Sequence record: NZ_CP090789.1
Length of the DNA: 64,000 nt
From: a plasmid
Direction: 5' to 3' (one strand)
Shown here: piece after piece, positions 1-64,000 of the stretch
Layout of the letters: every line of letters starts with the position of its first letter
How positions within the stretch are numbered: position 1 is the stretch's first letter
Translations under genes and position numbers: made by a program
Notes under the pieces: model-generated
Told to the model about the DNA's origin: nothing
The model's input: only the letters and a program-made list of their open reading frames with translations
Database searches by the model: none

Positions 1-1
1 T

Positions 2-592
2 CAGCGCACTGCTCTTGGGCCGACAATTCCGATTTGGCTGGATCTCGTATTCGCGATGATTTTGAGTGATGCACCCAGCTTCTCTCGCCGACTGTGGGTC
101 AACATGGACGAGCTGGCGTCGATCGGCCGACTGTACAGCTTTGAGCCGGCTGTTTCGAAGGGGCGAAAGCACGGGCTCTGCGTTGTGGGCGGCCTGCAAG
201 ATGTGGTGCAACTCAAGATGAACCTGGGGCAGGATCCGGCCGACGCGGCCCTTGCCTGTTTCCGCAGTCTGCTGGCCTTGGGTGGGGCGAATGCTCACAC
301 GACCAAGCGCCTCGCGACGATGTTGGGCAGCCATGACGTCGAGCGGCATCCGATCGGCGTGAATCCGCAGTGGTGGAATCTCAATACGCGCGAGCGGAAG
401 ATCGACCGCGACGAGCTACTGGTGACGCCGTCGGAATTGGCGAACCTTCCTGACTTACAGGGTTATCTCAAGTACGGGAAGGATTGGCCCCTCACGAAGG
501 TGAAGTTCGGAGCTCGCGACTATCCGGTGCGGCATCCCGATTTCTTAGCCATGGACCTGCCTGCGATCGCAAACCTGATCATGGCGACATGA
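2..592 (+). CDS. Type IV coupling protein (TraG/VirD4 family), C-terminal fragment; 5' end lies outside the window
   Basis: ORF runs open from the window edge. The C-terminal pattern RE..LLTPSEL.NLP.L.GYLKYG.DWPL.KVKF matches the conserved TraG/VirD4 tail. Its position is consistent with being the last gene of the VirB-type T4SS operon that starts at 59.9 kb if the replicon is circular. Confidence 0.5.
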   Translation, partial: QRTALGPTIPIWLDLVFAMILSDAPSFSRRLWVNMDELASIGRLYSFEPAVSKGRKHGLCVVGGLQDVVQLKMNLGQDPADAALACFRSLLALGGANAHTTKRLATMLGSHDVERHPIGVNPQWWNLNTRERKIDRDELLVTPSELANLPDLQGYLKYGKDWPLTKVKFGARDYPVRHPDFLAMDLPAIANLIMAT

Positions 593-639
593 CCGTGAAT
601 ATTGAATCCACCAGCTACGGGCAACATCAAGGAGAAGCG

Positions 640-1914
640 ATGGCCGTAACTCATGAGTATCGATTCGACGATGTGTTGGTTGCAGCCAACGCGCCGGATC
701 TGCAGGACTATCTTCGAGACGCGCACGGCGGGAAGGAACGGCCACTATGCATGTGCACGTCGGCCGGCGTTCCGATGTACATCGCTCGTGTCGGTGAGCA
801 TTTCGCGATCAAGCGGATGCCGAACACCGGCGCCATACATGCTCCCGAGTGTGCCTCGTACGAGCCGCCTGCCGAGCTGTCCGGCCTGGGCGAACTGAAG
901 GGGCAAGCGATTAAGGAGAACGTCGAGGAGGGCGTCACCGAATTGCGTTTGGACTTCGCGCTTTCGAAATCCGGCACCCGGATGACGCCCGAGCCTTCCG
1001 GTGTGCAGGGGGATACCGTTCGTACGGACGGCGCGAAGCTGACGCTGCGCGGCATGCTGCACTACCTCTGGGATGAGGCGGGCCTCAACCGGTGGCATCC
1101 CGCGATGGACGGCAAGCGAAGTTGGTACGTCGTTCGGAGAGCGCTGCTGCAGGCGGCCTTCGATAAGGTATCGAAACGTGCGCCGCTTCAGCAAAATCTG
1201 TACATCCCCGAAACGTTCTCGCTCGATCGCGAGACCGAGATCGCGCAGCGTCGAATTGCGCACATGGCCGATCTTGTTGCACCGGGCAAGACCAAGAAAA
1301 TGATGATCGTGATCGGGGAGGCGAAGGAGATCACGGCGTCCCGATATGGCTTCAAGATCGTAGCGAAGCATCTGCCGAAGTTCCCGTTCATGATGAACGA
1401 GGATCTGCACCGGCGATTGCAGAAGCGATTCGCAAACGAGCTGGCGCTCTGGGACAGCATGGAGGACACGCAACTGGTCTTTATTGGCACATTCTGGATG
1501 GGGCCGACCGGCGTTGCGACGCTCGAGGCGCTTTCCGTGATGGTCGTGTCCGCGAACTGGATCCCCTTCGAGCACACCTACGACAAGCTTGTTCTCGACG
1601 CGCTCACATCGGGCAGCCGTCGATTCGTGAAAGGGTTGCGATACAACCTTGCAGATGACAAGCCCCTGGCGACCGCGGTGCTGGTCGACGTCGACGGGCC
1701 GCCGACGGCCATGTACATCTGTCCTCCTGGCGACGATGAAGAAGCAGATCAGGCGCTTGACGAATTGATCGAATCGAGTGAAATGCCTGCGTGGATCTGG
1801 CGAGCGGGCGATGAGATGCCCGTCTTTCCGCCGGCGGGCGAAAATGCAGATCGGATTGCGACGACCGCTGCCGAAGGCCGGCGCGCGGACAGCGAGACCG
1901 ATTCGGCATGGTGA
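640..1914 (+). CDS. DUF1173-like conserved conjugative-element protein (alternative start ATG 589, overlapping the upstream stop as ATGA)
   Basis: 424-aa ORF with a strong AAGGAG RBS 6 nt before ATG 640. The N-terminal RPLCMCTSAG cysteine motif matches what I remember of DUF1173 proteins, which co-occur with relaxase/coupling genes. The 484 start in the ORF track is an out-of-frame-looking extension across the traG tail. Confidence 0.5.
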   Translation: MAVTHEYRFDDVLVAANAPDLQDYLRDAHGGKERPLCMCTSAGVPMYIARVGEHFAIKRMPNTGAIHAPECASYEPPAELSGLGELKGQAIKENVEEGVTELRLDFALSKSGTRMTPEPSGVQGDTVRTDGAKLTLRGMLHYLWDEAGLNRWHPAMDGKRSWYVVRRALLQAAFDKVSKRAPLQQNLYIPETFSLDRETEIAQRRIAHMADLVAPGKTKKMMIVIGEAKEITASRYGFKIVAKHLPKFPFMMNEDLHRRLQKRFANELALWDSMEDTQLVFIGTFWMGPTGVATLEALSVMVVSANWIPFEHTYDKLVLDALTSGSRRFVKGLRYNLADDKPLATAVLVDVDGPPTAMYICPPGDDEEADQALDELIESSEMPAWIWRAGDEMPVFPPAGENADRIATTAAEGRRADSETDSAW

Positions 1915-2059
1915 AGAAGCAAAAATACCGAAAGATCGATATTGCTGCTTTTAATAAAAGGGACAAGTCGTTACAATCTGAAAGATTATCGTCGCGTTTT
2001 TATTCTTATCGGAACTGCATAGCGCAAATCCTTATTAAAACGGACCTACAAAAGAAAAA

Positions 2060-2089
2060 CCCCCGCCGGCAAGCGAGGGTTGTTCTTGG
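2060..2089. terminator. Imperfect GC hairpin (CCCCCGCC-GGCAA-GCGAGGG) flanked by an A5 run on the 5' side and TTGTTCTT on the 3' side; possible bidirectional intrinsic terminator in an AT-rich gap
   Basis: Seen directly: 7-bp stem with one mismatch/wobble. A T-run follows on the minus strand (AAAAA on plus) and a T-rich stretch follows on the plus strand. Confidence 0.3.
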
Positions 2090-2350
2090 TGGCGCCCAAC
2101 ATGCTACAGCGAAAGAGAGCCAACCGGTCGAATGGATGGCCCGATTCTATCGAATCTCCAAAGCGTGTCAAGCGTCGTCTGTAGCCGCTCCTTCTACCTA
2201 AAGAGTGCATAGATGACTCAAACCGCCCGCTGCGGGGCGATGCCCCTTTGTGCGCGGCCGCTTTGTCGTTTCCGACGGCCGCGCACCTTACATCTCGCAA
2301 GCACCCGCAAAGCGGGACTGGAACACTGCGCCCAATAACGGAATCGCGCA

Positions 2351-3220
2351 GTGACGCCCCCCCTCGAGCTCCCGGACGTGTTCCAGGCGACGCAATCGGC
2401 CATTGCGCCGGCGGCCGCCGCACGCGCTGACGATGCGACGCGGACGGTTGATTCCGTTCGTCGGGAGCGCGCGTGGCCGACGGATCTGGCGGAGCCACTG
2501 AAAGCGAATTCTCCGCGGATACTGCGGACGCTGAATGTCCGGCTGCAGCGCTATATTGCGGCTCCCGCAAAGTGGTTGCCGTCTCTGAACGCAGCCAATG
2601 GAAGCCGTCGACAGCAACGCAGTGAGCGACGCGTCGCGTGCGTCCAACTTCTCCGTGCATTGATCAAATACTGCGACCTCGCTTCGCTGCGGGTCGGGGC
2701 GCCTGGTGCGCAGGGGTGGGTCGACTTGACGCTCCCATTCTTTGCCTGCCAAGCGGGACTGCAAATTCGGCGCGCGGAGCGGGCGCTACGTGATCTGCAG
2801 GCGGCCGGCCTGGCCAAGGTGCGCCGGCAATGTGAGCGGCAAGAAACCGATCAAGGCGAGCGGTATAAGGGCCTCGCGGCGATCAAGTACCTTCCGCCGT
2901 CACTCTTCGAAGCGTTTGGCATGGGCGCGTGGCTTCGTCATGAGCGTGTCCGAGCGCATCTGCGCGCGCAGCGTCGATTGGCGGCCGCACGTAAGCGCGA
3001 TCGTCGTGTCGCACTCGAGATGAACCAGTTGCGCGCTATCGGCGGGTCGGTCGGCCGCCGCAAACGCTCGTCGCAAGAGCGGATTGCGGTGCCGGATGCG
3101 GACTTCGAGCGGATGATCATGCTTCGTGCCGGTCAGATCAAGGCTCGTCAACCCGACCTGGACCGTGAGGCGTGCTACGAGCAGGCACGTCGCGAATTGG
3201 CCTCTCCGTGCCGCACGTAG
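2351..3220 (+). CDS. Hypothetical basic protein; possible winged-helix DNA-binding or replication/partition-related protein
   Basis: 289-aa ORF with a GTG start, Arg-rich with coiled-coil-like RAERALRDLQAAGLAKVRR segments. No family confidently recognised. Confidence 0.4.
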   Translation: MTPPLELPDVFQATQSAIAPAAAARADDATRTVDSVRRERAWPTDLAEPLKANSPRILRTLNVRLQRYIAAPAKWLPSLNAANGSRRQQRSERRVACVQLLRALIKYCDLASLRVGAPGAQGWVDLTLPFFACQAGLQIRRAERALRDLQAAGLAKVRRQCERQETDQGERYKGLAAIKYLPPSLFEAFGMGAWLRHERVRAHLRAQRRLAAARKRDRRVALEMNQLRAIGGSVGRRKRSSQERIAVPDADFERMIMLRAGQIKARQPDLDREACYEQARRELASPCRT

Positions 3221-3484
3221 CGGTCGCTGTTTCCACTCTTTCCTTCTTTCTCTAGCTGATCGCGCCCGCCGTGAGGGTAGTGAGCGGACGCGCACAGATT
3301 TTCGTGCCGCTTTGGGTGCGAGCTCGCGTCGCTTACACGTCGAATTTCGCGGTTTTGGAGATCCGATTCGCGTTGTGCCCCACTGGGGTGTGGATAAATT
3401 CCCTTAAATGTCGGGACGTGTGCTCCTTAATTGTCGGGTCTTAATCAGATCCCATCTCTAACAAGAAGAGTGAAATCCAGCCCC

Positions 3485-3520
3485 GCGGCTTCGCCGCGAG
3501 GTATCACGCGGCGAAGCCGC
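3485..3520. repeat. Perfect 14-bp inverted repeat (GCGGCTTCGCCGCG / CGCGGCGAAGCCGC) with an 8-nt loop
   Basis: Seen directly. Lies in a ~1-kb ORF-poor gap downstream of the relaxase gene. No T-tract follows on either strand, so a protein-binding or structural site is more likely than a terminator. Confidence 0.6.
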
Positions 3521-3570
3521 TTGTCGAAATGGTGGTAGGCGAGCCCCAAACTTCGGCGAGCACGGGCGCT

Positions 3571-3591
3571 GCGTCAGCCAAAGGCTGACGC
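3571..3591. repeat. Perfect 9-bp inverted repeat GCGTCAGCC-aaa-GGCTGACGC
   Basis: Seen directly. Second strong hairpin in the same non-coding gap, followed by a GCGCGCGCGTGCGCGC alternating tract near 3645. Confidence 0.5.
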
Positions 3592-4298
3592 ACCACCACG
3601 TACGCGTAAATCGAGAGCGCCCGGCTCGCCGGCCGCTCTCTCAACGCGCGCGCGTGCGCGCCAACGCCTACCACGCAAACTGGACCCACCCGCCGAGCAG
3701 TCTGCAGAAGAGGGGGTAGACCTTGGGACGGGCGGGCCTCTGGTGAGACTTTCGAGGACGTTGCGGCGCTATCGCGTTGGTCCCGAGGCAGTCTCGACCC
3801 TATCGGGGACCGGCCGCTGGCAGTGGCTAGAACAGGTTCTATCCCGGCAGGATTGTCCAGATCTCGCTGGCCGACGACGAGGTGCACTCGCCGGCCGTGA
3901 CCCTGGCATTCGGCGCCGGACGTGGTCACCTTGCGCGCGATCGGGCGCAAGCACGGGGTCAGCGCGGTCGACGCCATCCTCGGCGGACGTCGAGATAGAC
4001 ACGCAGAACTGACGAAGCGCGACCTACGACGCGTTGCATAGAGCTCGAGCTGGTCGACGTACGGTTCGGTTCTCAGCGGCGGTAACGCGGCCCACCTTGC
4101 GAGAAATTCGCGGGAGATTCGAGCCGGAATGGAAACCCTGGTAGGACGAGATGGCGCGCGGAAGAATTGACGTGCCGCAGTATTGGCGCGGGCTTTCTAC
4201 TCACAAATTCGGAACCGGCTAGTGTTGTTTCAAACTCAGGCCGGAAAATCCAAATCGGAGAATAAAGGTGCAAAGGCGTGAATGGTAAATCCCACCAT

Positions 4299-7121
4299 TT
4301 AATCACGCACGCCTCGGCCACCCCGTCGATTTTCATTGGACTGCTCGCGCTCGATTTCACCCACGCCGGCGGCCTTCCGCTGCCGCTGCAGATATTCGGC
4401 GCGGGCTGCTGCGCGTTCCGCCGCGCTCATGCCTGCGAACGGCTTCTTGTTGATTCGCACACGATCTGTCTCGGCGCGGTCGGCGCTCGAATGCCGCATA
4501 TTTTCGACAATCGCTTCCGCTCGCGCTTGCCCGCTCAGCGCGACCAATGCCTTCCAGGCACGATCGTCCCGGCTTGCGAGGTAAGCGAGACGACCGCGGA
4601 TTGCCGGATCGATATGCTCGAGCGCGGACCCTGACCGCTTAAGTTGAGCGCGCTCCTTCGCCTGCAGCGGCCGGTTATCCGCACGTGCGCGCTGCCGCTT
4701 GTCGAGCGCGTCGACGTATTGGTCCACGGCGTTATCGAGCGTCACTGGTTGTCGGCGAACCGGTGACGATGCGGCGCTCGCGGTCCGTCGAAGAGCGAGG
4801 GTATGTCGGTAGCCCCGCTCGGCGCCGAGTTCGGTTTCGGGTCGAACACCGTAATACGCGCTGAACGACTTTTCATCAACACGCGACAACGCGCGACTCA
4901 GCGCAGCGGCATCGGCAAACTCGTCCTTCCCGGACGCAAGTGTCAGCGATGTCTTGTGCCGCGTCATTGCAACGTAGGCGAGCTCCGCATGCAGACTCTT
5001 GGTCGCCAGGATGTACGCACGATCGACAGTCATGCCCTGGCTCTTGTGGATCGTCAGCGCGTAGCCGTAGTCGATTTCGCCATACGTCGCAGAGTCGATC
5101 GAAATGCTGCGACCGTTATCGAGGCGCACGTGTAGGATCGACCCGGGCTTCGAGCTTTGCTCTCGAGCCTCGATCCGCTCGATGGTTCCAAGCGAGCCGT
5201 TCTTTACGTCGATATCGTAGTCGTTCCGGAGGAACATGATCCGCTCGCCGGCCGCCAGCATCATGGTACGCGAGTGCTGGCTCTCAGCCTGGTCACTACC
5301 ATCGACGCGCTCGACCAGCTGAACCGCGTGGTCGCTGCCAAGTTCCCCGCGCGCACGAAGGGCCGAGCGGATCGCGGTGTTGAGCCCGTCACGTTGAGCA
5401 TTTGTGTGCGTCAACAAGATCTGCGAATCGCCACGGTATGCGTCCCGGTCTGCCATGAATTGTGCGACGAGCATGTCGCGCGCAGCAGCGAGCGATTCGA
5501 ACAATTGGACCGATCCACGTTCCGCATAGGCCGACACCGCGGCCGGAATTTCATGCCTAGACAATGCCTCGGATGCCTGACGTTGCCAGTCTTCCTTCTG
5601 GCGCTTGATCTCGGTTAGGCTCGACAGCGCATTCACGGCTTCGGCCTTCTTGCTGACGGCGCGGAACGCGTCGCCGGCGTCAACCGCATGCAGCTGATAT
5701 GCGTCGCCGACCATTCTAATGCGGGCATTGGCCCTTTCGATGTGACCGAGCAGCTTCTCCATTTGCCGAGAACCGACCATCCCGGCCTCATCGACGAAGA
5801 CCACCGTTCGCTCGTCAAGTATTAAGCTCCCGCGATCCAGAGAGCCGAGCAGGCTGTGCAGCGTCCGACTTTGAATGCCGGCATCGCGCTCCATGTCGTC
5901 AGCGGTTTTCCCTTGGAGAGCCGCGCCGAGGACGCGGAAGCCATCGGATTCCAGCGCTTCTCGTGCGGCCTTGAGGACGTAGCTCTTCCCCGTCCCGGCC
6001 GCGCCGTTCACGACGACAAACTGCCGATCTGATACGAGAAGAGAAAACGCCGCATCTTGGCCGGCATTGAAGTTTCGCGAGATCCGCAGAACGTCGTGAC
6101 GAGCCATGGTCCCGGATCGCGTCGGGACGTTGGAGAGACGCTCGGCGCGTGCAACGAGCCGATCCTCAAGTTCCTGAAGCTCGCCGGAAGTAAACCAGTC
6201 GCCTTCTTTGCCGGGGACGCTCAGCGCGATCAACTCTTTCGAGTTCATCATGCGAGCATAAACTTGGCGGAATTGCTCTTCTCCGTCAGTGTTGCGGAAA
6301 ACGAATTGCTCGACGTCGCGACGCGAGAATATCGACTTGGTCGCCGTTAACGCGTGCACACCAATCGACGGATTGATCAGAAGACGTTTGCCGTTGCGTT
6401 CGGCCCGCGCGCGATTCTCGGCCAGCACGTTTTCCATTACGCCCCGTTCACCGGCGTAGCGGGCGACACCAACCTTGAGCGAAGGCTCAAGTTCGATACC
6501 GAGCGTCTTGTAACTCCGATGGTCGATGCGAGCCTCGATGCCGTGTCGTGCCATGAAGTGATTTGCGGTCACCGCCCATTCCTCGCGGACGTCGACCACG
6601 AACTGTCTGCTGCTCAGATAGCGGTCTTTGCCAGCCCCGCCTTTCTCAGGATGCTCGCGATTCCAGCGACGAAAGAACTGCTCGGGATCTCGTGGAATCC
6701 CGTCGTTCACGCGCTCCGTAAACATGATGTGGGCGTGAGGCTGTTCCAGACCATCGCTCGCAGCGGGGTTGTGGATTGCCCAAGAATAGGCGTGGCGTTC
6801 ACCGAGCGTGTTCTGGACAAACTCCCGAACCAATTCGACGCGCTGCTCATCGTTCAATTCGCGCGGGATGGAAACCTCGATCTCGCGGTACGGACGACCG
6901 TTGACTCGCTCGTACTGATCGGCAGCTTGCCAGAAAGCGCTCGGATCATGCTCGGCCCATGCCGGCATGTTTCCGCTCTCAGACATCTTCAGATCGCCGC
7001 GTTCCTCGTATCGCCCACCACGCGAGATATAGGCGTAGTGATCCTCACGTGCGATGTACTTGGCATGCTCGCCTGCCTTGGCAGCTTTGCCTGGTTTGAC
7101 GCTGAGGTGGTAGGTCGACAC
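4299..7121 (-). CDS. traA: Conjugative relaxase/helicase, TraA-like: MobA/MobL-family relaxase N-terminus fused to a RecD/TraA-type helicase
   Basis: 940 aa with a GTG start. The N-terminal MSTYHLSVKPGK...KYIAREDHYA signature and the HAHIMF histidine triad are typical of MobA/MobL relaxases. A Walker A motif (GAAGTGKSY) and helicase motifs sit in the central/C-terminal part. Architecture matches Ti/rhizobial TraA. Confidence 0.85.
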   Translation of the reverse strand: MSTYHLSVKPGKAAKAGEHAKYIAREDHYAYISRGGRYEERGDLKMSESGNMPAWAEHDPSAFWQAADQYERVNGRPYREIEVSIPRELNDEQRVELVREFVQNTLGERHAYSWAIHNPAASDGLEQPHAHIMFTERVNDGIPRDPEQFFRRWNREHPEKGGAGKDRYLSSRQFVVDVREEWAVTANHFMARHGIEARIDHRSYKTLGIELEPSLKVGVARYAGERGVMENVLAENRARAERNGKRLLINPSIGVHALTATKSIFSRRDVEQFVFRNTDGEEQFRQVYARMMNSKELIALSVPGKEGDWFTSGELQELEDRLVARAERLSNVPTRSGTMARHDVLRISRNFNAGQDAAFSLLVSDRQFVVVNGAAGTGKSYVLKAAREALESDGFRVLGAALQGKTADDMERDAGIQSRTLHSLLGSLDRGSLILDERTVVFVDEAGMVGSRQMEKLLGHIERANARIRMVGDAYQLHAVDAGDAFRAVSKKAEAVNALSSLTEIKRQKEDWQRQASEALSRHEIPAAVSAYAERGSVQLFESLAAARDMLVAQFMADRDAYRGDSQILLTHTNAQRDGLNTAIRSALRARGELGSDHAVQLVERVDGSDQAESQHSRTMMLAAGERIMFLRNDYDIDVKNGSLGTIERIEAREQSSKPGSILHVRLDNGRSISIDSATYGEIDYGYALTIHKSQGMTVDRAYILATKSLHAELAYVAMTRHKTSLTLASGKDEFADAAALSRALSRVDEKSFSAYYGVRPETELGAERGYRHTLALRRTASAASSPVRRQPVTLDNAVDQYVDALDKRQRARADNRPLQAKERAQLKRSGSALEHIDPAIRGRLAYLASRDDRAWKALVALSGQARAEAIVENMRHSSADRAETDRVRINKKPFAGMSAAERAAARAEYLQRQRKAAGVGEIEREQSNENRRGGRGVRD

Positions 7122-7151
7122 GGGAACCGGGTTGAGCGCTGTTTTCGGGTT

Positions 7152-7190
7152 GTTTCTATGCTAGCATAGAAACGCGTAAGCGCGCGTTGT
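7152..7190 (+). promoter_or_regulatory. Putative oriT: perfect 22-bp palindrome GTTTCTATGCTAGCATAGAAAC followed by an RSF1010-like nick core GCGTAAGCGCGCG
   Basis: Seen directly, 30 bp upstream of the relaxase start and between divergent relaxase and accessory genes. In RSF1010/R1162 the oriT is an inverted repeat ending in AGAAACCGG followed by TAAGTGCGCC|CT. Here the inverted repeat ends AGAAAC-GCG and is followed by TAAGCGCGCG. Confidence 0.6.
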
Positions 7191-7436
7191 ACTTCCCTGT
7201 AGACACGGGTTTTTGCGAGCTCCCTAGAGACCTGCGGTTTTGGGGTTTCAGATCGTGAAATGGGGTTGGATCGCTGGCGCGACGTCGGTATCGTCGGGAG
7301 GTGTGTGGTCTCGACGGTGCTGCATCAGGTCCAGTCCTCCATACGGGAGGGCTGGACTGCGGGCAGTAGCACATCGGACGATTTAGGTGCGGCTGCTGCG
7401 GAGTCGAATTCGTTTTTTTTGGGTGAGGTAGAACCT

Positions 7437-7871
7437 ATGTCACGTCCCGAATGGTTGGCGGTTCGGTTGCAGTTCATCAAGGGTCTGAATTCTCCGACCG
7501 AAGCACAGCGGCTGCTCGTTGAATTGGCTGAGCGGCCCGAACTCGACAAGTCTGACGCGCGGGTGCTCGACCAGTTGATGCGGATGGAACGTATCAACAT
7601 GAAGGCCGATGAGGCGAAGGCGGAGACGGAAAAGCTTCTGCGCGCGCGCCGTCTTGAACAAGATAGGGCGCGCGCGAAGGCACACGCGGAGTTGGGTGCT
7701 GTGGTGGCGGGAGTCGGATTTCCGCTGGAGCGGGACTTGTTGGCGGGCGTGCTGCTCGAAGCGCTCGAACGCCTCAAGGCCGACCCGGCGTTGCGCACGG
7801 GTTGGAGTTCGCGCGGCGTGGCACAGGCGAAGCCAAGCGATGCGGAGGAGAAAAAGGCCGACGCGGCCTAA
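7437..7871 (+). CDS. Small relaxosome-accessory-like protein (TraC/TraD/MobC-position gene), divergent from traA across oriT
   Basis: 144-aa ORF from the internal ATG with a GAGGT RBS. The listed ORF starts earlier at 7260, but the upstream part has no RBS and overlaps the oriT region. The protein is acidic/coiled-coil. Assignment is by position only. Confidence 0.45.
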   Translation: MSRPEWLAVRLQFIKGLNSPTEAQRLLVELAERPELDKSDARVLDQLMRMERINMKADEAKAETEKLLRARRLEQDRARAKAHAELGAVVAGVGFPLERDLLAGVLLEALERLKADPALRTGWSSRGVAQAKPSDAEEKKADAA

Positions 7872-7928
7872 GCCGGGTCGGCCCTGCATTGCTTCTTCGG
7901 TGGCCCGGTCTAACGGGCCACCGTGTCG

Positions 7929-9920
7929 TTACTGACCGTCCGGTGCGTCTGCTGCTTCCGCCTCACGCGTCGGGTGTTCGATCGGGAAAGTCGATTCCCG
8001 ATTCGTCAGCACATCTGGAAGCCATCCCGATTCAACCAGTTGCATTTCGGCCGCTGCGGCGGCATCTCCCTTCTTCATCGAACCCAGCGGCATTGCGGCC
8101 GTCGCCGAAACCGCCTGTGCCATTACATCGACGATGCGCTGTTTCGACACGTGGTTGAGGTAACTCGTCTGCGTCGGCTTCCAGTAGCGCACCATGTCCA
8201 CGTCGAGCACGTCGGCCAGCGTGTTGACGGCGTGCGGCTTGTTCTCCCGCGCGATTCCGTTGACCATCGCCGCAACGCAGAAGGCAAACAGGCCCGACAG
8301 AGTGTCGTCTGTCGCTTCCAGCAGCCACGGCAGCAAGTGGCGCAGTTCGTTCGGCATCGTTGCCGCCCATTTCGTGCGCTCGGCGTCGATGATCCGCCAT
8401 GCCGTACTGTCGGTCATGTCATCCGCAACGCTGGAGAGTTGGTCCAGACTCGGCCGGAAAGTCGCTTCGAGCGCGTGGTATTCGCGCCAATGATCGTCAA
8501 ACTGTTCCTCGAACACGTCAGGAATCATCGTGTACAAGAGGTAGGCCATCGCCACGTCCGGGCGCTTCGCAAGCTCCGCCTGCACAGCAGCAGTGCGATG
8601 AGCAGTCAGCCGAACGCAGAGAGTTTCGCTGTGGACGGGGCGGGCTTTCGTCGTCCGCTCGGCCTGCTCGCCGTGCTGACCACCGGAAACAGCGGCGGCG
8701 ACTTCCTGCGGTTTGACAACGCCGCGCCTGACTTCAAGTTCGCCATTTGCGTCGATCCAGACTTGCGCGCCAGCACCGGCTTTTTGCTCGTCGGTCCATA
8801 CCTCACAACGTTCTTCGAACGCGTCCAGCGCTGCCTGAGCGTCGCGCACGGCTTGATGGAGCACGTCGCCGTCGGCGTCCGAATCTTCCGTATCGTAGTG
8901 CGCGTCGAGCGCAGCATCCGCACTCTGGCACGCCTGTTCCAGCTTGCGATGTTCCGCTTTCTCCTTCTTCGTCAGTTCGCGGCGCTCCGGGTCCAACTGG
9001 CGCACACGCATCGCCATGAGCGCCTCTCGTCGTACTGCCGCGTCCACCCACGCCCAACCCTCGGCGCGCACTTCCTCGGCGGCGGCCGTCAGCTTTTCCA
9101 CGGCAAGGCGGTTTAGCAATTCGAGGTCGGCCACAAATCCGCCGTTTCCGTCGCCGCTGAACAGGTCGCGTCGCACATATCCGCCCGCGTCCTCGTAGGC
9201 GTCGAGGCCGATGAATCGCGCGAGGGAATTCGTGGCCGCATTCACTTCGGCTTTGGTGATGACCGCCCGAATCTCGCGGGGGCTGCGCTGCCACTCCTGA
9301 ATCGATTCGAACCAAATCCGCTCTTGTTGTTCGGTGTCGTCGGACAGTGCGAGCGCGCACGCCTGCTCGTAATCCATCCCGTCATCACGAAACACTTCTA
9401 GCAGCTTCGGCGAAATGTTCGCCAGCTTCAATGCGCGACGGACAACCGTTTCTGACACGGAAAACCGAGCGGCAATGTCGGGAATTGATCGGCCCTCCGC
9501 AATGAGTTCGCGGAACGCGACGCACTGGTCGGCGATGTGCATCCCTTCGCGCTGGACGTTCTCCGCAAGCGAGATCGCCAGCGCTTCGCCGGCGGAGACG
9601 ATCAGCACGGGCACGAGATCCGTATCCGACCAGCGGCCTCGGGATTTCAGGAGGTCCAGTCCGCCCAAGCGGCCTTGGCCGGCGCAGATTCCGAACGGAC
9701 GAAGGCCGTTCCTTTGTCCATCTTCATCGATCGGATGCCCTACGAGGTTTTGCAGCAAGCCGTTAGCGTCGATGTCGTCAGCAAGCGCGGGGATGTTCTT
9801 GGCGGGCTTCTTCCGCACGTTGCGGGGTGACACGCACAGCTGGCCAAATGGGATGTAGTTGATTTTCCCGAACGTGTACGGGACGGGGTTGGCGAGGATC
9901 GTATCTGCTACTTGGTTCAC
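7929..9920 (-). CDS. Large ParB/Srx-domain (ParB-like nuclease domain) protein of plasmid leading regions
   Basis: About 664 aa from GTG 9920 with a GGAGA RBS. The N-terminal ParB-like box (GLLQNLVGHPIDEDG...RRAL..A) is recognisable, followed by a long acidic C-terminal region. The ORF track extends the start to 9962 through the inverted-repeat arm. Confidence 0.7.
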   Translation of the reverse strand: MNQVADTILANPVPYTFGKINYIPFGQLCVSPRNVRKKPAKNIPALADDIDANGLLQNLVGHPIDEDGQRNGLRPFGICAGQGRLGGLDLLKSRGRWSDTDLVPVLIVSAGEALAISLAENVQREGMHIADQCVAFRELIAEGRSIPDIAARFSVSETVVRRALKLANISPKLLEVFRDDGMDYEQACALALSDDTEQQERIWFESIQEWQRSPREIRAVITKAEVNAATNSLARFIGLDAYEDAGGYVRRDLFSGDGNGGFVADLELLNRLAVEKLTAAAEEVRAEGWAWVDAAVRREALMAMRVRQLDPERRELTKKEKAEHRKLEQACQSADAALDAHYDTEDSDADGDVLHQAVRDAQAALDAFEERCEVWTDEQKAGAGAQVWIDANGELEVRRGVVKPQEVAAAVSGGQHGEQAERTTKARPVHSETLCVRLTAHRTAAVQAELAKRPDVAMAYLLYTMIPDVFEEQFDDHWREYHALEATFRPSLDQLSSVADDMTDSTAWRIIDAERTKWAATMPNELRHLLPWLLEATDDTLSGLFAFCVAAMVNGIARENKPHAVNTLADVLDVDMVRYWKPTQTSYLNHVSKQRIVDVMAQAVSATAAMPLGSMKKGDAAAAAEMQLVESGWLPDVLTNRESTFPIEHPTREAEAADAPDGQ

Positions 9921-10127
9921 GGTTTTTCTCCGGTTATCGCCTACAGCACACCGCCGAGGCATAAAATAATTATAGGACGAAACGTCCTTATAGTGTCGGA
10001 TTTAAATAAAACCCACAAACCTTTATCGGGTATTCATATTATTTTGCGTATAGGGACGAAACGTCCTATAATTACAACCATGCCCTAGCGATTCCGCCGT
10101 GGGCGATAACCGGAGAAAAACCGTGAA
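9916..10127. promoter_or_regulatory. Divergent control region bounded by perfect 26-bp inverted repeats that contain the RBS and GTG start of both flanking genes; it holds two copies of a 13-bp core GGACGAAACGTCC inside TATAGGACG-AAA-CGTCCTATA palindromes
   Basis: Seen directly. Arm 9916-9941 is the exact reverse complement of arm 10102-10127 (GGCGATAACCGGAGAAAAACCGTGAA). Palindromic sites lie at 9971-9992 and 10049-10072. Both divergent ORFs therefore begin with the same peptide (G)DNRRKTVNQV. Confidence 0.7.
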
Positions 10128-10542
10128 TCAAGTTGAACTGGAAGTGAAGCGTTACGAGTGGCCCGATCATCAGCGCGCGGCCTTCTTCCCGCATTATCTG
10201 AAGCGTCGAGCGGCATGTGCGCAATTGGCCGTCGTGCGCTGGGCCAAAATTCTGTTCCCGGCCTATACGACGTCCGGCTGGCACTTTTATGGGCTGGAAT
10301 CCAAGGGCTTCTATGTCGCTCCGCTGCTGCTGAAGGACGAACAAATCGAAGTCGGTGGCCACCGCATGAGCGCCGATGCGTTCGGCGTACTGGTTACGCT
10401 GGCGGCTCTGGAGGAAATGGGGGAGTCGGAACTGTTCACCGCGTTGCATGGCTTTGCTTGCCTTCACGATGAGGCACGGGCAATTCTCGGCGGCGGTGAG
10501 ATCGCCCGCGACGAGATGATTTCGGCAGAAATTCCGTTCTAA
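10123..10542 (+). CDS. Hypothetical protein divergent from the ParB-like gene; possible KlcA/ArdB-like antirestriction protein (weak)
   Basis: About 139 aa from GTG 10123 (or GTG 10099), with an RBS identical to that of the ParB-like gene. Size and leading-region context fit small antirestriction proteins, but no motif is confidently recognised. Confidence 0.45.
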   Translation: MNQVELEVKRYEWPDHQRAAFFPHYLKRRAACAQLAVVRWAKILFPAYTTSGWHFYGLESKGFYVAPLLLKDEQIEVGGHRMSADAFGVLVTLAALEEMGESELFTALHGFACLHDEARAILGGGEIARDEMISAEIPF

Positions 10543-10583
10543 CGACATGAGGCAACCCGGCGGAAACGCCGGGCTAAGGCACA

Positions 10584-10787
10584 ATGATCTATTCGATTAG
10601 CGAAGTAGAGGCCGCGATCAACATCTGGCGGAACCGGCTCGAATCTGGCGACGATGCGGCGCTGTGCGCCCCGGCGCGTGCGCTGGCCGAGCCGTACGGG
10701 CTGATGGTGTATGAAGGTCGCGAAACGATCAGCGATCATGAGATGACGGCGAAGGCTCGCGAAGCAATGGCTGTGCTCGTTGCCTGA
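10584..10787 (+). CDS. Small hypothetical protein (67 aa)
   Basis: ORF with a weak RBS and a codon-usage-consistent frame. No recognised domain. Confidence 0.3.
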   Translation: MIYSISEVEAAINIWRNRLESGDDAALCAPARALAEPYGLMVYEGRETISDHEMTAKAREAMAVLVA

Positions 10788-11105
10788 CGCCGCCTGCGCG
10801 ACGAGTGCAGCGCGGATACCCGCGATAGACCCTGTGCTTGCCGCGGGCGAGGGGAGACCCTCCCTCCTGCAAGCCGGGGTTTTGTTGCTCGACCAGGTGT
10901 CGCGCGCGCCGCGCGCCCGGATCGAGGCGCACGGGTGCCCCGCGCCCGCGTAGGCGGGCGCAAGGGAGAGCGCCGGCCCGCCGCAACGCGGCGGGACGAT
11001 CCGGCTCAGCCTTCGATTATCGGCATGGGGTAGTCAAGCGGCCGTGAGGCCGCGTGTTTCCTCCGCGGCGAAGCCGTGGGGGCTGGATATGGGATGGACT
11101 GAAAA

Positions 11106-11381
11106 ATGACGCAAGATCTACGGGCCACTGTGCGGCCCGAATGTTTGCAACCGGCGCGACTGTGGATGGAACCGACGGCGGGTGAAATCCGCCTGGTGCT
11201 CGATCGCTGCGGATTCACGCGACGAAACGCAAGCATTTTCCTCGGCATCGAAGAGACCGGCCGAAGCGTGGGCCGCTGGCTCAGCGGGGAGCACTCGATT
11301 CCCTATTCGGCCTGGGCGCTGCTTTGCGCCCGGGCCGGTCTCGGAAACATATGGGAAGAGGGCGGCACCGACGCGTCGTAG
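11106..11381 (+). CDS. Small helix-turn-helix DNA-binding protein (XRE/Cro-like)
   Basis: 91 aa. The segment IRLVLDRCGFTRRNASIFLGIEETGRSVGRWLSGEHSIPYSAWALL looks like an HTH. Confidence 0.45.
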   Translation: MTQDLRATVRPECLQPARLWMEPTAGEIRLVLDRCGFTRRNASIFLGIEETGRSVGRWLSGEHSIPYSAWALLCARAGLGNIWEEGGTDAS

Positions 11382-11741
11382 CGTCGGCTCCGCCCGCGGC
11401 TTCTATACCTTCATGTTCGCGTGAGAGGGTTTGTTTTCGATCGCGCCGGCGCCGATCAGGTCACCGGCCTGGTCGGCGCCGGCGCGATCGAATTACGAGG
11501 ACGGTGATGCCGGCCTTCAAACGCGGCCGCGGAACATTTGGCCGGCGCGGAAGGCTGCACGCATCGCGTGTTCGATATCGGAAATGCGAACCTCCTCCGG
11601 CGTGTACTCCGGAATTTCGCGGTCAATGATCGGATGGCCAAAGGTTGATTCGGCGATTGCGTTCAACACAGCGTCAACAAGGTAGCGTTCCATGGTATGT
11701 CCAGTTCGGTGGCCCGCGGCGCTTGGCGCCGCAGGCAGTTT

Positions 11742-12386
11742 TTAGGCAGCGATGGCGAGGCGGTCGATCTCTAGCCGGTCGCAAGCAGCGGCGTAGTAGG
11801 TCGGATCGAGCTCGATGCCGATGTAGTAGCGGCCGAGCTCGCGCGCGGCAACGCATGTCGAGCCCGACCCAGCGAACGGATCAAGGACGACGTCGCCAGG
11901 GGCCGTGTACGTCTCGATGAGTCGCTTGAGGCACGGAACCGGCTTCTGCGTGGGATGGTGCCGATTGCCGGAATATTCCCAGCGCATCACGTCAGGCAGC
12001 GGCGTAGCCGGCACAGCCGGCTGGCCCTTCGCGAGCACGTACGCGGATTCGTGGCGGTACGCGACAAAGCGCGATTTCGACGCATAGGACTTCGCGAAAA
12101 CGATGTGGCCGACGACGCGCAGGCCCGCGCGCTTCCACGCGTCGAAAAAGCGGTCCGTTTTCGTCCAGCCGTAGAAGCTCACGCAAAGCGTGTTCGGCTT
12201 CATGACGCGGTACACCTCCGCGAATGCCGGCGCCAGCCAGTCCGATTTCACATCGTTTGCGATCGAGCGCCCGGAGCGATCGTGATAGTTGACGAGATAG
12301 GGCGGGTCAGTCAGGACGAAGTCGACCACGCCGTCCGGAATGGACGGCAACACTTCCAGGCAGTCGCCGTTATAGAGAAAGCTCAT
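11742..12386 (-). CDS. Orphan beta-class DNA methyltransferase (N6-adenine or N4-cytosine type)
   Basis: 214 aa. The DPPY catalytic motif (motif IV) precedes the FAGSGST SAM-binding motif (motif I), the beta-class order. No restriction endonuclease partner is visible nearby. Confidence 0.85.
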   Translation of the reverse strand: MSFLYNGDCLEVLPSIPDGVVDFVLTDPPYLVNYHDRSGRSIANDVKSDWLAPAFAEVYRVMKPNTLCVSFYGWTKTDRFFDAWKRAGLRVVGHIVFAKSYASKSRFVAYRHESAYVLAKGQPAVPATPLPDVMRWEYSGNRHHPTQKPVPCLKRLIETYTAPGDVVLDPFAGSGSTCVAARELGRYYIGIELDPTYYAAACDRLEIDRLAIAA

Positions 12387-12807
12387 GTATGCGCTCCACA
12401 GTTGGGGGGCGGATAGCGCGTTTCCGTGTGCGGCTCCGAAATGTCGCTACCCGGCGCTTGCGAGCGCCGCGCAGGGGTTGCCGGTCAAGGGACCGTGGAA
12501 TAACGGGGAGGCAGTCCGTAGGAGGGCACCGTTTATGCCGCGAAAGCCCTTGAAAGAGTGGGCGCGCGCCGGAGCGTGCGGGCCCGTTCTGGCCGGCGAA
12601 ACCAGCGCGGCGATCGTTTGCGACGGGTAGCGACATCCATTTAGAACCCCGGGCGCTTTATCTCCTTTCGGGCGTGGTTAGAGCCACTAGCCGAGGCCTG
12701 GAGGGGGAGGTTCGGCGTGCGGTTACTCATGAGGGCGGGCCTCGGTTTATGGGCCGCCCGATCTGGAGTGCGCCGCGCGCCCGGAAGGGGATAGGCTGCG
12801 GGCTGTG

Positions 12808-12826
12808 ACCATCGTCGATGCTCAGG
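12808..12826 (-). terminator. GC hairpin GCCCCGGC-atg-GCCGGGGC immediately downstream of the 12858 stop; candidate intrinsic terminator with a weak U-tract
   Basis: Seen directly: perfect 8-bp stem with a 3-nt loop, about 30 nt after the stop of the fused methyltransferase gene. Confidence 0.35.
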
Positions 12827-12857
12827 AACAGGCCCCGGCATGGCCGGGGCTTCGAAA

Positions 12858-14831
12858 TTACGCCGTCAGGATCATCAGCGCGGTATTGACGGAGCTTGCA
12901 GACTCGGCGAACGTATCGGCCGGCAGGTCCACCCACTCTCCACCGTGGGCCGCCACGAGACGCTGAAGCGCTTCACGCCGGCGCGGACCATTCGCGCAGA
13001 CCGCCACGAGTCGGCCACCTGGCTTGAGCATCTCGAGCGCATGCCGAATATGCCGAATGTCATCGCCGTGCGAGAACGGTGGGTTCATGACGATCCGGTC
13101 GAATGGTGTCGGCGCCACGTACGTGAGGAAATCCGTGTTGATCACGTCGGCGCCGGCCTCGCTGACGCGCAGGTGATCGCACAGGCGGGCGCTGATCTCG
13201 ACGGCGGTCCGCACCGCAGCGCCACCCGTCGCCTCGCGGATCGCGCGCAGGATCCGGCCGGTGCCGGCACTCGGTTCGAGAACGGTATGTCCCGGCTCGA
13301 TCGCGGCCAGCTCGACCATGCGCGCAGCGAGTGATACGGGCGTGGGGAACAGCTGCGAGGCGCTCACGACCTGCACCCCATGCTTCAGCTGCTCACGCAT
13401 TGCATTGAACTGCGCGCCGTCGTCGCCGGCGGCCGCGTGCTCAGTCGTCGAGCCGTTCGTCGGAACGGTGGTCACATCGCTCGGGCGCTCGACGGATGCG
13501 GCTGCCGTGAGATCCGGCGCGGCGAGCTCATCCGTGTTTCCAGCCGGCGAGATTGCCGGCGGGTTGACGCGTTTAACGTCGGTCAGGTAGACCGCCACCA
13601 ATGCACCGCGGTGGACCACCGAACGCACGCGGTGCCGGCCGACCGCGCTAGCGACGTCCGCTGCGCCCTTGATGTCCGGCCGATACCTGCCCGGTCGAAC
13701 GGCGCCGGCGCCGAGCTCGCGCGAACCCTTGTAGTCGCGATGCGTGGCGTCCCATTCGGCCTTGGTCATTGCGTGAAAGCCGGTACCGGGGTAGTTGCAA
13801 AGGGGCGGCAGCTTGCTTGCTGCCTTCACCGTGGCCGCCACTTCGGCGGACGGAGCGCGGTAGTCCTTGATTTCTTCGATGCCCCGTACCGGCACGAATC
13901 GCGCGTTGGTGGTCACGCTGCAGATTGCGCCGGCGGAGCGATTCACGCGCGTCACCACAAGCCACTCGCCGCGTACGAGTACCTGGCCCCCGGGCACGAT
14001 GTCGAAACCATCGGCCTTGATGCCGCCTTGTTCCGCGAGCATCGCGCGCTCGTAGTTCAGTCGGCAATCGTAATGCGCAATCCAGCGTTCCCAATGTGCG
14101 CGATTACGTCCTTCACGCTCGAGGTACTGGTCACAGGTCGCGCGGAAGTTATCGGGGTCCGCGTTGATTGCGCTCCAAAGGCCGTGCAGACTCGACGCCG
14201 AAGCCACCATGAGGGCACGCTCTGCGGTCAGCGTCGGCGATCGCAGCGCATCAGCTGCAGCCTTCAGGAGATCGAGGCTACGCGTGCACTTGCGGCGGTC
14301 GGCCTCGATGCGCTTAATCCGACGATGGCGGACGTCCGCACGCTCCTTGTATTTCGCGTGTTGCAGCGCCCCCGCTGCGCGGCGCTCCCAATATTCGTGG
14401 GTGTCCCACATCGAGACCGCTTTGCGCATGGCGTTGTCGATGCGCTCCGCATCGCGTCGCGCGCGGGCTTCGCTGTGGTGACCGACCAGGATCGGCTGAC
14501 CGAGTGGGATATGCTCGGTGATCGATGTGACGACGGCATGCGCGGCCTTCGCGTCCGCCGCGCGCCGTTCGCTATAACCATCGAATCGGTCGGCACGCTC
14601 TTCCGCGCGTTCGACGAGCGACGTGTCCTCGTCGTCGATTTCGCCGCACAGCTCGATGAGAAGATCTTCGCGGGCCGGCGTCCAGCTCGGCGCGACGAAC
14701 AGATCCTGTTTCGGCGCGAACCGGAACCCGGCATCGTGAACACGTCGATACAGGCCTTCCTCGAGGCGCGCGGTGCTGTACAGACGCAGCTTGTTGTCGT
14801 CGGGGGAATAGGTTGCCGTCAGGTGTTGCAT
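12858..14831 (-). CDS. Fusion protein: conserved plasmid-associated N-terminal domain (DUF3560-like) plus a C-terminal class I SAM-dependent methyltransferase with an NPPF motif
   Basis: 657 aa from ATG 14831, with a GGAG RBS 5 nt upstream (the ORF track extends to 14987 without an RBS). The C-terminus has motif I VLEPSAGTGRIL and motif IV NPPF, which are amino-methyltransferase signatures. The N-terminal ~400 aa match my memory of DUF3560 proteins found next to methylases on plasmids. Confidence 0.7.
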   Translation of the reverse strand: MQHLTATYSPDDNKLRLYSTARLEEGLYRRVHDAGFRFAPKQDLFVAPSWTPAREDLLIELCGEIDDEDTSLVERAEERADRFDGYSERRAADAKAAHAVVTSITEHIPLGQPILVGHHSEARARRDAERIDNAMRKAVSMWDTHEYWERRAAGALQHAKYKERADVRHRRIKRIEADRRKCTRSLDLLKAAADALRSPTLTAERALMVASASSLHGLWSAINADPDNFRATCDQYLEREGRNRAHWERWIAHYDCRLNYERAMLAEQGGIKADGFDIVPGGQVLVRGEWLVVTRVNRSAGAICSVTTNARFVPVRGIEEIKDYRAPSAEVAATVKAASKLPPLCNYPGTGFHAMTKAEWDATHRDYKGSRELGAGAVRPGRYRPDIKGAADVASAVGRHRVRSVVHRGALVAVYLTDVKRVNPPAISPAGNTDELAAPDLTAAASVERPSDVTTVPTNGSTTEHAAAGDDGAQFNAMREQLKHGVQVVSASQLFPTPVSLAARMVELAAIEPGHTVLEPSAGTGRILRAIREATGGAAVRTAVEISARLCDHLRVSEAGADVINTDFLTYVAPTPFDRIVMNPPFSHGDDIRHIRHALEMLKPGGRLVAVCANGPRRREALQRLVAAHGGEWVDLPADTFAESASSVNTALMILTA

Positions 14832-14865
14832 GTGTGCTCCAGGTTGGTTTTTGCTGACCGGGACC

Positions 14866-15335
14866 CAAGATTCTGAGTCCCCGCGTATTGGGTTCTGTCG
14901 AGTCGGCGTGCTGCGCTTCGCAGCTGCCGCCGGTCCCCTTAGTTCGTCGTCCCGCGAACGGACGAGCGCCGGCCGGCGCCGGGTCAAGGGATCACGCGCG
15001 GGGTGGGGCGGGAGGGAGCGCAGCGCACGACACGGCCTCGCGCGCCTTGACGCGGCAAAGGCCGGCGCTACGGTCGCGGAACTAGGACGACGAGCTCAGG
15101 GGACGGGAAGGTCGGTAGCGGCCGCATGCCGATGAGGCAGAACGCCGCGCGCGGCGAGCGCGCTATCTGAGGCGCGAAGCGGCTCAGGTGGACATGGGGT
15201 GGCCAGCGCCGGGGCGTGCTGCGGGACGCAGCTCGGCCCCTAGAGCGTGGTGGGGTATCCGGGCCGCGGAGAAAGCGGCTCGCGTGGCAAAGCGATCACG
15301 TCGGTTTGGTGCGCGAGCCGGCGCGGCTCGGCTCG
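14866..15335. repeat. Copy A of a ~470-bp structured direct repeat (about 95% identical to 18140-18612), immediately upstream of the minus-strand methyltransferase-fusion gene
   Basis: Seen directly by alignment of the two regions. It contains an 18-bp long-range imperfect inverted repeat (14935-14952 with 15085-15102), the 14-bp palindrome GCGCCGGCCGGCGC, and other GC hairpins. The ORF-track entries inside it (14830..15135, 15188..15475 and twins) are duplicated shadow ORFs. Confidence 0.8.
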
Positions 15336-15702
15336 ATCCGGTTGCTCCGGGCCATGAGAAAAGGGGCTTTCGCCCCTTCCCTTACCGCAGCACCACGCAC
15401 ATGCGCCGTGGTGTCCACCAGACCAGAAGCGCGTATTCATTGCTGAAAAACTCCGCGTTGTCGTGGTCGATGTAGATCACTGGATCGATCATGGTCATCT
15501 CCTTTAAATGTGGGACCGCGAACATGCGGTCCCATCTTTATTTATGCGTGCACGCCGAATCGGCGCAAAAAATCCGGGCCGCCGACAACTACCCGAACTC
15601 GACCGGCCGCGCCGGTGCTGCGCAAGCCATGCCTCGGCAGTTCTTGCCGCCGCTAAGGCGACCGGTCTGTCTGCCCACCGGGGCACGTGTCCTCTGCCTC
15701 CA

Positions 15703-17532
15703 TCACGAGTCGAAGGCAAACTCGAAGGTGGTTTGCGCCCCAGCCGTCGTAGCCTTGTGCGCCCAGGCATGCCGCGCGTTGTCCGGCAGGTCACCAAAGC
15801 GCACCCCTTGCTGGACCAGCTGCTCGGCGTTGTGCCCGAGATTTAGGCCGAGCCGGTCCTTGAAGTCGGTGCGTCGCGCCACCTCATCGTGCTTGAGCTG
15901 CTGCTTGTGGGAAAGCGTCAGCGCGCCGTAGCTCAGATACCACCGATAGCCGGCCGTGATTCCGCCGGGATGAAAACCGCGATCGTGCATGTCGGCCAGT
16001 CGATCGGCCTCGAATTCCAGGATCATCTCGGCCGACTCGACATCGACGTCGAATCGCGTGCCCGTCCGAACCTCCCATGTGCTCTTGCCGTCACCGAGAT
16101 CCATGACTGTCGGCGCGCAGGGCGAGCGCTCGGTCAATGCTTCGAACAGCGGGTCACGAAAGCCCGTCCACTGATCCGCTGTTTCGTCCCATTCAGTGCC
16201 GACCTTCAGGAAAAGTGGTTCCGGCAACGGTGCCGGCGCGACCGGCGTGATTTCCGGAACGGAATAGCTCATGCCACGCTCGCAGATGTCGCGGTAGTCT
16301 GCCCAGATCGCGAAGGGCGCCGCGAGTCCCTGCAGGGACTGCATCGCGTCGACGGCGATCATCATCGGTAACGGTAACGTCTGGAATTTCGGGCGCGTCC
16401 CGGCGCGCCGCGCGCGGATCCTCTCCTCTCGATCGATTGTCAGCATGTACCGGACGAGCTCGCGGACGGTCGCGGCGCCGAACGTATCGGGCTCGAGGCA
16501 GATGTACCCTTCTCGGATCGTGCGACCGACCCAGTTGCGGCGCGACCAGTCGTAGCGGATTGCGCGGATGAATCGATTCAGCTGCTGCAGACCGCGCGCA
16601 TAGGCGTAACGATCTCCGTCGAATCGGATCATCTCGGCAAGCGACCGATCATCGGCTTGCTGGCAGGTCCAGCAGCCGGTGCGTGCATCGCAATGTCCGC
16701 GGCGCACGCGCTTGCCGGCGGACGCCTCCTCGAAGGTGAGATCCGACACGATCGCGCAGCTGCTGTTACCGGCATGCGCGTAGATCCGCTTCGTCTCATC
16801 GAAATCCGTGTAGCTGTCGCGCAGACCGGACGATACTTCGCCAATGAACTCCCAGACGTCTTCGGTCGACCAGCCCGCAATCGGGCAGAGCGTGAGCTCC
16901 CCGTCACTGTTGCGGACCGGCGTATCCGCGCGATCGCCGCGCGCGGTCATCTTCGCTTTGCGCCGCTCGCTCTCTTCGAACCGTGTGCCGAGCAATACGA
17001 CCGGCTCGGCATAACCGGCCTTCCGTGCCTCGCGGTACAGCTGGTTGCGGCCGACGCGGCTCGGCTCGATTTTCAACGAAACCGAGCAGTCGGAGTTCGT
17101 GCCAGCGTAGCTTGGCAGGGCGCGGCCGGTCAGCACAGCCAGCTGCCAAGACGTCGCAAGCGACGGCGCCACAACCTGCACGCGGACGTCGAAGCCGTGC
17201 TCGCGACCGAACGCCCCCATCTTCTCGAGCTCACGCAGTGCATGCTCGACCATTTCAGGCGACTCCACCAGGGTGTCAGCCGTGATCACGCAGACGAGCG
17301 GCCGGCCGCCGGCGGCCGCGTGCAGGCGGGCGGCATCAAGCGCGAGACTGGTCACGACTCCGCTATCCTTGCCCGCGCTGAATTGGCAAATCACCATTCG
17401 GTTGTCGGTGAAAAGCGCCCCCAGCGCTTCGATCGCGCGCGCAACGCGCTGGTCGAGAGAGGGGCGCATTTCGGCCTGCAGGAACATTTCGACCGTTTCC
17501 ATCGAATTCAGCCGAAATACCAGACGTTGCAC
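15703..17532 (-). CDS. PAPS-reductase/PP-loop ATP-pyrophosphatase family protein (DndC/IbrA-like) with a large C-terminal extension; start uncertain (GTG 17532 or ATG 17502)
   Basis: SGGKDS-like PP-loop QFSAGKDSGVV near the N-terminus, a Cys cluster CDARTGCWTCQ, and roughly 350 aa of unassigned C-terminal sequence. Proteins of this type accompany ParB-like genes on mobile elements (IbrAB) and act in DNA sulfur modification (DndC). Confidence 0.65.
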   Translation of the reverse strand: MQRLVFRLNSMETVEMFLQAEMRPSLDQRVARAIEALGALFTDNRMVICQFSAGKDSGVVTSLALDAARLHAAAGGRPLVCVITADTLVESPEMVEHALRELEKMGAFGREHGFDVRVQVVAPSLATSWQLAVLTGRALPSYAGTNSDCSVSLKIEPSRVGRNQLYREARKAGYAEPVVLLGTRFEESERRKAKMTARGDRADTPVRNSDGELTLCPIAGWSTEDVWEFIGEVSSGLRDSYTDFDETKRIYAHAGNSSCAIVSDLTFEEASAGKRVRRGHCDARTGCWTCQQADDRSLAEMIRFDGDRYAYARGLQQLNRFIRAIRYDWSRRNWVGRTIREGYICLEPDTFGAATVRELVRYMLTIDREERIRARRAGTRPKFQTLPLPMMIAVDAMQSLQGLAAPFAIWADYRDICERGMSYSVPEITPVAPAPLPEPLFLKVGTEWDETADQWTGFRDPLFEALTERSPCAPTVMDLGDGKSTWEVRTGTRFDVDVESAEMILEFEADRLADMHDRGFHPGGITAGYRWYLSYGALTLSHKQQLKHDEVARRTDFKDRLGLNLGHNAEQLVQQGVRFGDLPDNARHAWAHKATTAGAQTTFEFAFDS

Positions 17533-18098
17533 TGATGGACGGCATCACGCGTAAAGCTCTCGCGGAGTCCTGGTTCGAGCTCGCTGTTCGCAAGAATCCG
17601 TTCGAACAAGTTGAGGATACGGACGCATGCGTCGCCGACGTGCGAATTGGAATCGCACTCCAAGATCTCGGTGTCGAGCTCGGTCCACAGCGCCGCGTTG
17701 ATCTTCTGCCGCACAGTGCCTTTCGTCGTCGGCTCGTCTCGTTCCTCTTCTGGTGGGACCGGGAAACCCGCAGCCGCGAGCTCGCGACGCGCCTGGTCGT
17801 CCCATCGAGTCGGCGCTTCGGCGTCGCATCGGAATGCATACCGGATCGCGGCCTCGCATTCCGGTGTTCCTTCCTCGGTCTCAACCTTCACGGCAACCTC
17901 AAAGTAGTTGCCGAAGCCATGCGTGCAGGCCCGGACAATGAATCGTGCTCCCTGCGGTGGCTCACCCAGCGCCCGCGTAATCACTTTGATGAAGGCGCGA
18001 CACTCCGCGCGGCTGCGATCTTGATAGTTCTCGTTTCCCAGCTGAACGCACGGCTCGTTGGCCGGCGAAGGCCCACAATCAATAATCAGTTTGTACAT
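17508..18098 (-). CDS. Cys-rich hypothetical protein (196 aa), translationally linked to the downstream PAPS-reductase-like gene
   Basis: Good AGGAAG RBS before ATG 18098. Its stop overlaps or abuts the PAPS-reductase-like ORF. At least 9 cysteines. No recognised domain. Confidence 0.5.
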   Translation of the reverse strand: MYKLIIDCGPSPANEPCVQLGNENYQDRSRAECRAFIKVITRALGEPPQGARFIVRACTHGFGNYFEVAVKVETEEGTPECEAAIRYAFRCDAEAPTRWDDQARRELAAAGFPVPPEEERDEPTTKGTVRQKINAALWTELDTEILECDSNSHVGDACVRILNLFERILANSELEPGLRESFTRDAVHQCNVWYFG

Positions 18099-18139
18099 GC
18101 TCTTCCTCTCTGGCGTACCGCGCGACGCGGTGTTAGCTG

Positions 18140-18612
18140 CCCGGGCTCCAAGATTCGGAGTCCCGACGTATTGGGTTCTGTTGAGTCGGCGTGCTGCGCT
18201 TCGCAGCTGCCGCCGGTCCCCTTAGTTCGTCGTCCCGCGAACGGACCAGCGCCGGCCGGCGCCGGGTCAAGGGAACACGCGCGGGGTGGGGCGGGAGGGA
18301 GCGCAGCGCACGACACGGCCCCGCGCGCCTTGACGCGGCAAAGGCCGGCGCTACGGTCGCGGAACTAGGACGACGAGCTCAGGGGACGAGAAGGTCGGTA
18401 GCGGCCGCATGCCGATGAGGCAGAACGCCGCGCGCGGCGAGCGCGCTATCTGAGGCGCGGAGCGGCTCAGGTGGACATGGGGTGGCCAGCGCCGGGGCGG
18501 GCTGCGGAACGCAGCGCGGCCCCTAGAGCGTGGTGGGACATCCGGGCCGCGGAGAAAGCGGCTCGCGTGGCAAATCGATTACGTCGGTTTGGTGCGCGAG
18601 CCGTCGCGGTCC
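18140..18612. repeat. Copy B of the ~470-bp structured direct repeat, immediately upstream of the minus-strand Cys-rich/PAPS-reductase operon
   Basis: Seen directly. It carries the same internal long-range inverted repeat and GC palindromes as copy A. Confidence 0.8.
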
Positions 18613-18705
18613 GGCTGGATCCAGCTGCGAAAAGAAACTCGCCCCGGTTTCAGTGCCTAGCTATTTGAGTAAGCGAACCTGATCTGATAGCTTCTTACTC
18701 GAGAA

Positions 18706-19152
18706 TTGACCTTCGGCAAATACAAGGGCACGGAAGCTCGAAAACTTCTGTTCGACGATCCAGCCTACGTCCGCTGGCTTCTAGGAGAATCCGGCGCCTC
18801 GGGAGGCATGCTGGCAGCGCAGAAGGAGTTCACGCGACTCATCGCGGCACTCGATAAGAAACCGTTTGCCGGCGACTGCGCCGGCGGCTGCAAACAGCCA
18901 GCGACCAGGGCGAGTGCGTATGCAAACAGCCCGACACTCTTCTCGTGGTGCGACGATTGCGATCCGTATTCGAAGGGGGCGCTGGCGGGCAAGTTGCGCA
19001 TCGTCAGAACGTATGCGGACGCAGAGCGCCACGTCAATTTGACCGCCGAAGGCCATAGGGCCACGCTCAAAGCAATCATCCGCGAACTGGCAATGGAAAA
19101 AGGCATGGCGAAGCGGTTTACGGCATCGGCCCTTGCGGCATTCCTTCCATGA
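18706..19152 (+). CDS. DUF3820-like protein (FGKYKG motif family), TTG start
   Basis: The N-terminus MTFGKYKG..DPAYVRWLL resembles the DUF3820 domain family. 148 aa. Confidence 0.45.
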   Translation: MTFGKYKGTEARKLLFDDPAYVRWLLGESGASGGMLAAQKEFTRLIAALDKKPFAGDCAGGCKQPATRASAYANSPTLFSWCDDCDPYSKGALAGKLRIVRTYADAERHVNLTAEGHRATLKAIIRELAMEKGMAKRFTASALAAFLP

Positions 19153-19678
19153 GACAAGCATAGCGACTAAGCGCTGCTCGCCAGTTTTCTGGCGACCTGA
19201 AAACGATTGATGAATACAATTATGTAAAATTATGGATACCTAATCGATTTGAGTCCCGCCAGCGCCAATGAAATATCGATTCCGCGACACCGCATCGACC
19301 GATCGGGTATCCACCTGCGTCGACCGGCCAACGCGACCGTACTAGATTCCCGTGTCAGAGGACCGTCATGCGCCGAGCTTCAAATTGCAGCTTGCTACCG
19401 TCCGCAAACACACAGATGTCCACGCACAGTTGCGGAGCCTCTATCGCTACAGCGAGGTCACACGCGGTGTCAAATGCTCTGCACACGTCGGCGTCCATGC
19501 TGATGCACTCGGCGGTGGTGTATTGCGGTCGGTCCATCATCCTTTCCCTGTTTTCCGGTATCCGTGCGCTTTAGCGGCGGTTGTCGCCTTCGATGATCAG
19601 AAGCCTCGCGTTTTCCTTCCAAATTGCATTAACGGCCTCAGCGACTGCTTCTGACAAAATAATAGTACCGCTGCGGTA

Positions 19679-20122
19679 CTATGTCAAAGCTTTTATCAGT
19701 TGCTCAACAATCTGGGGAGCAAGCGTCACGCCGCGGGCGCTCAACTCTGCCGGTAGTACGGTGCGCATCATGTGACGGCGCACTGCCAAGGGGATACGCT
19801 CCAGTGCATAACCGGCTTCTGCCATTTTGGCGGGCCAATTATGTCGGTATGCCGTGCCGCACGCAGCATTGATCTCGTCAAGGGTTTGCTTGAGCGGTTT
19901 GCCAGCGGCCGCCTCAATTTCCAGCCAGCGCTCGAAGAGGCCTTTAGAGAGTTTATCTAGTACCATAGCGGTACTGTATACCATACGCGCCGTCAAATAG
20001 TCTCCTCGAAGATTCGGGACAGAATGGCGCGGCCCAGAAAAGCAACCATCGGATAATTCGGCGCCGCGCCGATCCGGTACCCTTCCACCGTATCGCAATA
20101 TCTCGGCGATGATCGTGCTCAC
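19679..20122 (-). CDS. Hypothetical protein in a lower-GC patch; possible remnant of a recombinase N-terminal domain
   Basis: ORF in an AT-richer segment flanked by AGTACC-N5-GGTACT palindromes. Weak resemblance to integrase core-binding/SAM-like domains. Low confidence. Confidence 0.3.
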   Translation of the reverse strand: MSTIIAEILRYGGRVPDRRGAELSDGCFSGPRHSVPNLRGDYLTARMVYSTAMVLDKLSKGLFERWLEIEAAAGKPLKQTLDEINAACGTAYRHNWPAKMAEAGYALERIPLAVRRHMMRTVLPAELSARGVTLAPQIVEQLIKALT

Positions 20123-20441
20123 TGAACTACAAAACCTACAGGCTCAACTTCGCGAATTGAATGCTCGGCTCGCGGACGTGAAGAACGACGAAAGGCAGGC
20201 GTATTTAGCCCGAGTCCAGGAACACGTTGCCCTCTACGGCATTACCGAAGATGAACTGCTCTGCGCAGCTGGCTTCCGGAAAGCGCGCAGATCGCGGGCG
20301 CAAGCGAAGTACTACGACCCCTCGTCGGGTAAGCAATGGTCTGGATTCGGCCCGCGACCGAAATGGCTGGAAGGCAAGAATCTCGACGACTACCTGATTG
20401 AGCGTGCTGCGAAACCGTGGTGGCCCGGAGAAGACGCCTGA
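20109..20441 (+). CDS. hns: H-NS family nucleoid-associated protein (plasmid-borne 'stealth' H-NS-like)
   Basis: 110 aa with an N-terminal coiled-coil and the C-terminal motif KYYDPSSGKQWSGFGPRPKWL, typical of H-NS/Bv3F DNA-binding domains. An AT-rich upstream region precedes it. Confidence 0.75.
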   Translation: MIVLTELQNLQAQLRELNARLADVKNDERQAYLARVQEHVALYGITEDELLCAAGFRKARRSRAQAKYYDPSSGKQWSGFGPRPKWLEGKNLDDYLIERAAKPWWPGEDA

Positions 20442-20571
20442 CGACGCGCGCAAGTGAATTTCGCACCGATAGAGTGCTCCACGGTCGGGGCTTACCTGAC
20501 GACAGCGATCGCCACCGGCAACCCGATACTTGCGTTACCCTGTTTCGGTACGGTTGCCCTGGGAGTCGGCG

Positions 20572-21483
20572 ATGTGCTATTCGGCAAAGATCCAAACCAA
20601 CTATCGTGAGTACGCGCGACGTTACGGTGCCGACATGGACATCGAGACATTCCGCCATCTGTTCTTCGCGCGCGCGGCCGGAAGCGACATCAGAATTCCG
20701 AAGGCGGTCGACGCGGCGCTCGTAGGTGTCGACGAAGAAATCTCGGCGGCGATCGCTGCGTATCGAAGCCAGCGAACACGGAAGCTGGAGACCGATCTGT
20801 TCGAGCAGCGAGCGCGCCTCGCCGCGGCCGAGAAGAAGCTCGCCGTGAAGACCACGAAGAAGGCGACCGAGGACGTCCGGATCGCCACGGACAAGATCGA
20901 TGCGGCAACGCGCGGGCTCGACGATCTTCGCCGGCAGGACCTGCAGGAGCGTGATTCGCGGATCTTCCCCGGCTGGTATGCGCCCGTGCTGATCGAGCTC
21001 GAAGGCAAACGCCTAGTCGTGCCGATGCGGTATCGGTGCCGCATACCGGGCTGGACCGAGGCGGACGAAAAACAGAAGCCGGCAACCTATAATGCCCGCT
21101 CGGATTCGCTCGCCACGGCCTGGCGCAAGGTCTTCGGCTTCACGCATGGGCTCCTGCTCGTCGACGCTTTCTTCGAAAACGTGCGGCGCGACGGCCAGAA
21201 CGTCGTGCTTCGCTTCGACCCGACGCCCCCGCAACACATGCAAGTCGCCTGCCTGTGGACCCGCACCGAGATCCCTGGCGCCGACGATTTGTGGTCGTTC
21301 GCGGCGATTACCGACGACCCACCGCCGGAAGTGGCGGCAGCGGGCCACGACCGATGTATCGTCCCCATTAAATCCTCGAATGTTGACGCGTGGCTCGCAC
21401 CACATCCAAGCCGGCGCGCGCAGCTGCGCGAGATCCTGGCCGACCGCGAGCGGCCCTACTACGAGCACCAGCTCGCAGCGTAA
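20572..21483 (+). CDS. SOS response-associated peptidase (SRAP/YedK family) with a ~100-aa coiled-coil insertion
   Basis: Start MCYSAK (the catalytic Cys2 after the initiator Met is the SRAP hallmark) with a GGAG RBS. Conserved NARSDSL...LVDAFFE and FPGWYAP motifs align to YedK. An insertion lies between the N-terminus and the core. Confidence 0.6.
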   Translation: MCYSAKIQTNYREYARRYGADMDIETFRHLFFARAAGSDIRIPKAVDAALVGVDEEISAAIAAYRSQRTRKLETDLFEQRARLAAAEKKLAVKTTKKATEDVRIATDKIDAATRGLDDLRRQDLQERDSRIFPGWYAPVLIELEGKRLVVPMRYRCRIPGWTEADEKQKPATYNARSDSLATAWRKVFGFTHGLLLVDAFFENVRRDGQNVVLRFDPTPPQHMQVACLWTRTEIPGADDLWSFAAITDDPPPEVAAAGHDRCIVPIKSSNVDAWLAPHPSRRAQLREILADRERPYYEHQLAA

Positions 21484-21518
21484 ACGCGGGGGTTGGTGGG
21501 GCGGTTATCTCTGTCATA

Positions 21519-21538
21519 TACTGTACAAACATACAGTA
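21519..21538. promoter_or_regulatory. LexA (SOS) box TACTGTACAAACATACAGTA (CTGT-N8-ACAG) upstream of imuA
   Basis: Seen directly, between the SRAP stop (21483) and the imuA start (21557). It matches the E. coli/Betaproteobacteria LexA operator consensus. Confidence 0.7.
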
Positions 21539-21556
21539 TTTTGCGTAACCGACCCC

Positions 21557-22273
21557 ATGCACCCCGCCCTCGCCCATCCTGAAGTCATCCACCCGGCCCT
21601 CTGGCGCGCCAGTCAGCTGGCGCGCTCGAGCGTGCGCGGCGTCGACACGGGCCATCCGGAACTGACGGCCGAACTGCCCGGCGGCGGCTGGCCGGCCGGC
21701 GCGCTGATCGAGCTGCTCGCGCCGCAGCCGGGCATCGGCGAGCTTCGGCTGCTGGCGCCGGTGCTCGCGCGCGCGGCCGGCAAGCCGGTCGTGCTGATCC
21801 AGCCGCCGCATGCACTGCAACCGCTGGCGCTCGCGTACTGGGGCATCGACCCGTCCGGGTTCGTGACGCTGCCGGCGCCGCGAACGGCCGACGCGCTGTG
21901 GGCCGCCGAACAGGCGCTGCGTGCCAGCACGTGCGCTGCCGTGCTGCTCTGGCAGCCGCATGTCCGTGCGGACGCATTGCGGCGACTCAACCTGGCCGCG
22001 CAGAGCGGCCAGGCGCTGTTCTACCTCTTCCGGCCGGCGGCCGCCGCGCGCGATGCGTCGCCGGCGCCGCTGCGGCTCGCGCTGGCGCCGAAGCGTGACG
22101 GCATCGATGTCACGTTCGTGAAGCGCCGCGGGCCTGCACGCGATGCGCCGCTGTTCGTTCCCTTGTCACCCTCGCCGATTTTGTTGAACCGCCATGCAAG
22201 TCTGGATCGGCGTGCATCTGCCGCACCTCAACCTCGAAGTGTTCCGGCCGCGATCGCCGGCGCCGTCGCCTGA
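21557..22273 (+). CDS. imuA: ImuA (SulA/RecA-fold translesion-synthesis accessory protein)
   Basis: Motifs ALWRASQLAR...LPGGGWPAGALIELL are typical of ImuA. It is the first gene of the cassette downstream of the LexA box and overlaps the imuB start. The ORF-track start at 21092 is an out-of-frame-like extension into the SRAP gene. Confidence 0.7.
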   Translation: MHPALAHPEVIHPALWRASQLARSSVRGVDTGHPELTAELPGGGWPAGALIELLAPQPGIGELRLLAPVLARAAGKPVVLIQPPHALQPLALAYWGIDPSGFVTLPAPRTADALWAAEQALRASTCAAVLLWQPHVRADALRRLNLAAQSGQALFYLFRPAAAARDASPAPLRLALAPKRDGIDVTFVKRRGPARDAPLFVPLSPSPILLNRHASLDRRASAAPQPRSVPAAIAGAVA

Positions 22274-23672
22274 CGATGCGCGCGGGCTCGTCGTGCTCGA
22301 GGGCGGCCGCGTCGTGGCGCTCGATCGCGCCGCGCGTGCGCTCGGCGTGGTCGCCGGCATGCGCCGCGGTGGCGTGCTCTCTCTCGCACCGGACGCGCAG
22401 ATCCGCGAGCGTGACGCCGCGCGCGAGCGCGAGCTCGTGCTCGGGGTTGCTTATGCGCTCCTGCAGTTCACACCGAGCGTCGTCGACGCCGAGGAAGCCG
22501 TGGTTGTGCTCGACGTGACCGCGAGCCTGCGCCTGTTCCACGGCATCCGCGCGCTGCGCCAGCGTGTGCGCGATGTCGTCGCGTCGTTCGGCGTCACCGC
22601 GGCGATATCCGTCGCGTCCTCGGGTCCGGCCGCGTGGATGGTCGCCCGCGGCCTGCGCGGCGGCCTCGCGCTGTCCGCGCGATCGCTGCGCCGCGCGCTC
22701 GCGCGCGTGCCTCTCGTCGTTGCGCCGGACGCCCGGCGCTACGCGAACTGGTTCGAGGATCTCGGCTGCGAAACGCTCGCCGATCTGCAGCGCTTGCCGC
22801 GCGCCGGGTTGAAGAAGCGATGCGGCACGCAACTGCTCGACTGGCTCGACCAGGTCGCCGGCACCGCGCCGGCCGCCTACGACTGGCTCGAAATGCCGCC
22901 GTCGTTTGACACGCGCGTCGAACTGATGGACCGCGTCGAGCACGCCGAGGCGCTGCTGTTCGTCGCGCGCCGGCTGATCCTGCAGCTGACCGGCTGGCTC
23001 ACCGCTAAGCAGCTGGACGTCGCCGCGTTTGCACTCCTGCTCGAGCACGAGCGCGGGCGGGACGCGATCGCGCCGACCGAGATCGAAATCGCGTTGGGCG
23101 CCCCTACCCGCTTCGAGGAGCACCTCACCCGGCTCGTCAAGGAGCGGCTCGGCCACGTCGAGCTCGCCGGGCCCGTGATTGCCGTGCGCCTAGTCGCCCA
23201 CAGCGTGCAGGAAGCTGCCGCGCCGAGCGACTCCCTGTTTCCCGAGCCCGGTGGCACGCCGCAGGATCACGCACGGCTGCTGGAACTGCTGACGGCGCGG
23301 CTCGGCTCCGAGAACGTACTCGTCGCAGCTCCCATGGCCGACTACCGTCCCGAGCCGGCCGCCCGATGGGTGCCGATGCGTGACGCGCCGAAGCCGTCGC
23401 CGCTGCCGTCGGACCTGCCGCGTCCGGCCTGGCTGCTTGGCAGGCCTGTGCCGTTGCTCACACGCGAGCATCGCCCGTTTTACGGCACGCCGCTGCGCAT
23501 GGTGTCGCCTGGCGAGCGCATTGAAGGTGGCTGGCAGGATGGGCAGACCGTGACGCGCGACTACTTCGTCGCCGAGGACGACAACGGCATCTGCTACTGG
23601 ATCTACAAGGAGCGGCCGACGGCCAGCGACGAAAGCGACGCGCGCTTCTTCCTGCACGGCCTGTTCGGCTGA
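22194..23672 (+). CDS. imuB: ImuB (inactive Y-family polymerase-like protein)
   Basis: The N-terminus MQVWIGVHLPHLNLEVF resembles ImuB. 492 aa. It sits directly upstream of dnaE2. Confidence 0.8.
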   Translation: MQVWIGVHLPHLNLEVFRPRSPAPSPDDARGLVVLEGGRVVALDRAARALGVVAGMRRGGVLSLAPDAQIRERDAARERELVLGVAYALLQFTPSVVDAEEAVVVLDVTASLRLFHGIRALRQRVRDVVASFGVTAAISVASSGPAAWMVARGLRGGLALSARSLRRALARVPLVVAPDARRYANWFEDLGCETLADLQRLPRAGLKKRCGTQLLDWLDQVAGTAPAAYDWLEMPPSFDTRVELMDRVEHAEALLFVARRLILQLTGWLTAKQLDVAAFALLLEHERGRDAIAPTEIEIALGAPTRFEEHLTRLVKERLGHVELAGPVIAVRLVAHSVQEAAAPSDSLFPEPGGTPQDHARLLELLTARLGSENVLVAAPMADYRPEPAARWVPMRDAPKPSPLPSDLPRPAWLLGRPVPLLTREHRPFYGTPLRMVSPGERIEGGWQDGQTVTRDYFVAEDDNGICYWIYKERPTASDESDARFFLHGLFG

Positions 23673-23678
23673 TCCGGC

Positions 23679-26600
23679 ATGGACGCCGGCAGCTTCGGCG
23701 CCCTGCCCGCGTACGCGGAACTTCAGGTCGCCTCCGATTTTTCGTTCCTGCAGGGCGCGTCACGCGCGGAGGAATACGTCGCGCGCGCGGCGCAGCTCGG
23801 CTACAGCGCGATCGCGATCACCGACGAGTGCTCGCTCGCCGGCGTCGTGCGCGCGCACGTCGAAGCGAAGGCAGCGAACATGCCGCTGATCGTCGGCTCG
23901 CACTTCCGGCTGACGGCCGCGGACGGCGCGCCCGCGCTCGCCTTCACTGCGCTGGCGATGAATCGCGACGGTTACGGCAACCTCTGCGAATTCATTTCGC
24001 TCGGTCGCATGCGCGGCAAGAAAGGCACGTACCGGCTGGCGCCACTCGATCTCGAACACCCGGAAGCGCCGTACACGCACCTGCGCGGCCTGCCCGACTG
24101 CGTCGCGATCCTGTCGCCCGACTTCCCAGCCAACGAGCAACGCCTTGACGCGCAGGTCGAATGGTTCGCGCGCGTGTTCGGCAATCGCGCATGGGTCGCG
24201 CTGACGCTGCACGCACGCGCGATGGACGACATCCACCGCGGCGTGGTCGAGCGCGTCGCCGCGCGGCACGGCGTGCCCGTGGTGGCCACCAGCTGGCCCC
24301 TCATGCACGTGCGATCGCGCAAACCGCTGCAGGACGTGCTGACGGGGATCCGGGTCGGCCGGCCGGTATCGGAGTGCGGGTACGAGCTCGCGCCGAACGC
24401 GGAGCGTCACCTGCGGTCGCGTCTGCGGCTCGCCAACCTCTATCCCGCCGGCGCGCTCGAGGAAACCGTACGCGTCGCGCGGCGTTGCACGTTTTCGCTC
24501 GACGACCTGAAGTACGAGTATCCGGATGAACTGGTACCGGCCGGCACCGATCCGGCGACGTACCTGCGCGAGCAGACCTACATCGGCGCGCGCCGGCGCT
24601 TTCCGGCCGGCATCCCGATCGACGTCCAGGCGCAGATCGAACACGAGCTGCAGCTGATCGCCGACCTGAAATACGAGGCGTATTTCCTGACCGTCTACGA
24701 CATCGTGCAATTTGCGCGCGAGCAAGGCATCTTGTGCCAGGGACGCGGCTCGGCTGCGAACTCGTCCGTTTGCTACTGCCTCGGCGTGACCGAGGTCGAC
24801 CCGTCGCGGCAATCGATGCTGTTCGAACGGTTCATCAGCAAGGAGCGCAACGAGCCGCCGGACATCGACGTCGATTTCGAGCATCAGCGTCGCGAAGAGG
24901 TCATGCAGTACATCTACCGCAAGTACGGCCGCGATCGCGCAGCGCTCACGGCCGCCGTCACGACATACCGGCCACGCAGCGCACTACGCGAAGCCGGCAA
25001 GGCGCTCGGCGTGGATCCGGCGATCGTCGATCGCGTCGCGAAGCAGCACCACTGGTTCGATTCGCGCGCGGATCTGCTGCAGCGTTTTTCCGAGGCTGGC
25101 CTCGACCCCGACGCGCCGCTGAATCAGCAGTGGGCCGCATTTGCCGCGCAGCTGCTCGGCTATCCACGGCACCTGTCGCAGCATTCGGGCGGCTTCGTGA
25201 TCAGCCGCGGCAAGCTCACGCGGCTCGTACCGGTTGAAAACGCAGCGATGGAGGATCGCTCGATCATCCAGTGGGACAAGGACGACATCGAGGCGCTCGG
25301 GATTCTGAAGATCGACGTCCTGGCCCTCGGGATGCTGTCGATGGTACGCCGCGCGCTCGACATGATCTCGGAGAAACGCGGCGAGACATTCGAGCTGCAG
25401 GACATTCCAGCCGAGGACAAGGCGACCTACGACATGCTGTGCGATGGCGACAGCATGGGCGTGTTCCAGGTGGAATCGCGCGCGCAGATGTCGATGCTGC
25501 CGCGCCTGCGGCCGCAGTGCTTCTACGACTTGGTGATCGAAGTCGCGATCGTGCGGCCGGGCCCGGTGCAAGGCGGGATGGTGCATCCGTTTCTGCGCCG
25601 GCGCCAGGGGCTGGAGCCCGTCACGTTTCCGTCGGAAGGCATGGAGAAGGCGCTGGCTCGCACGCTCGGCGTGCCGATCTTCCAGGAGCAGGTGATGCAG
25701 GTCGCGATGCTGGCGGCCGGCTTCTCCGCCGGCGAGGCCGACCAGCTGCGCCGCGCGATGGCGGCATGGAAGCGCAAGGGGGGCCTCGAGCCGTACCACG
25801 AACGCCTGGTGAGCGGCATGCTCGAGCGCGGCTACGATCGCGAGTTCGCGGAATCCATCTTCGCGCAGATCAAGGGCTTCGGCGAGTACGGCTTTCCGGA
25901 GAGCCACGCGGCCAGCTTCGCGCTGCTCGTCTACGCGAGCGCCTGGCTGCGCCGACACGAGCCGGCCGTGTTCCTGGCCGCGCTGCTCAACAGCCAGCCG
26001 ATGGGCTTTTACACGCCGTCGCAGCTCCTGCAGGACGCGCGGCGTCGCGGCGTTGAGGTGCTGCCCGTCGACGTCAACGTGAGCACATGGGATTCGGCGA
26101 TCGAAGGCCCGACAACGTCGGCGCCCGTGCGTCTCGGCTTCTCGCTATTGCGCGGCATGCGCGAGGACGTCGCCGGCCGCATCGAGCTCGCACGCGCTGC
26201 GCGGTCATTCGTCGACGTCGCGGATCTCGCGCGCCGCGCGCGGCTTGATCGGCACGACCTGCAGGTGCTCGCGCGCGCGAACGCCCTCCGCTCACTCGCC
26301 GGCGGCAATCGACGCGCCGCGCTCTGGCTGGCCGCCGCCGCGGTCCCCGATCGGGATCTGCTGCGCGGCACCGAGCGCGACGACGCGGTGCCGGCACTGC
26401 CGCAAGCATCGGAAGGCGCGGAAATCGTGACGGACTATCGTTCGATGGGCTTCACGCTCGGCCGGCATCCGCTGGCGCTGCTGCGCGAACGCCTGGCGCT
26501 CGATCGCCTGCAGTCGGCCGAACAGCTGCAGACGTTGCGCAGTGGCCAGCTCGCGCGCGCGTGCGGACTGGTTACGGTACGGCAGCGGCCGGGCACGGCG

Positions 26601-26828
26601 AACGGCGTACTGTTCATGACGCTCGAGGACGAGACCGGCCAGGTGAATGTGATCCTCTGGCCCGGCCTGCTGGAAAAGTTTCGGAAGGAAGCGCTCGGCG
26701 CCGCGCTGCTTGCCGTCTATGGTGTATGGCAGGCCGAAGGGAAGGTGCGGCATCTGATTGCGAGCAAGCTCGTCGACAGAACTGAACTACTCGGTGCACT
26801 GCCGACGACGTCGAGGGAGTTTTGTTAA
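23679..26828 (+). CDS. dnaE2: Error-prone DNA polymerase DnaE2 (ImuC)
   Basis: 1049 aa. It has the N-terminal PHP motif [17 protein letters not shown], polymerase III alpha core motifs and an OB-fold C-terminus. It is the third gene of the imuA-imuB-dnaE2 cassette. Confidence 0.9.
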
Positions 26829-27403
26829 ATTTGCGCCGGCGCGGCGGAGGCCCGAATTGCTGCCAGTTCTTCGTCACCAAGCGCGGGGAGTTCAACGGCC
26901 GTCACGATCTCTGGGAGAGCAGCCATGATCGCTGTCCATTCGTTCACCGCGCTTTCGTGATATGCCCTCCTTTGCTCATGGCCATTGCCCTCGTTCGTCG
27001 CTTCCGCGATGCAATGTGCGCGCACCTCGGCGTGACCGATCGCTTGCCATACTGCCTGGCGCGCTCCTAGGGCGAGATAGAGGCAGTAATCGTCCATCCA
27101 TGCCTTGCAATCATCGATCACAGATTGATTGTCGCGAGCCGACAGAAGCCCCTTTACCTTCTTGAATGCTTGTTGATGTGCATCCATGCGCTTGTCTGCA
27201 ACAAGCGTCCGAAGCGAATGACGCTGTTTGGATACCTCAATTATTTCGGCAAATTGATGTTTGATTTCCTCCTGCCGTCTGGTGATCTCGGCAATGTCCT
27301 CCTTTGTCGCCAGATTTTCCCCCTTCTTACGGAAGTATCCTGGCAGAAATTCCTGTGCGAGCAGAATGATCCCTGCACCAGCGAGCACCCCAATCAAGCT
27401 CAT
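26825..27403 (-). CDS. Hypothetical membrane-anchored protein (192 aa) in a lower-GC segment
   Basis: N-terminal transmembrane helix and a coiled-coil body. No recognised family. Confidence 0.4.
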   Translation of the reverse strand: MSLIGVLAGAGIILLAQEFLPGYFRKKGENLATKEDIAEITRRQEEIKHQFAEIIEVSKQRHSLRTLVADKRMDAHQQAFKKVKGLLSARDNQSVIDDCKAWMDDYCLYLALGARQAVWQAIGHAEVRAHCIAEATNEGNGHEQRRAYHESAVNEWTAIMAALPEIVTAVELPALGDEELAAIRASAAPAQI

Positions 27404-27418
27404 TGTCTTTCCTCGAGT

Positions 27419-28513
27419 TTAAAGACGTTGATCGTCAAGCGTTGATTCGGACGTGAGGCGCGGCATCTTCAACAACTTCGCCTTGTAGCTAAACACGTCG
27501 CTCTCATCGATGTCGAATCGGCGCAGCCAATCATCGCTTTCGGCAGTCGTATCAAAGTATGGTGCGGCGGCCCCCATCAATCCGCGCTGCAAGCGCCACA
27601 CAGTCTTCGCTCGAATAGCCTTCAACGCATTGTTGAGGACCACGTAGTTCGCAGGTGCGACGGGCGGCCCCTTCCCTGACTCATCGGCTGCGCCACCGGG
27701 CTCGGGTTCGGGGCCGGCCTGAATCACGACCCCACCGTTCATGTCGTACAGCGCGAACCAGTCCGGCGGCAGTTCGCTTCGTAGCGCTGCGATCCCGCCC
27801 GCCTGCTCCAACAGCGACTTGTCCAGGCACGTGAGCCAAGAAACCGTTTTCAGTTTCGATCGCAGGTGCGTCGCGTTGAGCAGCGGATTGCCGACGTCGA
27901 GCGCCAGGTAGCGCCGGGCCAACCAGTATTCCGTCGGTGTGTTGGCCTCAGCTTCCGTCAGGCTCAGATTCACCGCGAATCCGGCATAGCCGTTGTAGGC
28001 GTTCAGCCGTTTCGCGAAGTCGACGAACAGCTGCTGGAACGCGCGAGGATGGGCGACCAGAAATGGCACAGGCACCGAGAAGGTCAGTGCGCTGGCGCCC
28101 CCTTCGGCCATCGCTTCCTCGTACTCCAGGATCCCGAACACGCGGAACTCCCACAGCCCTGCATCCTCAGCCTTTTCGCCGGAGGACAGGTAGGCCGTAA
28201 CGCCCGCGTCGCCGCGCGCGCGGAACGCCTTCGGGTCCACCTGCCCATCCTTCAGCTGCACGGGCATCCGGCCGTCCTGCGTGAGCCAGCGAAGGCGCGG
28301 TCCCGCGTAGGCCGCATACGCCGCGAAGCAGTTTGCAATCTCGCCCTGCACGGCTTCCTGATACGCGTTCGGAAAGAACAGCGCCGCGCGCACGACCATC
28401 GCTGCGCCGACGTAGTCGTGACGCTGCTTCGGCAGAAGCATGCCCCCTTTCAATAGGGCGTCAGTTTGGGCATTCTTCGCCCACTCGATCAGTGCTTGTT
28501 CGTCCATGGTCAT
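27419..28513 (-). CDS. Putative immunity protein for the upstream nuclease effector
   Basis: 364 aa from ATG 28513. This start overlaps the effector stop by 1 nt (the ORF track extends it to 28630). Its position directly after a PAAR-effector pair is the canonical immunity-gene slot. No family recognised. Confidence 0.5.
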   Translation of the reverse strand: MTMDEQALIEWAKNAQTDALLKGGMLLPKQRHDYVGAAMVVRAALFFPNAYQEAVQGEIANCFAAYAAYAGPRLRWLTQDGRMPVQLKDGQVDPKAFRARGDAGVTAYLSSGEKAEDAGLWEFRVFGILEYEEAMAEGGASALTFSVPVPFLVAHPRAFQQLFVDFAKRLNAYNGYAGFAVNLSLTEAEANTPTEYWLARRYLALDVGNPLLNATHLRSKLKTVSWLTCLDKSLLEQAGGIAALRSELPPDWFALYDMNGGVVIQAGPEPEPGGAADESGKGPPVAPANYVVLNNALKAIRAKTVWRLQRGLMGAAAPYFDTTAESDDWLRRFDIDESDVFSYKAKLLKMPRLTSESTLDDQRL

Positions 28514-29277
28514 CAGAATAGCGGAATCGGGCTCGGCGATGGGGCAGGCGCAGCTCCGTCGGGCGGCCGTGGGCCGAAGACGCTGCGTGAACGTTTCGTC
28601 GCGCCCTCGAGCTCGTCGAACGGGCTCCACGGGGCCGGCTTCGACGCGCCGTCTGTGGCATCTCTCGGCGCGGGCCCGAGTACCGGAAATTCGCTGGTCT
28701 TCTCCTGCTTTTTCCCGTCGTCGTCAGGGCACCCGCAATCCTCCGGCGTCAAAAGGACGGCAGCTGCATTGGGGCCGGCGATAAGTTCGTCTTGCCTTTG
28801 ATGCCGCGTTGAATACGAATCGCCCTTGAACTTCATTTCGACGACGGCGTCCAGATTGTCCTGGGTCGGCTCCTTCGCCGGATCCTTGACGATCACCACA
28901 TCGGGGATCCGCACGTTGCCGACGCCGCGCTCGTACTTTCCGACCCAGTTGTCCTCGATCCATTGAGGGAGCCAACCGTGCGTCTTGTTCGGCGTGCGCG
29001 GGCTCATGATCGGTGTGGGTGGACGAACCGTCATGAGGTACTTCACCTCGGGTTTGTAGATGCTGGTCTTAAAGTCCGGGTCGTCCTGCTTGAGCTTTGA
29101 GGCGACGCAGATCTGTCGAAGATCTTTGCCGTCCACCGACTGCGGCGGATTGTTCTTGCACGAGCACATCAGGCTGCACAGCTTCGCCTGATCTTTGGGC
29201 CGCAGCTTCGAAGTCAGGTAGACCCGACTGGTTTCGCCGTCGCCGGGCGCCGTTCCTCCGATCGACCACTTGCTCAC
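28513..29277 (-). CDS. PD-(D/E)xK-type nuclease-like toxin/effector following PAAR
   Basis: GTG start 29277 overlaps the PAAR stop as GTGA. The core IPDVVIVKD...DAVVEMKF fits a PD-(D/E)xK D...E.K nuclease motif. The C-terminus is Pro/Ala-rich. Confidence 0.5.
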   Translation of the reverse strand: MSKWSIGGTAPGDGETSRVYLTSKLRPKDQAKLCSLMCSCKNNPPQSVDGKDLRQICVASKLKQDDPDFKTSIYKPEVKYLMTVRPPTPIMSPRTPNKTHGWLPQWIEDNWVGKYERGVGNVRIPDVVIVKDPAKEPTQDNLDAVVEMKFKGDSYSTRHQRQDELIAGPNAAAVLLTPEDCGCPDDDGKKQEKTSEFPVLGPAPRDATDGASKPAPWSPFDELEGATKRSRSVFGPRPPDGAAPAPSPSPIPLF

Positions 29278-29804
29278 GCTTCGGCACTCCCGTCGCCGTG
29301 AAACGTAATCGACGCGGGCTCGGCAGACTCGTGCCACTGCGTGAAGCCTTGGGCGTCGGTCTGGCCGGAGATCATGGAGCCATCCGGCGCCTGGAACGAG
29401 TACGGGTGGTTGGGAACGGGGCTTCCCGTTTCGCTATTCAGGACTTGGAACCGGCCGCGGTACCTATCGGTCGCGCTCGGATCCTGTTGCGGGACAACGT
29501 TCTTTCCGCCGCCAATGCCGCCCGCAGCACCGGACACCTGCTCGACATGCGCAGAGCCTTGCGATGCGATCAGCGAGGCGCCGCACGCCGTCTTGTCCCC
29601 TTCGGTCGCCACCGGGCGGCCGCCGAAGGTCATGCTTCTCACCTTCACGTCGACGATCGGATAGACGCCACCGCATTTCGGACATGCCACCATGTCGCCG
29701 AGTAGTGCGACGGGTTTGCCGAACATCATGTTCGTTGATGTGCAGGCGAGTACACGTCCACCATGCGACGTCGTATCGCCTTCGCGAATAAACGCGTAGG
29801 TCAT
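29274..29804 (-). CDS. PAAR-domain protein (T6SS spike tip)
   Basis: 176 aa from ATG 29804 with a GAGG RBS. The motif TSHGGRV...ACPKCGG...DGD is typical of PAAR repeats with conserved Cys/His. No other T6SS core genes are present in the window. Confidence 0.8.
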   Translation of the reverse strand: MTYAFIREGDTTSHGGRVLACTSTNMMFGKPVALLGDMVACPKCGGVYPIVDVKVRSMTFGGRPVATEGDKTACGASLIASQGSAHVEQVSGAAGGIGGGKNVVPQQDPSATDRYRGRFQVLNSETGSPVPNHPYSFQAPDGSMISGQTDAQGFTQWHESAEPASITFHGDGSAEA

Positions 29805-30273
29805 AGCCAGCCCTCGGATTGTTATGTCGGACGAATTTAGCACCAATTCGCTACCGCACATCACCCTCGCCGGCTCGATCAACCGTCAAAGTTTGTTAGC
29901 TGCGCTCGAAAATTCGGTGCGGCGTCAAAACAATGAGAGCTGGCGTGGGTCGCGCTCTGGCACCGCCGGCGGACGCGTACCGCCCCCAACTTTGCGCATA
30001 CGCACGATCAGCGGCACGACTTTGTTGCTCACCGTGAGGGTGACCTCGAATGCAGTCAAATTTGGCGTATCGAACGTCGGCATCCGCTTCCAGATCGGTC
30101 GCCATTCTAGTTTTCGCATACGCGAGTGCAGCTGCTCCTTGCTCGGTCCCGGGACAGATGCCGCGACGAATTGCGCGAGCGGCGCTGGTACCCGCTCGGG
30201 AGGAAACGACTCCGGAAGTCCGAATGAAACAAGTTCAAGCGTCGCTGCCACGGTGCTCTCTCCCGATCGAAAG

Positions 30274-30708
30274 TCAAGAAATCAGTTCAAGATGCTTCGC
30301 GCCATTCGGCACGGCGTCGACAACCAAGCGCCTGTCAAAGGTCGCCAACTTGCCTTTGTGTGCGCGCGCGAGCGCGAGGAGGTAAGTGTCGGTCAGCTGA
30401 GCCGATGACAGCAAGCGCGTAGCATCGACGTGCTTTTCGTCGAGCAGGCTCACATCGTCCGACCAGAACGTGTGCCCGGTATGAGACCGTAGTTGTGCAA
30501 CAAGCGGCGCAACGGATGCCGGAGATCCCATCGTGTTCGGGTATTTCGGATTGCCGATAATTCGAAGCACGCCGTTTTCGGTGAGCGGGCACGTCGCCCA
30601 CGCGGAATGGCCTACCCGGCCAAACCACGCATGCGCCGGCTCGTGTTGAACGTGTGCCGGGTCGAGCAAAGCAATGAGTACGTTGACGTCGAGAAGGTAG
30701 GCCATCAA
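30274..30708 (-). CDS. vapC: PIN-domain toxin VapC
   Basis: The N-terminus MMAYLLDVNVLIAL has the PIN acidic residues. 144 aa. Its start overlaps the vapB stop. Confidence 0.8.
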   Translation of the reverse strand: MMAYLLDVNVLIALLDPAHVQHEPAHAWFGRVGHSAWATCPLTENGVLRIIGNPKYPNTMGSPASVAPLVAQLRSHTGHTFWSDDVSLLDEKHVDATRLLSSAQLTDTYLLALARAHKGKLATFDRRLVVDAVPNGAKHLELIS

Positions 30709-30932
30709 AGCGAGTCGTCGCGAAGTTGATTAACGGTATCAAGGGTGACCGGACGGGCCGTCGCGGAAACCGGCATCAACGGCAAGCCGTTTCGGCTCGA
30801 CTGGTTCGTTGTCCCGCGCTGCAGGGCCGCACGGGCGAGATCGGAAATGACCTTCCCGATACTCGTGCCGGGCTTTGCACGCTCCCGCGCGAAGGCAAGG
30901 ACGTCGTCGTCGATATCAATAGTGGTACGCAT
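30705..30932 (-). CDS. vapB: VapB antitoxin
   Basis: Small ORF beginning MRTTIDIDDDVLAFA, a typical VapB/AbrB-like antitoxin N-terminus, directly upstream of vapC. The upstream region carries a CATCA(A/G) low-complexity tract at 30960-31017. Confidence 0.65.
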   Translation of the reverse strand: MRTTIDIDDDVLAFARERAKPGTSIGKVISDLARAALQRGTTNQSSRNGLPLMPVSATARPVTLDTVNQLRDDSL

Positions 30933-31276
30933 ATGGCGCTCCTTATAAGCATCAAACATCACGCATCATCATTATAGCGACGCATCATCAAACATCAAGC
31001 ATCAAGCATCAAATGTGTTGTAAACGCTGCTGCCGGACGCTATACTGGCCGCGCACCTGAAACAACAGGCGCCGGGTTTGGCGACCCGAACGGTTAATGC
31101 GCACAGCCGCGTTCTGCGGCTTTTTTGTGCGGTATGCCTTTGCACGTCGGTTTCTATGGGCGGGCCTGGGTGGGGAGACCTTCGGGTCTGCCGGTGTTCA
31201 TTAGCCGCCGGTTCGCCAACCCCGCTCTGCGCCCGCTCACCCCGTTTGGCGACGGGAGCGGGTTGAAACCCTGCTA

Positions 31277-32491
31277 ATGAGGCCGCCCATGCACAGCCAT
31301 CCTTCCGTTGCGCGTATCGCGCCGCGCCTTACCCTCCCCCGCCTAATCGCATTGGCCCTCGCTCTAGGTGCCACTAGCACGTCCGCGTGGATCTCGATCG
31401 TCGCCGGTATTGAACGCGGCGGCACATCCGCCGAACGGATCGCGTGGGCCGCTGTTGCCCTCGTCGTCCTACTTGCCGCCCACCTTCTACCCGCCTTGAC
31501 GCGGGGCGAGCCGCTGCAGCTCAAATTGCCTGCGATGGCGCTCTGGTTGGTGTGCCTCGTTGGCACTGGCTACGGCCACGCGACGTTCTTCTTGTCGGCC
31601 CAGCAACACGCTGGTGCGCGGCGAGCAAGCGCAATCGAGACTGTCGAACCGAATGCGCCGACCCAAGCCGAGCTGGGCCGGCCGCGCGATGTCGTCGCAC
31701 GCGACCAAGCCCGAGTGACGCAATTACTCGCCAACGCGCGCGCCGAAAGCTGCGTGACCCGCTGCGCACAGCTGCGCGCTCGGCGGGAAGCGCTCGCGGC
31801 CCAGCTAACCGCGCTTGGCGTCGAGGCAGAAATGGCGCAGCGGCGCGAACAAGCAGCCGATCGCGTGGAAGCCGAGCGCCAGCTGACACGCGCCCGCAAG
31901 GATAAGGCTCGCATCGACCCGGTTACCTCACGGGTTGCCCAGCTTTTCGCCCTCTCCCGCGATGGTGTCGATCTCGCGATCGCGCTGCTGTTCGGGCTGC
32001 TGCTCGAGTGCGTCGCGTGCCTTGGCTGGCTGCAAGGCTTGCCTCGGCGCGTGGACGCTCCGGTGGGCGGCCTTGATCCTGCAGGTCGAGATGAGCCGCG
32101 GAGCGGCCCTCGTCACGGCTCTTCCCACGACTACCGGCCCACCGAGCAACCAGTCACCGACGTCGCGGCTGTAGAGAGCACGCCTGTCATGCAGACGCAG
32201 GAGGCGCTCGCCCCACTCGAATCGACGGTCGATCGCTTGGCGGCACTACCCGCGATCGACGCTGACGTGCTCAGGCTCGCAAACGCGATAGCCGCCGGCC
32301 ACGTCCGGGCGACGGTGGCCGACATTCGTCGCTACATGCGCTGTTCTCAGGCCCGAGCGTCGCACCTGCGTCGCCGCGTGCTGTCGCTGGCCGACATCGA
32401 CACGCCGGCCGTCATCGACCGCGAAGCCGTCGACACGGTCACACCGTCAAGGCCGCGTCTGGTGCATTCGCTGCCGGCGCGCGTCGCATAG
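31277..32491 (+). CDS. Hypothetical polytopic membrane protein with a coiled-coil/acidic cytoplasmic segment
   Basis: 404 aa with several hydrophobic helices at the N-terminus and again at aa ~210-240. No family recognised. Confidence 0.45.
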   Translation: MRPPMHSHPSVARIAPRLTLPRLIALALALGATSTSAWISIVAGIERGGTSAERIAWAAVALVVLLAAHLLPALTRGEPLQLKLPAMALWLVCLVGTGYGHATFFLSAQQHAGARRASAIETVEPNAPTQAELGRPRDVVARDQARVTQLLANARAESCVTRCAQLRARREALAAQLTALGVEAEMAQRREQAADRVEAERQLTRARKDKARIDPVTSRVAQLFALSRDGVDLAIALLFGLLLECVACLGWLQGLPRRVDAPVGGLDPAGRDEPRSGPRHGSSHDYRPTEQPVTDVAAVESTPVMQTQEALAPLESTVDRLAALPAIDADVLRLANAIAAGHVRATVADIRRYMRCSQARASHLRRRVLSLADIDTPAVIDREAVDTVTPSRPRLVHSLPARVA

Positions 32492-32590
32492 ACCGCCCGA
32501 ACCACCCGGCTCGGTACCGGCACGCCTCAAGTTTTCTCGAAGGCGTGCCGATGAACAGTTTCTACACACAAATACAGAGGAAACGCCAAA

Positions 32591-33142
32591 ATGCGGAAAA
32601 CCTTGCTCGTCGCGGCCGCCATCGGCTCGTTCAGTTCCTTCGCACTCGCGAGCTCGCCTGCCGCGGCCCCGGACACCGTTCATGTGAAGCTCGAAGTGAA
32701 GTCCAACCTCTACGGCTCATTCACTGAGGAGCGCGACGTCCCGGTCGGCCAGCCGAGCGTGTTTGAGCGCACCAGCGGCGAGCATAAGCGCGTTGACTAC
32801 AGCGGCCCGTGCAAAGTCGATCTGCCGGTCGGCATGCCTGCGACGATTCTCGATCGCACCCGGATCGTAGTCGCGCCGTTCGGTGGTCCCGACGACGGCA
32901 AGATTTTCGCGCAAACCAGCATAGAGGCATCGAAGTTCACGGGCCGGCGCGAAACCGAAGTCAAGAATTGCGGTACCGTCGCGTTCGGTAACAGCACCCA
33001 TGCAGAGTTCGGCAACACCTGGCGCTATCGACTCGGCCACGCCGAAACGGTCTACCAGGCTGACGAGTCACCGATGACCGCCGCGGCACACAACCTGATC
33101 GTCAAGCTGACCTTCACGCCGGCGGCGTCTAAGGCCGACTGA
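32591..33142 (+). CDS. Secreted hypothetical protein with a signal peptide
   Basis: N-terminal MRKTLLVAAAIGSFSSFALA signal sequence. 183 aa. Confidence 0.5.
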   Translation: MRKTLLVAAAIGSFSSFALASSPAAAPDTVHVKLEVKSNLYGSFTEERDVPVGQPSVFERTSGEHKRVDYSGPCKVDLPVGMPATILDRTRIVVAPFGGPDDGKIFAQTSIEASKFTGRRETEVKNCGTVAFGNSTHAEFGNTWRYRLGHAETVYQADESPMTAAAHNLIVKLTFTPAASKAD

Positions 33143-33449
33143 CGCGAACCGCGCGATCGCTAGCGATGCCCGCCGCTCTCCGGCGGGCATCGCAGCTAAC
33201 GGAAAGCACTTTGAACGTGATGCTAGCAGCACGAAGACCGGTGCGTTCAGCCACTCGCGGCCACGTGTATTCGGCGGGTTATCCGCCTTGGTGATCAGGG
33301 GTCCGCCACGCTCACGGGCTGCCACACGAGGCGTCGACCGCTCGACACGGCCCCGCGCGGAACGGCGCAGGACGGACACTGAATCGTCGTCACCCCGATA
33401 ACGACCCAGCGAAATTGGCGGGTGTCGGCATCCGGCAGATGAGCGGGTG

Positions 33450-34160
33450 CTAGGAGCGCTCCAACGCATCTGCAAATTCGTCCCAAAACCTGATCGTCGA
33501 CGCACCGTATGCCTTGATGTCCCCCACGGTTAGATACAGGTCTTCACCCGACATGGGCCGGTATACGCTCGGGGTGACACGGAACGGCATCGCAGCAAGC
33601 TGTCCATTCATTCGGGTGGGGTCGAAAAAATCGGGCCGTTGCGCCTTCAGGATATCGGCCGACTCGCCATCGGCATGCTTCACGGTGTTCGCGACTACAC
33701 GCAATTGGTCGATGTCCGACCAGGTCGAAAGTTGGGAAAGGTCGATCCCTGTTGCAGCAAGCCGCTTTCTCAGCACGGACAGCTTCAAGAGCGCATTGCT
33801 GTGCTCTTCGGTCGGATCCAGCATTTCCTTCCGGTGAAACGCCAGCAGTTGCTGCTCCCACGTGTGGTAGAGCATTGGGGCAAACGAATTGACGAGTGCC
33901 TGCCGGATCGCATCCATGCCGGCATAGTAGTCAAAGCCCGCTTCGAACGCCGCTTGTGCAAGCATCGATTCGTCGGCAGCATCGTGCTCGATTGGCATCG
34001 ATACCAGGTCTTGGTAGGTCTGCTCTCGAAGCGCCGTCGCTTCAGCCTCGATACCGTCGAAGGACGGGAGCAGGCGCTCCTCGAGCACCTGCAAGGTTCG
34101 CTCGAGATGTGGTTTGAAGCTCGTCCTGAAGTATCCGCGCCAAAAATTCGCGTTGTGCAT
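33450..34160 (-). CDS. Hypothetical protein (start probably at MHNANFW, position 34160)
   Basis: ORF with moderate-GC codon usage. No domain recognised. Confidence 0.35.
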   Translation of the reverse strand: MHNANFWRGYFRTSFKPHLERTLQVLEERLLPSFDGIEAEATALREQTYQDLVSMPIEHDAADESMLAQAAFEAGFDYYAGMDAIRQALVNSFAPMLYHTWEQQLLAFHRKEMLDPTEEHSNALLKLSVLRKRLAATGIDLSQLSTWSDIDQLRVVANTVKHADGESADILKAQRPDFFDPTRMNGQLAAMPFRVTPSVYRPMSGEDLYLTVGDIKAYGASTIRFWDEFADALERS

Positions 34161-34206
34161 ATCACCGTTCTCTTCTTGCTTCGCAACGTGTCGCCCAGGA
34201 TTGCTA

Positions 34207-36039
34207 CTACGACTGCATGAGGCGTGCATGGTATTTCGCGATTTCTGCGCGGCGGCGCTTTTCCTCTGCGGTCACGTAGACCGACGTCGTCTGCAGTGAC
34301 GCGTGGCCGAGCAACTGCTGGACGACGTCGAGCGGCACATCGGTGGCCACCGACTGCGTGCCGAACGTATGGCGGAACGCGTGCGGCGACAAGCCCGCCA
34401 GCCGCCGGCGTTCCGGCTCGGTCAGATCCGGCACCGTCTCGAGCAGCTGCTCGACCGCCCATTGCACCAACCCGCGCGCGCCCCGCACTGAGTACCCGAC
34501 CGTCGCCTTTATCGCTGTGCCGTCGCCGTCCTCGCGCGCGAACTTCTCGTACGCCCGCGGCGTGCGCGGAATCACCAGTGGCGCGACCAGGGCCAAGGCC
34601 GGCTCCGCCGCGTCGTCCGGCGCGTCGAAATCCAGTCCACGATCCTGCCAGTGCGCCCGGAGCGCGTCGACGCACGAGCGGCTGATCGGCACGACCCGCT
34701 CCTTTTTCCGCTTGCCGATCACGCGCAACTCCCAGGTTGCCGGAATCTCGCCGTCGGCCGGATGCCACTCCAGCGCATCACGGGCGGCACTCACCGCCTC
34801 GGCGATGCGCAGGCCCGCGTCCCCCATCAGCAGCAGCAGCGCGCGCGCTGCACGCCAGCGGGACGCGTTCGGTCCCGATCCTTCGCTCCTGTCGGCCAGC
34901 ACGGCACGCGCCCGCGTCCACAAGTCGAACGGTAAGGCGCGACCGACCTGCAGGCGCTTCGCGCGCTGGATCGGCTTCGGATCGACCACGGCCGACCACG
35001 GATTACCCGCGAGGTAGCGCACCTGCACCAGCCATTCGAACGCCGCGCGGATTGCCCGGATCGCGTACCGCTGGCTGTCGAGTGACAGGCCAGCCGGTGT
35101 GAACGGGCGCCAGCGACCTGAGGCCCGCGACACGGCGGGACCGGTGAATGCCGCCGACGGCGCGGCGAGAAACGCCTTGTACGCCTCGCAATCGTCGACC
35201 AGCAGCGCCGACAACGCGACGCCGCGCTCGACGACGGCCCACAGCACCAACCGCTCAAGCTCCCGCCGGTACGCGCGCTGCGTCGCTTCCTGGCCAGCGT
35301 AGCGGCTCAGGTAGGCGCGCACTGCCGCGAGATCGTGCGACGCCTTGATATAGGGAAACAGCGGTGAGCGGTTGGCACCGCTTGCCCCCGACAACGGGTG
35401 CGGCACCGCCATCCGCTCCAGCGGCACCAACTGGCCGCGCACCGGCTCGATCGCCTGGCCGACGTCGGCCAGCGGTTCGGCCGTGTCGACATCGACGTCG
35501 ACCGACAGACCGATCGTCACGGCGTGTCGGCGCAACCACGCGACCACCACGCGCGCCCGGCCAGCGCCCACGCGCGGCACCGAGCGCCACCAGCTGCCGC
35601 CGCGTCGATTGCAGAGTGCGACGAGCTCGCCGATCGTCACAACGCCCTCGCCGGCCAGGCGCTGCGCTACCAACGGGCGAAGCCAGCGGCTCACCGGGTG
35701 ATCGGCTGCCGGCGCCGCAGTCGCCCACGCGCCGGCCACCTGCTCGATCATCTGCAGGGACACGGGCGTCAGGCGCGGCTCGCCGTACTTCGTGATCGCC
35801 GCCTGCAGATGCGCGACGAGCACCGACGAGCCCTGCTGAAGCGCGTGTGCGATCAGGTCGTCACGCATCGTGCGCAGCAGCCGTTCGACCTCGAGCGGTT
35901 CGGTGGTGTCGGTGTCGAAGTAGAGCCGCGCGATCGTCGCGATCGGCAAGCCTTTCACGCGTGCGCGTAGCGCCGTGAATTCGGTGCGGCTATAGGTGCG
36001 CAGCGGGGGCAGCGTCAGCTGCTGAGGTCGGTTTGCCAT
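34207..36039 (-). CDS. Tyrosine recombinase/integrase (610 aa) with an extended N-terminal region
   Basis: The C-terminal catalytic block ...HAFRHTFGT...LLGHASLQTTSVYV carries the R-H-R-Y family residues. The long N-terminus is typical of island/plasmid integrases. Confidence 0.85.
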   Translation of the reverse strand: MANRPQQLTLPPLRTYSRTEFTALRARVKGLPIATIARLYFDTDTTEPLEVERLLRTMRDDLIAHALQQGSSVLVAHLQAAITKYGEPRLTPVSLQMIEQVAGAWATAAPAADHPVSRWLRPLVAQRLAGEGVVTIGELVALCNRRGGSWWRSVPRVGAGRARVVVAWLRRHAVTIGLSVDVDVDTAEPLADVGQAIEPVRGQLVPLERMAVPHPLSGASGANRSPLFPYIKASHDLAAVRAYLSRYAGQEATQRAYRRELERLVLWAVVERGVALSALLVDDCEAYKAFLAAPSAAFTGPAVSRASGRWRPFTPAGLSLDSQRYAIRAIRAAFEWLVQVRYLAGNPWSAVVDPKPIQRAKRLQVGRALPFDLWTRARAVLADRSEGSGPNASRWRAARALLLLMGDAGLRIAEAVSAARDALEWHPADGEIPATWELRVIGKRKKERVVPISRSCVDALRAHWQDRGLDFDAPDDAAEPALALVAPLVIPRTPRAYEKFAREDGDGTAIKATVGYSVRGARGLVQWAVEQLLETVPDLTEPERRRLAGLSPHAFRHTFGTQSVATDVPLDVVQQLLGHASLQTTSVYVTAEEKRRRAEIAKYHARLMQS

Positions 36040-36071
36040 CGATCAGGCAGCAAGGCCGGGGTGACGTTCCG

Positions 36072-36365
36072 TCATTGGAGCACTCCTTTTTCGATCAACC
36101 AGTTCCATTGCGCATGCAGGAGATCTCGAAGTTCGTCGTCATGCAGCTCGATGTATGTGCGAACGATGAACGACTGAAGGTGTTGAAGCGGCGTCAAGCC
36201 ATTAGCATCGCCTACCGCCGTCTCGCCATTTCGAACGGCACTGAGGACCATGTCCACACCATCGCGAAACGAGTCGATGGTGACCCGATCGTGCGCGTCC
36301 AGCGGCATCAACCGGCTGCAGCTGACGATGTACTCGCGAACGTGTCGGATCTCTGGAAAGGTCAT
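36072..36365 (-). CDS. Small hypothetical protein (97 aa), last gene of the Abi-like operon
   Basis: Overlaps the stop of the upstream gene by 4 nt. Confidence 0.35.
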   Translation of the reverse strand: MTFPEIRHVREYIVSCSRLMPLDAHDRVTIDSFRDGVDMVLSAVRNGETAVGDANGLTPLQHLQSFIVRTYIELHDDELRDLLHAQWNWLIEKGVLQ

Positions 36366-37300
36366 TGCACGGCCTTCGGCGACACTTGGCCGTCACCGTT
36401 CTTGTGCCGATCGATCAGGAAAATTGCGGCGGCCGCGCAGGTGTTCTTTGCCAACATGCCGAACGCCGCATCGAGGGGGGCGAAGTGGCTGGTCGCGCCG
36501 TGCGCGGTGCCGAAGTGCGTGCGCAGTGCAGCCGCCCCGCCACAAATGGACGCGACGCCTCCGAGCAGCTGCTTCAGATCCGGCTGCAATTCCGGTAGAG
36601 CCGGCAAGCCTAGGTTGCTCAGGCACTCCTTGAGCAGCGGCGATAGCGACTTATCCTTGGGAAGTGCAACGCCGCGCTCCCTCAGGATCGCGGCGCACAC
36701 CGACTCCAGCATTCGCGTTGAACGCGTGAGCGCGTCCGCCGTTTCCACATGCGTGGCGTCGAGCGCGTCTTGCCAGTTCTTCGCCACGGCATCGCTGTTC
36801 AGCGCCGCCAGGCTTGCCGTCATCTGGTCGTTGATTTCGCTCGAATCGGCCGAGAGTATGCTGTCGAGTGCCGCATGTGACTGATCGGCATACCCCTTCC
36901 GCTTATTCAATTCGGCACCGAGATTGGCGAGTAGCGATTGCAGCGGCTCTATCGCCAGCACGCGGTCGAGCCACAACTGCGAACAGTTGGCGATCGGCTT
37001 CCGATGGTAGGAGCGCTCCTCTTCGGCAAGACCCATCGCGTCGTCCGACATGTCCTCATCCGAATGGCGGTAGAGCACAAGGAGCTCTTCGCCGTTGTAG
37101 CACAGTCGGCCATAAACACCTTCGCCTGGCGCGTCGTACTTGAGCATCGTGTCATTGCCGGTGACGTAAATCTGTCCGTCACCGAACGCGGCGTTCAGGT
37201 CGGCCTCCAACTGCTTGGCCTTCGTGAAGAGCCCGGCTCGGCTCGCCTGAGTCTCTTGGTGCAGGGCGGCCAGCGCCTTGATCGAATTTTCGGACGTCAT
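36362..37300 (-). CDS. Abi_C-like (abortive infection C-terminal domain) protein
   Basis: About 312 aa from ATG ~37300. The ORF-track extension to 37579 is Arg-rich GC-frame sequence. The C-terminal motif LRTHFGTAHGATSHFAPLDAAFGMLAKNTC resembles the Abi_C signature. Confidence 0.5.
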   Translation of the reverse strand: MTSENSIKALAALHQETQASRAGLFTKAKQLEADLNAAFGDGQIYVTGNDTMLKYDAPGEGVYGRLCYNGEELLVLYRHSDEDMSDDAMGLAEEERSYHRKPIANCSQLWLDRVLAIEPLQSLLANLGAELNKRKGYADQSHAALDSILSADSSEINDQMTASLAALNSDAVAKNWQDALDATHVETADALTRSTRMLESVCAAILRERGVALPKDKSLSPLLKECLSNLGLPALPELQPDLKQLLGGVASICGGAAALRTHFGTAHGATSHFAPLDAAFGMLAKNTCAAAAIFLIDRHKNGDGQVSPKAVQ

Positions 37301-37551
37301 CAGGCGGTCACCGTCCGTTTCGCATAGGCCAGCGCCTCGAATCGGGCGCGGTCGCCACGCACGCGGGTCGGATCGACTGCGTCGATCGTCGTGACGAGCG
37401 CATCCCACAGCGCCAGTGCGCCGCGTGCTTCGCCCATTGCAAGTCCGAGGCCGTAGGTTCCGATCTCGCACGCAGCCGCGCGTTGCGTCGCGTCGCGGAT
37501 CTCGCGCTCGGCGCGGTTCGTGAGGGTTTCGTAAATCAAGGTCATCTTCAA
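37300..37551 (-). CDS. Small hypothetical protein (83 aa, TTG start), stop overlapping the Abi-like start
   Basis: Translationally coupled arrangement. No domain recognised. Confidence 0.3.
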   Translation of the reverse strand: MKMTLIYETLTNRAEREIRDATQRAAACEIGTYGLGLAMGEARGALALWDALVTTIDAVDPTRVRGDRARFEALAYAKRTVTA

Positions 37552-37575
37552 GGGTTCTTGTGAATGGGAATGCGG

Positions 37576-37983
37576 TCAACCCGCGACGAAGGCACCGGCA
37601 TAACCAAGCGCGATCGCGCGACGGTACGCTTCTTGGACGGCGGCCGGCTGCTCGGTCAACGGTTGGTCGTTTGCCGACCCGGGATGGTAAGCGCTGAAGC
37701 CGTCAACTTCCGTGACCCGGCGTGCCATCAGGGTTGCCGGCAAGTCGTCGCCCAGGCACAGCGTCAGCTCGTGATCGTCGAAGTAACCCAACGGCACAAT
37801 GTCATCGGACGCGACAGTCGGCGCCGGTGAAGCGGCCCACGCGGTCGACCAGCGAACCTGTTCGGCGGGCGTGCCTTCATTCACGAGCTTCGAGCCAGTC
37901 AGGACGATGCCCCACTCGCCAAATTCGATCAGTGGGCCGGGAATCGTGATGCGCTCGACGGTACTGCGAGGGTGATAAGTCAT
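37576..37983 (-). CDS. Hypothetical protein (135 aa)
   Basis: Plausible operon member. Confidence 0.35.
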   Translation of the reverse strand: MTYHPRSTVERITIPGPLIEFGEWGIVLTGSKLVNEGTPAEQVRWSTAWAASPAPTVASDDIVPLGYFDDHELTLCLGDDLPATLMARRVTEVDGFSAYHPGSANDQPLTEQPAAVQEAYRRAIALGYAGAFVAG

Positions 37984-38129
37984 GGTGGTGTGGTCTCCTG
38001 CAGGTTGATCAGTAGATTCGGCTGTTCAGTTGAACAGCGTCGATAGCGTACTAAGCAAGACGGCCAGGGCCGTCAGGCCGGCGGCGATCATGTTCAAGGT
38101 CGCCAGCCCTTGCGACCGGGACGGCGAGC

Positions 38130-38939
38130 TCATGGCCGACGCTCCATGGGTTCCGCCGCGCACTCGGGGACAGTCGCAGCAGCCGCGCTAGGTGTCGCGG
38201 AAGGGAGCGCGCCGGTTCTGAGCAGTGCAGCCGAGCGTCGATCGAACTCGTTAGGCCGAAGCGCCATCCGGACCCGGTGGCACCATCGTGGCCAGCGCGA
38301 AAACACGAAGCGATCGAGGAAGTAGTTCGCCAGCGTCGCGTGCTCGACGCACAGCCGCCAGTCCGCGTAGCGCTGCGCGTCGGAGGTCGGGATGGAAACG
38401 AACCGTGCCCGGCCCTCGACCCCTGCTCCTGGGGCTGCCTCGTACGCGACGCGACGTGCGCCCATGCTGTCCTCGAAGGCGCGGTGAATCATCTGGCACT
38501 GGGACAGGTGGCTGTACAGGCGGGGGTCGATGTCGGACAGCTGGCCGATCGCCGGCGTGTGCAGCGCGAACAGGCTCGGCCGCCGATCGGCGAGCTTCCC
38601 GACCACGAACATGACCCGGCCCTTGGCCCGAAGCGGTGGGTCGACGCCCGCCACCTGCTGCGACGCCTCGGCGGCTCGCGCCAGGCTCATGCCGGCCGCG
38701 GTCAGCTGTTGCAGGTCGGGCAAGATCATGCCGGCCGCGATGCGGCGTTCGCGACTGCGGGCGGCGCCGGCCACGATCCATGCGCCGGCCACGCCGAGCA
38801 GACCGCCGGTCGTCGCACCGATCAGGGTCTGCCAGCGGTCGAGCTGGTCCCAAAAGCCGTCCGGCGCGGCGGCCGGGACCGACACCGGCTGGCACATCTG
38901 CGCGGCCGTGGCGGTCAGTTGATAGAGCATGGCGGTCAT
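38130..38939 (-). CDS. Hypothetical single-pass membrane protein (269 aa)
   Basis: N-terminal transmembrane helix followed by a cytoplasmic domain. Co-directional with the flanking genes. Confidence 0.4.
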   Translation of the reverse strand: MTAMLYQLTATAAQMCQPVSVPAAAPDGFWDQLDRWQTLIGATTGGLLGVAGAWIVAGAARSRERRIAAGMILPDLQQLTAAGMSLARAAEASQQVAGVDPPLRAKGRVMFVVGKLADRRPSLFALHTPAIGQLSDIDPRLYSHLSQCQMIHRAFEDSMGARRVAYEAAPGAGVEGRARFVSIPTSDAQRYADWRLCVEHATLANYFLDRFVFSRWPRWCHRVRMALRPNEFDRRSAALLRTGALPSATPSAAAATVPECAAEPMERRP

Positions 38940-38986
38940 CTCAGGTGTTGTTCTCAGACAAGGTCGTGTCGATCAGCGAGTGCGCT

Positions 38987-39424
38987 TCAGGTCGCGAGGC
39001 CGTGGTCGGCCAGGAATCGCTCGAGGCGCTGCAGGATGTTTTTGCCGAATGCAACCATCTCCAATCGCGTGCCGTCCGGCCAGCTCACCCACCGCTCCCC
39101 GTCGTCGTTGATGGCGACCGCGTTGATGGCTGCCCCGCCTATGGCACCGCTGTTGTGGTCGGTTGCCGGGTCCGGCCGCTTGAACTCCAGTTTCATGTGC
39201 TTCGCCTTGTTGGCGACGTCCGCGCAGAGCAGCAGGTCCGGCTCCTGCCGCAACGCGTGACGGTCGGCTTCAGCGATTTCCCCTTTGAGGTAGTCGGTGA
39301 CGTGGTACGCAGTGACGAAGAAATTGAACACGTGGTCGATCGACGGCTCGCGGGCCAGGCGGGCGAGCTCGCGCCGAGCCTTGCGCAGCATCGCCGCGGC
39401 GTCCGTCAGTTCGAAAAAGCCCAT
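38987..39424 (-). CDS. Hypothetical protein (145 aa), first gene of a minus-strand operon
   Basis: ATG 39424 with a GAGAGG RBS 6 nt upstream. The ORF-track extension to 39640 lacks an RBS. Confidence 0.45.
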   Translation of the reverse strand: MGFFELTDAAAMLRKARRELARLAREPSIDHVFNFFVTAYHVTDYLKGEIAEADRHALRQEPDLLLCADVANKAKHMKLEFKRPDPATDHNSGAIGGAAINAVAINDDGERWVSWPDGTRLEMVAFGKNILQRLERFLADHGLAT

Positions 39425-39877
39425 GCGTGACCTCTCGGGGGCCGCCCGCCCCTCGCGGGGCGGCCCAAGGTTGAACAACCTGCAGCCCGCAAGGTATCCG
39501 ACTCGGAGACGGCGCACCACAGGGACACGGGTCGCGGCCGCTACGCCGCGGGACTCACAGGGGCTGCAGCCGCGCAGTTGCGCGAACAGCAGCCCGAGCA
39601 TCAGGACGGACACCGCCCAACCCCGCCAATCATCTGGCATGGGACACCTCGCTACCGGATAGCCGACCGGGTCGCCCGCCGGCGGTCTCGGGGCAGGTCG
39701 CGCATCGGCCTGCGCTTCGTATAGCTCGGCCGAGCCGCGTGTTCGACGCCAAACCGCCGAAACTGCGCGAACCTAGGGAAACTACCTACTTTCCGCCCCT
39801 CCCCGCTCAGGGCCAAAGCGCACTCTCGGGATTCTATGGGATTAAATGCAATGCCGCTAATAAGAATTAGCGGCATT

Positions 39878-39906
39878 GAGTGGCTTAAAAGAAAAACCCG
39901 ACCGCG
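39878..39906 (-). terminator. Intrinsic terminator on the minus strand after the 66-aa gene (stem CCCGGC.../...GTCGGG followed by T5CT4); an adjacent perfect 11-bp inverted repeat AATGCCGCTAA/TTAGCGGCATT lies at 39850-39877
   Basis: Seen directly: GC stem plus a T-run on the minus strand. Confidence 0.45.
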
Positions 39907-39925
39907 GCCGGGTTCTTGCTGCATC

Positions 39926-40126
39926 TTACTGCTCGACGTTGCTTTGCGTGACCGATTTCGGCAGTGGAACACCCCATTCCGTCATCAGTTTCGCTGCTCC
40001 GTCCCAGATGAGATCGAGAACGTGGCCGTCCTCGTCATCTGGATCCAAGTGTTGGTCCTTGGCGGATTCCCGCCAAGCTTCATGCCAAGCTTCTTCGCGC
40101 TTGGCTTCTTCAAGGTCGATCGACAT
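39926..40126 (-). CDS. Small acidic hypothetical protein (66 aa)
   Basis: GGGAG RBS upstream and a terminator directly downstream. Confidence 0.4.
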   Translation of the reverse strand: MSIDLEEAKREEAWHEAWRESAKDQHLDPDDEDGHVLDLIWDGAAKLMTEWGVPLPKSVTQSNVEQ

Positions 40127-40519
40127 TGGATCGGCTCCCTACTGGTTTGCCGCCAGGTCTGCTCACTGCCACGGCCGCCGGGCGCTTCACGCCACGATAG
40201 CGATCTCGCGGGTTCCGGCGCCGCAATTTTACAGAACCAGGAGCCATTCGTCACTCCCGGACCGGCTGCGGTCCTCAGGGCGTCGCCCCAAGCGGCTTGG
40301 CGGGCCTTTCTCGGTCCACGGTTCTCGCCGGCTTCTGCGTCCACGCAGCGCATGAAAATACGGTTCGCGCAGCTGGCCTGTCTGGCTTAAACCTCCATCG
40401 CGCCCCGCTCGAGTTCTTTGAGCGCGATCGCATCTGTCTCCGCCTCGCCCATCGCTAGCTTTGCCTCACTTCGGGAATCCGCCGCGTCGTTGCGCGGCAA
40501 ATTAGCTGCGTAGTTTCGT

Positions 40520-41270
40520 ATCAGCTCATACGATAGCTATCCGATAGCTTATGCCGCAATAGCCGGAGCCCACGACAAGCCCGAACGCTCGCGTCTCAGC
40601 GAGATTGATAGACGATATCGGATAGCTATCTGATAGCATCGTCGCGCCATTAAGGACCGGTTCCGTTGAAGCAGTCACCGGCGGGTCACCGCCCTGTCAT
40701 GGCGACCTCAGTAGTTGTGCAAGGGCATTCCGCCGCTTTAGGCGGTATCGGATAGCTAGCTAGTAGCCACCTGATAGCGCAGGTCAGATCTCTGCGTCTT
40801 TACGATGCGCCGAAGCGGGCTTACCCGTACCGCCCCAATAAAAGCTATCGGATAGCTATCTGATAGTAGCGGTAGCGTACCCCGTGACTGCGTCCGGTCC
40901 CGTAGTCACGGCAGAGTCACGGTCTCCGTGACTCCATTGTCACGCGTAAGGCAAACGACGTGACTGGGCCGTAGCGTCAAAGGACGGGTCTCCGCTTACC
41001 TTGATATCCGCTAGCTATCTGATAGCCGAGATCTCCAAACAAGATAGCTGATAGCTATCCGATAGCATCAGCGCTTGAAAAACAATCATCGGTCACCGCT
41101 CGGCCAGCTTGCGGCTATCCGATAGCTACCTGATATCATTCCGATACATGGCCCGCGCGGTATTGGAAGCTATTCAATGCAGGCTCGGTTCGAAGTATGC
41201 GCCATGGTATCCGATAGCTATCGGATACCTATTGTCTCCCTTTATCGGGTAGCTATCCGATAGCTTACGT
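40520..41270. repeat. Centromere-like repeat array upstream of parA, built from the 10-bp palindrome GATAGCTATC and GATAGC half-sites in direct and inverted orientation
   Basis: Seen directly. At least 9 clusters such as CGATAGCTATCCGATAGC, GGATAGCTATCTGATAGC and GGTAGCTATCCGATAGC. Confidence 0.75.
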
Positions 41271-41292
41271 TTGATGCACGGAGGTACAACTG

Positions 41293-41979
41293 ATGCCAGT
41301 TATCGTATTCGTTAGCCCTAAGGGTGGGGTCGGAAAGACGACCTCCGCCTTGGTCTTGGCGGACCAACTCGCTCGCCAAACAGAAGTTACCGTCATTGAT
41401 GCAGATCCGAACAAGCCGGTCGCGATGTGGGCCGCAGGGGGCGCTAAGCCGGAAAAGCTGCATGTTGTCTCTGACGCGGACGAAGAAAACATCATCGACA
41501 AGATCGAAGAAGCTGCAGCGAAGACGCCTTTTGTGATCGTCGACCTCGAAGGCACTGCTGCAAAGATCGTCATTCTTGCGGTAAGCCAGGCGGACCTGAT
41601 TGTGATCCCAATGCAGGGATCGCAGCTCGATGCCTCTCAAGCATCTCGTGCTCTCAAGGTCGTGCAACAACAGGAAAAAATGTCCCGTCGGAAGGTTCCA
41701 TATGGCGTGCTCCTGACGCGGACAAGTCCCATCATCAGGACCAAAACGATGAAGCATCTGACGGGCTCTTTTGAATCAGCTGGGATTGATCTCTTCTCCA
41801 CGGAGTTGAACGAGCGTGAAGCATTCAAGGCGATGTTTTCGTTCGCCGTTCCGCTCGACAAGCTTGATCCAAAAGAAGTATCGAACCTCGACAAAGCCGT
41901 CGCCAACGCCGAAGAGTTCGCGAGCGAAGTTATCGCGAAGCTGCGGAAAGAAATGGCTCAATCGCAACAGGTGGCATAA
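41293..41979 (+). CDS. parA: ParA/MinD-family partition ATPase
   Basis: Deviant Walker A motif VSPKGGVGKTT, 228 aa, GGAGG RBS. Confidence 0.85.
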   Translation: MPVIVFVSPKGGVGKTTSALVLADQLARQTEVTVIDADPNKPVAMWAAGGAKPEKLHVVSDADEENIIDKIEEAAAKTPFVIVDLEGTAAKIVILAVSQADLIVIPMQGSQLDASQASRALKVVQQQEKMSRRKVPYGVLLTRTSPIIRTKTMKHLTGSFESAGIDLFSTELNEREAFKAMFSFAVPLDKLDPKEVSNLDKAVANAEEFASEVIAKLRKEMAQSQQVA

Positions 41980-42420
41980 ATGGAGCGCAAAAGTCCATTT
42001 GACTTGGCTGGCTTTGAGCCGCGCCAACCTAGTCGACAAGAAACTCGGCCTTCTCCCGAGGTAGTGGACCGGATCGCGGCAGAGACGGGCTTCCCGAGCA
42101 GATCCCCAGCGCTCGATTCCAAAAGCGGCGGTGGTGGAGTAGCGGAGACGGAGCCCACCTTCGCACCGGTCAGTGCGCGAACAGTTGCGACGGTGAGCTC
42201 GCAAGCAGCCGCGAGATTCGAATCAGGACCGACGGACCTCCCCGCAGATAATCGTCGGAGAACCGGCCGGAACATTCAAAAGAACTTCAAACTGACCGCT
42301 CAGAACATCGTCGACCTCGAGTTCGAAGCTTCTCATGCGCGGATCACGTTCGGCGAGGTCGTCGAGCGAGGGATCGCTGCAATTCGGAAACTCCGTGAAA
42401 TGGGGATAGACGATTACTGA
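41980..42420 (+). CDS. Small centromere-binding partition protein (ParG/ParB-like)
   Basis: 146 aa immediately after parA (stop and start abut). The C-terminal basic, RHH-like segment RRTGRNIQKNFKLTAQNIVDLEFE fits type Ib partition adaptors. Confidence 0.55.
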   Translation: MERKSPFDLAGFEPRQPSRQETRPSPEVVDRIAAETGFPSRSPALDSKSGGGGVAETEPTFAPVSARTVATVSSQAAARFESGPTDLPADNRRRTGRNIQKNFKLTAQNIVDLEFEASHARITFGEVVERGIAAIRKLREMGIDDY

Positions 42421-42485
42421 TTCCCCTCTGATAGCTAGCTGATAGCTAGCTGATAGCTATCCGATAGCCATCGGATACTAGCTAG
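42421..42485. repeat. Second block of GATAGCTAGC/GATAGCTATCCGATAGC repeats immediately downstream of the par operon
   Basis: Seen directly: CTGATAGCTAGCTGATAGCTAGCTGATAGCTATCCGATAGCCATCGGATACTAGCTAGG. Confidence 0.7.
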
Positions 42486-42819
42486 GGCAAAAGAAGGGGT
42501 AGCGGCGCGACTCGAGAGATCGGTTAAGGACTTTCTATCTCTACTTAGAGCAAGCCCCGTAGGGGCGCGCAGGCCCGTAAGGGCGTGGCCGCGGGGAGGC
42601 GGTGGGCAACTTGGGGACCCCGGAGCGAAGCTTCCGGGGCTGTGCACAACCCTGTGTTGTGCGCAGCCAAGTTGTCCACGGACGGGCGCGATACAACCGC
42701 TTGCCCTTGATAGCTCACTGGTGTTGTTATTTAAGAAACAACAACCTTTTAAAACCTTTAGGACGCTGAGATGCCCACGGGACGTGCCTTTGCGGGCATA
42801 TAGGTCGTACTTTGTGGGT

Positions 42820-43560
42820 CGTACGGTCGGAGTCTATGGGGCCGTATCGGACTGAATGGTCGGGCTTTATGGGAAAGGTCAGGGTTCATGGGGTGAATTA
42901 GAAGGTTCAAATGTACGTCATAACCCCCTGAATCTATGAAGTTTTCAATGCCGTCCTCTCAGAGGTCATGGTTTGTGGGGCGATGGGTCGGCGTTTGTGG
43001 GGCATGGCTTCGCAAACTTGGTGAAACTCGGTGCGCATGGTCGAAAAGTCGTTCTTTATGGGGCGGACATGCGCGGAGAGTGACCGCTAACACACGCGTA
43101 AGCCATTGATTCACAACAAGCTAGCAAGAGGTCATGGTTTGTGGGGCGGCTGGCCGATGTATCGGCCGGCAGTTCTTGCGCTGCAGAAAGGTCATAGTCT
43201 GTGGGGCGGAGGCCGCGCCTCGACTGCTCTACGCCTCCGGCTAACCTCTCCCCCCGGGATCGGCGAAAAGTCATGGTTTGTGGGGCAACCCGACAAAGTA
43301 GACGAGGTGCCACGCGAGTTTAGAAGTCGTGGTTTGTGGGGCGCGTAAAAGGTCGTGGTTTGTGGGGAGTCGAAAGGTAATGGTTTGTGGGGGGGCGGGC
43401 GAAAGGTCGGTGTTTATGGGGAATTCAGTGCGCCCGTCCATGAGCTGGATACGCGGCTGACCGTGACGTTCGAGACGCCGCACTAATAGGTCATGGTTTA
43501 TGGGCAGCCGAAAGGTCGGGATTTGTGGGGATGACATCAAAGGTCATGTTGTTTGGCTTG
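42820..43560. repeat. oriV iteron array: about 15 copies of the ~20-bp iteron AAAGGTCATGGTTTGTGGGG(C), with degenerate variants, upstream of repA
   Basis: Seen directly. An AT-rich segment with the GTTGTT-N-AACAAC inverted repeat lies at 42700-42760. Confidence 0.8.
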
Positions 43561-43609
43561 AAGGCATTACCTTTCGCGTCTAGAATGAAGCGCAAAACGC
43601 GAGGTAATA

Positions 43610-44830
43610 ATGGGATCACCAAAAGCAGCTTCGACCGCGAGCTCAAACGCGGTATCCACTGAGCTTCGCAAGCATGTCGCGACGGTCCACGTAGGGGGTG
43701 ACCTCGGGCTCCTTGATCGCAAGCTGGTGAACGTCTTGGCCTTGAACGCTTACGACGAACTACTTACCAAGAAGACACATTCAATCCCAGTCAGAATCAT
43801 GAGCGAAATGCTCGGATTCGATAGCAAAAATACCGACGCGCTGAAGAAGGCGCTCAAGAAGATCACGACTACGCCGATCGAGTTTGACTTGCTGCACGCG
43901 AGTGGCGAGAGTGACTGGGACGTGTCGACGTTGCTAAGCCACGCAGGTATTAAGAACGGGGTTTGTACCTACGAGTACAGCAATTGGCTGGCAAACAAGC
44001 TAGCCAATCCGGACATCTACTTGCTGATCAACATCAACGTGCAGAAGCAGTTCAACGGTGCATATGCCCTCGCGCTGTATGAGAATTGTCTGCGCTTCAA
44101 GCGCACCGGATCTACGGGTTGGATTTCCGTGGAAATGTGGCGGAAGCTGCTTGGCGCAGAGGCAAGCACCTACGACGAGTTCAAGCATTTCAATGGCGAA
44201 GTGATCAAGAAGGCGGTGAAGGAGGTCAATACCGTTTCCAATATCATTGTGACGCCTGAATATAGGCGCGCCAACCGACGCGTAACAGACATCAGATTTC
44301 TGATAGAGGAGAACCCTCAAGCGTCCGTCTACGACGGGAACGATGACACTGAGCACGCGGCGATCCGGTCTTCGGAGACATACCGGCGCCTTCGCGATCT
44401 CGGCATCGCGGATCGCCTCGCGACGCTATGGATCCAGCAAGAGCCAGACCGAGCCGCAAGGGCTGTTGACTACGTCGAGGACAAACGCCGCCGTAACCAG
44501 ATTAAGGGCAACGCTGCGGGCTATCTACGAACTGTTTTCGAAGGCGGTAGTAGCCTAGAGGTTGATTCGGCGCCGCCACGCGAAAAGGCAGGGCAGCCCG
44601 CCGTCGCCAGTAAAGAGCGTGAGACTGAAGCGGAGCAACGGGCGGCAGCAATCTCCGCCGCGATCAGAGCCCTTACGACAGAGGAGCGGCATGCATACGT
44701 GATGCAGTACGTTGCTGATGGTGGGAAGGCAACGTCCTACTTGGAAGCGAACGCCACGTTTCGGAATGTGCTGGAGCGCACCGCGTACACATCGTGGTTG
44801 CGAGCGAAGATCGGGGCGACCCTCGGGTGA
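43610..44830 (+). CDS. repA: Iteron-type plasmid replication initiator (RepA, Rep_3-like)
   Basis: 406 aa directly downstream of the iterons, with a GAGG RBS. The central region resembles winged-helix initiators. Assignment rests on context plus general similarity. Confidence 0.7.
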   Translation: MGSPKAASTASSNAVSTELRKHVATVHVGGDLGLLDRKLVNVLALNAYDELLTKKTHSIPVRIMSEMLGFDSKNTDALKKALKKITTTPIEFDLLHASGESDWDVSTLLSHAGIKNGVCTYEYSNWLANKLANPDIYLLININVQKQFNGAYALALYENCLRFKRTGSTGWISVEMWRKLLGAEASTYDEFKHFNGEVIKKAVKEVNTVSNIIVTPEYRRANRRVTDIRFLIEENPQASVYDGNDDTEHAAIRSSETYRRLRDLGIADRLATLWIQQEPDRAARAVDYVEDKRRRNQIKGNAAGYLRTVFEGGSSLEVDSAPPREKAGQPAVASKERETEAEQRAAAISAAIRALTTEERHAYVMQYVADGGKATSYLEANATFRNVLERTAYTSWLRAKIGATLG

Positions 44831-44911
44831 ACGGCTGATAACCAAACGAATGGTTGCAATGGCTCGGAGTGGGCCACCGTCTCGGTCCGCATCCGATAAA
44901 GCTGTAAGCGG

Positions 44912-45163
44912 CTATTCGTCGGACTCGTTCGGTTCAACGCCGCGTTGATGCCATTCGAGAATTTCTCGAACATACGCCCGGCCCATTGCGGGAAGTGCCC
45001 GAAAGTCTGATGATTCGGAGGGAAGTAACCACTTATCCAGGGTGCGGATTGGAACGCTGATGCGCGCGGCAAACTCGGCGCGCGTCATACCGAGCACCTC
45101 CATTGCATGGCGGAGCTCATCTTGCTGCGATACGTCGACGGACTTCTTCTTTCTCGTGGCCAT
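44912..45163 (-). CDS. Small HTH regulator, paralogue of the 58356..58634 protein
   Basis: 83 aa from ATG 45163. The two proteins share the block QQDELRHAMEVLGMTRAEFAARISVPIRTLDKWLLPSESSDFRALPAMGRAYVREILEW, about 55% identical over 60 aa. Confidence 0.5.
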   Translation of the reverse strand: MATRKKKSVDVSQQDELRHAMEVLGMTRAEFAARISVPIRTLDKWLLPSESSDFRALPAMGRAYVREILEWHQRGVEPNESDE

Positions 45164-45485
45164 GTGTTGGCTGAGTGGCCTGGATACCAGGCAAATTGTT
45201 ATCTCAACTGGCGTGCCTCGACCCATCGCGCAGTAGTGCTCGATGCGTTTGTGAAGATGTTCGGAGCACGCCGCGTTCCCCCTTCCTGCTTGCCATATCC
45301 CCGGTGGGGATATAACATGGAGCGGTGGCGATAGTGTATCTGAACAGTGTAGCAGCGGATAGTTCGCGCTCACCCGCACTCCCGCTGACCACGGTTACGT
45401 ATGAAAAATCTGAGGTATTTGGTCGCATCCGCAGTGCGTTGCTCCGGAGCGGCCCCGTTTATCGCCGTTCCTGCTACCCACCGAC

Positions 45486-45848
45486 ATGAGATCTATCAGC
45501 GTTGAAAAGATCCTCGTTGCGAAGCGACACGCGATGGGCTTGTACTTCCATGTCGTCTGTCCGTTTGATGACGACGATGGGTATGACAGGTTCTTGTCGT
45601 TCCGATCGAGTGAAGAGATGGTTGCGAGTGAAGAGTGGGGCGACATCACTCTTCAGGCCGCGTCCAGGCTATACGCGCTCGAGCAGCTGCAGAAAATTGT
45701 CAGAAGCGAAGCCATACGTACCTTGTGCGTTTTCCTCGACGTCAGCCCGGACATCGCCGCGACGGCGCTAGCCCGCGTCAAGACCTCAGGCTCTGGCGAG
45801 ACGGGCATTTATACCCGCTGCCGATACGATGGCGTAATTTTCGAATAA
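45486..45848 (+). CDS. Hypothetical protein (120 aa)
   Basis: ORF only. Confidence 0.35.
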   Translation: MRSISVEKILVAKRHAMGLYFHVVCPFDDDDGYDRFLSFRSSEEMVASEEWGDITLQAASRLYALEQLQKIVRSEAIRTLCVFLDVSPDIAATALARVKTSGSGETGIYTRCRYDGVIFE

Positions 45849-45867
45849 CGGTAGAGAAGAGGGCACA

Positions 45868-46476
45868 ATGTCACGATCCGGTTACAGAGAAAGAACGGCG
45901 ACAGCGGCGCTGCACGGCGGTCAGGTTTCCCGCTCAGTCCGCGATGACTGGGCGGGCGTCGAGCCCGCGCATACATACAAAGAATGCGCGCCCCAGCTTG
46001 TGCTTCGACCCGACGGGGCACAGCTCGTGCCGACAGTCTCGCGACTGCTTATTGAGCTCGTTGCTCTGATATCGATCGCAAGGTACGCTCATTTGCACCA
46101 TTGGAACTTTCCTTGGTGGCTCCCTCTTGGAGCAGCGACAATTCTCTTTGCCCGCGCCGGCTGGATTTGGTTGGGGCTGAAGACTGACAGCGCCGTAGTT
46201 GACCGGGCCAGGATCACCTTCCATCGCGGCGTGCTAAATCGGGCCTCTTCGAGTGTGGAGTTCGCGAGAATTCAGAACGTTCTGGCGTATCAAGCCTGGT
46301 GGCAGCGGCCGTTCCGAATCGGCACGGTGCTGATTCAGACCACCGACAGGTCGTCGAAGAATTGGGCGATCGCAGGCGTGTCGCGCCCGCATGAGATGCG
46401 CGAGCGCATCCTCCGTGCCGCACTGGCGACACGCCACTATCACGGCACTTCTGAAGCCCTTATTGGGGCGTTGTGA
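45868..46476 (+). CDS. Membrane protein with a bacterial PH (bPH_2/DUF304-like) domain
   Basis: Two transmembrane helices followed by RITFHRGVLNR...IQNVLAYQ...RIGTVLIQT, typical of YdbS/YdbT-type PH domains. Confidence 0.5.
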   Translation: MSRSGYRERTATAALHGGQVSRSVRDDWAGVEPAHTYKECAPQLVLRPDGAQLVPTVSRLLIELVALISIARYAHLHHWNFPWWLPLGAATILFARAGWIWLGLKTDSAVVDRARITFHRGVLNRASSSVEFARIQNVLAYQAWWQRPFRIGTVLIQTTDRSSKNWAIAGVSRPHEMRERILRAALATRHYHGTSEALIGAL

Positions 46477-46662
46477 CAGAACCGCTAAAGTTCTGGCTGC
46501 TACTGCCGTAATCCGAAGAAGACCCCGACTGGGGGGCGTCGGAGCCACTCCGGTCGCCCCCAGTTCACATTCCCGCCCCTCCTGTTTCTCCTCGAGCGCC
46601 AGCCGCCGGCGGCCGATTCAATCCGGCCGCGAAACGTCAAATTGTAACAAACCCACCGCTGT

Positions 46663-46683
46663 CCCCAATGGGGATATATAATA
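46663..46683 (+). promoter_or_regulatory. Conserved 21-bp motif TCCCCAATGGGGATATATAAT (a near-palindrome adjacent to a TATAAT -10 box); copy 1, upstream of the pil cluster
   Basis: Seen directly. It recurs at 58649-58669 with the centre flipped (CCCCATTGGGG). Confidence 0.5.
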
Positions 46684-46896
46684 GCGTCGCTCTGGTGCGG
46701 CCCAGCTTCCCGGCGCCGACGCCTCCCGCGTGATTTGAATCATTCGCGTTGACGTTTGATGCTATTCATCGTATTGTTTGATGCGATCCGTTGTCACGAA
46801 TCGTATCAAACGTGAAAAAAACCGATGAAGCGTGGAAGGCTGCCGGCCGACGTGGCATTACTCGTCCTTTCTTTGATTACGAGGAAAGGGTCAGAT

Positions 46897-47175
46897 ATGC
46901 CCGCGGTAACGAGAAAGGAGCTGCTGCAACTTGGGCAGGTTTTCGCGAGCTACGAAAAGTCCCCGTTGGCGATTTCGTTGAAAGAAGTGTCGATCGATGG
47001 GAATCGCTGGTGGCGAATGGTCGTGACTTTGCCGGACGGCCGAGAGTTTGACGTTCAGACTGCGCTGGCGAAAACGAAGTTGTTCCGCAGGGCGGATATC
47101 GCCCTCGACTTCGTGAAAGACACCCTGCCCAGCGTGGCCGACGTACGATTCGAGTTTTCGAAGCAGGAACAGTGA
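46897..47175 (+). CDS. Small hypothetical protein at the head of the pil operon
   Basis: ATG with an AGGAAAGGG RBS. 92 aa. Confidence 0.4.
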   Translation: MPAVTRKELLQLGQVFASYEKSPLAISLKEVSIDGNRWWRMVVTLPDGREFDVQTALAKTKLFRRADIALDFVKDTLPSVADVRFEFSKQEQ

Positions 47176-47267
47176 TGTAGGGAATTTACAGCCTGAACAG
47201 GTGTTGGCGCACCTGGAAAGGAAGTGGCCGCATCAGGTGTTGGCGCACCCGATACGGCCTGACCAGT

Positions 47268-47885
47268 GTGAAATTTGCGAGCTCACCCATGGCTGCCCGT
47301 ATTCTACGGCAACAATGGCGCTGCGGCGCGTCCTTACGCGTCGCGGTCGCGTCCGTTTTGTTACAAGTTGTACCCGCGCACGCTGATTGTCTAGACGACG
47401 CGGCGGCGTACCACCGCGTCAATCCATTGCTGCTCCGGTCAATCGCGGCGGTTGAGTCCGGCTTCAACCCATCGGCATTGAACGTCAACAGCAACGGGTC
47501 GACGGACCTCGGTCTGATGCAGGTCAATTCGTGGTGGTTGCCGAAACTCGCACCGTATGGAATTACGCGGAACGATCTGCTCGACGCGTGCAAATCCGCC
47601 TACATCGGGGCGTGGATTCTCTCCCAAAACATCGCAAAGCTGGGTCTGACATGGACGGCCGTTGGCGCGTATAACGCCGTCACGCCCGCAAAACGGATGC
47701 GCTATGCGCGTCGCGTGTACGACAAGCTCACTCAACTTTCTCAAGACACTGCCAGCCCTGGCCGTGTCCCGCCTGTAACGCAACAAACTCGTGCCCGGAT
47801 TCAGGCGGCTTCGCCGCGCGCGTGCTCAACGCGCGCGGCATTTTCTATTCCAGAGTGCAACCAGCAAAGTGAGGTCATGCAATGA
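47268..47885 (+). CDS. Lytic transglycosylase (SLT domain; R64 PilT-like or VirB1-like)
   Basis: The motif AAVESGFNPSALNVNSNGSTDLGLMQVNS carries the catalytic Glu and the Ser/Thr of family 1 lytic transglycosylases. A signal peptide is present. Confidence 0.75.
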   Translation: MKFASSPMAARILRQQWRCGASLRVAVASVLLQVVPAHADCLDDAAAYHRVNPLLLRSIAAVESGFNPSALNVNSNGSTDLGLMQVNSWWLPKLAPYGITRNDLLDACKSAYIGAWILSQNIAKLGLTWTAVGAYNAVTPAKRMRYARRVYDKLTQLSQDTASPGRVPPVTQQTRARIQAASPRACSTRAAFSIPECNQQSEVMQ

Positions 47886-48391
47886 CTAGAGGTGCGATGG
47901 CCGGGCGCGCCGTGTTGCTTTCGCTATCGACGCTCGCGCTGAGTGCATGCGGCGCGCCAGCTTATCACTCGATCGGCCTGCAGGATGCGTCGATCCCAGC
48001 AACAGAAGTTGTCGTGGTCGACGATGCCTATTTCAAGCCTCTGAAGAATAAGCGACGTGCTGCGACGTCCGTTGAAGTGAACTCCGGCGTAGCCGTGGCC
48101 GCGGCAGGGAGCCCGCAAGGTTTCGAGCTCAAGGCAACGGACCGAACCCTCGCTGTTGCACTTAAGCGGTGGGTGGAAGGCGAAGGCGGGACGCTGCGCT
48201 GGGAGAGCCCGATCGAAGTGCCGATTACGGCCGATAGCCGTGTGCCCGGTGACTTGCCGAACGCATTGTCTACGGTACTGCACGCAATGACGGACGCCGG
48301 ATATCCGTTGACCGTTGCACAAGTCTCCGGACGAAAGGTTTGGATAGTCCTTGACGCGCCGAGCGACGAACCGAAGAAGGAGAAGAAATGA
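47882..48391 (+). CDS. Pilus lipoprotein with a TcpQ-like domain (PilL-like)
   Basis: LSAC lipobox. The C-terminal LKRWVEGEGGTLRWESP block is similar to TcpQ/PilL. Confidence 0.5.
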   Translation: MTRGAMAGRAVLLSLSTLALSACGAPAYHSIGLQDASIPATEVVVVDDAYFKPLKNKRRAATSVEVNSGVAVAAAGSPQGFELKATDRTLAVALKRWVEGEGGTLRWESPIEVPITADSRVPGDLPNALSTVLHAMTDAGYPLTVAQVSGRKVWIVLDAPSDEPKKEKK

Positions 48392-48876
48392 ATTCAGCCA
48401 GTAAAAGCCTCACAGTTTTCTTCGGAGTCCTTTCTTGGTCTGCGGCCGTTGCTGCGGTTGAAGTCGGTGGTGCAGGCCCGAGCAGCGTTGTGCATATCGC
48501 GCCGTATAGGGGCGCTGTGGTGCGCGGTGCTGAGCTAAGCGCTCAGACCCATGGCGTTTCGACGACGACATCGACCGCGCCTATTGAGGAACCGACCGTT
48601 GTTGCGACACCCGACAAAGGCATCGAAGCGTTTGCCCTGGTGGCTGGGAAGTCGATTCAATCCCAGCTTCAATCGTGGGCTGTGCGTGCGGGATGGACGG
48701 TTGTTTGGGATGTACAGCAAGACTGGATCGTACCGAACGCCGCGACTTTTGCCGGCGATTTTGTTTCGGCTGCACAACAGGTCGTCGAAGCCCTCGCGTC
48801 GAACGGTGCAGATGTCCGTGCTGATCTCTACACCGGAAATCGGTCGATGGTGGTTCATCAAGCGGGGAATGAATAA
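48388..48876 (+). CDS. Second TcpQ-like domain protein
   Basis: Signal peptide. The motif LQSWAVRAGWTVVWDVQQDWIVP parallels that of the preceding gene. Confidence 0.45.
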   Translation: MNSASKSLTVFFGVLSWSAAVAAVEVGGAGPSSVVHIAPYRGAVVRGAELSAQTHGVSTTTSTAPIEEPTVVATPDKGIEAFALVAGKSIQSQLQSWAVRAGWTVVWDVQQDWIVPNAATFAGDFVSAAQQVVEALASNGADVRADLYTGNRSMVVHQAGNE

Positions 48877-50519
48877 TGGGCGCAAGCACTTTGTCACGAG
48901 TAACGGTCGCAGTGACGGTCCTATCGACCGTCCTTTCTGGCTGCGGCTTGCAGCAGATCACACATTTACAGGAATCGATCGCCGACGAAGCGAAGGATCA
49001 GGCGGCGTCCAAACCGGCAGCGCGCACGGTCGTGCGGGTTCACGGTTCTTCGTGGTTGATGGGGGAAGAGATCCGCGCAAGCAAGCCGCAGCCAGCGATC
49101 TACGAGACCGACATCGTCTTTAATCGTCCCGTTAGATCGCTTCAGGACGTCGCTGATTGGATCAGCAGCCGCGTTGGCGTGCGAGCGGTTGTCGACCAGT
49201 CCGCGCTTACTGTGACGCCGGCGGTTCCTATATCGACTAGCCCAGCGAACTCTGCTGCGTCGGGCATTATGCCGCCGCTGCCCCCTGGCATGCCGATTGG
49301 TGGGGCGCCTATTACGCCGATGACCGGTACGGCAACCGGCCCGCTGGATGGAGGGCGCGAGTTCCGATACAGGGGCCCTTTGAAAGGTCTGTTGGACCGG
49401 GTCGCAACTGCATACGGAGTGTGGTTCAACTACCGCGATGGCGTCGTGACGTTCTATCGAACCGAGACCCGGACTTTCGACGTGTCGAGCCTCAATGAGG
49501 GTTCGACTATGAATGGCTCGATAACGACACAGGATTCCTCTGCCGTCGGTGGATCCAACACCCTCGCGACGTCGAGCGTGGGAGGTTCAAGTAGCGGCCA
49601 GACGATGACGCTGTCGGCGTCCGTGAAGCCGTGGGATACCATCGAAGCGACCGCGAAATCGATCGCGGGTCCGGGCGCAGAGGTTCACTCTGACCGAGAA
49701 CTCGGCGTTATCACCGTAACCGGAACGCCACCGCAATGTGATCGGCTCGATCGCTGGATCAAAGACCTCAACGCTCGATTCTCAAAGCAGATCGCGATCG
49801 ACGTCCACGTATACGAAGTGCATCGCGCCGAGAACGAGAACTACGGCGCCAATCTTGCACTCGCTTACAAGCCAGGCAGCGGGCACACTGGTATCAGCTT
49901 TACTGGCGCGTCGGTTCCGAAGGTATCTGGCGCTGCATCGGCCATGTCCCTCGGCGCTACGATTCTCAGTGGGCCGCTCGCTGGGTCAAACGCAGCGATC
50001 CAAGCGCTCTCTTCCCTGGGCAATGTATCTCAGGTTGTGCAGCGGTCTGGTGTCACGCTGAATGGTAAGACGTTGAATCTTCAGGCCTCGACCAATCAAG
50101 ACTACGTCAATCAAACACAGAGCACCCTAGCAGCGAACGTCGGAGCGACGAGCGGCACTCAAACTGCAACAGTGACGCCTGGATTCACGGGCGCGTTTCT
50201 GCCGAGTTTTAAGGACGGAAAAATCTACGTGGTATTCGACATGACGATGTCGAACCTCACAGCACTCGAGCCATATCCACCGAACCCGAAAGAGAACCAG
50301 GCAGCCGTGCAGCTGCGCACGCTACAACAGTCTCGATTCCAGCAATCCATCTCGTTGAAATCGGGCGAGTCGCTCGTGATCACCGGGATGTACCAACAAA
50401 CCGCCAGCGTCAACAAGAACGGCGTCGGGGCGCCCTCGTTTCCGTTGCTAGGAGGGGGCGTCGACGCGCAAAAGAAGGACACGATTCTCGCGATCGTTAT
50501 CTCCGCACGACTCCTGTGA
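48876..50519 (+). CDS. pilN: Type IVb pilus secretin lipoprotein (PilN family)
   Basis: LSGC lipobox and a C-terminal secretin domain ending ILAIVISARLL. 547 aa. Confidence 0.8.
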   Translation: MGASTLSRVTVAVTVLSTVLSGCGLQQITHLQESIADEAKDQAASKPAARTVVRVHGSSWLMGEEIRASKPQPAIYETDIVFNRPVRSLQDVADWISSRVGVRAVVDQSALTVTPAVPISTSPANSAASGIMPPLPPGMPIGGAPITPMTGTATGPLDGGREFRYRGPLKGLLDRVATAYGVWFNYRDGVVTFYRTETRTFDVSSLNEGSTMNGSITTQDSSAVGGSNTLATSSVGGSSSGQTMTLSASVKPWDTIEATAKSIAGPGAEVHSDRELGVITVTGTPPQCDRLDRWIKDLNARFSKQIAIDVHVYEVHRAENENYGANLALAYKPGSGHTGISFTGASVPKVSGAASAMSLGATILSGPLAGSNAAIQALSSLGNVSQVVQRSGVTLNGKTLNLQASTNQDYVNQTQSTLAANVGATSGTQTATVTPGFTGAFLPSFKDGKIYVVFDMTMSNLTALEPYPPNPKENQAAVQLRTLQQSRFQQSISLKSGESLVITGMYQQTASVNKNGVGAPSFPLLGGGVDAQKKDTILAIVISARLL

Positions 50520-51103
50520 GGCCGACGATGAAATTCGCTCAAAGCTTTGCCATGCCAATCTTCGCAATCGTCGCGAGCCTTTCAGCTCATGCCGGCCCCG
50601 CTGCGGCCCCTATCGCGCCGTCGACAGTTGTGAAGCCTGCAGCGCAACCAGATGCGCAAATGCCAGGCGCGATCAAGGGTGGACAACCGCTAGATGTAGC
50701 CGAGTCAGATGGGGCGCGACTTGCGTCGATCCAGAGGCGGATTCCGATCCTTGAAGCCGAGAAGCGCATCGCCGAGCTCGAGAAAGCTATACGCGACGCC
50801 AACGCCTCTACTGGACTCACCGCTATCCCGGCCGGCGTGCCGGCGCCTGTGGGCGGGCCTCCTGGCTTCAATCGTGTTCCATCGAATCCGCCTATGGAAC
50901 TCGATAGTGGCTTTGTGGAAGTCAAAGGCATCGACTCATACAACGGGAAGTTTTGCGCCACGCTGGCGGCCGCAGGCCGCGTCGACGATGTGCATGTGGG
51001 AGACACGTTCGCCGGATGGCGTGTGGTGAAAATCACGGCCGCGGACGTCACGGTTACTCGGCGACGAGCTGGGAAAACCGAAACTCGCGTGGTGAGGCTT
51101 TAA
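50516..51103 (+). CDS. Periplasmic pilus biogenesis protein (PilP/PilO-like), Pro-rich
   Basis: Signal peptide and a Pro/Ala-rich linker. Overlapping ATGA coupling with the secretin gene. Confidence 0.45.
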   Translation: MRPTMKFAQSFAMPIFAIVASLSAHAGPAAAPIAPSTVVKPAAQPDAQMPGAIKGGQPLDVAESDGARLASIQRRIPILEAEKRIAELEKAIRDANASTGLTAIPAGVPAPVGGPPGFNRVPSNPPMELDSGFVEVKGIDSYNGKFCATLAAAGRVDDVHVGDTFAGWRVVKITAADVTVTRRRAGKTETRVVRL

Positions 51104-51104
51104 C

Positions 51105-51821
51105 GTGCTCGAGATAATCTCGCTTCCGGAGGTCCGGAAACCTTTCGTGATCGGTCTAATTTGGCGCTATGAAGAGCATGCGCCTTCGCTGGGTGTGCTC
51201 CGAAAACTCGCCGAATCTGACGGCGCTTGGGGGATCGTACGCAAAAGCGCACATGGCGTTGTGCAGGTCGGACAGGGGGAGCCAATCCCAGGGTGTAAGG
51301 CGGGCGAGTTTCGTTCGCTCGCCGCGACGATTGCCGACGCACATCCCCAGCCATGGGTCGGGCGCTATGCGCTCGGCGATGGCCGCGAGTGGCTCGTGGC
51401 AGTTCATGATGAGCACGGAATCTTGCCTGACGGCGACCGAGTCGGTACGCCGGAGGAGATTGACGAGGCAATCCACGGGTTCGGTTCCGAAAGCGAATGG
51501 AATCAGGTTAGTGGGGGAATCGACGATCTCGTTGATCTGGTCCGGGGCGCTCGCAAAACGCCTGCTCTGCAGGATCTTACGGTAGGGCCGTGGCGTCGCT
51601 GGGGTGTCCCGGCGGCCTGCCTTTCATTAGTTGCGGTAGTAGGAGCGGTAGGCGCGATCGTGCACGCCCGTCAGGTAAGGCTCGACGAGCAGGAGCGAAC
51701 TGCAAGCATCCGGGCGTTCAACCAGAGGCAAGCGGTGGCCGCACAAGCTGCTCGTGCTGCATCACCGTGGGCACACGACGCAGGTGCGAATACGGTGATC
51801 CGTACGTGCGGCGATCGATAG
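51105..51821 (+). CDS. Pilus biogenesis membrane protein (PilO-like); ends at an in-frame TAG, with the next ORF in the same frame
   Basis: Transmembrane segment near aa 170-195. The reading frame continues after the TAG at 51819-51821. Confidence 0.45.
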   Translation: MLEIISLPEVRKPFVIGLIWRYEEHAPSLGVLRKLAESDGAWGIVRKSAHGVVQVGQGEPIPGCKAGEFRSLAATIADAHPQPWVGRYALGDGREWLVAVHDEHGILPDGDRVGTPEEIDEAIHGFGSESEWNQVSGGIDDLVDLVRGARKTPALQDLTVGPWRRWGVPAACLSLVAVVGAVGAIVHARQVRLDEQERTASIRAFNQRQAVAAQAARAASPWAHDAGANTVIRTCGDR

Positions 51822-51851
51822 GACAGTCAACGCTTCGAACGTGATGGCTGG

Positions 51852-52343
51852 TTGATATCGAGTTGGAGCTGTGAAGTGCATGCCAGGAAAGTGAGCGTGA
51901 ACGTTGGCTGGAATAGGGCCGGCGGCCTCGCTGCCGATGCGCCTGGATCGCTCGAAGCTGGTGGCGAGCGCTCGGTCGAGACCATCGATGGCCCTTCATT
52001 GCCGGCCGCCGCCGCTGGGAATGCACTAATTGAATCCGAAGCCCGCCGCGCAATCTGGACCTTCGCGCAAAAGTACGGTCTGAAGCTGGTATTGACTGGC
52101 GGTGGGATGCCGAAACTTCCAGGTTCGTCCGTAGCAGACGATGCCGCTCCGATGTGGGGAGTTACTACCGTTACTTTCCAGACATCAGCTCCGCCATGGA
52201 TGCTCGGAGCGGACTTCGACGAAGTTCCGGCACTTCGTGTGCAATCGATATCGTTCGATTTCCAAAAACAAATGTGGCACATCGAGGCTGATATGTACCA
52301 CTCGATCCACGCAGTAACAGCCGGCACAAGGGCGAGAAAATGA
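51852..52343 (+). CDS. Pilus biogenesis protein. Either the continuation of the 51105 ORF past an in-frame TAG, or a separate gene starting at GTG ~51888 after an AGGAAA RBS
   Basis: Same frame as the upstream ORF, and its stop overlaps the ATPase start (ATGA). Confidence 0.4.
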   Translation: MISSWSCEVHARKVSVNVGWNRAGGLAADAPGSLEAGGERSVETIDGPSLPAAAAGNALIESEARRAIWTFAQKYGLKLVLTGGGMPKLPGSSVADDAAPMWGVTTVTFQTSAPPWMLGADFDEVPALRVQSISFDFQKQMWHIEADMYHSIHAVTAGTRARK

Positions 52344-54214
52344 GCGAGGGAATTGTACGTGCCGCCGTTGCGTTGGGAGAGAGCGCACGCCAGATTGAGC
52401 CATTGCGTCGCGACGGGGAATCCAGGGTCCACTCAGCGCTGCGTGCGCGGCAACAATCCACCGATTCGGGTGACGACAGGGCGAGTCTTGGGATGGTCGA
52501 ATTTCCGGAGCCGCCGACGCCGATTAAGCCCCAGGTTTTGTACTCGCGGCATATCGGAAAGGGATTTGCCGACGCCGTTGTTGCGCTCGGAATGATGCCT
52601 GCAAAACAGTTGGTTCAAGGGGAAACGCGCGCAGCAGAGACAGGTCGAACGTTGGAGGAGGTGCTTGTCGAGTCAGGACGGTTGACGGTGGAGCAGGTCC
52701 GTGACGTTCATCAGGCAATCTCGCGCGACCTGTTCGTGGACCAACGGCTCAAGTTCAACCCGGCATTCCTCACATGGACGCGAGACCTGAAGCGCGCGGG
52801 CATTGACGCTCGCGTTGAGTATGTTTCGGCCGAACGGCTTGCCGCACTCCGCGATGCAAACGGGGGCGAGGTAGCAGGACCAGTGGCGAACGATCAGCGG
52901 ACGTTGCAACGGACTCGGCAACTCTTTGCATCGCTCGCTGCCATGGGCATCAACGACCTCGCGATCACTACTAGGAAGCAACATACCGAGATCCAAGTTC
53001 GGTATAGAGGCGACATTATGGATGTCGTCGATTCCCACCTAAGTATGGATCGCGCCAGCGGCGAAGAAATGATTCGGTGCATTTGCACCGGGTTGTCGAC
53101 GTCATTCGATTCCTACTACAAGCCGACCGAGTTTCAGAACGGACAGATCGACGGAGCAGTGTTCGGCGACGTCGGGATGGACAGCGTGCGCTTTATTCGA
53201 GGCCCGGCCTGGCCCGACGGCGTGGGTGGCTTCCTTAGAGCGCGCCTTCAGTATTCCGAGCATGAGTCCACGCGGCGAGCGGGAAGGGTCGACACTCGCC
53301 CGTTGAAGCTCCGTGTTCCTGCAAAGCCGGACGGCGAGCCGCAGTTTGCGAAGATGGGGTTCACGGCGCGCCAGATTAGCTTGATCGACGAGATCCTCTG
53401 GAAGCCAATGGGGCTGTTTATCGTGCTCGGTCCCACGAACAGCGGCAAGACGACGACGATCCACGAGCTGCTTAAGCATCAGAAGCGGCTATTCCCGGCA
53501 ACCAGTCAGATCGCGATTGAGAACCCGACGGAACTGCCGATGCCCTGGGCGCTACAGCTAACCACCGACGACTTTGTTGAGTACGTGGCGCACGCCCTCC
53601 GCATGGATCCGGACACGATCGTGGTTGGTGAGATTAGACGGTCCCCTGAGGCGCTTGCCGCGATGCATGCTGGGCGAACCGGCCACTTCGTCGTCTCGAC
53701 GCTGCACGAGAACGATCCATTCGGTCTGATCGATCGACTTGAGGGGCTTGATGTCGAGGAGTTGCCGCGACGGGTAACGTGTGCGCCGGGCCTGCTCGCT
53801 GGCTTCATGGGCCAACGTGTCGTGCCGATCTTGTGCCCGACGTGCCGGCGCCCGCTCAATCCCAGTCATGACCTGCCGCCTCATATTGCGAAGGCGTTGC
53901 CGAGCTGGGGCGATACCTCATTAATGAACGTTCGGGGGCCGGGTTGCGAGACGTGCGACGGCAGTGGCGTCATCGACCGGCGCGCCGTTGCGGAAATAGT
54001 AGTCGCCACCCCTCAGTTGCTCGACGATCTGCGCGTGCACGGGTCCGCAATTGCCGCTAAGAATCATCGCGCCCGGCCGGGTTCCGATCTGTCCATGCTC
54101 GAGAACGCGATGAAGCTGGTCACCGACGGAGTTGTGAGCCCGATCGACGTTCACAGAAATGTGGCCGAGATCGTTGAGATTGCACAAGTGCGGGGGCCAC
54201 GTGAAGAAAGTTAA
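52340..54214 (+). CDS. pilQ: Type IVb pilus assembly ATPase (GspE/PilB family; PilQ-like)
   Basis: Walker A GPTNSGKTTT, Asp/His boxes, and the tetracysteine CPTC...CETCDGSG. Confidence 0.85.
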   Translation: MSEGIVRAAVALGESARQIEPLRRDGESRVHSALRARQQSTDSGDDRASLGMVEFPEPPTPIKPQVLYSRHIGKGFADAVVALGMMPAKQLVQGETRAAETGRTLEEVLVESGRLTVEQVRDVHQAISRDLFVDQRLKFNPAFLTWTRDLKRAGIDARVEYVSAERLAALRDANGGEVAGPVANDQRTLQRTRQLFASLAAMGINDLAITTRKQHTEIQVRYRGDIMDVVDSHLSMDRASGEEMIRCICTGLSTSFDSYYKPTEFQNGQIDGAVFGDVGMDSVRFIRGPAWPDGVGGFLRARLQYSEHESTRRAGRVDTRPLKLRVPAKPDGEPQFAKMGFTARQISLIDEILWKPMGLFIVLGPTNSGKTTTIHELLKHQKRLFPATSQIAIENPTELPMPWALQLTTDDFVEYVAHALRMDPDTIVVGEIRRSPEALAAMHAGRTGHFVVSTLHENDPFGLIDRLEGLDVEELPRRVTCAPGLLAGFMGQRVVPILCPTCRRPLNPSHDLPPHIAKALPSWGDTSLMNVRGPGCETCDGSGVIDRRAVAEIVVATPQLLDDLRVHGSAIAAKNHRARPGSDLSMLENAMKLVTDGVVSPIDVHRNVAEIVEIAQVRGPREES

Positions 54215-55301
54215 ATTGCCCTGGCGGCATCGCCAGAAGATTTACGACATCGCCGAAGGCCTGCTCGGAGATAGTGAAAAGGGGGCGAAGGGAGAGAAGA
54301 AGTTAGTCGACATCCTCACGGACTATCGGAAGAGCTTATTGCAACGCGACGCAAGTAGCAGGCTTCGGCGCATTCTTAGGGTCAACAGTAGGGCCGCTAC
54401 TGCGGTCGGTCAAGTCGAGAAAGCAGTGCGCGGCGGGCGCTCTTTCACGGTTGCAATGGGCACATCGCTTAGCCCGATGGAGCGGACAATCATCGGATCC
54501 GGTGAACGATCGAGCATGCTTCCGAGCGCGATGCGAATGGTGCTCGAGCTCCAGCAGATGCTTGGCGACATCAGGTGGCAATTCGTATCGAGCATGTCCC
54601 AGCCGGTCGTGTACGTGCTCGCGATTTATGGATTTCTGCTTGTCCTGGGTGGTTTCGTCGTGCCGCAGTACGAGATGTTCTATCCCTCCGAAAAATGGAC
54701 AGGCTGGGCTGCCGTGATGCTCGGCCTCTCGAAAGTCGCTACTGGCTGGGCGCCACTTGCCGCATTAGTGGTGTTCGTGGTGGCACTTGTGACAATCGTT
54801 TGGGCTCTGCCGCGCTGGACAGGTAGGGGCCGTGTCTTCGCCGACAAATACGTCTTTCCGTTTAATTCATATCGGTATGTCAGCGAGACGGCTTGGCTCC
54901 TGACGTTTGCCGTGCTGCTTAAGTCGGGGGTCATCGACAAGAGCGCGCTTTCGGAACAGATGCAGTTTGGGTCGCCTTGGCTTGCGTCTCGGCTGAAACC
55001 GATCCGTGACGGAATCGTAGGCGGCAAATCGCTTGCAAACGCCATGCAGGGAGCGAAGACGGGGTTTCCCGCGTTCGACCTTGTCGAGGCAATCAGATCG
55101 CGTGAGGACTCGGATGAATTCGCAGAAAGGATTGAGGCTGTCGCGCGCAAGGAAATGGTGCGTATGCGGCGCCGCTTCATTGCTACGAGCGTCATGTGGG
55201 GCGCGGTGCTTTTCGTCGTGTTGATAGGGGTTGTGTTCGTTTTGCAGCTCGGTGTGAACGACCTTACTACCGAAAGCGCGACAGCTGTTGGGTCTTTTTA
55301 A
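54201..55301 (+). CDS. pilR: Inner-membrane platform protein (GspF/TadB/PilR family)
   Basis: Polytopic protein. The start is uncertain: GTG 54201 after a GGGGG RBS, or TTG 54216. The track's 54159 start overlaps the ATPase gene. Confidence 0.65.
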   Translation: MKKVKLPWRHRQKIYDIAEGLLGDSEKGAKGEKKLVDILTDYRKSLLQRDASSRLRRILRVNSRAATAVGQVEKAVRGGRSFTVAMGTSLSPMERTIIGSGERSSMLPSAMRMVLELQQMLGDIRWQFVSSMSQPVVYVLAIYGFLLVLGGFVVPQYEMFYPSEKWTGWAAVMLGLSKVATGWAPLAALVVFVVALVTIVWALPRWTGRGRVFADKYVFPFNSYRYVSETAWLLTFAVLLKSGVIDKSALSEQMQFGSPWLASRLKPIRDGIVGGKSLANAMQGAKTGFPAFDLVEAIRSREDSDEFAERIEAVARKEMVRMRRRFIATSVMWGAVLFVVLIGVVFVLQLGVNDLTTESATAVGSF

Positions 55302-55326
55302 TCCTTCAAAAGAAGAGGTATGAATC

Positions 55327-55830
55327 ATGGATGCAATTCTCGCTAGATTGGCATACATAGCACTGGGTCTTCTCGCACTCGCGGGTGTGGGCGTGGCAAG
55401 CGTATCCGCGTTCTCCGCGAACAAGGCGTCGCAAATGGTGACGGATGTCTCGCATCTCATCACGAACGCGCGATCAGGCTTCGCGCAGAACGGTAATGGC
55501 TATACCAATTTCACGACGGCAAATGTGCCGGACATGATCGACTCGCGCATCGTGCCGTCGAATATGGTCCGGAATGGCGCGACAGTGGTAGACGTATGGG
55601 GTAACTCCATCACCTTTGCAAGCGCAAATAATGGAGCGCAAGGCCTCCTCACGTTTGGCGGTGGCGGCTCCGAAACAAAGGACCAGTGCGCGGCGGTGGT
55701 CGCCGGGATGAAGGATTACGTTTCTCTCGCGGTGGCGGGCACGACATTCACTCCGGCCAATCCGCCTGACAAAGTGACGGCGTCGAAAGCGTGCACCGAC
55801 AGCGCTGCCATTGTCGTCACTATTCAATAG
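55327..55830 (+). CDS. Type IVb prepilin-like protein (PilS-like)
   Basis: Hydrophobic N-terminal segment LARLAYIALGLLALAGVGV and a C-terminal Cys pair. 167 aa. Confidence 0.5.
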   Translation: MDAILARLAYIALGLLALAGVGVASVSAFSANKASQMVTDVSHLITNARSGFAQNGNGYTNFTTANVPDMIDSRIVPSNMVRNGATVVDVWGNSITFASANNGAQGLLTFGGGGSETKDQCAAVVAGMKDYVSLAVAGTTFTPANPPDKVTASKACTDSAAIVVTIQ

Positions 55831-55846
55831 CGCGTAGGGGGCCTGC

Positions 55847-56329
55847 GTGGGGTACGCACTATTTCCGCTAGTCATCCTGATGGTCTTCGCGGGGCTCATC
55901 GCTCAGGCGGGCGGACTTGCAATGAGTACGCTCGGCGCTGGCCCGGTCGGACTTGCGGAGACGAACGCAGATGTTGCTGCGGACCGCGCCGTCTCATACG
56001 CCGACGCTTGCGTTCGCACCGCGATCGCGAATCCCGGACTTACCGGTGAGTCCATCGTGACGCAGCTTCCGCTCGGAGTGATCGCGCCGCACGGAGCCGT
56101 TTGCAAGATTGACGCGGCTCCAAATGGCGGGCGTGTCGTGTACGCCTGGGCACCGGTTGTTCCTGGCGCGATCGAAAAAATTCGCGCAGTTACGGATGCG
56201 GGCGAGACGTGGTTCGTGATTTCGACGGCGCCAGGGGTGGCAAGCGGAATCGTCGACGGGGCAACGCATACCGTCCCGGCCGCGGTTCCGTTTCGGAGCG
56301 TGCTGTATCAGGCGGAGGTTAGGCCCTAA
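55847..56329 (+). CDS. Pilus-associated hypothetical protein with an N-terminal pilin-like hydrophobic segment
   Basis: MGYALFPLVILMVFAGLIAQAGG followed by two Cys. 160 aa. Confidence 0.4.
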   Translation: MGYALFPLVILMVFAGLIAQAGGLAMSTLGAGPVGLAETNADVAADRAVSYADACVRTAIANPGLTGESIVTQLPLGVIAPHGAVCKIDAAPNGGRVVYAWAPVVPGAIEKIRAVTDAGETWFVISTAPGVASGIVDGATHTVPAAVPFRSVLYQAEVRP

Positions 56330-56332
56330 ACC

Positions 56333-57607
56333 ATGGAAGCAATCCTCGGAATTCTTGTCGCGCTCGCTCTCTCGACTATGAGTGTCGGCGGCCTATTGAC
56401 TTGGTCGGCACAAGGGGCGGCTAGCGTGAAGAGCGCCGTCGCGGCGGGGCAACAGCGGCAGATCAACAAAGCGGCGGAGCAGTACATAAAGGACTTCGGT
56501 GCGACCTTGATCCAGACGGCCACCGCGGGCGCGCCACTCATCATAACGCCGGCGATGCTGCGGAACTCTGGCTACTTGCAGCAGGGAGTCGCCGACACGA
56601 ACGCGTTCAGGCAAAGCTGGGTACTACAGGTAAAGCAGCCGTCACCCGGCCAGCTGCAGGCGATCGTTACGTCTGAAAACGGTGACGCGATCGAGGCGAA
56701 GCAACTGGTGCAAGTAGCAGCCCAAACGGGCGCGCAGGGCGGCTTCATCCCCTACACGCGCCAGATGGGGGATGCGACGATGGATGCGAATACTGCAGTC
56801 GGCACCTACGGCGGATGGCGCATCGCAATGGCGGGATGGCGCAATCCAGGTAGTGGGCATCTCGCTTCCCTCTTGAGCTTTGGCGGAGCCGCCGGAGTTG
56901 GGAACGGCTACCTGTATCGCGTCAGCGTTCCAAATCGGCCGGACCTGAACACCATGCAGACAGCCTTAGGCATGGGCGGGAACGACATCAACAACGCAGG
57001 GACGATCAATGGAAACCGGGCGAAGTTCGGGGGCCGAATTGCGACCAACGGTATGAATCCCGACGACATGCCGGCCGGATGGGCAGGCGGTGTTCGCACG
57101 GGTGACGTATATGCGGGCGGAACCATTGCAGCTGGCAATGGAGGGGCAACACCGGCTGGCATGAACGTTAACGGGGATATGTGGGCGGATCGACTGACCT
57201 TCAACACCTCTGCATCCTGCTCATGGAACCAAATCACAGTGCGCGATAACAACCAGGCATTCGTATGCAATCGCACGGGCCAATGGGTGCCGATCAGCAA
57301 TTTGGTGGGAAACCTGACGACAACCGGTCAGTACGCTGGCTACTACAACGGATGGGGCGTGACACCACCGTCGTGCGGGCCCGGCGGGAGCGCGTGGTTT
57401 TCGATCACGCCGGTCACCACGGCTGTCGAATTTGCGAACCATAACCCACCGATCTCTGGCGCCGTGTATCAGATGGGTTGGAACGGTAGCCAGTGGGTCT
57501 TGCAAATCTTCGACGTATTGGCGGACGGTAACCGTACCCGAATCAACGACGAGCTCGGTCTCCAGGCGGACATCCGCGTCGGCTGCAGCTTTGGCAATGG
57601 AGCTTGA
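56333..57607 (+). CDS. Minor pilin/tip adhesin (PilV-like), Gly/Asn-rich
   Basis: Prepilin-like N-terminus MEAILGILVALALSTM and 424 aa. The position matches pilV of R64-type clusters. No shufflon repeats or rci recombinase are visible. Confidence 0.5.
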   Translation: MEAILGILVALALSTMSVGGLLTWSAQGAASVKSAVAAGQQRQINKAAEQYIKDFGATLIQTATAGAPLIITPAMLRNSGYLQQGVADTNAFRQSWVLQVKQPSPGQLQAIVTSENGDAIEAKQLVQVAAQTGAQGGFIPYTRQMGDATMDANTAVGTYGGWRIAMAGWRNPGSGHLASLLSFGGAAGVGNGYLYRVSVPNRPDLNTMQTALGMGGNDINNAGTINGNRAKFGGRIATNGMNPDDMPAGWAGGVRTGDVYAGGTIAAGNGGATPAGMNVNGDMWADRLTFNTSASCSWNQITVRDNNQAFVCNRTGQWVPISNLVGNLTTTGQYAGYYNGWGVTPPSCGPGGSAWFSITPVTTAVEFANHNPPISGAVYQMGWNGSQWVLQIFDVLADGNRTRINDELGLQADIRVGCSFGNGA

Positions 57608-58332
57608 AGGGAGAGACTATGGGCAAGCGCTACCTATTTGCACTTACAGCGATCGCGTTCGTTACGTCGGGCCATCTAAGTCACGCACAGGTTGTTTCCC
57701 AGCCCGTCGCTACGCCGACCGTACCTGGATGCTTTGCTCCCCGTTCGTGGACGGCAAGAGACGGCTACTACCAGTGCCTGATGCCACCGGTGAATCCGGG
57801 TGGGACATCGCCCGGCGGATCAGATCCGGTCGACGCCGCGCTTCAGGTCTGTGGCTCGATCTTGGACAGACTCGATAACTTCCTGAAGTCGGCCTCGATC
57901 GATATGCAGCCGGTAGCGACGTGGACGCCATCCGGTGGAGACTACCTGATAACGACCAACCACATCGCGTGGTCTACGAGTCGTGGAAGCTTCATCCCGA
58001 CGTACAACACTGCGAACGGCGGCAATCTTGGGCAGGTGCTCCGCTCGTCGAGCACATACGTCGTGTCGAACGCGACGACATACGGTGCGATCGCGGTATC
58101 GCGGCCGGGCTGGTTCTCATCTCAGTTTGGCACTGGCGTTTGGGACCAATATCTCTGGATTGCGAGCTGCCTCTATACACCCGAGAGGCAGCAAGTGCTG
58201 CTGACGTGGAAGAACTGGATGGGGTACGACGTCAGCGCTGGTTGGACGCCCTGTCCGATCTACGGCAATAGCAGCGGGACCGTCTGCTGGGATAGCGCAC
58301 GTAAACAGGGATTGGGGGGCAACCGCTGGTGA
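57604..58332 (+). CDS. Secreted Cys-containing hypothetical protein (signal peptide)
   Basis: MGKRYLFALTAIAFVTSGHLSHA signal peptide. Overlaps the PilV-like stop (ATGA). Confidence 0.45.
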   Translation: MKGETMGKRYLFALTAIAFVTSGHLSHAQVVSQPVATPTVPGCFAPRSWTARDGYYQCLMPPVNPGGTSPGGSDPVDAALQVCGSILDRLDNFLKSASIDMQPVATWTPSGGDYLITTNHIAWSTSRGSFIPTYNTANGGNLGQVLRSSSTYVVSNATTYGAIAVSRPGWFSSQFGTGVWDQYLWIASCLYTPERQQVLLTWKNWMGYDVSAGWTPCPIYGNSSGTVCWDSARKQGLGGNRW

Positions 58333-58355
58333 AAAGATTCAGGTACGGGGATGCG

Positions 58356-58634
58356 ATGGTGGGGAAAGGCAATCGCGGTGAGCAGCAGTTGTCGACTGAG
58401 CTCGACTCACATGAGGCAAGGAAAGAATTGGACTCTCTATCGCAGCAGGACTTACTTCGACTTGCGATGAAGGAATTGAACCTGACGCGTGAAGGGATAG
58501 CCGCAAGGATCCACGCGCCTTTGCGGTCATTGAACAAATGGCTCTTGCCGGAGAACTCGGCCGACTTTCGGCCCATGCCTGACCTCGGGAAGGCGTTTGT
58601 TCGGGACATCATCCGATGGAACAGAAAATCCTAA
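58356..58634 (+). CDS. Small HTH regulator, paralogue of 44912..45163
   Basis: Shared conserved block LTREGIAARIHAPLRSLNKWLLPENSADFRPMPDLGKAFVRDIIRW. Lies immediately upstream of the second copy of the palindrome/-10 motif. Confidence 0.5.
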   Translation: MVGKGNRGEQQLSTELDSHEARKELDSLSQQDLLRLAMKELNLTREGIAARIHAPLRSLNKWLLPENSADFRPMPDLGKAFVRDIIRWNRKS

Positions 58635-58648
58635 AAAAATGGTTGATA

Positions 58649-58669
58649 GTCCCCATTGGGGATATATAA
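58649..58669 (+). promoter_or_regulatory. Copy 2 of the 21-bp motif TCCCCATTGGGGATATATAAT (palindrome plus TATAAT), about 50 bp upstream of the lipoprotein/T4SS operon
   Basis: Seen directly. Confidence 0.55.
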
Positions 58670-58719
58670 TGCGCATGGGTGACGATTACCCATATCTTCA
58701 ACTAGGAGAGAAAAGAAAA

Positions 58720-59859
58720 ATGAATGGCCAGGGCAAAAAATTCTCGCTGACCGTGATTAGCGTGCTTGTAGCGGGGGCGCTCGCCGCATGTGGTGGCGGT
58801 GGCGACGGCGGCAGCGGTGCCGGCAATAGTCCGACGACCGGAGGTGGTGGGAACACGGGCGGTACTAACCCGCCCGCCAGCACCAGCGCGCTCCCTCCGC
58901 AGACCTCGGTGCCGGCCGCGACGTATCCGGATCAAAGCGCTACGGCGACACTCTATGCGGCGATCAATAGTTACCGGCAAGCTCTTGGTGTTGGGCTCCT
59001 TCGTCAAGACGCCGCACTCGATGCGGCCGCCTCGGCGCATTCGAAATACGAGCAGACCAATCTCTTGAGCAGCGCGTTGCAGGCGCTCGGACATGACGAA
59101 GTCAGCACGTTGCCCGGATTTACCGGTGCATGGCCGCTGCTTCGGGCGCAAACAGCCGGCGCGCCCAAGTCACAGTTCGTTTCCGAAGTGGTGGCTGCCA
59201 ACTTCAGTGCGAGCGGGGACGTGGCAAACGCTCTTGGCTGCTGGACGCAACTCGTCAATACGGTCTACCACCTCGTGAGCGTGACTGCGAACACCGAGTC
59301 TGTGGGCGTCGGTGTGGCGACACCGTTGCAGGCGAATAATCCTGCCTACTTCTGCGTGATGGATCTTGGAACGTCGACGGGCCTTACCCGCTCACCGGAT
59401 CCGTCGAGTGCGGTCGACCTGAATGGGACGCCGTCGGAGGGCGGCCAGCAGGTCGATACGAATCTCGTAGTGACATCCCCTTACGATGGTGAATCAAATG
59501 TGGCGACCCGGATGTCCGCGGAATCGCCGAATCCTGCGAGCGACCTCTCGCAGCCGGGGCGCCCGATCATGGTTCGGGTGAATGCTGCTCAAAGCAATAA
59601 GCTGACCGCGACTTCGTTCCAGCTGACGGATGCATCGGGCGGGGTAGTGACGGCACGTCTTCTCCTGCCTGCGTCAGCTGTCTCCGGATCCGCGTCCGGT
59701 GCGATCGCTGACCCGAACAATCTCCTTCCGGCCGGTACGGCATTCCTGATTCCGACCGCGCCGTTGCAGCCGAATACTCGATACACCGTAACCTTCGCCG
59801 GCGCGCGTGACGGCTCCCCGCGAAACAAGACTTGGTCTTTCGTCACCGGAGCAAACTGA
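58720..59859 (+). CDS. Lipoprotein with a possible CAP/SCP-like domain and a Gly-rich linker
   Basis: Lipobox LAAC after MNGQGKKFSLTVISVLVAG, with an AGGAGAGAAAAG RBS. Central YRQALGVGLLRQDAALDAAASAHSKY resembles CAP-domain N-terminal helices. Low confidence. Confidence 0.45.
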   Translation: MNGQGKKFSLTVISVLVAGALAACGGGGDGGSGAGNSPTTGGGGNTGGTNPPASTSALPPQTSVPAATYPDQSATATLYAAINSYRQALGVGLLRQDAALDAAASAHSKYEQTNLLSSALQALGHDEVSTLPGFTGAWPLLRAQTAGAPKSQFVSEVVAANFSASGDVANALGCWTQLVNTVYHLVSVTANTESVGVGVATPLQANNPAYFCVMDLGTSTGLTRSPDPSSAVDLNGTPSEGGQQVDTNLVVTSPYDGESNVATRMSAESPNPASDLSQPGRPIMVRVNAAQSNKLTATSFQLTDASGGVVTARLLLPASAVSGSASGAIADPNNLLPAGTAFLIPTAPLQPNTRYTVTFAGARDGSPRNKTWSFVTGAN

Positions 59860-59866
59860 TCTAGGC

Positions 59867-59896
59867 GTACCACCCACACGCACGTGTGGGTGGTAC
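59867..59896 (+). terminator. Perfect 14-bp stem hairpin GTACCACCCACACG-ca-CGTGTGGGTGGTAC downstream of the lipoprotein gene
   Basis: Seen directly. No U-tract, so it may be a Rho-dependent, attenuator-like or protein-binding site. Confidence 0.4.
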
Positions 59897-59939
59897 TGCT
59901 GTGTCTGAGTAGTACAACTAATTTAGAGAGGAAATAGAG

Positions 59940-60302
59940 ATGTCGAAGCGAATTCAATTGCAGCGGATGAAGGCAGGGAAGACGCGTAGCCGTGCGATGT
60001 CCGTAGTCGGACTGGCGTTGCTGGCAAGCGGTGCGTTCGCGCTGCCGCAGTACGCGCACGCAGCAAGTAGCTACGGTACGTTGACCCAGCTCATCAAGGA
60101 TCTCGTGACCTGGCTGTTTATCGACGGCGGTCCGTACATCTTCATGGCGACGCTCGGCATCATCTGCATCATGGTCGGTAAGGGCTGGATCCACATCAAA
60201 TCCGGCGTCATCACGGTCGTTGTGTGCTTCCTCTTCTTCTGCGTACCGGCCGCCGTCGTCTATCTGAAGCAGCAAGCGGCTACCGCTATCAACAACGGCT
60301 GA
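59940..60302 (+). CDS. virB2: T4SS pilin (VirB2/TrbC-like)
   Basis: 120 aa with a long signal peptide and two hydrophobic helices, placed directly before virB3/virB4-like genes. Confidence 0.6.
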   Translation: MSKRIQLQRMKAGKTRSRAMSVVGLALLASGAFALPQYAHAASSYGTLTQLIKDLVTWLFIDGGPYIFMATLGIICIMVGKGWIHIKSGVITVVVCFLFFCVPAAVVYLKQQAATAINNG

Positions 60303-60320
60303 GCGCCCGGGAGGATAGAG

Positions 60321-60605
60321 ATGGAGCCGGAAGTTACCGAAATCCCGGTCGGACTGGTACAGCCATGGATGCTCTGGCATTGCCTCGCGGAGTTGTTCCT
60401 CGCCTCATGGATGCTCCCTGCCGTCATCTTTCTGTTCTGGCGGAACGTGTGGGTTCTGGCGTTAATACCGGTCCTCTTGATCGCCTCCTATCTCATCACC
60501 GCGCGAGACAAATTCGCGCTTGCGGTCTGGTATGAAAGCGCGGGGTCTGCGGTGAGATCCCGCGCGCGCGCTTACTGGAATGGAACGAAGACGTATGTCC
60601 CTTAA
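60321..60605 (+). CDS. virB3: VirB3/TrbD-like protein
   Basis: 94 aa with two transmembrane helices. Overlaps the virB4 start. Confidence 0.6.
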   Translation: MEPEVTEIPVGLVQPWMLWHCLAELFLASWMLPAVIFLFWRNVWVLALIPVLLIASYLITARDKFALAVWYESAGSAVRSRARAYWNGTKTYVP

Positions 60606-63111
60606 TGCTCTCGAGCGCTATTTCGACGGATCCCCGCTTCCGCACCAATCGGAAGGCGATCGCGATCAGGCAGCCGATCTGAAACTCGTGAAAGAAATCC
60701 CGTTCGGTGTCGACTCGTACTACAACGAGCATACGTTGAACACCATCGATGGCGCGAAGATCCAGATCATTCGCCTGACGGGGCTGTCGGCCGAGATGCT
60801 GGATGGATTCGGCATTCAGCACTATAAGCGTGGCCGCAATGAGGCTCTGCGCGCGATCTCGGATAGCAACGTCGGCATCTACGTTCACGACATTCGGCGA
60901 AAACAGGTGGTTTGGCCGGCTGGCGAGTACAAGTCGTGGTTCTCGCGCGTGCTCAACGACCGGTTCAGGGATCGCTATGAACAGGCGCCGCTCTATCGGC
61001 ATGAGATCTATATCTCTATTGTCCGATATCGTCATTACAGCGGCTCCGCTGGGCTTGTCGAGCGTGTCTTTAGCGCGTTTGATCCGACGGGGGGGCTCGG
61101 CCGAATGGAACGTGAGGATCGTCAGGTACGCGATCTCGAAGACAAGGTTAAGTCTCTCATGACGTCCCTGGCGCACTATGCGCCAGTCCGCCTTGGAGCC
61201 GTGGAGACGCCCGACGGAACATTTTGCGAGCTCGCGCGTTTTCTGCGATATCTCGTGACGCTCGAGGACGGCCCAGTCAGAGCTGGATCGTATGACCTCG
61301 CACAGGCGATCGCGACGGCCTATGTTCAATGCGGAAGGAGCAGTGTCCTGGGGAAGGGGGTCCTGGAAGTGAAGGGCCTGAACCACTGGCGGGTCGGGCA
61401 GGTGCTCGCGATGTCGCAGTGGCCAGCGGGGTCGCGCGCGGGCATGGGAGACGCATTTCATCGCGCCGACGCGGAGATGATCGTTACGCAAAAGTTTTTC
61501 CCGATAGACAAGCTCGATGCAAACCTGCAAGCGGCCACCTATGAGCGTCGTCTTGGGCACGCGCGAGACACAGCCGAGCAGGCCCAGCAAATCGCCAACG
61601 TTTTGAAGCGGCAAGCGGCGAATCGCTCCGTCAGTGGAACGCATCATATGAGCGTCCTGGTACATGTACCGGTCAACTCAACGCTTGCAGACCCCGAAGG
61701 CGAAGCGCTCAACAATCTCGATGACGCGGTGAGCCGTGTAGGTGAGGTATTCAAGGGGTGGGGCGTCCCTCCTATCGTCGAGACGACAGGGATGGAGCGC
61801 GCCTTCTGGTCGCAAATTCCTGGCGCCTCGAAGCGCCATAACGGCCGCGTTGGCAAGATTGAGACGCTGCAATTTGCCGACTTCGCATCAATGCATGGAT
61901 ATCCACAAGGGCGATTCGACGGCCTCTTGTGGGGCGAGTGCTTGCTGATTCTTCCGACTGAAGGCGGCACGGTTTACTGCTTCAACTTCCATGAGAGTCG
62001 ACCCGGGATGGTACCCGGTCACCTCAACGTAGTAGCGAAGACCGGCGTCGGGAAAACAACTCTCGTCGCGATACTGGTAAGCCAGGCAGACAAAGTCGAG
62101 CCACGTGTTCTTTGGTTCGACCGCTACGATGCTGCGACTGTGTTCTTCGAGGCCATGAATGGTCGTCAAATCATCCTGGGCTCCAATCAGTCTCTCGGCA
62201 ACCCGTGCAAGATGGACGACACACCAGCAAACCGAGCGATGCTTCGCGATCTTATCAAGATGATGGCGGAGTGCTACGGGTACAGCGTGACGATCGAGGA
62301 CTACGCCAGGATTCAGAAGGCGGTTGAGGACAACTTCGACGAAACAAAAACACCGTTCAAGGACCGGCGCCTCCGCAACATGATGTGGCAGTTTGGACGC
62401 GGAACGCCGCTCTACGATGCGTTGCAGATCTGGGTCGAGGATGGCGAAAACGCTGCGGTGTTTGATGGCGACGAGGACGATACGCTTGATCTGTCATCAA
62501 ATCGGCACGTCCGCGTCGAGATGAAGCATGTCATGAAAGACAAGGATGCTCGCCCGGAATTGCAGATCTACACCGGCTACCTTACGCATCGGTTCGAGCA
62601 AACCCTCGATGGCACGCCGACGATTGTCGTATGGGATGAGGCGCAGATTCTGGTCCGCACCGCCTTTTGGGCTCACAAGATCGAGACGTATAGAGAGACG
62701 TTCAGACGGCGAAATTGCGTGACCGTATTCATCACGCCGGATCCGAAGGCGCTGTACTACCCGGTCGAAGCAGTGATGAAACAGGCCGTCTACACCATTT
62801 ATCTGGCAAACGACCAAGCTACGCCCAAGGACTACATCGAGAACCTGTACTTCTCGACCTCAGAGTTCGAGTTCGTGCGGGACTCATCTCCGCAAAGCTA
62901 CAAGATGCTTATCAAGCCCGGATCAGGCCCGAGCGTACGGGCGTCTTTCGCCATGTCCGACATGGCGGATCTGATCCCGGTTCTCTCCTCGAACGACAAA
63001 GCTTGCGAGCTGATGAATCAGGTCCGAGCCGAGCTCGGAACGAACGAGCCAGAGAAGTGGGTGCCGGTGTTTTGTGCGCGTGCGGCTGCTGCCCGCACGC
63101 ATAACGTTTGA
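60595..63111 (+). CDS. virB4: VirB4/TrbE-family T4SS ATPase
   Basis: About 838 aa. Walker A GVGKTT and the Walker B/DEAQ region VVWDEAQIL. The start ATG overlaps the virB3 stop (ATGtcccTTAATG). Confidence 0.85.
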   Translation: MSLNALERYFDGSPLPHQSEGDRDQAADLKLVKEIPFGVDSYYNEHTLNTIDGAKIQIIRLTGLSAEMLDGFGIQHYKRGRNEALRAISDSNVGIYVHDIRRKQVVWPAGEYKSWFSRVLNDRFRDRYEQAPLYRHEIYISIVRYRHYSGSAGLVERVFSAFDPTGGLGRMEREDRQVRDLEDKVKSLMTSLAHYAPVRLGAVETPDGTFCELARFLRYLVTLEDGPVRAGSYDLAQAIATAYVQCGRSSVLGKGVLEVKGLNHWRVGQVLAMSQWPAGSRAGMGDAFHRADAEMIVTQKFFPIDKLDANLQAATYERRLGHARDTAEQAQQIANVLKRQAANRSVSGTHHMSVLVHVPVNSTLADPEGEALNNLDDAVSRVGEVFKGWGVPPIVETTGMERAFWSQIPGASKRHNGRVGKIETLQFADFASMHGYPQGRFDGLLWGECLLILPTEGGTVYCFNFHESRPGMVPGHLNVVAKTGVGKTTLVAILVSQADKVEPRVLWFDRYDAATVFFEAMNGRQIILGSNQSLGNPCKMDDTPANRAMLRDLIKMMAECYGYSVTIEDYARIQKAVEDNFDETKTPFKDRRLRNMMWQFGRGTPLYDALQIWVEDGENAAVFDGDEDDTLDLSSNRHVRVEMKHVMKDKDARPELQIYTGYLTHRFEQTLDGTPTIVVWDEAQILVRTAFWAHKIETYRETFRRRNCVTVFITPDPKALYYPVEAVMKQAVYTIYLANDQATPKDYIENLYFSTSEFEFVRDSSPQSYKMLIKPGSGPSVRASFAMSDMADLIPVLSSNDKACELMNQVRAELGTNEPEKWVPVFCARAAAARTHNV

Positions 63112-63125
63112 ACGGGGAAGGACCA

Positions 63126-63791
63126 ATGATGAAAATCAAAAGGAACCTCGCTGCCGGAGCGATTCTCGCGGCTGCCGCATTCGGTGTGCAGACGGTTCAT
63201 GCGACTGGGGTTCCGACTGTCGACGTCGCGACGATCGCGCAACTGAAGCTGCAGTACGACACCCTGATGGACATGCTGAAGAAGGCGAAAGACCAATATC
63301 AGGCCGTTACCGGTGTGTACTACAGGGGCAAGCAGGTAGTCGATTCGGCGAGGGAGATCGCGGACGCAGTTCCGGGAAGCTGGCAGGACATCGTGAATCT
63401 GCAAAAGAGTGGGAAGCTGGGACAGCTGACGTCGAATTACGAAACCATCATTAACACACTGCCAGTGGAGCAGTTTGCAGACAAGAGGACTGCTGCGAAC
63501 TACAAAATGGCAACGGACGCTGTTCGAAACGGGCTCGCTATTAGTCAGTCGCTATACGACGAGGCACAGGCTCACATCGAAAATTTCAAGCGTCTGGCGA
63601 GCCAGGTTGATACGACCTCGAATGTCAAGGATGCGGCCGATCTGCAGAACGCTATGTCCGCCGAACTCGGGATGGCGCAGGCGAGCCAAGCGAAGCTGGC
63701 CGCGATGTCCGCTCAATTGATCGCAAACCAAGTAAACGAAGTGAACCAATCTCGCGCGGACCGCGAACGATTTTTCACCCGCTCCAAATAG
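63126..63791 (+). CDS. virB5: VirB5/TrbJ-like protein
   Basis: Signal peptide MMKIKRNLAAGAILAAAAFG and a coiled-coil body. Position after virB4. Confidence 0.6.
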   Translation: MMKIKRNLAAGAILAAAAFGVQTVHATGVPTVDVATIAQLKLQYDTLMDMLKKAKDQYQAVTGVYYRGKQVVDSAREIADAVPGSWQDIVNLQKSGKLGQLTSNYETIINTLPVEQFADKRTAANYKMATDAVRNGLAISQSLYDEAQAHIENFKRLASQVDTTSNVKDAADLQNAMSAELGMAQASQAKLAAMSAQLIANQVNEVNQSRADRERFFTRSK

Positions 63792-63807
63792 TGGACCACA
63801 TGAGGTA

Positions 63808-63936
63808 ATGATGAAGCTCAAAGTTGCGGCTCTCGCTCTCGCGATAATTCTCGGCGGTTGCGCCCATGCTGGCGCGATCCAGAAATCACCATGTGCATGC
63901 GAATTTCACCAGCTCGCTAAGCATTCCTATGTGTAA
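63808..63936 (+). CDS. Small lipoprotein (42 aa; VirB7-like or TrbK entry-exclusion-like)
   Basis: GAGGT RBS and an ILGGC lipobox. Too short for the ORF track; found by reading the sequence. Confidence 0.4.
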   Translation: MMKLKVAALALAIILGGCAHAGAIQKSPCACEFHQLAKHSYV

Positions 63937-63958
63937 TAGAAATTGAAGGAGCATTGAC

Positions 63959-64000
63959 GTGACCCTTGAACAAGTCATACAGGACATCTTCAACCGCGCG
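63959..64000 (+). CDS. 5' end of the next T4SS gene (GTG start after a GAAGGAG RBS); truncated by the window edge
   Basis: Strong RBS with a 7-nt spacing. Only 14 codons are visible. Confidence 0.25.
   Translation, partial: MTLEQVIQDIFNRA

Follow-up and report, generated by a model that had tools for sequence, protein, structure and literature searches.

Two near-identical repeats in a plasmid leading region are candidate single-strand DNA promoters of a separate Frpo-like hairpin family

The window analysed here, a stretch of 64,000 nucleotides of the plasmid record NZ_CP090789.1, contains two copies of a highly structured repeat, and on the sequence evidence we consider it likely that each is an Frpo/ssi-type single-strand DNA promoter, belonging to a separate sequence family. 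The sequence-only reading had put them forward as candidate Frpo-like promoters, and every check that could be computed favoured this proposal. A suggested comparison with F Frpo and ColIb ssi returned no similarity, as neither nhmmer nor a covariance model run with filters off detected homology of the element to either. The elements would hence "work like Frpo" without being Frpo homologues, a limited wording adopted because no sequence or covariance-model similarity is detectable. The hairpin family probably acts as a promoter only while a conjugative plasmid or filamentous phage is single-stranded.

The two copies were delimited as follows:
14846-15345, plus strand: repeat copy A, 95-96% identical to copy B (repeat search and blastn).
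18129-18628, plus strand: repeat copy B (repeat search, blastn, nhmmer and covariance model).

The initial description of two regions about 95% identical was borne out. A repeat search of the window gave 96% identity between 14846-15145 and 18129-18428, and blastn gave 94.8% identity over 496 nt with no indels between 14850-15350 and 18133-18628, the similarity breaking off abruptly at the flanks. The limits first proposed (14866-15335 and 18140-18612) mark the right regions but fall short by about 15-20 nt at either end. In copy A the family-wide core spans approximately 14850-15180 (nhmmer match 14844-15177, E = 5.8e-82), and 15180-15345 is common only to close Burkholderia plasmids. Family indels that are not multiples of three, together with compensatory base changes, indicate that both copies are non-coding, as had been supposed. 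An inverted repeat first described as 18 bp long with about 130 nt between its arms is real; in copy A the arms are 23 nt long (14930-14952 and 15085-15107), 87% complementary and 132 nt apart. A second pair lies at 14965-14989 and 15045-15069, and both pairs are mirrored in copy B.

Copies A and B are apparently members of a large DNA hairpin family not described before. By blastn, the ~330-nt element was found at 2-14 copies per record in 251 PLSDB plasmids. Many Beta- and Gammaproteobacteria also carry it in chromosomal islands, and it occurs in filamentous phages of Ralstonia. A genome scan with the pattern of hairpin 1 only (listed below) yielded 120 loci, 111 of which carried the whole 330-nt element. 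All copies in pBPSE01 (10 copies) and in P. dioscoreae plasmid pI (13-14 copies) occupy ~500-nt gaps in a single orientation, each about 20 nt 5' of a gene directed at the T4CP/MobF genes. Across plasmids and islands, the element lies 10-40 nt from the start codon and is always co-oriented with the gene. The objection that these might be generic chromosomal repeats failed, given that 223 of the 251 carrier plasmids are conjugative and that chromosomal copies precede DUF932 and ParB-like genes. To the right of the core, sequence is conserved only among close Burkholderia plasmids, and islands carry variable cargo there. Copies within one plasmid are far more alike than copies from different plasmids: the two here are 96% identical, and L004 has near-identical sets. 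In ten Ralstonia inovirus records the element is on the virion strand, on which most of the genes are encoded. There it stands directly 5' of a conserved reversed 95-aa ORF, with a gap of 9-13 nt. It counts against the promoter reading that the NP-2014 phage copy has kept a -10 (TATGTT) and its -35 is absent.

The structural features are listed here:
14930-15107, plus strand: predicted long imperfect promoter hairpin of copy A (-70.9 kcal/mol, z -6.8; covariation).
14930-14995, plus strand: 5' arm (template) of the copy A hairpin in the predicted fold.
15044-15107, plus strand: 3' arm (non-template mimic) of the copy A hairpin in the predicted fold.
18213-18390, plus strand: predicted long promoter hairpin of copy B (inverted repeats, blastn, covariance model).
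14858-14883, plus strand: hairpin 1 of copy A; loop sequence (T/A)AGATTC conserved.
18141-18166, plus strand: equivalent of hairpin 1 in copy B.
14904-14929, plus strand: hairpin 2 of copy A, composed of CGGCGTG, the stem-loop CTGCG-CTT-CGCAG and CTGCCG (read from alignments).
15143-15161, plus strand: block CGCCGCGCGCGGCGAGCGC, 3' of the copy A hairpin.

Folding, which had been proposed as a check, revealed a stable extended imperfect hairpin specific to the predicted transferred plus strand. For the 501-nt repeat the fold energies were -169.5 kcal/mol on the plus strand (z -6.5 against shuffles) and -144.5 kcal/mol on the minus strand (z -4.1). In a family structure alignment of 50 representatives, less than 90% identical to each other, the ~180-nt hairpin was common to all, with 33 pairs and 92.2% of cells paired, compared with only 35-49% in a slid-partner control. 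Compensatory changes on both sides were present in 22 of the 33 pairs (176 cells), a level reached by none of 500 shuffles. The wobble asymmetry favoured the plus strand (120 G.T against 28 A.C), and the plus-strand fold was the stabler one in every representative, with means of -64.9 and -54.3 kcal/mol. The covariance model scored copy A at 139 bits on the plus and 24 bits on the minus strand, and copy B at 137 and 25 bits, respectively. By these measures, the family hairpin folds on the plus strand. Hairpin 1 sits past the predicted transcript start and ahead of the ribosome-binding site, and hairpin 2 differs in sequence among copies with its structure kept. The core CCGCGCGGCGAGCGC of block CGCCGCGCGCGGCGAGCGC is conserved family-wide, phage included. 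It counts against the promoter model that the best-conserved blocks, namely the hairpin 1 loop, the near-invariant 5' arm base and the CCGCGCGGCGAGCGC block, are not needed by it. The 3' part of copy A (15151-15350) is also structured, with a plus-strand bias.

The promoter-like elements are located as follows:
15047-15052, plus strand: TTGACG, the -35-like hexamer of copy A, whose pairing partner is 14983-14987.
15069-15074, plus strand: TACGGT, the -10-like hexamer of copy A, separated from the -35 by 16 nt, with A15070 and G15073 unpaired.
18330-18335, plus strand: -35-like TTGACG of copy B.
18352-18357, plus strand: -10-like TACGGT of copy B.
15079-15084, plus strand: 6-nt bulge GAACTA in the non-template arm of copy A, where +1 is expected.
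14948-14953, minus strand: predicted transcription start on the template arm of copy A.

A search of the stem for hexamers had likewise been suggested, and sigma-70-type -35 and -10 sequences are present on the arm able to serve as non-template strand. This gene-distal arm carries TTGACG, a 16-nt spacer of variable sequence and TAC(N)GT, with column counts (out of 50) of T48 T48 G50 A45 C40 G40 for the -35 and T47 A50 C43 N G47 T50 for the -10. The spacer measured 16 nt in 49 of 50 representatives and likewise in 117/117, its sequence covarying with the opposite arm. When both strands of the 501-nt repeat were scanned, TTGACG-16-TACGGT was the only match of at least 7/12. The -10 was present on the plus strand in 117/123 and at the mirror position on the minus strand in 0/123. 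Per-sequence DNA folds of the representatives had the -35 paired in 85-100%, A(-11) paired in only 22%, and a 4-5-nt bulge placed 5-9 nt past the -10; the region at the expected +1 is unpaired in nearly all family members. Against the promoter model, the family -10 matches the consensus at just 3/6 positions, and base-pairing instead of sigma contacts could account for its conserved C and G. A further objection is that transcription from these hexamers in double-stranded DNA could be directed away from the genes. The predicted RNA would have approximately GGACGACGAAC at its 5' end and extend in the direction of the gene that starts at 14831.

The transferred strand was predicted from the following locus:
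7152-7188, plus strand: oriT-like site, a perfect 22-nt palindrome (7152-7173) followed by the nick core TAAGCGCGCGTT (7177-7188).
4299-7121, minus strand: MobA/MobL relaxase with TraA-like helicase, diverging from oriT.
7260-7871, plus strand: traD-like gene on the other side of oriT.

Under the RSF1010/R1162 rule, the oriT palindrome and nick core would set the direction of transfer. The RSF1010-type nick core reported beside the oriT inverted repeat exists, with TAAGCGCGCGTT agreeing at 9/12 positions with the MOBQ consensus TAAGTGCGCCCT (quoted in PMC3832669). Because of this likeness and the RSF1010 rule, the plus strand is predicted to be transferred 5' to 3' towards higher coordinates. 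The same element geometry relative to MobF operons was observed in three other plasmids. The earlier reading of 7.4-26 kb as a leading region templated by the transferred strand needs limiting, since the traD-like gene, the klcA-DUF3717-korC-like operon and the imuABC block are on the plus strand. It also counts against the promoter model that some leading-region genes on the other strand, an antirestriction gene included, have ordinary operator-controlled duplex promoters.

The genes downstream of the two copies are:
12858-14831, minus strand: DUF3560 + SAM-dependent methyltransferase gene (657 aa), first gene 3' of copy A.
11742-12386, minus strand: N6/N4 DNA methyltransferase, further along the copy A transcription unit.
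17508-18098, minus strand: 196-aa gene, first gene 3' of copy B.
15703-17532, minus strand: PAPS-reductase-like gene (609 aa), second gene of the copy B unit.
15382-15492, minus strand: 36-aa ORF with an AAGGAG ribosome-binding site (read from the sequence).
15357-15376, minus strand: terminator-like hairpin GGGGC-GAAA-GCCCC-TTTTCTC after the 36-aa ORF (read from the sequence).

Each copy does lie 5' of a different minus-strand operon, the first genes starting at 14831 (19 nt from copy A) and 18098 (35 nt from copy B). The 11742-12386 product is 70% identical to the only DNA methyltransferase annotated on pBCJ2315, which is presumably the single-strand-specific enzyme M.BceJIII (PMC7736820). 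The 196-aa protein had no confident Pfam family match. The 36-aa ORF and terminator-like hairpin (15357-15492) appear to close the copy B unit just before copy A. Genes 3' of family elements encode DUF932 proteins, DNA methyltransferases and ParB-like proteins; genes of these families also follow Frpo1 and Frpo2 in F (PMC9849209).

In the mechanism that we propose, oriT would be nicked at about 7188 and the plus strand would enter the recipient 5' to 3'. On this strand, 14930-15107 and 18213-18390 would snap back into imperfect hairpins of ~180 nt, with the gene-proximal arm as template and the far arm as non-template strand. The far arm would show TTGACG-16 nt-TACGGT to host sigma-70 RNA polymerase, and the hairpin would be "pre-melted", its -11 adenine unpaired and its non-template arm bulged at +1, which would offset the weak, GC-rich -10. 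RNA would start near 14950 (copy A) or 18233 (copy B), exit at the hairpin base, cross hairpin 2 and then hairpin 1, and continue into the minus-strand genes: the DUF3560-methyltransferase and DNA methyltransferase from copy A, and the 196-aa protein, the PAPS-reductase-like protein and the 36-aa ORF from copy B. The same transcripts may also prime complementary-strand synthesis. Upon duplex formation the hairpin would be lost, leaving the gene-directed side with a -35 and without a -10, so that expression should stop.

Class 2 single-strand promoters of IncF/IncI1 plasmids (F Frpo3; klcA/ardB and ardA promoters; Frpo'4, Frpo*1 and Frpo*3; Samuel et al, 2024) were compared with the repeats. 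As a positive control, the class 2 candidates (Frpo'4 and others) in T-strand orientation had hexamers on the same arm as here and repeated the -10 pattern, in which T(-12) and the last two bases are paired and A(-11) is not. Frpo'4 reportedly shares 86% identity with F Frpo3, a promoter of experimentally shown activity (10.1101/2025.04.03.647016; PMC12672017). The repeats and class 2 have in common a long imperfect transferred-strand hairpin just 5' of early genes, hexamers on the gene-distal arm, a -10 inside a mismatched region, GC richness and the short motif GGCTA(A/C)(A/G)(G/A)T. They differ in the spacer (16 nt here, 15 nt there by the same counting), in arms, apex and downstream hairpins, and in hosts, which are Beta- and Gammaproteobacterial plasmids, islands and Ralstonia inoviruses here and enterobacterial IncF/IncI plasmids there. 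With class 1 (F Frpo1/Frpo2 = ssiD; ColIb-P9 ssi1-3) they share a leading-region position with the T-strand as template, a ~300-nt hairpin fold (F Frpo2 z -7.35), at least two copies, spaced by a few kb and nearly identical to each other (92% in F and 95-96% in the repeats), and placement before DUF932 and ParB-like genes. The sequences are unrelated, however, and the class 1 apex is AT-rich with a UP-like element, whereas the apex here is G-rich; the scan used on the repeats located no canonical hexamers in class 1.

In the Ff minus-strand origin, hairpins B and C are recognised by RNA polymerase, and only a short primer is made. This too is a folded virion-strand hairpin mimicking a promoter, and family members lie on the virion strand in the intergenic region of phiRSM-type inoviruses; unlike the Ff origin, the element has a closely linked ORF downstream, in phages as well. 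In the IncP-type kor regulon, repressor-controlled duplex promoters give zygotic induction, a mode also used in the window for the ParB-like gene and the klcA-korC-like operon:
9963-10080: AT-rich divergent region with two AGGACGAAACGTCCT operators overlapping TATAAT boxes.
Unlike the repeats, kor-type promoters are double-stranded and AT-rich, have a consensus -10 and need no hairpin.

Filamentous-phage minus-strand origins recruit RNA polymerase to start the complementary strand, and the hairpin might be a priming signal only, recruiting RNA polymerase or primase for complementary-strand synthesis without functional mRNA, which we regard as unlikely. The phiRSM1 element occupies the large intergenic region flanked by the pI-like and Rep genes, which is where inovirus origins occur. 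Frpo itself has been described as promoter and primer source alike (PMC12672017, PMC7736820). However, a priming site would not need the observed start-codon coupling, with the element 10-40 nt away, always co-oriented and repeated before each small operon, and phages too have the conserved reversed ORF 9-13 nt downstream. Priming and promoter roles are not mutually exclusive.

We give very little weight to a duplex promoter in which TTGACG-16-TACGGT fires rightwards and yields a plus-strand regulatory small or antisense RNA from the structured, plus-biased 3' part (15151-15350), although the hexamers are on the plus strand. Starting downstream of the -10, such an RNA would lack the 5' arm and leave the covarying hairpin unexplained; sequence right of the core is unconserved beyond close Burkholderia plasmids and gives way to variable cargo in islands, and a plus-strand terminator was looked for and not found. 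A folded recombination site or selfish repeat (attC-, MITE- or REP-like) that shuffles leading-region cassettes, with incidental hexamers, is highly improbable. The layout is cassette-like, with one element per small operon, and the greater likeness of copies inside one plasmid suggests gene conversion or duplication, but concerted evolution is known for F Frpo1/Frpo2 too (92% identical; PMC9849209). No dedicated recombinase is associated with the element, its orientation and start-codon distance are constant, and the fixed 16-nt spacing and the conservation peak at sigma-70-critical positions would be unexpected for such a site. There is scant likelihood, too, that the strand is a platform binding SSB, ParB-like, DUF932 or host factors, or a roadblock stalling synthesis, instead of a promoter. 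Sequence-invariant loops and blocks do exceed pairing needs, and an F single-strand promoter is reported as a roadblock resolved by UvrD (10.64898/2026.01.09.698686), but there it is a property of a promoter hairpin and so more an added role than an alternative, and the -35/-10 pattern and spacing would be left unexplained. Least probable is a structured 5' leader RNA, riboswitch- or attenuator-like in a minus-sense mRNA from a duplex promoter further upstream, which would suit the position directly 5' of genes and the conserved secondary structure but is disfavoured by wobble on the wrong strand (120 C.A mismatches against 28 G.U in mRNA sense), a worse fold of the mRNA-sense strand in 50/50 representatives, the lack of any sigma-70-like minus-strand duplex promoter within the repeat or of any Rfam match to the element, and terminator-like hairpins directly upstream.

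If the repeats are indeed single-strand promoters, the methylase and other early genes would be switched on just after the plasmid's entry into a new cell.

The two structured direct repeats picked out in the sequence-only reading, here called copy A (14846-15345) and copy B (18129-18628), were recovered both by repeat search (14846-15145 against 18129-18428, 96% identity) and by blastn (14850-15350 against 18133-18628, 94.8% identity, gap-free), and pairwise alignment showed that their similarity is lost abruptly in the flanks. The long-range inverted repeat described inside each copy proved to be two nested pairs of arms per copy (in copy A, 14930-14952 with 15085-15107 and 14965-14989 with 15045-15069). 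We consider these repeats likely to be single-strand promoters of a plasmid leading region, and members of a widespread sequence family of which we found no description in the literature; a role in priming only is the main alternative. That they act as promoters, where transcription starts and which strand is transferred are points that we infer. Each repeat lies, as had been proposed, just 5' of a different minus-strand operon:

14831 (start codon), minus strand: DUF3560 and methyltransferase gene, 657 aa, 19 nt from the end of copy A
15357-15492, minus strand: previously unlisted 36-aa ORF (MIDPVIYIDHDNAEFFSNEYALLVWWTPRRMCVVLR) and terminator, with a strong AAGGAG ribosome-binding site
18098 (start codon), minus strand: 196-aa gene, 35 nt from the end of copy B, followed by a 609-aa PAPS-reductase-like gene

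The 36-aa ORF, and after it a terminator-like GC hairpin (15357-15376, minus strand) with TTTTCTC, lie between the PAPS-reductase-like gene and copy A and close the copy-B unit. The final ~165 nt of the window repeat, whose folding likewise favours the plus strand, are common to close relatives only. Degenerate internal copies of the repeat's own 5' motifs occur in its 3' part (14905-14925, in hairpin 2, resembles 15213-15233, and 15177-15191 resembles 15273-15287), and the copies at 15177-15287 suggest that part of the element was duplicated in tandem long ago. Neither nhmmer nor the covariance model found a third family copy in the window. The window resembles Burkholderia cepacia-complex plasmid sequence, with 89-93% identity to parts of plasmids from B. 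pseudomultivorans and B. contaminans. At both hairpin apices there is a G-quadruplex-type run, GGGGTGGGGCGGGAGGG (15000-15016 and 18283-18299, plus strand); it was rejected as a family feature because it was found in only 4/123 members, from the window and the B. contaminans plasmid.

An RSF1010-type nick core had been reported 3' of an oriT inverted repeat, and a palindrome followed by a MOBQ-like match was indeed present between the relaxase and traD-like genes:

4299-7121, minus strand: MobA/MobL relaxase fused to a TraA-type helicase
7152-7188, plus strand: oriT-like site, a 22-nt perfect palindrome (7152-7173) and then TAAGCGCGCGTT (7177-7188)
7260-7871, plus strand: traD-like gene

In RSF1010/R1162, the nicked strand carries the inverted repeat 5' of the nick, and this repeat is the last part to be transferred; mobA diverges from oriT, and mobC is on the leading side. 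Applied to the window oriT, this rule predicts that the plus strand is transferred towards higher coordinates and serves as the template for the downstream minus-strand genes. The nick site is putative: TAAGCGCGCGTT agrees at 9/12 positions with the MOBQ nick core consensus TAAGTGCGCCCT quoted in PMC3832669. A plus-strand oriT, a diverging relaxase and minus-strand genes together would place the repeats, as the sequence-only reading had it, in a leading region whose transferred strand is the template. The same geometry of element, gene and relaxase was found relative to the MobF operons of pBPSE01, P. dioscoreae pI and pBCJ2315.

Several other features of this part of the plasmid were recorded. 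A weak covariance-model match at 9910-10129 was rejected as a family member, being an AT-rich divergent duplex promoter and operator region. Its 9963-10080 portion (~44% GC) separates a ParB-like gene (start 9962, minus strand) from an antirestriction-DUF3717-KorC-like operon (plus strand), and the palindrome AGGACGAAACGTCCT occurs in it twice (9974-9988 and 10053-10067), each time overlapping a TATAAT box. It looks like a set of duplex promoters under repressor control, which would give the same leading region a second route to early expression. A structured stretch at 11249-11741, found by sliding fold of the leading region, was likewise set aside as KorC-like coding sequence plus a palindromic terminator; the KorC-like XRE gene (plus strand, within 11106-11500) is similar to IncP-1 korC regions, and the ~60-nt near-perfect palindrome after it (~11435-11500) looks like a bidirectional terminator. 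Just past copy B, at 20530-26828 (plus strand), lie an SRAP (SOS-response-associated peptidase) gene and then an imuA-imuB-dnaE2-type mutagenesis cassette, a cassette that also accompanies the element in pBPSE01 and pBCJ2315. Rfam matches at gathering score were obtained at 31053-31244 (plus strand) for isrK (31053-31126, 62 bits) and C4 antisense RNA (31152-31244, 67.5 bits), the RNA pair that characterises P1/P7-type phage immunity regions and in this case lies on Burkholderia plasmid-like sequence.

Each copy folded far better than shuffled sequences, and the whole repeat gave -169.5 kcal/mol (z -6.5) on the plus strand and -144.5 kcal/mol (z -4.1) on the minus strand. For the family, 123 distinct copies were reduced to 50 representatives of <90% identity, and the hairpin region was aligned by MAFFT. 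RNAalifold assigned 26 pairs to this alignment, 17 of them with compensatory changes. A hand-written 33-pair structure was 92.2% paired, vs 35-49% when the 3' partner was slid by 1-3 columns; changes on both sides were seen at 22 pairs (176 cells), and 0/500 column shuffles reached any of the five measures. Paired cells held 120 G.T against 28 A.C. The plus strand was the more stable in 50/50 representatives (mean -64.9 vs -54.3 kcal/mol, DNA parameters), as it was for the long hairpin of copy A (14930-15107; -70.9 vs -59.6 kcal/mol), and with the covariance model the two window copies reached 139 and 137 bits on the plus strand, vs 24-25 bits on the minus strand. The G.T excess, the stabilities and the covariance scores therefore identify the folding strand as the plus strand, the predicted transferred strand, so that the stable, extended and imperfect hairpin anticipated there was found. 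A leader structure in the minus-sense mRNA is argued against by the same data.

The -35/-10-like hexamers expected in the stem were also found; they lie on its gene-distal arm, and the -10 is mismatched. In the alignment, this arm reads CCTTGAC(G), 16 nt of variable sequence and GCTAC(N)GTCGCG on the plus strand; the columns (n = 50) are T48 T48 G50 A45 C40 G40 for the -35 and T47 A50 C43 N G47 T50 for the -10, and the spacer is 16 nt in 49/50 representatives and in all 117 copies matched by regular expression. Copy A carries:

15047-15052, plus strand: -35-like TTGACG
15069-15074, plus strand: -10-like TACGGT

The distal arm can mimic the non-template strand because it runs 5' to 3' with transcription, which would proceed 3' to 5' along the gene-proximal arm, from the loop towards the base. 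In a relaxed scan, TTGACG/TACGGT was the sole candidate of >=7/12 on either strand of 501 nt. At the mirror site on the minus strand an image of the -35 is present, and TAnnnT occurs in 0/123 copies vs 117/123 on the plus strand. In the fold of copy A, pairing covers the whole -35 and leaves A15070 and G15073 of the -10 free, while a 6-nt bulge (15079-15084) occupies the expected +1 position. When 46 representatives were folded singly, pairing was seen at the -35 in 85-100%, at A(-11) in 22%, and at positions 5-9 past the -10 in 2-33%. The predicted transcript would have its 5' end at ~14950 ± 3 and begin with GGACGACGAAC. No candidate of >=7/12 for a duplex sigma-70 promoter of the minus-strand genes was found on the minus strand of 14850-15350. 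A built-in consensus promoter and terminator scanner returned nothing in the repeat; it is too strict to inform here, because it was blank on F Frpo2 as well.

Similarity to the F Frpo or ColIb ssi elements, which the sequence-only reading had raised, did not materialize. Samuel et al. used BLAST E < 1e-6 as the homology criterion for such elements. With nhmmer, our family profile had no match at E <= 10 in F 50-68 kb, and its best match in the published Frpo/ssi sequences (E 0.84) fell on the wrong strand. With its filters off, the covariance model reached at best 6.1 bits (E 1.1) across the F leading region and published sequences. The F leading region searched includes class 1 (Frpo1/2), class 2 (Frpo3) and a class 3 homologue; for class 2, no homology was detected to F Frpo3 (record L009, which contains the F leading region; nhmmer and covariance model) or, in the published-sequence search, to Frpo'4, Frpo*1 or Frpo*3. 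The hexamers of F Frpo2, the class 1 positive control for arm geometry, were not identifiable by the relaxed scan, and published class 2 sequences were used as the control in its place. In these (Samuel et al., T-strand orientation), the hexamers lie on the same arm as in our family, for example TTGCAT-15-TAAGAT and TTGTCT-15-TACAGT, with a spacer of 15 nt where the family has 16. As to sequence and structure, only the pairing pattern at the -10 and a 9-nt GGCTAnnnT motif are common to both. Frpo'4 reportedly shares 86% identity with F Frpo3, for which experiments have established the start site and the function (10.1101/2025.04.03.647016; PMC12672017). By this analogy the element appears to work like a class 2 ssDNA promoter, because the arm and pairing pattern matches, while failing the homology test for all known classes, because HMM and covariance searches were blank.

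By blastn, the element was found in 251 PLSDB records, 223 of them predicted conjugative, at up to 14 places per record, in Burkholderia, Paraburkholderia, Ralstonia, Pandoraea, Mycetohabitans, Pseudomonas, Citrobacter, Enterobacter, Klebsiella and Salmonella. B. pseudomallei pBPSE01 has 10 copies and P. dioscoreae plasmid pI 13-14, in regularly spaced gaps of ~500 nt; all are in a single orientation, each ~20 nt upstream of a gene, and the genes all head towards the T4CP/MobF genes. In pBCJ2315, a copy oriented as in the window stands at the head of a DUF932-LPD29-...-DNA methyltransferase block. Three further gene-free gaps in the leading region of this plasmid (19420-20128, 22257-22957 and 24599-25049; 450-700 nt) had no match to the family, and may hold further, different classes of structured element. 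A genome scan (one genome per species) with a pattern from hairpin 1 alone (14858-14883 in copy A), without the promoter bases, gave at least 120 loci, and a profile HMM found the whole ~330-nt element in 111 of the 120 listed. Among the matches listed were Variovorax, Achromobacter, Stenotrophomonas, Stutzerimonas, Comamonas, Delftia, Bordetella petrii, Cupriavidus, Nitrosospira and Thiobacillus, and the gene immediately downstream was usually, among these listed loci, a DUF932 (~275 aa) or ParB_N (~690 aa) protein gene. On F, Frpo1 precedes ygeA (DUF932) and Frpo2 precedes the operon ssb-yfjA-yfjB (ParB-like)-psiB (PMC9849209). An IMG/VR scan with a 14-base 5'-arm pattern gave mostly chance matches; 5 of the 120 listed held the element, none of these on small, inovirus-size contigs. 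Rfam 15 had no relevant match to the repeats at gathering score or at E <= 10 (one spurious 15-bit match) and none in seven related loci, and full-text literature searches for conserved strings returned unrelated primer matches only and no description of the element.

The profile search also identified a full-length copy in Ralstonia phage 1 NP-2014 (E 1.4e-20), and blastn with this copy matched ten inovirus records, including phiRSM1, phiRSM3 and RSMSuper; the covariance model scored the inovirus copies at 88-92 bits. The phage element lies on the strand encoding Rep, the ssDNA-binding protein and the coat and assembly genes, which in inoviruses is the virion strand, and forms a near-perfect hairpin on it (-109.6 kcal/mol, z -12.9, vs -94.3 on the minus strand). 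In phiRSM1 it occupies the large intergenic region ahead of the Rep gene. The NP-2014 copy keeps a -10, TATGTT, with no recognisable -35. A conserved 95-aa ORF, annotated as ORF16 in NP-2014 and unannotated in phiRSM1, lies on the complementary strand 9-13 nt downstream of the phage element:

5332-5619 of L252 (Ralstonia phage RSM1, AB259123.2), minus strand: reversed 95-aa ORF, ~90% identical to NP-2014 ORF16

In RSM1, this ORF is 9 nt downstream of the element, inside the annotated intergenic region. The location and strand of the phiRSM homologues also fit a filamentous-phage minus-strand origin, an intergenic hairpin of the virion strand at which RNA polymerase primes the complementary strand; the comparison is not applicable to the plasmid copies. 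With the element on the entering strand, ahead of a gene templated by that strand, these phages provide a second kind of replicon that enters as ssDNA.

Conservation in the family is highest in hairpin 1, whose loop reads (T/A)AGATTC and which is located upstream of the ribosome-binding site, after the predicted start. At its base, the template arm is nearly invariant (CCTGAGTTC(A/G)TCG(C/T)CC), and a CCGCGCGGCGAGCGC block follows the hairpin. Together with the plus strand-biased last ~165 nt, these parts suggest added roles, which may lie in the binding of a factor, in RNA displacement or primer hand-off, or in a roadblock against synthesis of the complementary strand such as has been reported for F (10.64898/2026.01.09.698686). 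A bolder reading, which we hold to be doubtful, is that the element is an ancient modular 'single-strand entry cassette' of conjugative plasmids, integrative elements and filamentous phages, whose invariant parts recruit a dedicated host or element-encoded factor. The recruiting parts would be those for which the promoter model has no need, namely the hairpin 1 loop, the initially transcribed template CCTGAGTTC(A/G)TCG(C/T)CC and the CCGCGCGGCGAGCGC block, and through the factor the first transcript would be linked with RNA release and translation, with the hand-off of a primer, or with a timed block in synthesis of the complementary strand. If this were true, the near-constant partnership with DUF932 and ParB-like genes would reflect a functional unit.

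In the recent literature, single-strand promoters are documented for enterobacterial IncF and IncI1 plasmids only; they fall into three sequence classes, and have been found elsewhere mainly via BLAST to those. As single-strand promoters, the present family would extend the mechanism to GC-rich plasmids and integrative elements of Burkholderia, Ralstonia, Pseudomonas, Comamonadaceae and Xanthomonadales, and also to some Klebsiella, Citrobacter, Enterobacter and Salmonella plasmids and to filamentous phages. The covariation-supported model predicts where transcription starts, that the -11 adenine is unpaired, that the non-template arm bulges at +1 and that the spacer measures 16 nt. The element would offer a sequence-independent means of orienting leading regions and of picking out genes that are expressed early and probably serve anti-defence, which in the window are two methyltransferases and the PAPS-reductase-like pair. 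One element common to plasmid establishment and inovirus infection would link the two.

Follow-up and report, generated by a model that had tools for sequence, protein, structure and literature searches.

In every established DNA phosphorothioation system, an enzyme carrying a PAPS-reductase domain works together with a P-loop NTPase and a protein that targets DNA. All of them need the NTPase, and isolates that possess a PAPS-reductase gene without such an NTPase contain no phosphorothioate (PT) dinucleotides (PMC12914056). In DndC of the DndABCDE system, the relevant cysteines of the E. coli B7A protein are C146, C262, C273, C280 and C283, four of them serving as ligands of a [4Fe-4S] cluster, and DndD binding maps to residues 433-482 together with the C-terminal helix (PMC12193691). 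SspD (Ssp) and BrxP (BREX type 4) likewise have a PP-loop catalytic domain, which inserts sulfur into DNA; BrxP, with its DUF4007 fusion, shows that this catalytic domain can be joined to an accessory domain, and both proteins need SspB/SspC or BrxC. IbrA consists of a PAPS-reductase domain followed by DUF3440 and has the ParB-like IbrB as its partner. Solitary DndC/SspD-like PAPS reductases also occur on phages, in Aca-regulated operons and in a Vibrio phage; a 2026 NAR paper proposes that they are anti-defence modifiers, and a PAPS reductase encoded by a phage reportedly helps it to evade Dnd (Piel et al., 2022, as relayed in PMC13551039).

The present analysis concerns a solitary gene for a DndC-like, predicted PP-loop/Fe-S enzyme within a window of 64,000 nucleotides from a plasmid (sequence record NZ_CP090789.1). 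In the literature searched, drawn mostly from outside the subscription journals, no functional study of this plasmid enzyme family was found.

The enzyme gene and its DndC-like core

The ORF list, profile searches and an alignment of homologs place the enzyme gene on the minus strand at 15703..17502, encoding 599 aa. The initial annotation had described a 609-aa protein, which corresponds to the mechanical GTG-start ORF (15703..17532, minus strand); the ORF and its PP-loop motif VICQFSAGKDSGVV are present as described. Its start has to be moved to the ATG at 17502, which is used in RefSeq homologs and agrees with the N-termini of 40 aligned homologs. Because the gene begins at this ATG, it does not overlap the 196-aa gene before it, as had been considered possible, and the two are separated by 5 nt (TGA-ATTCG-ATG). 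Comparison with three or two orthologs gives a dN/dS of 0.05-0.09 for the enzyme gene and 0.13-0.15 for the 196-aa gene, and Pfam PAPS_reduct matches the enzyme with 35.1 bits against a cut-off of 22.5. The low ratios and the above-cut-off match mark both ORFs as genuine genes, maintained by purifying selection, and not as chance ORFs of GC-rich DNA. The AF2 model of the enzyme has a pLDDT of 84.8 and a pTM of 0.85.

The likeness to DndC noted at the outset is borne out by NCBIfam TIGR03183 (E = 1.7e-27), by the PADLOC DndC model (E = 4e-28) and by hhalign against the DndC profile (probability 100, E = 3.8e-51), the last extending over about 370 homologous residues. This core covers residues 20-388 of the enzyme (16339..17445, minus strand). 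It contains an SGGKDS-type PP-loop, SAGKDS, at residues 42-47 (nt 17362-17379, minus strand), whose S, G, K, D and S are 96-98% conserved among 126 diverse family members. Five cysteines, namely C139 (17086-17088, minus strand) and those of the motif C249...C271-x5-C277-x2-C280 (16663-16758, minus strand), align with the DndC cysteines in the E. coli B7A pattern C146/C262/C273/C280/C283, and are 93-100% conserved in the same 126 members, which include IncC and IncHI2 representatives. In DndC a C-x5/6-C-x2-C motif holds the [4Fe-4S] cluster; the enzyme has this motif too, as a putative cluster site, and in both proteins a D-[KR]-S-L motif follows it. Profile homology shows that the enzyme derives from the DndC lineage, and the alignments show that a predicted ATP-pyrophosphatase PP-loop and a predicted five-cysteine [4Fe-4S]/sulfur-relay motif have been retained. 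The conservation of these residues, together with the low dN/dS of the gene, argues for an active enzyme.

The enzyme is nevertheless not a DndC equivalog. It scores 96.4 bits on TIGR03183, for which the cut-off is 290.4 and a genuine DndC reaches 639, and the match spans only positions 11-290 of the 447 in the profile. Homology stops at residue 388 of the enzyme, corresponding to residue 355 of 469 in DndC, and so does not extend to the C-terminal docking region of DndC. Besides DndC models, PADLOC matched the enzyme to a single other one, labelled type II methyltransferase, whose alignment (E = 1e-12) falls on the same N-terminal module. Sequence searches of PDB chains with the enzyme, the 196-aa protein and the family profile yielded nothing useful.

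The gene also differs from dndC in its setting, being plasmid-borne, whereas DndC belongs to a chromosomal defence island, and no dndA, dndB, dndD or dndE lies near it. The observation in the initial annotation that dnd and ssp partners are lacking holds for the window and extends to about 55 related loci, none of which has a dndD/E, sspB/C or brxC-like partner by a search whose ORF-size filters could miss a small dndE, but not dndD. In the window, the operon arrangement of dndC with dndD and dndE, to which dndB and dndA may be added, is not seen, and its large ORFs include no DndD-like one. Accordingly, the SspB and SspC or BrxC on which SspD and BrxP depend are not encoded next to the enzyme gene.

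A family-specific C-terminal domain

The C-terminal ~350 aa were at first regarded as not assignable. Because profile comparison carries the DndC homology to residue 388, this now applies only to the remaining ~210 aa, a family-specific acidic domain of residues 389-599 (15706..16338, minus strand). It has no match in Pfam, NCBIfam, PADLOC or PDB, and no relative of it was detected outside the family; as it lacks any Pfam match, the DUF4007 of BrxP is not detected either. Of 1.84 billion cluster representatives searched, 241 matched the domain at E <= 1e-3, and nearly all of these share the architecture of the enzyme. The domain has a pI of 4.9 and a net charge of -13 (family median pI 5.2), and its invariant residues are few. 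The idea that it is a disguised DndC C-terminus was rejected, since residues 389-599 align with that part of DndC with a probability of only 0.2, and longer family members were likewise discarded as a source of informative extra domains, their yield being one DUF4262. At the sequence level, the comparison shows an acidic domain in the place of the DndD-docking C-terminus of DndC.

IbrA resembles the enzyme in having an N-terminal PAPS-reductase domain and an extra C-terminal region, and both are associated with mobile elements. Membership of the IbrA type, to which a resemblance had been noted, is not sustained: Pfam at E <= 0.1 gives PAPS_reduct only, DUF3440 is not found in an 84%-identical ortholog even at E <= 10, and no ParB-like partner is adjacent. 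The ParB-like gene of the presumed leading region (7929-9962) is separated from the enzyme gene by 5.7 kb containing other genes, and ParB-like linkage is seen only within the Burkholderia clade. The phage solitary PAPS reductases share with the enzyme their mobile setting and a proposed role in counter-defence, and LPD29 genes occur in phage anti-defence loci as they do at the enzyme loci, but the phage proteins are ~230-360 aa long and lack the middle and C-terminal domains of the present family. A Foldseek comparison with viral structures matched only the N-terminal domain, with a query-normalised TM-score of <= 0.25. The [4Fe-4S] tRNA thiolases TtuA, NcsA/Ncs6 and TtcA are similar only at the level of the fold; they have different accessory domains of their own and a housekeeping context.

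The 196-aa protein as a neighbour

The first gene of the operon (17508..18098, minus strand) encodes an acidic protein of 196 aa, here called p196. Two small modules are fused in it, an N-terminal alpha/beta domain (residues 1-117; 17748-18098, minus strand) and a C-terminal helical domain (residues 125-196; 17511-17726, minus strand). Searches of PHROGs, PADLOC and NCBIfam with p196 gave no matches, and it has 13 homologs in total. The count of at least nine cysteines given earlier is right, the protein having exactly 9; as a conserved cluster they do not stand, for only C33 and C91 are invariant in an alignment of 14 homologs.

An obligate system of p196 and the enzyme, with p196 serving for example as a metal or sulfur carrier, specificity factor or chaperone, is suggested by the 5-nt spacing within one operon, by the position of all five full-length p196 genes seen (5/5), each directly upstream of an enzyme gene, and by a sub-threshold match of p196 to the TY-Chap3 chaperone family (18.7 against 27 bits). 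The five loci form one narrow Burkholderia clade with 78-92% protein identity, however, so that shared descent explains their linkage, and the pair is restricted to these closely related loci while the enzyme genes of every other lineage, and those of close relatives as well, have no p196 beside them. The initial annotation, which had spoken of a two-gene module, itself took absence of the pair from related plasmids as grounds against that view, and this is what is found: plasmids whose enzyme gene is 83-85% identical have an unrelated LPD29 gene directly upstream in place of p196. In locus L071, p196 lies between the LPD29 and enzyme genes that are adjacent in related plasmids, which points to insertion or deletion; LPD29 and p196 are not divergent homologs, a possibility rejected at a BLASTP E of 17. 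Both halves of p196 also exist elsewhere as separate genes away from the enzyme. Stand-alone 117-aa relatives of the N-terminal domain occur without it, and in locus L020 the C-terminal module stands alone, encoded by an 80-aa ORF of its own that lies 4.2 kb downstream from the enzyme gene; no homolog of full-length p196 or of its N-terminal domain was found in ~50 other family loci. With only two of nine cysteines invariant in addition, an obligate pair is very improbable. We propose that p196 is an independent, swappable cargo gene of the leading region, merely co-transcribed with the enzyme gene and not a subunit.

Repeats, operon and a presumed leading region

A non-coding repeat of 500 nt (18129..18628) precedes the operon, with ~30 nt separating it from the start codon of p196. 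A second copy, 94.6% identical, lies at the downstream end of the p196/enzyme unit (14846..15345) and precedes a DUF3560-methyltransferase gene (12858-14831, minus strand), so that the repeat stands directly upstream of the p196/enzyme operon and again before the next one. The structured upstream repeat recognised earlier therefore exists, with a length of 500 nt instead of 300 nt. The upstream copy contains a long imperfect hairpin at about 18216-18388, with z-scores of -5.8 and -6.0 against shuffled sequences; the value of -6.0 is that of the DNA fold of the plus strand, inferred to be the transferred one. A sigma-70 scan of the gene strand of the repeat found no canonical -35/-10 elements, and an Rfam search over 12-20 kb gave only a chance sub-threshold miRNA match. 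We regard the upstream repeat as a candidate for a single-strand promoter region of the Frpo/ssi type. An ORF of 36 aa with a strong SD sequence (15382..15492, minus strand) lies beyond the enzyme gene and ahead of the next repeat. It is conserved with 92-94% protein identity in loci L001, L004 and L073, is followed by a GC hairpin and T-run (15356-15376), and may be the last gene of the p196/enzyme unit.

An oriT-like site on the plus strand (7152..7190) consists of a perfect 22-bp palindrome followed by GCGTAAGCGCGC, and is flanked by a relaxase gene of the MobA/MobL-AAA_30 type (4299-7121, minus strand) and a TraD-like gene (7260-7871, plus strand). Its motif appears to resemble the nick region of RSF1010/R1162, and the putative assignments of the nick, at about 7177-7190, and of the leading side follow that consensus. 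If they are correct, the operon lies ~8.5-11 kb downstream of the site along the plus strand, and its minus-strand genes have the presumed T-strand, the plus strand, as their template. The enzyme gene would then belong to the part of the plasmid that enters a new cell first, a placement that applies only to this window of a Burkholderia plasmid. Leading regions are reported to carry anti-defence genes and methyltransferases on the T-strand behind Frpo-type promoters (Samuel et al., 2024). Orphan DNA methyltransferases of these regions may be regarded as a functional analogue of the enzyme, with the same niche, strand and presumed timing, and related plasmids have one on each side of the p196/enzyme unit; they differ in fold and chemistry, and a protective modification is only presumed for the enzyme. 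As antirestriction and methyltransferase genes and the oriT-like site adjoin, the role in plasmid entry that had been suggested is a reasonable one.

Distribution of the family

Full-length matches to the enzyme are present in 1,992 of the 72,556 plasmids of PLSDB, and any match in 2,761. Of the plasmids with a match, about 78% are predicted to be conjugative; their hosts include Escherichia, Salmonella and Klebsiella, and IncC and IncHI2 plasmids are among them, with the homologs WP_001187970 and WP_000469466, respectively. The family is found on plasmids rather than chromosomes, and in the loci examined, on plasmids and other mobile elements, the gene lies within arrays of small genes that all point the same way. 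DNA methyltransferases or antirestriction genes occur near the enzyme in five of six independent lineages examined (Burkholderia in two arrangements, IncC, IncHI2 and a P. aeruginosa megaplasmid), while none is annotated in the 13.5 kb inspected around the pQBR57 gene. Clustering of neighbours across ~55 loci revealed no recurrent partner; neighbour families reach 14 loci at most, and all are confined to particular lineages.

Possible functions

The best explanation, to which we would give somewhat less than an even chance, is that the enzyme thiolates DNA independently of partners, is expressed early and protects incoming plasmid DNA. The hairpin of the repeat would form on the incoming single strand and allow early expression of the operon; a host cysteine desulfurase (IscS) would supply sulfur to the putative Fe-S site; and the enzyme would adenylate a position in the DNA with ATP and exchange the activated oxygen for sulfur, giving a phosphorothioate or a thio-base. 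Such thiolation would proceed without an ATPase of the DndD/SspC type and would mark or harden plasmid DNA against host restriction, as the adjoining orphan methyltransferases are thought to do. DNA is favoured as the substrate by analogy, since DndC, the closest characterised relative, acts on it; the methyltransferase-labelled PADLOC model that aligns with the N-terminal module and the anti-defence role proposed for the phage DndC/SspD-like enzymes point the same way. Several observations count against parts of this explanation: the dependence of the established phosphorothioate systems on a P-loop NTPase speaks against thiolation without partners, the acidic C-terminal domain is unlike a DNA-binding specificity module, the repeat has no canonical -35/-10, and within Burkholderia the dN/dS values give no sign of diversification through an arms race. 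A narrower form, in which a single DndC-derived polypeptide has replaced the DndD/DndE machinery with its own C-terminal domain and acts as an 'orphan thiolase' in counter-defence, modifying incoming plasmid DNA within minutes of conjugative entry and possibly while it is still single-stranded, is a doubtful but serious possibility.

The leading-region setting with antirestriction genes would also suit an effector directed at the host. The enzyme or its acidic domain would then compete for IscS persulfide, bind a component of a defence system or modify some host molecule, and so disrupt Dnd, Ssp, BREX type 4 or another defence. The Dnd evasion reported for a phage PAPS reductase gives this idea a precedent, as far as the account relayed in PMC13551039 goes, and an acidic domain with few invariant residues fits a binding function. 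The conservation of the PP-loop and the five cysteines speaks against a pure decoy, however, and titration of DndD is unlikely because the enzyme lacks the DndD-docking part of DndC; moreover, blocking PT modification would expose the chromosome to the host's own DndFGH, and nothing so far ties the plasmids' hosts to Dnd or Ssp. On these grounds such an effector is unlikely. The acidic C-terminus and the lack of a recognisable DNA-binding domain could instead indicate a PP-loop thiolase for RNA or small molecules (tRNA, rRNA, a nucleotide or a cofactor) that tunes host physiology or plasmid expression. This is improbable, given that matches to TilS and TtuA have E values of ~0.7-0.8 against 1e-27 to 1e-51 for DndC, that DNA methyltransferases and antirestriction genes recur near the enzyme, and that plasmids, not chromosomes, carry the family. 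The RefSeq name, 'phosphoadenosine phosphosulfate reductase family protein', would point to an ordinary assimilatory PAPS reductase (CysH), an identity ruled out by model scores (PRK02090, 14.8 bits against 154; TIGR02055, 13.3 against 235); with 599 aa, a DndC-type cysteine motif, a plasmid leading region as its setting and no sulfate-assimilation genes nearby, the likelihood of this assignment is close to nil.

Significance

The enzyme family, a numerous branch of the DndC lineage, has lost the region that docks partners and is solitary on mobile elements, and annotation pipelines call its members by the metabolic name 'PAPS reductase family protein'. Even if it does not modify DNA, it is a conserved predicted Fe-S/PP-loop enzyme of plasmid backbones. 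If it does, it would represent a new kind of plasmid self-protection and possibly a host-range determinant of major resistance plasmids; and should the orphan-thiolase form prove true, it would be a new, partner-independent route of DNA sulfur modification on some 2,000 or more plasmids, including IncC and IncHI2.

The enzyme and p196 genes

Both minus-strand ORFs of the initial annotation are present: that of the small protein p196 (17508..18098, 196 aa), and that of a DndC-like enzyme (15703..17532, 609 aa from a GTG), which contains the PP-loop stretch VICQFSAGKDSGVV. Both RefSeq orthologs and an alignment of 40 homologous N-termini place the start codon at the ATG of position 17502, which makes the enzyme 599 aa long. 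This start leaves a 5-nt gap after the p196 stop (TGA-ATTCG-ATG), so the genes are closely spaced, as had been noticed, but do not overlap. Since GC-rich DNA commonly yields long spurious ORFs, and several antisense ORFs of 290-500 aa are listed in the window, selection was tested by dN/dS. The values are 0.05-0.09 for the enzyme (against orthologs from three related plasmids) and 0.13-0.15 for p196 (two related plasmids), and both ORFs are real genes. The window comes from a Burkholderia plasmid, and its closest records are B. contaminans pB1701, at 92% identity, and B. pseudomultivorans pINT23, at 87%. Shortly after the end of the enzyme gene, a minus-strand 36-aa ORF, MIDPVIYIDHDNAEFFSNEYALLVWWTPRRMCVVLR (15382-15492), has a strong Shine-Dalgarno sequence, is 92-94% conserved in three related plasmids, and is followed by a GC hairpin and T-run at 15356-15376.

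A DndC-type core with a private C-terminal domain

Pfam detects only PAPS_reduct in the 609-aa ORF (residues 48-231), and among named families DndC models match best: TIGR03183 reaches E = 1.7e-27, though its 96 bits fall short of the cut-off of 290, and the PADLOC DndC model gives E = 4e-28. A family profile built from 126 sequences matches the DndC profile with probability 100 and E = 3.8e-51, window residues 20-388 aligning with DndC 1-355 of 469; in this comparison residues 389-599 bear no resemblance to the rest of the DndC C-terminus. Within the 126-sequence set, conservation is 96-98% for the PP-loop S42-x-G44-K45-D46-S47 and 93-100% for C139, C249, C271, C277, and C280. The family thus keeps the pattern of E. 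coli B7A DndC, in which four of the five cysteines C146, C262, C273, C280, and C283 hold a [4Fe-4S] cluster, and lacks the part of DndC that forms the DndD interface, namely residues 433-482 and the C-terminal helix (PMC12193691). In the AF2 model, which is of high confidence (pLDDT 84.8, pTM 0.85), the cysteine loop is the only poor segment. The C-terminal domain (389-599) is acidic (pI 4.9, net charge -13; family median pI 5.2) and has few invariant residues across the family. It was found in 241 clusters at E <= 1e-3 among 1.84 billion cluster representatives, nearly all of which share the same architecture of N-terminal enzyme and C-terminal domain.

The likeness to DndC holds at the level of the catalytic core; the enzyme falls outside the DndC equivalog, because it scores under the cut-off, differs in the C-terminal region, and has no dndDE operon. 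Of the two resemblances suggested initially, DndC stands and IbrA was rejected, as neither DUF3440 nor an adjacent ParB partner is found. SspD/BrxP was likewise rejected as its identity: the large ORFs in the 64-kb window include no DndD-, SspC-, or BrxC-like gene, in agreement with the first impression that dnd and ssp partners are missing nearby. CysH models reach only about 14 bits against cut-offs of 154-235, so the 'PAPS reductase' label in databases misleads, and the enzyme is not a CysH. The enzyme represents a branch of the DndC lineage that is solitary and carried by plasmids; it combines a conserved, intact catalytic core with an acidic domain of its own and has neither a DndD-docking region nor a conserved partner. 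A Streptomyces sp. plasmid (CP108397) carries at 4944-6353 a full-scoring DndC (639 bits on TIGR03183) in an array of hypothetical genes that all run in one direction. Neither dndD nor dndE is annotated within 5 kb of it, and it may be a further case of a DndC that stands alone on a plasmid, in a different lineage.

p196 and its association with the enzyme

Among 5.8 billion sequences, p196 has 13 homologs: four full-length (all Burkholderia), eight stand-alone proteins of 117 aa corresponding to the N-terminal domain, and one fused to DUF6166. Plasmids of the B. cepacia complex carry the 117-aa relatives in arrays like those of leading regions (loci L005-L009 at 6001-6354, except L008 at 4400-4753), similar to the present array except that the enzyme is absent. 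A B. contaminans plasmid encodes the C-terminal 72 residues as an 80-aa ORF of its own (L020, 13999-14241); p196 is therefore a fusion of two small modules, each a separate gene elsewhere. Nine cysteines are indeed counted, in line with the initial minimum, but C33 and C91 alone are invariant and the alignment of homologs contains no conserved metal-binding cluster, so the description as a Cys-rich partner is not borne out. The protein is acidic (pI 4.8), and its AF2 model (pLDDT 83) consists of an alpha/beta domain and a helical bundle; a structure search returned no informative neighbour, and the single family match, TY-Chap3, is sub-threshold (18.7 versus 27 bits).

All five full-length p196 genes sit 5 nt upstream of an enzyme gene, and these loci form one narrow clade (78-92% protein identity). 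On plasmids of B. cenocepacia, B. ubonensis, and others, an enzyme gene 83-85% identical in DNA has the unrelated LPD29 gene directly upstream, and the DNA similarity to the LPD29-type plasmids (L002, L003, L016-L018, and L022) ends exactly at the enzyme start codon, 17502/17503, which indicates that the upstream gene was exchanged like a cassette at this boundary. One genome has the order DUF932-LPD29-p196-enzyme, which points to an insertion of the p196 gene into an existing array or to its deletion from one. Different genes precede the Methylibium and Cupriavidus homologs. When all plausible neighbours within 6 kb of the enzyme gene were clustered over about 55 loci, no family was present in more than 14, and every recurrent cluster was lineage-specific synteny; the enzyme therefore has no conserved partner. 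The initially proposed two-gene module, confined here to five closely related loci, is a local juxtaposition.

Plasmid setting

A 940-aa MobA/MobL-AAA_30 relaxase gene (4299-7121, minus strand) and a divergent TraD-like gene (from 7260) flank a site at 7152-7190 in which GCGTAAGCGCGC comes after a perfect palindrome of 22 bp, GTTTCTATGCTAGCATAGAAAC. We take these to resemble the inverted repeat and nick region of the RSF1010/R1162 oriT, and the site is likely an RSF1010-type oriT. If the resemblance is valid, the plus strand is nicked and transferred 5′ to 3′ toward higher coordinates, the relaxase gene enters last, the leading region extends from 7.2 kb upward, and the minus-strand genes, including the p196-enzyme operon, are templated by the transferred strand. 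The genes on the putative leading side encode a ParB-like protein, an ArdB/KlcA-type antirestriction protein, DUF3717, an N6/N4 methyltransferase, and a DUF3560-methyltransferase fusion, followed by the p196-enzyme operon. The same strand arrangement is reported for leading regions in which anti-defence genes, methyltransferases, and SSBs stand behind Frpo promoters, with the transferred strand as template (Samuel et al., 2024). In this company the earlier suggestion of action at plasmid entry is plausible.

The structured repeat reported upstream of the operon is confirmed as a non-coding element of 500 nt (18129-18628) directly ahead of the p196 gene, with a long hairpin at about 18216-18388 (z = -6 against shuffles). 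A second copy, 94.6% identical (14846-15345), precedes the fusion of DUF3560 with a C-terminal methyltransferase (12858-14831, minus strand; PADLOC mad2-like, E = 1e-21), whose pINT23 ortholog is shorter (447 aa); in these two successive operons the copies stop about 30 nt ahead of the start codon. Related copies, up to 14 per plasmid, occur in 243 plasmids of Burkholderia, Pseudomonas, and enterobacteria (217 conjugative), and 25 records among the matches listed give them no annotation. As a promoter scan found no canonical -35/-10, a role of the repeat in leading regions as a single-strand promoter, or as an initiation element, is plausible but no more than that.

Just beyond this array, a block at 19.3-27 kb, about 91% identical with many Burkholderia plasmids, contains an H-NS-like gene, an SOS-response-associated peptidase (SRAP) gene, and an imuA-imuB-dnaE2 mutagenesis cassette. 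Between the cassette and the Rep3 replication gene (43.6 kb) lie genes for a TsiV-type immunity protein for type VI VRR-NUC toxins (27419-28630), a DUF3701 integrase (34207-36039), and an Abi_C-domain protein (36362-37579).

Distribution of the enzyme family

Tblastn matches to the enzyme were found on 2,761 of 72,556 plasmids (1,992 with at least 80% query coverage), 2,145 of them predicted to be conjugative, with Escherichia (594), Salmonella (458), and Klebsiella (334) as top hosts. Members include proteins of IncC (817 aa) and IncHI2 (794 aa) plasmids, a P. aeruginosa megaplasmid, and pQBR57; the IncC protein matches the family profile over 545 columns, C-terminal domain included (probability 100, E = 2.6e-54). 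On all four, the gene is solitary amid a long run of small genes that share one orientation. On the first three, a gene for a DNA methyltransferase or for antirestriction is found no more than a few kb away, and none is annotated in 13.5 kb around the pQBR57 gene. A PAPS-reductase-domain gene is the most divergent one between the otherwise near-identical pQBR103 and pQBR44 (67% aa identity; Hall et al., 2015). It may belong to this family, as the related pQBR57 carries a member, and the divergence may be a sign of diversifying selection in Pseudomonas, in contrast to the window, where selection is purifying.

Possible functions

The favoured reading, at slightly under even chances, is that the operon would be expressed early from the incoming strand, that host IscS would supply sulfur loaded onto the enzyme, and that ATP-dependent adenylation followed by sulfur substitution on DNA would mark it protectively, in parallel to the neighbouring orphan methyltransferases. 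Against DNA thiolation stands mainly the dependence of all known PT systems on a P-loop NTPase, together with the absence of PT from isolates with a lone PAPS-reductase gene (PMC12914056); the acidic C-terminal domain, which does not resemble a DNA-recognition module, is a further objection.

A counter-defence effector directed at the host is rather unlikely. That the enzyme thiolates RNA or a small molecule is improbable. Still less credence goes to an obligate module of p196 and enzyme, which the constant 5-nt spacing would favour but which the narrowness of the clade and the replacement of p196 by LPD29 oppose, and the CysH scores leave a metabolic role practically negligible.

No functional study of the family was found in the literature. 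The nearest statements are the pQBR103/pQBR44 comparison and a 2026 NAR paper (PMC13551039) in which DndC/SspD-like PAPS reductases of phages, along with LPD29 proteins, are put forward as candidates for anti-defence, with reference to Piel et al. (2022) on the evasion of Dnd. The genes are visible in databases, and a counter-defence role of mobile-element PAPS reductases has been suggested before. The enzyme represents a mislabelled and functionally unexplored family that is abundant on clinically important plasmids.

Follow-up and report, generated by a model that had tools for sequence, protein, structure and literature searches.

A plasmid-borne imuA-imuB-dnaE2 operon with a LexA box and an upstream long-form SRAP gene in Burkholderia

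Layout and identity of the cassette

Judged by its gene content, the Burkholderia conjugative plasmid analysed here is a carrier of the well-known damage-inducible error-prone polymerase operon imuA-imuB-dnaE2. The plasmid nature of the 64-kb window, i.e. the whole stretch of DNA that was analysed, is apparent from genes for a Rep3 initiator, ParA, a MOBQ relaxase, type IV pilus components and a type IV secretion system. The cassette lies entirely on the + strand, and begins with an H-NS-like gene (110 aa, 20109..20441; Pfam Histone_HNS, 38.7 bits) followed by a gene for a long-form SRAP protein (303 aa, 20572..21483; Pfam PF02586), a predicted abasic-site DNA-protein cross-linker. A LexA operator, TACTGTACAAACATACAGTA (21519..21538), then precedes imuA (238 aa, 21557..22273), encoding a RecA/SulA-like accessory protein, imuB (492 aa, 22194..23672), encoding a Y-family polymerase-like protein, and dnaE2, also named imuC (1049 aa, 23679..26828), encoding an error-prone Pol III alpha-type polymerase. 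The imuA and imuB frames overlap by 80 nt (22194 to 22273), as is also annotated in RefSeq, and dnaE2 follows imuB after a gap of 6 nt (23672 to 23679). The earlier note had described a plasmid-borne LexA-box and imuA-imuB-dnaE2 cassette with an SRAP gene directly upstream, an overlap of about 80 nt, and dnaE2 6 nt further on; gene models above their cut-offs bear out this arrangement, and its coordinates are exact apart from the spacing of the LexA box.

ImuA is identified by the equivalog model NF033429 (225 bits, cut-off 150), and ImuB by Pfam IMS (39.8 bits, cut-off 23.2), with weak matches to DinB models that are far under their cut-offs. The N terminus of ImuB reads IGVHLPHL, at a position where active DinB has acidic residues. 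DnaE2 matches NF004225, 'error-prone DNA polymerase', with 1519 bits (cut-off 939) over residues 9-1048 of 1049, as opposed to 611 bits, below the cut-off of 1002, with the replicative alpha model NF004226, and the full set of PHP, alpha NTPase, finger, HhH and OB domains was found. Third-position GC content (GC3) differs along the cassette, being 0.63 for the H-NS-like gene, 0.78 for the SRAP gene and 0.85-0.87 for imuB and dnaE2.

The LexA box and the position of the cassette relative to oriT

The core of the LexA box, CTGT-N8-ACAG (CTGTACAAACATACAG), lies at 21521-21536, and the 20-mer at 21519-21538 agrees with the E. coli-type consensus at 17 of its 20 positions, with no matches in 100 shuffles. 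The canonical operator that had been placed 19 bp upstream of imuA is thus present, but the distance from the end of the core to the ATG at 21557 is 20 nt. A PSSM scan had been proposed as a check on this box; with a matrix derived from 21 distinct boxes that precede imuA or SRAP genes in other genera, the box scores 32.8 bits, compared with 4.4 for the next best site in the window and a top score of 14.2 in 20 shuffles, and it is the only LexA-type site in the 64 kb. Equivalent boxes are located ~8-27 nt 5' of imuA in most imu-linked related loci in other genera. A candidate -10 hexamer, TATACT (21517-21522), read by eye from the sequence, overlaps the left arm of the box; a promoter scan of 19900-21700 gave no sigma-70 call, at TATACT or elsewhere. 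A search for a terminator between SRAP and imuA found none, so read-through is possible, and no LexA site was found upstream of the SRAP gene or the H-NS-like gene.

We infer from these features that imuA-imuB-dnaE2 is under LexA control in the Burkholderia host. Host LexA would bind the single strong SOS box and cover the -10 element that imuA is likely to use, and would be released either by DNA damage or by RecA activated on incoming conjugative single-stranded DNA, after complementary-strand synthesis. Its release would permit expression of three translationally coupled genes, of which dnaE2 would provide error-prone bypass, imuB an inactive Y-family adaptor, and imuA a RecA-like accessory factor. 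Because the LexA box lies 3' of the SRAP gene, nothing clearly assigns the latter to the SOS-controlled unit and, from the arrangement of the sequence, SOS control of the SRAP gene on this plasmid is probably to be discounted. Given its position upstream of the operator and without a LexA site of its own, it is probably co-expressed with the H-NS-like gene in an SOS-independent manner.

A predicted RSF1010-like oriT lies on the + strand at 7152..7184, and a MOBQ (MobA_MobL) relaxase gene on the minus strand at 4299-7121. The predicted oriT consists of a perfect 11+11 inverted repeat followed by GCGTAAGCGCG, with a GTAAG-GCG motif, and resembles the RSF1010 nic region, the reported RSF1010 substrate being CAGTTTCTCGAAGAGAAACCGGTAAGTGCG/CCCT (PMC4814116). 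With the nic position predicted from this likeness, the cassette is 13-20 kb from oriT in the predicted leading direction, i.e. by analogy with RSF1010 transfer would proceed towards it. The earlier suggestion that the cassette potentially occupies the first-transferred region is therefore consistent with its place on the predicted leading side. With this predicted direction, the cassette is carried on the strand that would not be transcribable from the incoming single strand.

A long SRAP subfamily with a predicted helical arm

The SRAP open reading frame starts with ATG TGC TAT TCG GCA AAG (MCYSAK) at 20572, has a Shine-Dalgarno sequence, GGGAG, 6 nt 5' of this ATG, and stops at 21483. A longer version initiating at a TTG at 20530 was rejected, because 37 of 40 diverse homologues begin with Met-Cys. 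Cys2 (codon 20575-20577), proposed earlier as catalytic, thus survives scrutiny of the start codon, and is kept in 38 of the 40 homologues, which have 29-55% identity. The Pfam match (63.4 bits, cut-off 27.1) is limited to residues 120-292, corresponding to profile positions 24-197. Alignment to YedK, which had also been advised, was achieved with hhalign (probability 90%), with the NAR, FE and HDR motifs aligned; it places the insertion and pairs Asn174, Glu202 and His259 with YedK Asn75, Glu105 and His160, so that Cys2 and the Asn/Glu/His set are all retained. Glu202 and His259 are at least 90% conserved over all 40 sequences of the broader alignment (A1), and Asn174 is invariant in nine closer homologues (alignment A2). 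The catalytic roles of such active-site residues in YedK/HMCES-type proteins are documented (PMC9436759).

The AF2 model of the protein (pLDDT 95.9) has a predicted strand at residues 2-7, and its Foldseek matches are 1zn6, 2f20 and the YedK structures 6nua and 6kbz (E 3e-11 to 5e-9, and to 1e-9 without 6kbz; probability 1.00), the core superposing on YedK-DNA cross-link structures with a target-normalised TM of ~0.63-0.69. By likeness to these proteins, abasic-site cross-linking by the plasmid SRAP is to be expected: after removal of Met1, Cys2 would form a thiazolidine cross-link to abasic sites in single-stranded DNA, which would shield them from cleavage and mutagenic bypass, as for YedK and HMCES.

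The ~100-aa insertion reported in the earlier note is real and predicted to be helical; it is not, as had been thought, unusual, but defines a subfamily of 153 clusters at 50% identity (E<1e-30). In the hhalign comparison it spans residues 8-129 (20593..20958, + strand), a net gain of 93 residues relative to YedK, with residue 130 aligning with YedK residue 37. DSSP analysis of the AF2 model assigns to it a confidently predicted helical hairpin at residues 55-120 (20734-20931, + strand), composed of antiparallel helices of 38 and 25 residues (55-92 and 96-120). By per-column conservation in alignment A1 the best-conserved part of the insertion is the lysine-rich hairpin tip, R82-L-x2-A-E-x2-L-x2-K-x-T-K-x-A-x4-R-I-A, and, as modelled, this rigid arm with its basic tip may be a docking or DNA-contacting element.

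The protein ends in Leu-Ala-Ala (21472..21480, + strand), a tail of ssrA-like type that is conserved in the subfamily. A hydrophobic-Ala-Ala C terminus occurs in 75 of 76 related genome loci (54 LAA, 15 MAA, 4 IAA and 2 others), and 34 of 65 full-length representatives of the 50%-identity clusters end in Ala-Ala. In the ssrA tag and in RecN such an ending is a ClpX signal, and by this likeness the conserved tail may act as a degron for ClpXP, limiting the lifetime of SRAP or aiding clearing of the cross-link. Long SRAPs were located at 80 genome loci, in Burkholderiales and Xanthomonadales-type genomes and, outside the present plasmid type, mostly on chromosomes; a homologue with 33% identity is present in a Bdellovibrionota genome bin. 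We found no paper describing this large subfamily, with its MCYSA N terminus, antiparallel helical hairpin and C-terminal hydrophobic-Ala-Ala, and it is apparently undescribed.

SRAP linkage to imu genes and its possible meanings

A general association of SRAP genes with imuABC was published in 2013 (PMC3765255). Among the 80 long-SRAP loci, 44 have imu genes within 10 kb, with SRAP downstream on the same strand in 21, divergent in 13, convergent in 5 and upstream in 3; the maintenance of linkage without maintenance of gene order argues for a functional link between SRAP and the imu genes. At 19 loci SRAP lies on the same strand 30-121 nt past dnaE2 (618 nt at one locus), where it would be co-transcribed from the LexA-controlled promoter. 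The other 36 loci have no neighbouring imu genes, nor do the two distant homologues examined (L089 and L090), which implies that SRAP does not need the mutasome. On B. glumae plasmids a short, unrelated SRAP occupies the equivalent position, and the hairpin is thus not required for the SRAP-imu association.

One reading, which we regard as improbable, is that SRAP and H-NS form an independent plasmid module for post-transfer establishment, SRAP guarding abasic sites on the incoming strand and H-NS silencing plasmid genes, and that this module merely adjoins the imu operon on cepacia-complex plasmids. RefSeq plasmids keep the two genes as a pair, one of these plasmids being from B. vietnamiensis and without imuABC at that site, and the missing upstream LexA box, the differences in GC3 and the placement of both genes in the predicted leading region, next to genes for ParB-like and antirestriction proteins and methyltransferases, are all consistent with such a module. 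However, the H-NS and SRAP genes both lie on the + strand, predicted to be the one transferred, and so could not be transcribed from the entering single-stranded DNA; moreover, long SRAPs elsewhere are mostly chromosomal and, in other genera, linked to imuABC, so the adjacency of SRAP and imu is unlikely to be accidental.

Somewhat less likely still is a role for the long SRAP as a fourth subunit dedicated to ImuABC, or as its gatekeeper, with the SRAP arm docking on ImuB, DnaE2, the beta clamp or RecA, with its cross-link marking abasic sites or handing them to DnaE2, and with ClpXP clearing it via the LAA tail. Linkage to imuABC in four gene orders, the co-transcribable position after dnaE2 at 19 loci, the conservation of the hairpin tip above the rest of the insertion and the near-universal hydrophobic-Ala-Ala ending would fit such a role, as would the reported restraint of mutagenic translesion synthesis by HMCES (PMC9436759). 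On the other side stand the 36 loci and the distant homologues without imu neighbours, the location of SRAP outside the LexA-controlled unit on this plasmid, and its replacement by a short SRAP on the B. glumae plasmids. In a fuller form, for which we hold out equally little expectation, the long SRAP would be purpose-built for ImuABC: a protein with an MCYSA N terminus, an arm with a K-x-T-K tip and an LAA tail would cross-link abasic single-stranded DNA, engage ImuB, DnaE2, the beta clamp or a DNA junction through the arm, and be removed by ClpXP, and on this plasmid would be made constitutively, ready before the SOS polymerase is induced. If so, a single protein would link the shielding of lesions to the choice of polymerase and the clearance of cross-links, which would represent a bacterial answer to the resolution of SRAP-DNA cross-links.

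That the protein is catalytically diverged, acting as a peptidase, an autoproteolytic switch (the original 2013 proposal; PMC3765255) or a pure scaffold without abasic-site cross-linking, is very unlikely: residues 3-5 are Tyr-Ser-Ala instead of the usual Gly-Arg-Phe/Tyr, the N terminus falls outside the Pfam alignment and the best solved structure by sequence is at just E=0.019, but Cys2, Asn, Glu and His are all kept and aligned to the YedK catalytic residues, the strand at residues 2-7 and the core fold agree with YedK cross-link structures, and the cross-linking chemistry of the fold was later established biochemically (PMC9436759). For the locus as a whole, the highly probable explanation is a LexA-repressed translesion 'mutasome' operon, ImuA-ImuB-DnaE2, in a plasmid-borne copy that has an accessory SRAP gene directly 5' of its operator.

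Relation to known systems

The H-NS/SRAP/imuA/imuB/dnaE2 cassette itself is ordinary, being annotated on many Burkholderia cepacia-complex plasmids. Blocks on Burkholderia plasmids, e.g. B. cenocepacia J2315 NC_011003.1 and B. anthina NZ_CP126319.1, have 85-92% nucleotide identity over at least 89% of positions 20000-27000, and their genes are called in RefSeq as an SOS response-associated peptidase family protein, ImuA, a DNA polymerase Y family protein and an error-prone DNA polymerase. On records whose match reaches the H-NS gene, such as NZ_CP126319.1, the whole block is covered and an H-NS family protein is called as well; the match to NC_011003.1 begins directly 5' of the SRAP gene. In the J2315-type plasmid a group II intron separates the SRAP gene from the LexA box, and otherwise the blocks differ only in sequence and local insertions.

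Remigi et al. (2014) described a LexA-dependent plasmid imuABC with a CTGT-N8-ACAG box, shown experimentally and related to Burkholderia (PMC4151985). This operon, imuA2B2C2 of Cupriavidus taiwanensis pRalta, has the same three genes on a large plasmid, in the same order and with overlapping or abutting frames, has the LexA box directly 5' of imuA as here, and is reported to be phylogenetically near the Burkholderia cassettes. In contrast to pRalta, a symbiotic megaplasmid, the present plasmid is of a MOBQ/Rep3 conjugative type, and has H-NS-like and long-form SRAP genes ahead of the operator; damage-inducible, LexA-dependent expression and mutagenesis were shown for the pRalta cassette and are predicted for the present copy.

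With YedK and HMCES (PF02586) the long SRAP shares Cys2, the Asn/Glu/His active site and a beta-rich core fold, and with the SRAP superfamily an association with translesion polymerase operons (PMC3765255). It differs in its net 93-residue helical insertion after strand 1, including the 38+25 hairpin, in an MCYSA rather than MCGRF/Y N terminus, in its conserved hydrophobic-Ala-Ala ending, and in its very low sequence similarity to solved SRAPs (E=0.019 by single sequence; 1e-8, to HMCES, by profile).

That a conjugative element should carry inducible mutagenesis genes had been thought notable, but is not new, given plasmid imuABC (PMC4151985), leading-region umuDC (PMC11541004) and dozens of RefSeq plasmids. 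Samuel and Burstein (2024) found that umuDC-like operons border anti-defence islands in plasmid leading regions, with 90.3% of umu homologues oriented so as not to be transcribable from the transferred strand (PMC11541004). The present cassette is likewise a LexA-type polymerase operon, lying at the far end of a group of predicted leading-region genes (ParB-like, antirestriction and DNA methyltransferase), and its orientation is predicted to be non-transcribable in the same way. The polymerase is, however, ImuABC, with the C-family DnaE2, rather than Pol V (UmuD'2C), and the carrier, in contrast to the enterobacterial umuDC plasmids, is a betaproteobacterial plasmid with a leading region predicted from an RSF1010-like oriT.

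The imuABC cassette and its operator

The cassette is an ordinary one, being one more copy of a known and already annotated plasmid mutagenesis operon. On the plus strand, 130 nt separate an H-NS-like gene (20109-20441) from the downstream SRAP gene (20572-21483; 303 aa), which opens with ATG-TGC-TAT-TCG-GCA-AAG (MCYSAK) behind a GGGAG ribosome-binding site. Direct reading places the palindrome TACTGTACAAACATACAGTA, a LexA box, at 21519-21538, ahead of imuA (21557-22273; NCBIfam ImuA, 225 bits against a cut-off of 150), imuB (22194-23672; Pfam IMS match), which overlaps imuA by 80 nt, and, after a 6-nt gap, dnaE2 (23679-26828; NCBIfam 'error-prone DNA polymerase', 1519 bits against a cut-off of 939), all also on the plus strand. 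ORF listing and direct reading of the sequence bear out the anatomy described in an earlier note on this DNA, i.e. a LexA box and imuA-imuB-dnaE2 preceded by an SRAP gene. None of the three headline points of that note is new as a category, because RefSeq annotation and two published studies (PMC4151985, PMC3765255) precede them.

The SRAP-through-dnaE2 block occurs on many Burkholderia cepacia-complex plasmids at 85-92% identity (megablast versus plasmids), and its genes are already named in RefSeq. Carriers include B. cenocepacia J2315 plasmid NC_011003.1 and a B. pseudomallei plasmid; on the plasmids whose match reaches furthest upstream, the H-NS gene is part of the shared block. A plasmid-borne imuA2B2C2 operon with a CTGT-N8-ACAG SOS box ahead of it has been shown to be LexA-dependent and to drive transient hypermutagenesis after plasmid transfer; its genes group with Burkholderia cassettes, and imuBC is found on many plasmids (Remigi et al., PMC4151985). 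The association of SRAP with ImuA-ImuB-DnaE2 neighbourhoods has likewise been described (Aravind et al., PMC3765255). In some plasmids a group II intron (ltrA), exemplified by 10909-12901 of locus L008 (B. cenocepacia NCTC13227, J2315-type plasmid), separates the SRAP gene and imuA by ~2 kb, with the box staying next to imuA.

The 20-mer at 21519-21538 has 17 of 20 E. coli-type consensus positions, with a match in 0 of 100 shuffles; the simpler CTGT-N8-ACAG pattern occurs twice in the 64 kb, a number equalled in 9 of 100 shuffles. A LexA matrix scan, which the earlier note had proposed as a check, ranked the box at 21519 top with 32.8 bits (training sites, 21.9-37.5), compared with 4.4 bits for the second-best site in the window and a maximum of 14.2 over 20 shuffles. 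The matrix was built from 21 distinct boxes that precede imuA or SRAP genes of other genera; these were chosen by the CTGT-N8-ACAG pattern, so the independent evidence lies in the flanks and spacer only. In most imu-linked related loci the box is ~8-27 nt upstream of imuA, and this positional conservation is the strongest argument for its function. A TATACT hexamer (21517-21522), read by eye, shares bases with the box's left arm. A scan of 19900-21700 for consensus sigma-70 promoters and terminators called none, so the assignment of the imuA promoter rests on reading of the sequence.

The second CTGT-N8-ACAG occurrence (38022-38037; CTGTTCAGTTGAACAG) was rejected as an SOS box, its score of 4.4 bits being below the shuffle maxima; because of that low score on the LexA matrix, it is probably the operator of another regulator. 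A 135-aa ORF on the minus strand (37576-37983), 39 nt downstream of the site, leads a run of genes, among them one for an Abi_C-domain protein and one for a DUF3701 tyrosine recombinase.

The SRAP gene lies upstream of, not behind, the LexA operator, and no LexA site was found upstream of the SRAP or H-NS genes, either in a relaxed CTG-N10-CAG scan of 18000-27500 or in the matrix scan of the whole window. On the best-supported reading, host LexA bound at the single box would repress imuABC, with SOS induction yielding a DnaE2 mutasome; on the window plasmid, SRAP expression is probably SOS-independent and shared with the H-NS-like gene, and its Cys2 would cross-link abasic sites in single-stranded DNA, shielding them. 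For HMCES, restraint of mutagenic bypass is reported (PMC9436759).

The GC3 of imuB and dnaE2 is 0.85-0.87, with 65-68% G+C in 20001-28000, in contrast with the replication/transfer backbone from ~40 kb on (GC3 0.61-0.79, mostly <0.72; 56-60% G+C), a difference that suggests a chromosome-like source for the cassette. SRAP (GC3 0.78) and H-NS (0.63) are both unlike the imu genes.

A long SRAP subfamily

The earlier note had pointed to an unusual insertion in the SRAP protein. The insertion is real, and amounts to a net 93 residues because window residue 130 aligns with residue 37 of E. coli YedK (hhalign; YedK query sequence checked against PDB chains), but it is not unusual: it defines a family, and is present in all 40 sequences of our long-SRAP alignment. 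The same alignment to YedK, which the note had also suggested, pairs SRAP N174, E202 and H259 with N75, E105 and H160, residues with documented catalytic roles (PMC9436759). Positions at least 90% conserved among the 40 sequences are M1, C2, S4, A5, R130, P138, A175/R176 (of the N-A-R motif), E202 and G258-H259-x-R261; Asn174 is invariant across nine closer homologues.

Searching 5.8 billion proteins for SRAP gave 4,767 matches, with full-length forms of 302-310 aa in Burkholderia, Paraburkholderia, Pandoraea, Rhodanobacter and Variovorax. Among 50%-identity representatives, 1,526 clusters were matched at E<=1e-3 and 153 at E<=1e-30; many representatives, one of them from a Bdellovibrionota genome bin, align over residues 1-303 with 32-55% identity. 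The long SRAP is thus a large, widespread and conserved architectural variant, of which we found no description in the searchable literature; searches linking SRAP to the imu genes or to abasic sites brought up only two surveys, of 2013 and 2026, and in neither did the terms searched for reveal a mention of an insertion or coiled coil.

Placement in the family needed profile and fold searches. The Pfam SRAP match (63.4 bits) covers residues 120-292 only, none of the NCBIfam families was matched, and a single-sequence search of solved structures returned only 1zn6 (E=0.019). An AlphaFold2 model from the alignment (pLDDT 95.9, pTM 0.91) has a strand (2-7), short helices (11-18, 24-35, 44-50) and two long helices (55-92, 96-120), followed by the usual SRAP beta core. 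Foldseek matched the core to 1zn6, 2f20 and YedK-DNA cross-link structures (E 3e-11 to 5e-9), and the helical arm to generic antiparallel coiled coils only, e.g. the seryl-tRNA synthetase arm and GreB. A phage origin of the long SRAP is unsupported, there being no significant fold match in a viral structure library (best E=0.057). Within the insertion, conservation peaks at the hairpin tip (R82-L83, A86-E87, L90, K93, T95-K96, A98, R103-I104-A105).

Beyond the catalytic Glu, at alignment columns 270-285 (window residues ~206-207), most long SRAPs have a second insertion, ~16 residues long (...HDLEGREL..GE..), at a position where HMCES also has extra residues; the window SRAP and a minority of homologues are without it. 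Several database SRAP entries (P0043, P0049-P0051, P0056) are 253-264 aa long with 87% query coverage. These evidently begin at an internal methionine and so would lose the catalytic Cys2, a point that matters for annotation; systematic start-site misannotation of the SRAP gene in databases is likely.

The window SRAP ends ...YEHQLAA, with Leu-Ala-Ala encoded at 21472-21480. A hydrophobic-Ala-Ala end is present in 75 of 76 full-length genes of loci L008-L087 (54 LAA, 15 MAA, 4 IAA, 2 others), and an AA end in 34 of 65 more divergent cluster representatives. The ssrA tag ends ...YALAA, and both it and the C terminus of the SOS protein RecN are ClpXP signals; a literature search found no usable citable source for the RecN signal. 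By its resemblance to these signals the SRAP tail is a candidate degron, and we infer functions for both arm and tail.

Linkage of the long SRAP to imu genes

Genome loci encoding the long SRAP were gathered with a 9-sequence alignment, and 44 of the 80 have imu genes within 10 kb. The commonest order is imuA-imuB-dnaE2-SRAP on one strand (19 loci; gaps 30-121 nt, 618 nt in one locus), in which SRAP would be transcribed together with imu from the LexA promoter. Elsewhere SRAP and imu are divergent (13 loci) or convergent (5), SRAP is upstream as in the window (3) or follows imuA alone (2), or dnaE2 is the sole imu gene nearby (2). Where imuA is not nearby, five SRAP genes have a box of their own upstream, at 55-63 nt in four cases and at 233 nt in the fifth. 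Because linkage recurs in several gene orders, it supports a functional connection between SRAP and imuABC. The connection is not obligatory, because 36 loci and two distant homologues (L089, L090) have no imu neighbours; in B. glumae plasmids, the SRAP divergent from the same box-imuABC unit is short and unrelated (MCTNF..., 244 aa). Two plasmid loci, L004 (P. caffeinilytica plasmid) and L007 (P. phymatum pBPHY02), differ in arrangement: one is imuA-imuB-dnaE2-SRAP with SRAP 50 nt after dnaE2, and in the other a long SRAP comes directly after imuA, imuB and dnaE2 are absent, and ligD lies a few kb off.

The predicted leading region and its implications

The window encodes a MobA/MobL-type relaxase-helicase (4299-7121, minus strand), a TraD-like protein, ParA, a Rep3 initiator, and type IV pilus and T4SS genes. 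Between the relaxase and traD-like genes is a perfect 11+11 inverted repeat, GTTTCTATGCT/AGCATAGAAAC (7152-7173), followed by GCGTAAGCGCG; the 22-bp palindrome GTTTCTATGCTAGCATAGAAAC and GCGTAAGCGCG together form a predicted RSF1010-like oriT (7152-7184, plus strand) adjoining the relaxase-helicase gene. The RSF1010 substrate, CAGTTTCTCGAAGAGAAACCGGTAAGTGCG/CCCT, is nicked 3' of the repeat, with the downstream DNA tethered to the relaxase (PMC4814116). This substrate sequence occurs in 121 IncQ-type plasmids; 8 of the 11 bases of GCGTAAGCGCG are as in the RSF1010 nic-proximal sequence, and the ends of the repeat are identical. The plus strand is predicted to be nicked near 7184/7185, with higher coordinates entering first. 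Genes for ParB-like and antirestriction-like proteins, a DNA methyltransferase, a DUF3560-methyltransferase and a PAPS-reductase lie on this predicted leading side, and the H-NS/SRAP/imu block comes next, 13-20 kb in. The imu block is on the plus strand, as are the antirestriction-like and DUF3717 ORFs of an island of mixed gene orientation. The suggestion that the cassette lies in the first-transferred region remains a prediction, as the nick position is assigned by analogy; overall, the earlier note was accurate in observation and partly right in interpretation. A type VI secretion-style toxin/immunity set (27419-29882, minus strand) comes straight after dnaE2. Its PAAR-domain protein is encoded at 29274-29882, its nuclease ORF (28513-29337) is weakly VRR-NUC-like, and its TsiV 'immunity for VRR-NUC' protein (27419-28630) scores 225 bits.

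The SRAP subfamily is a more useful outcome than the cassette, both its helical arm, whose conserved tip is basic, and its ssrA-like tail being experimentally tractable. We found no bacterial studies of SRAP-DNA cross-link removal, or of communication between SRAP and translesion polymerases, in the searchable literature; a family that combines a candidate docking arm with a candidate degron, and is imuABC-linked in about half of the sampled genomes, is a good system for both. At its predicted leading-side position, the cassette would extend to Burkholderia and to ImuABC the pattern in which translesion polymerase operons border plasmid leading regions.
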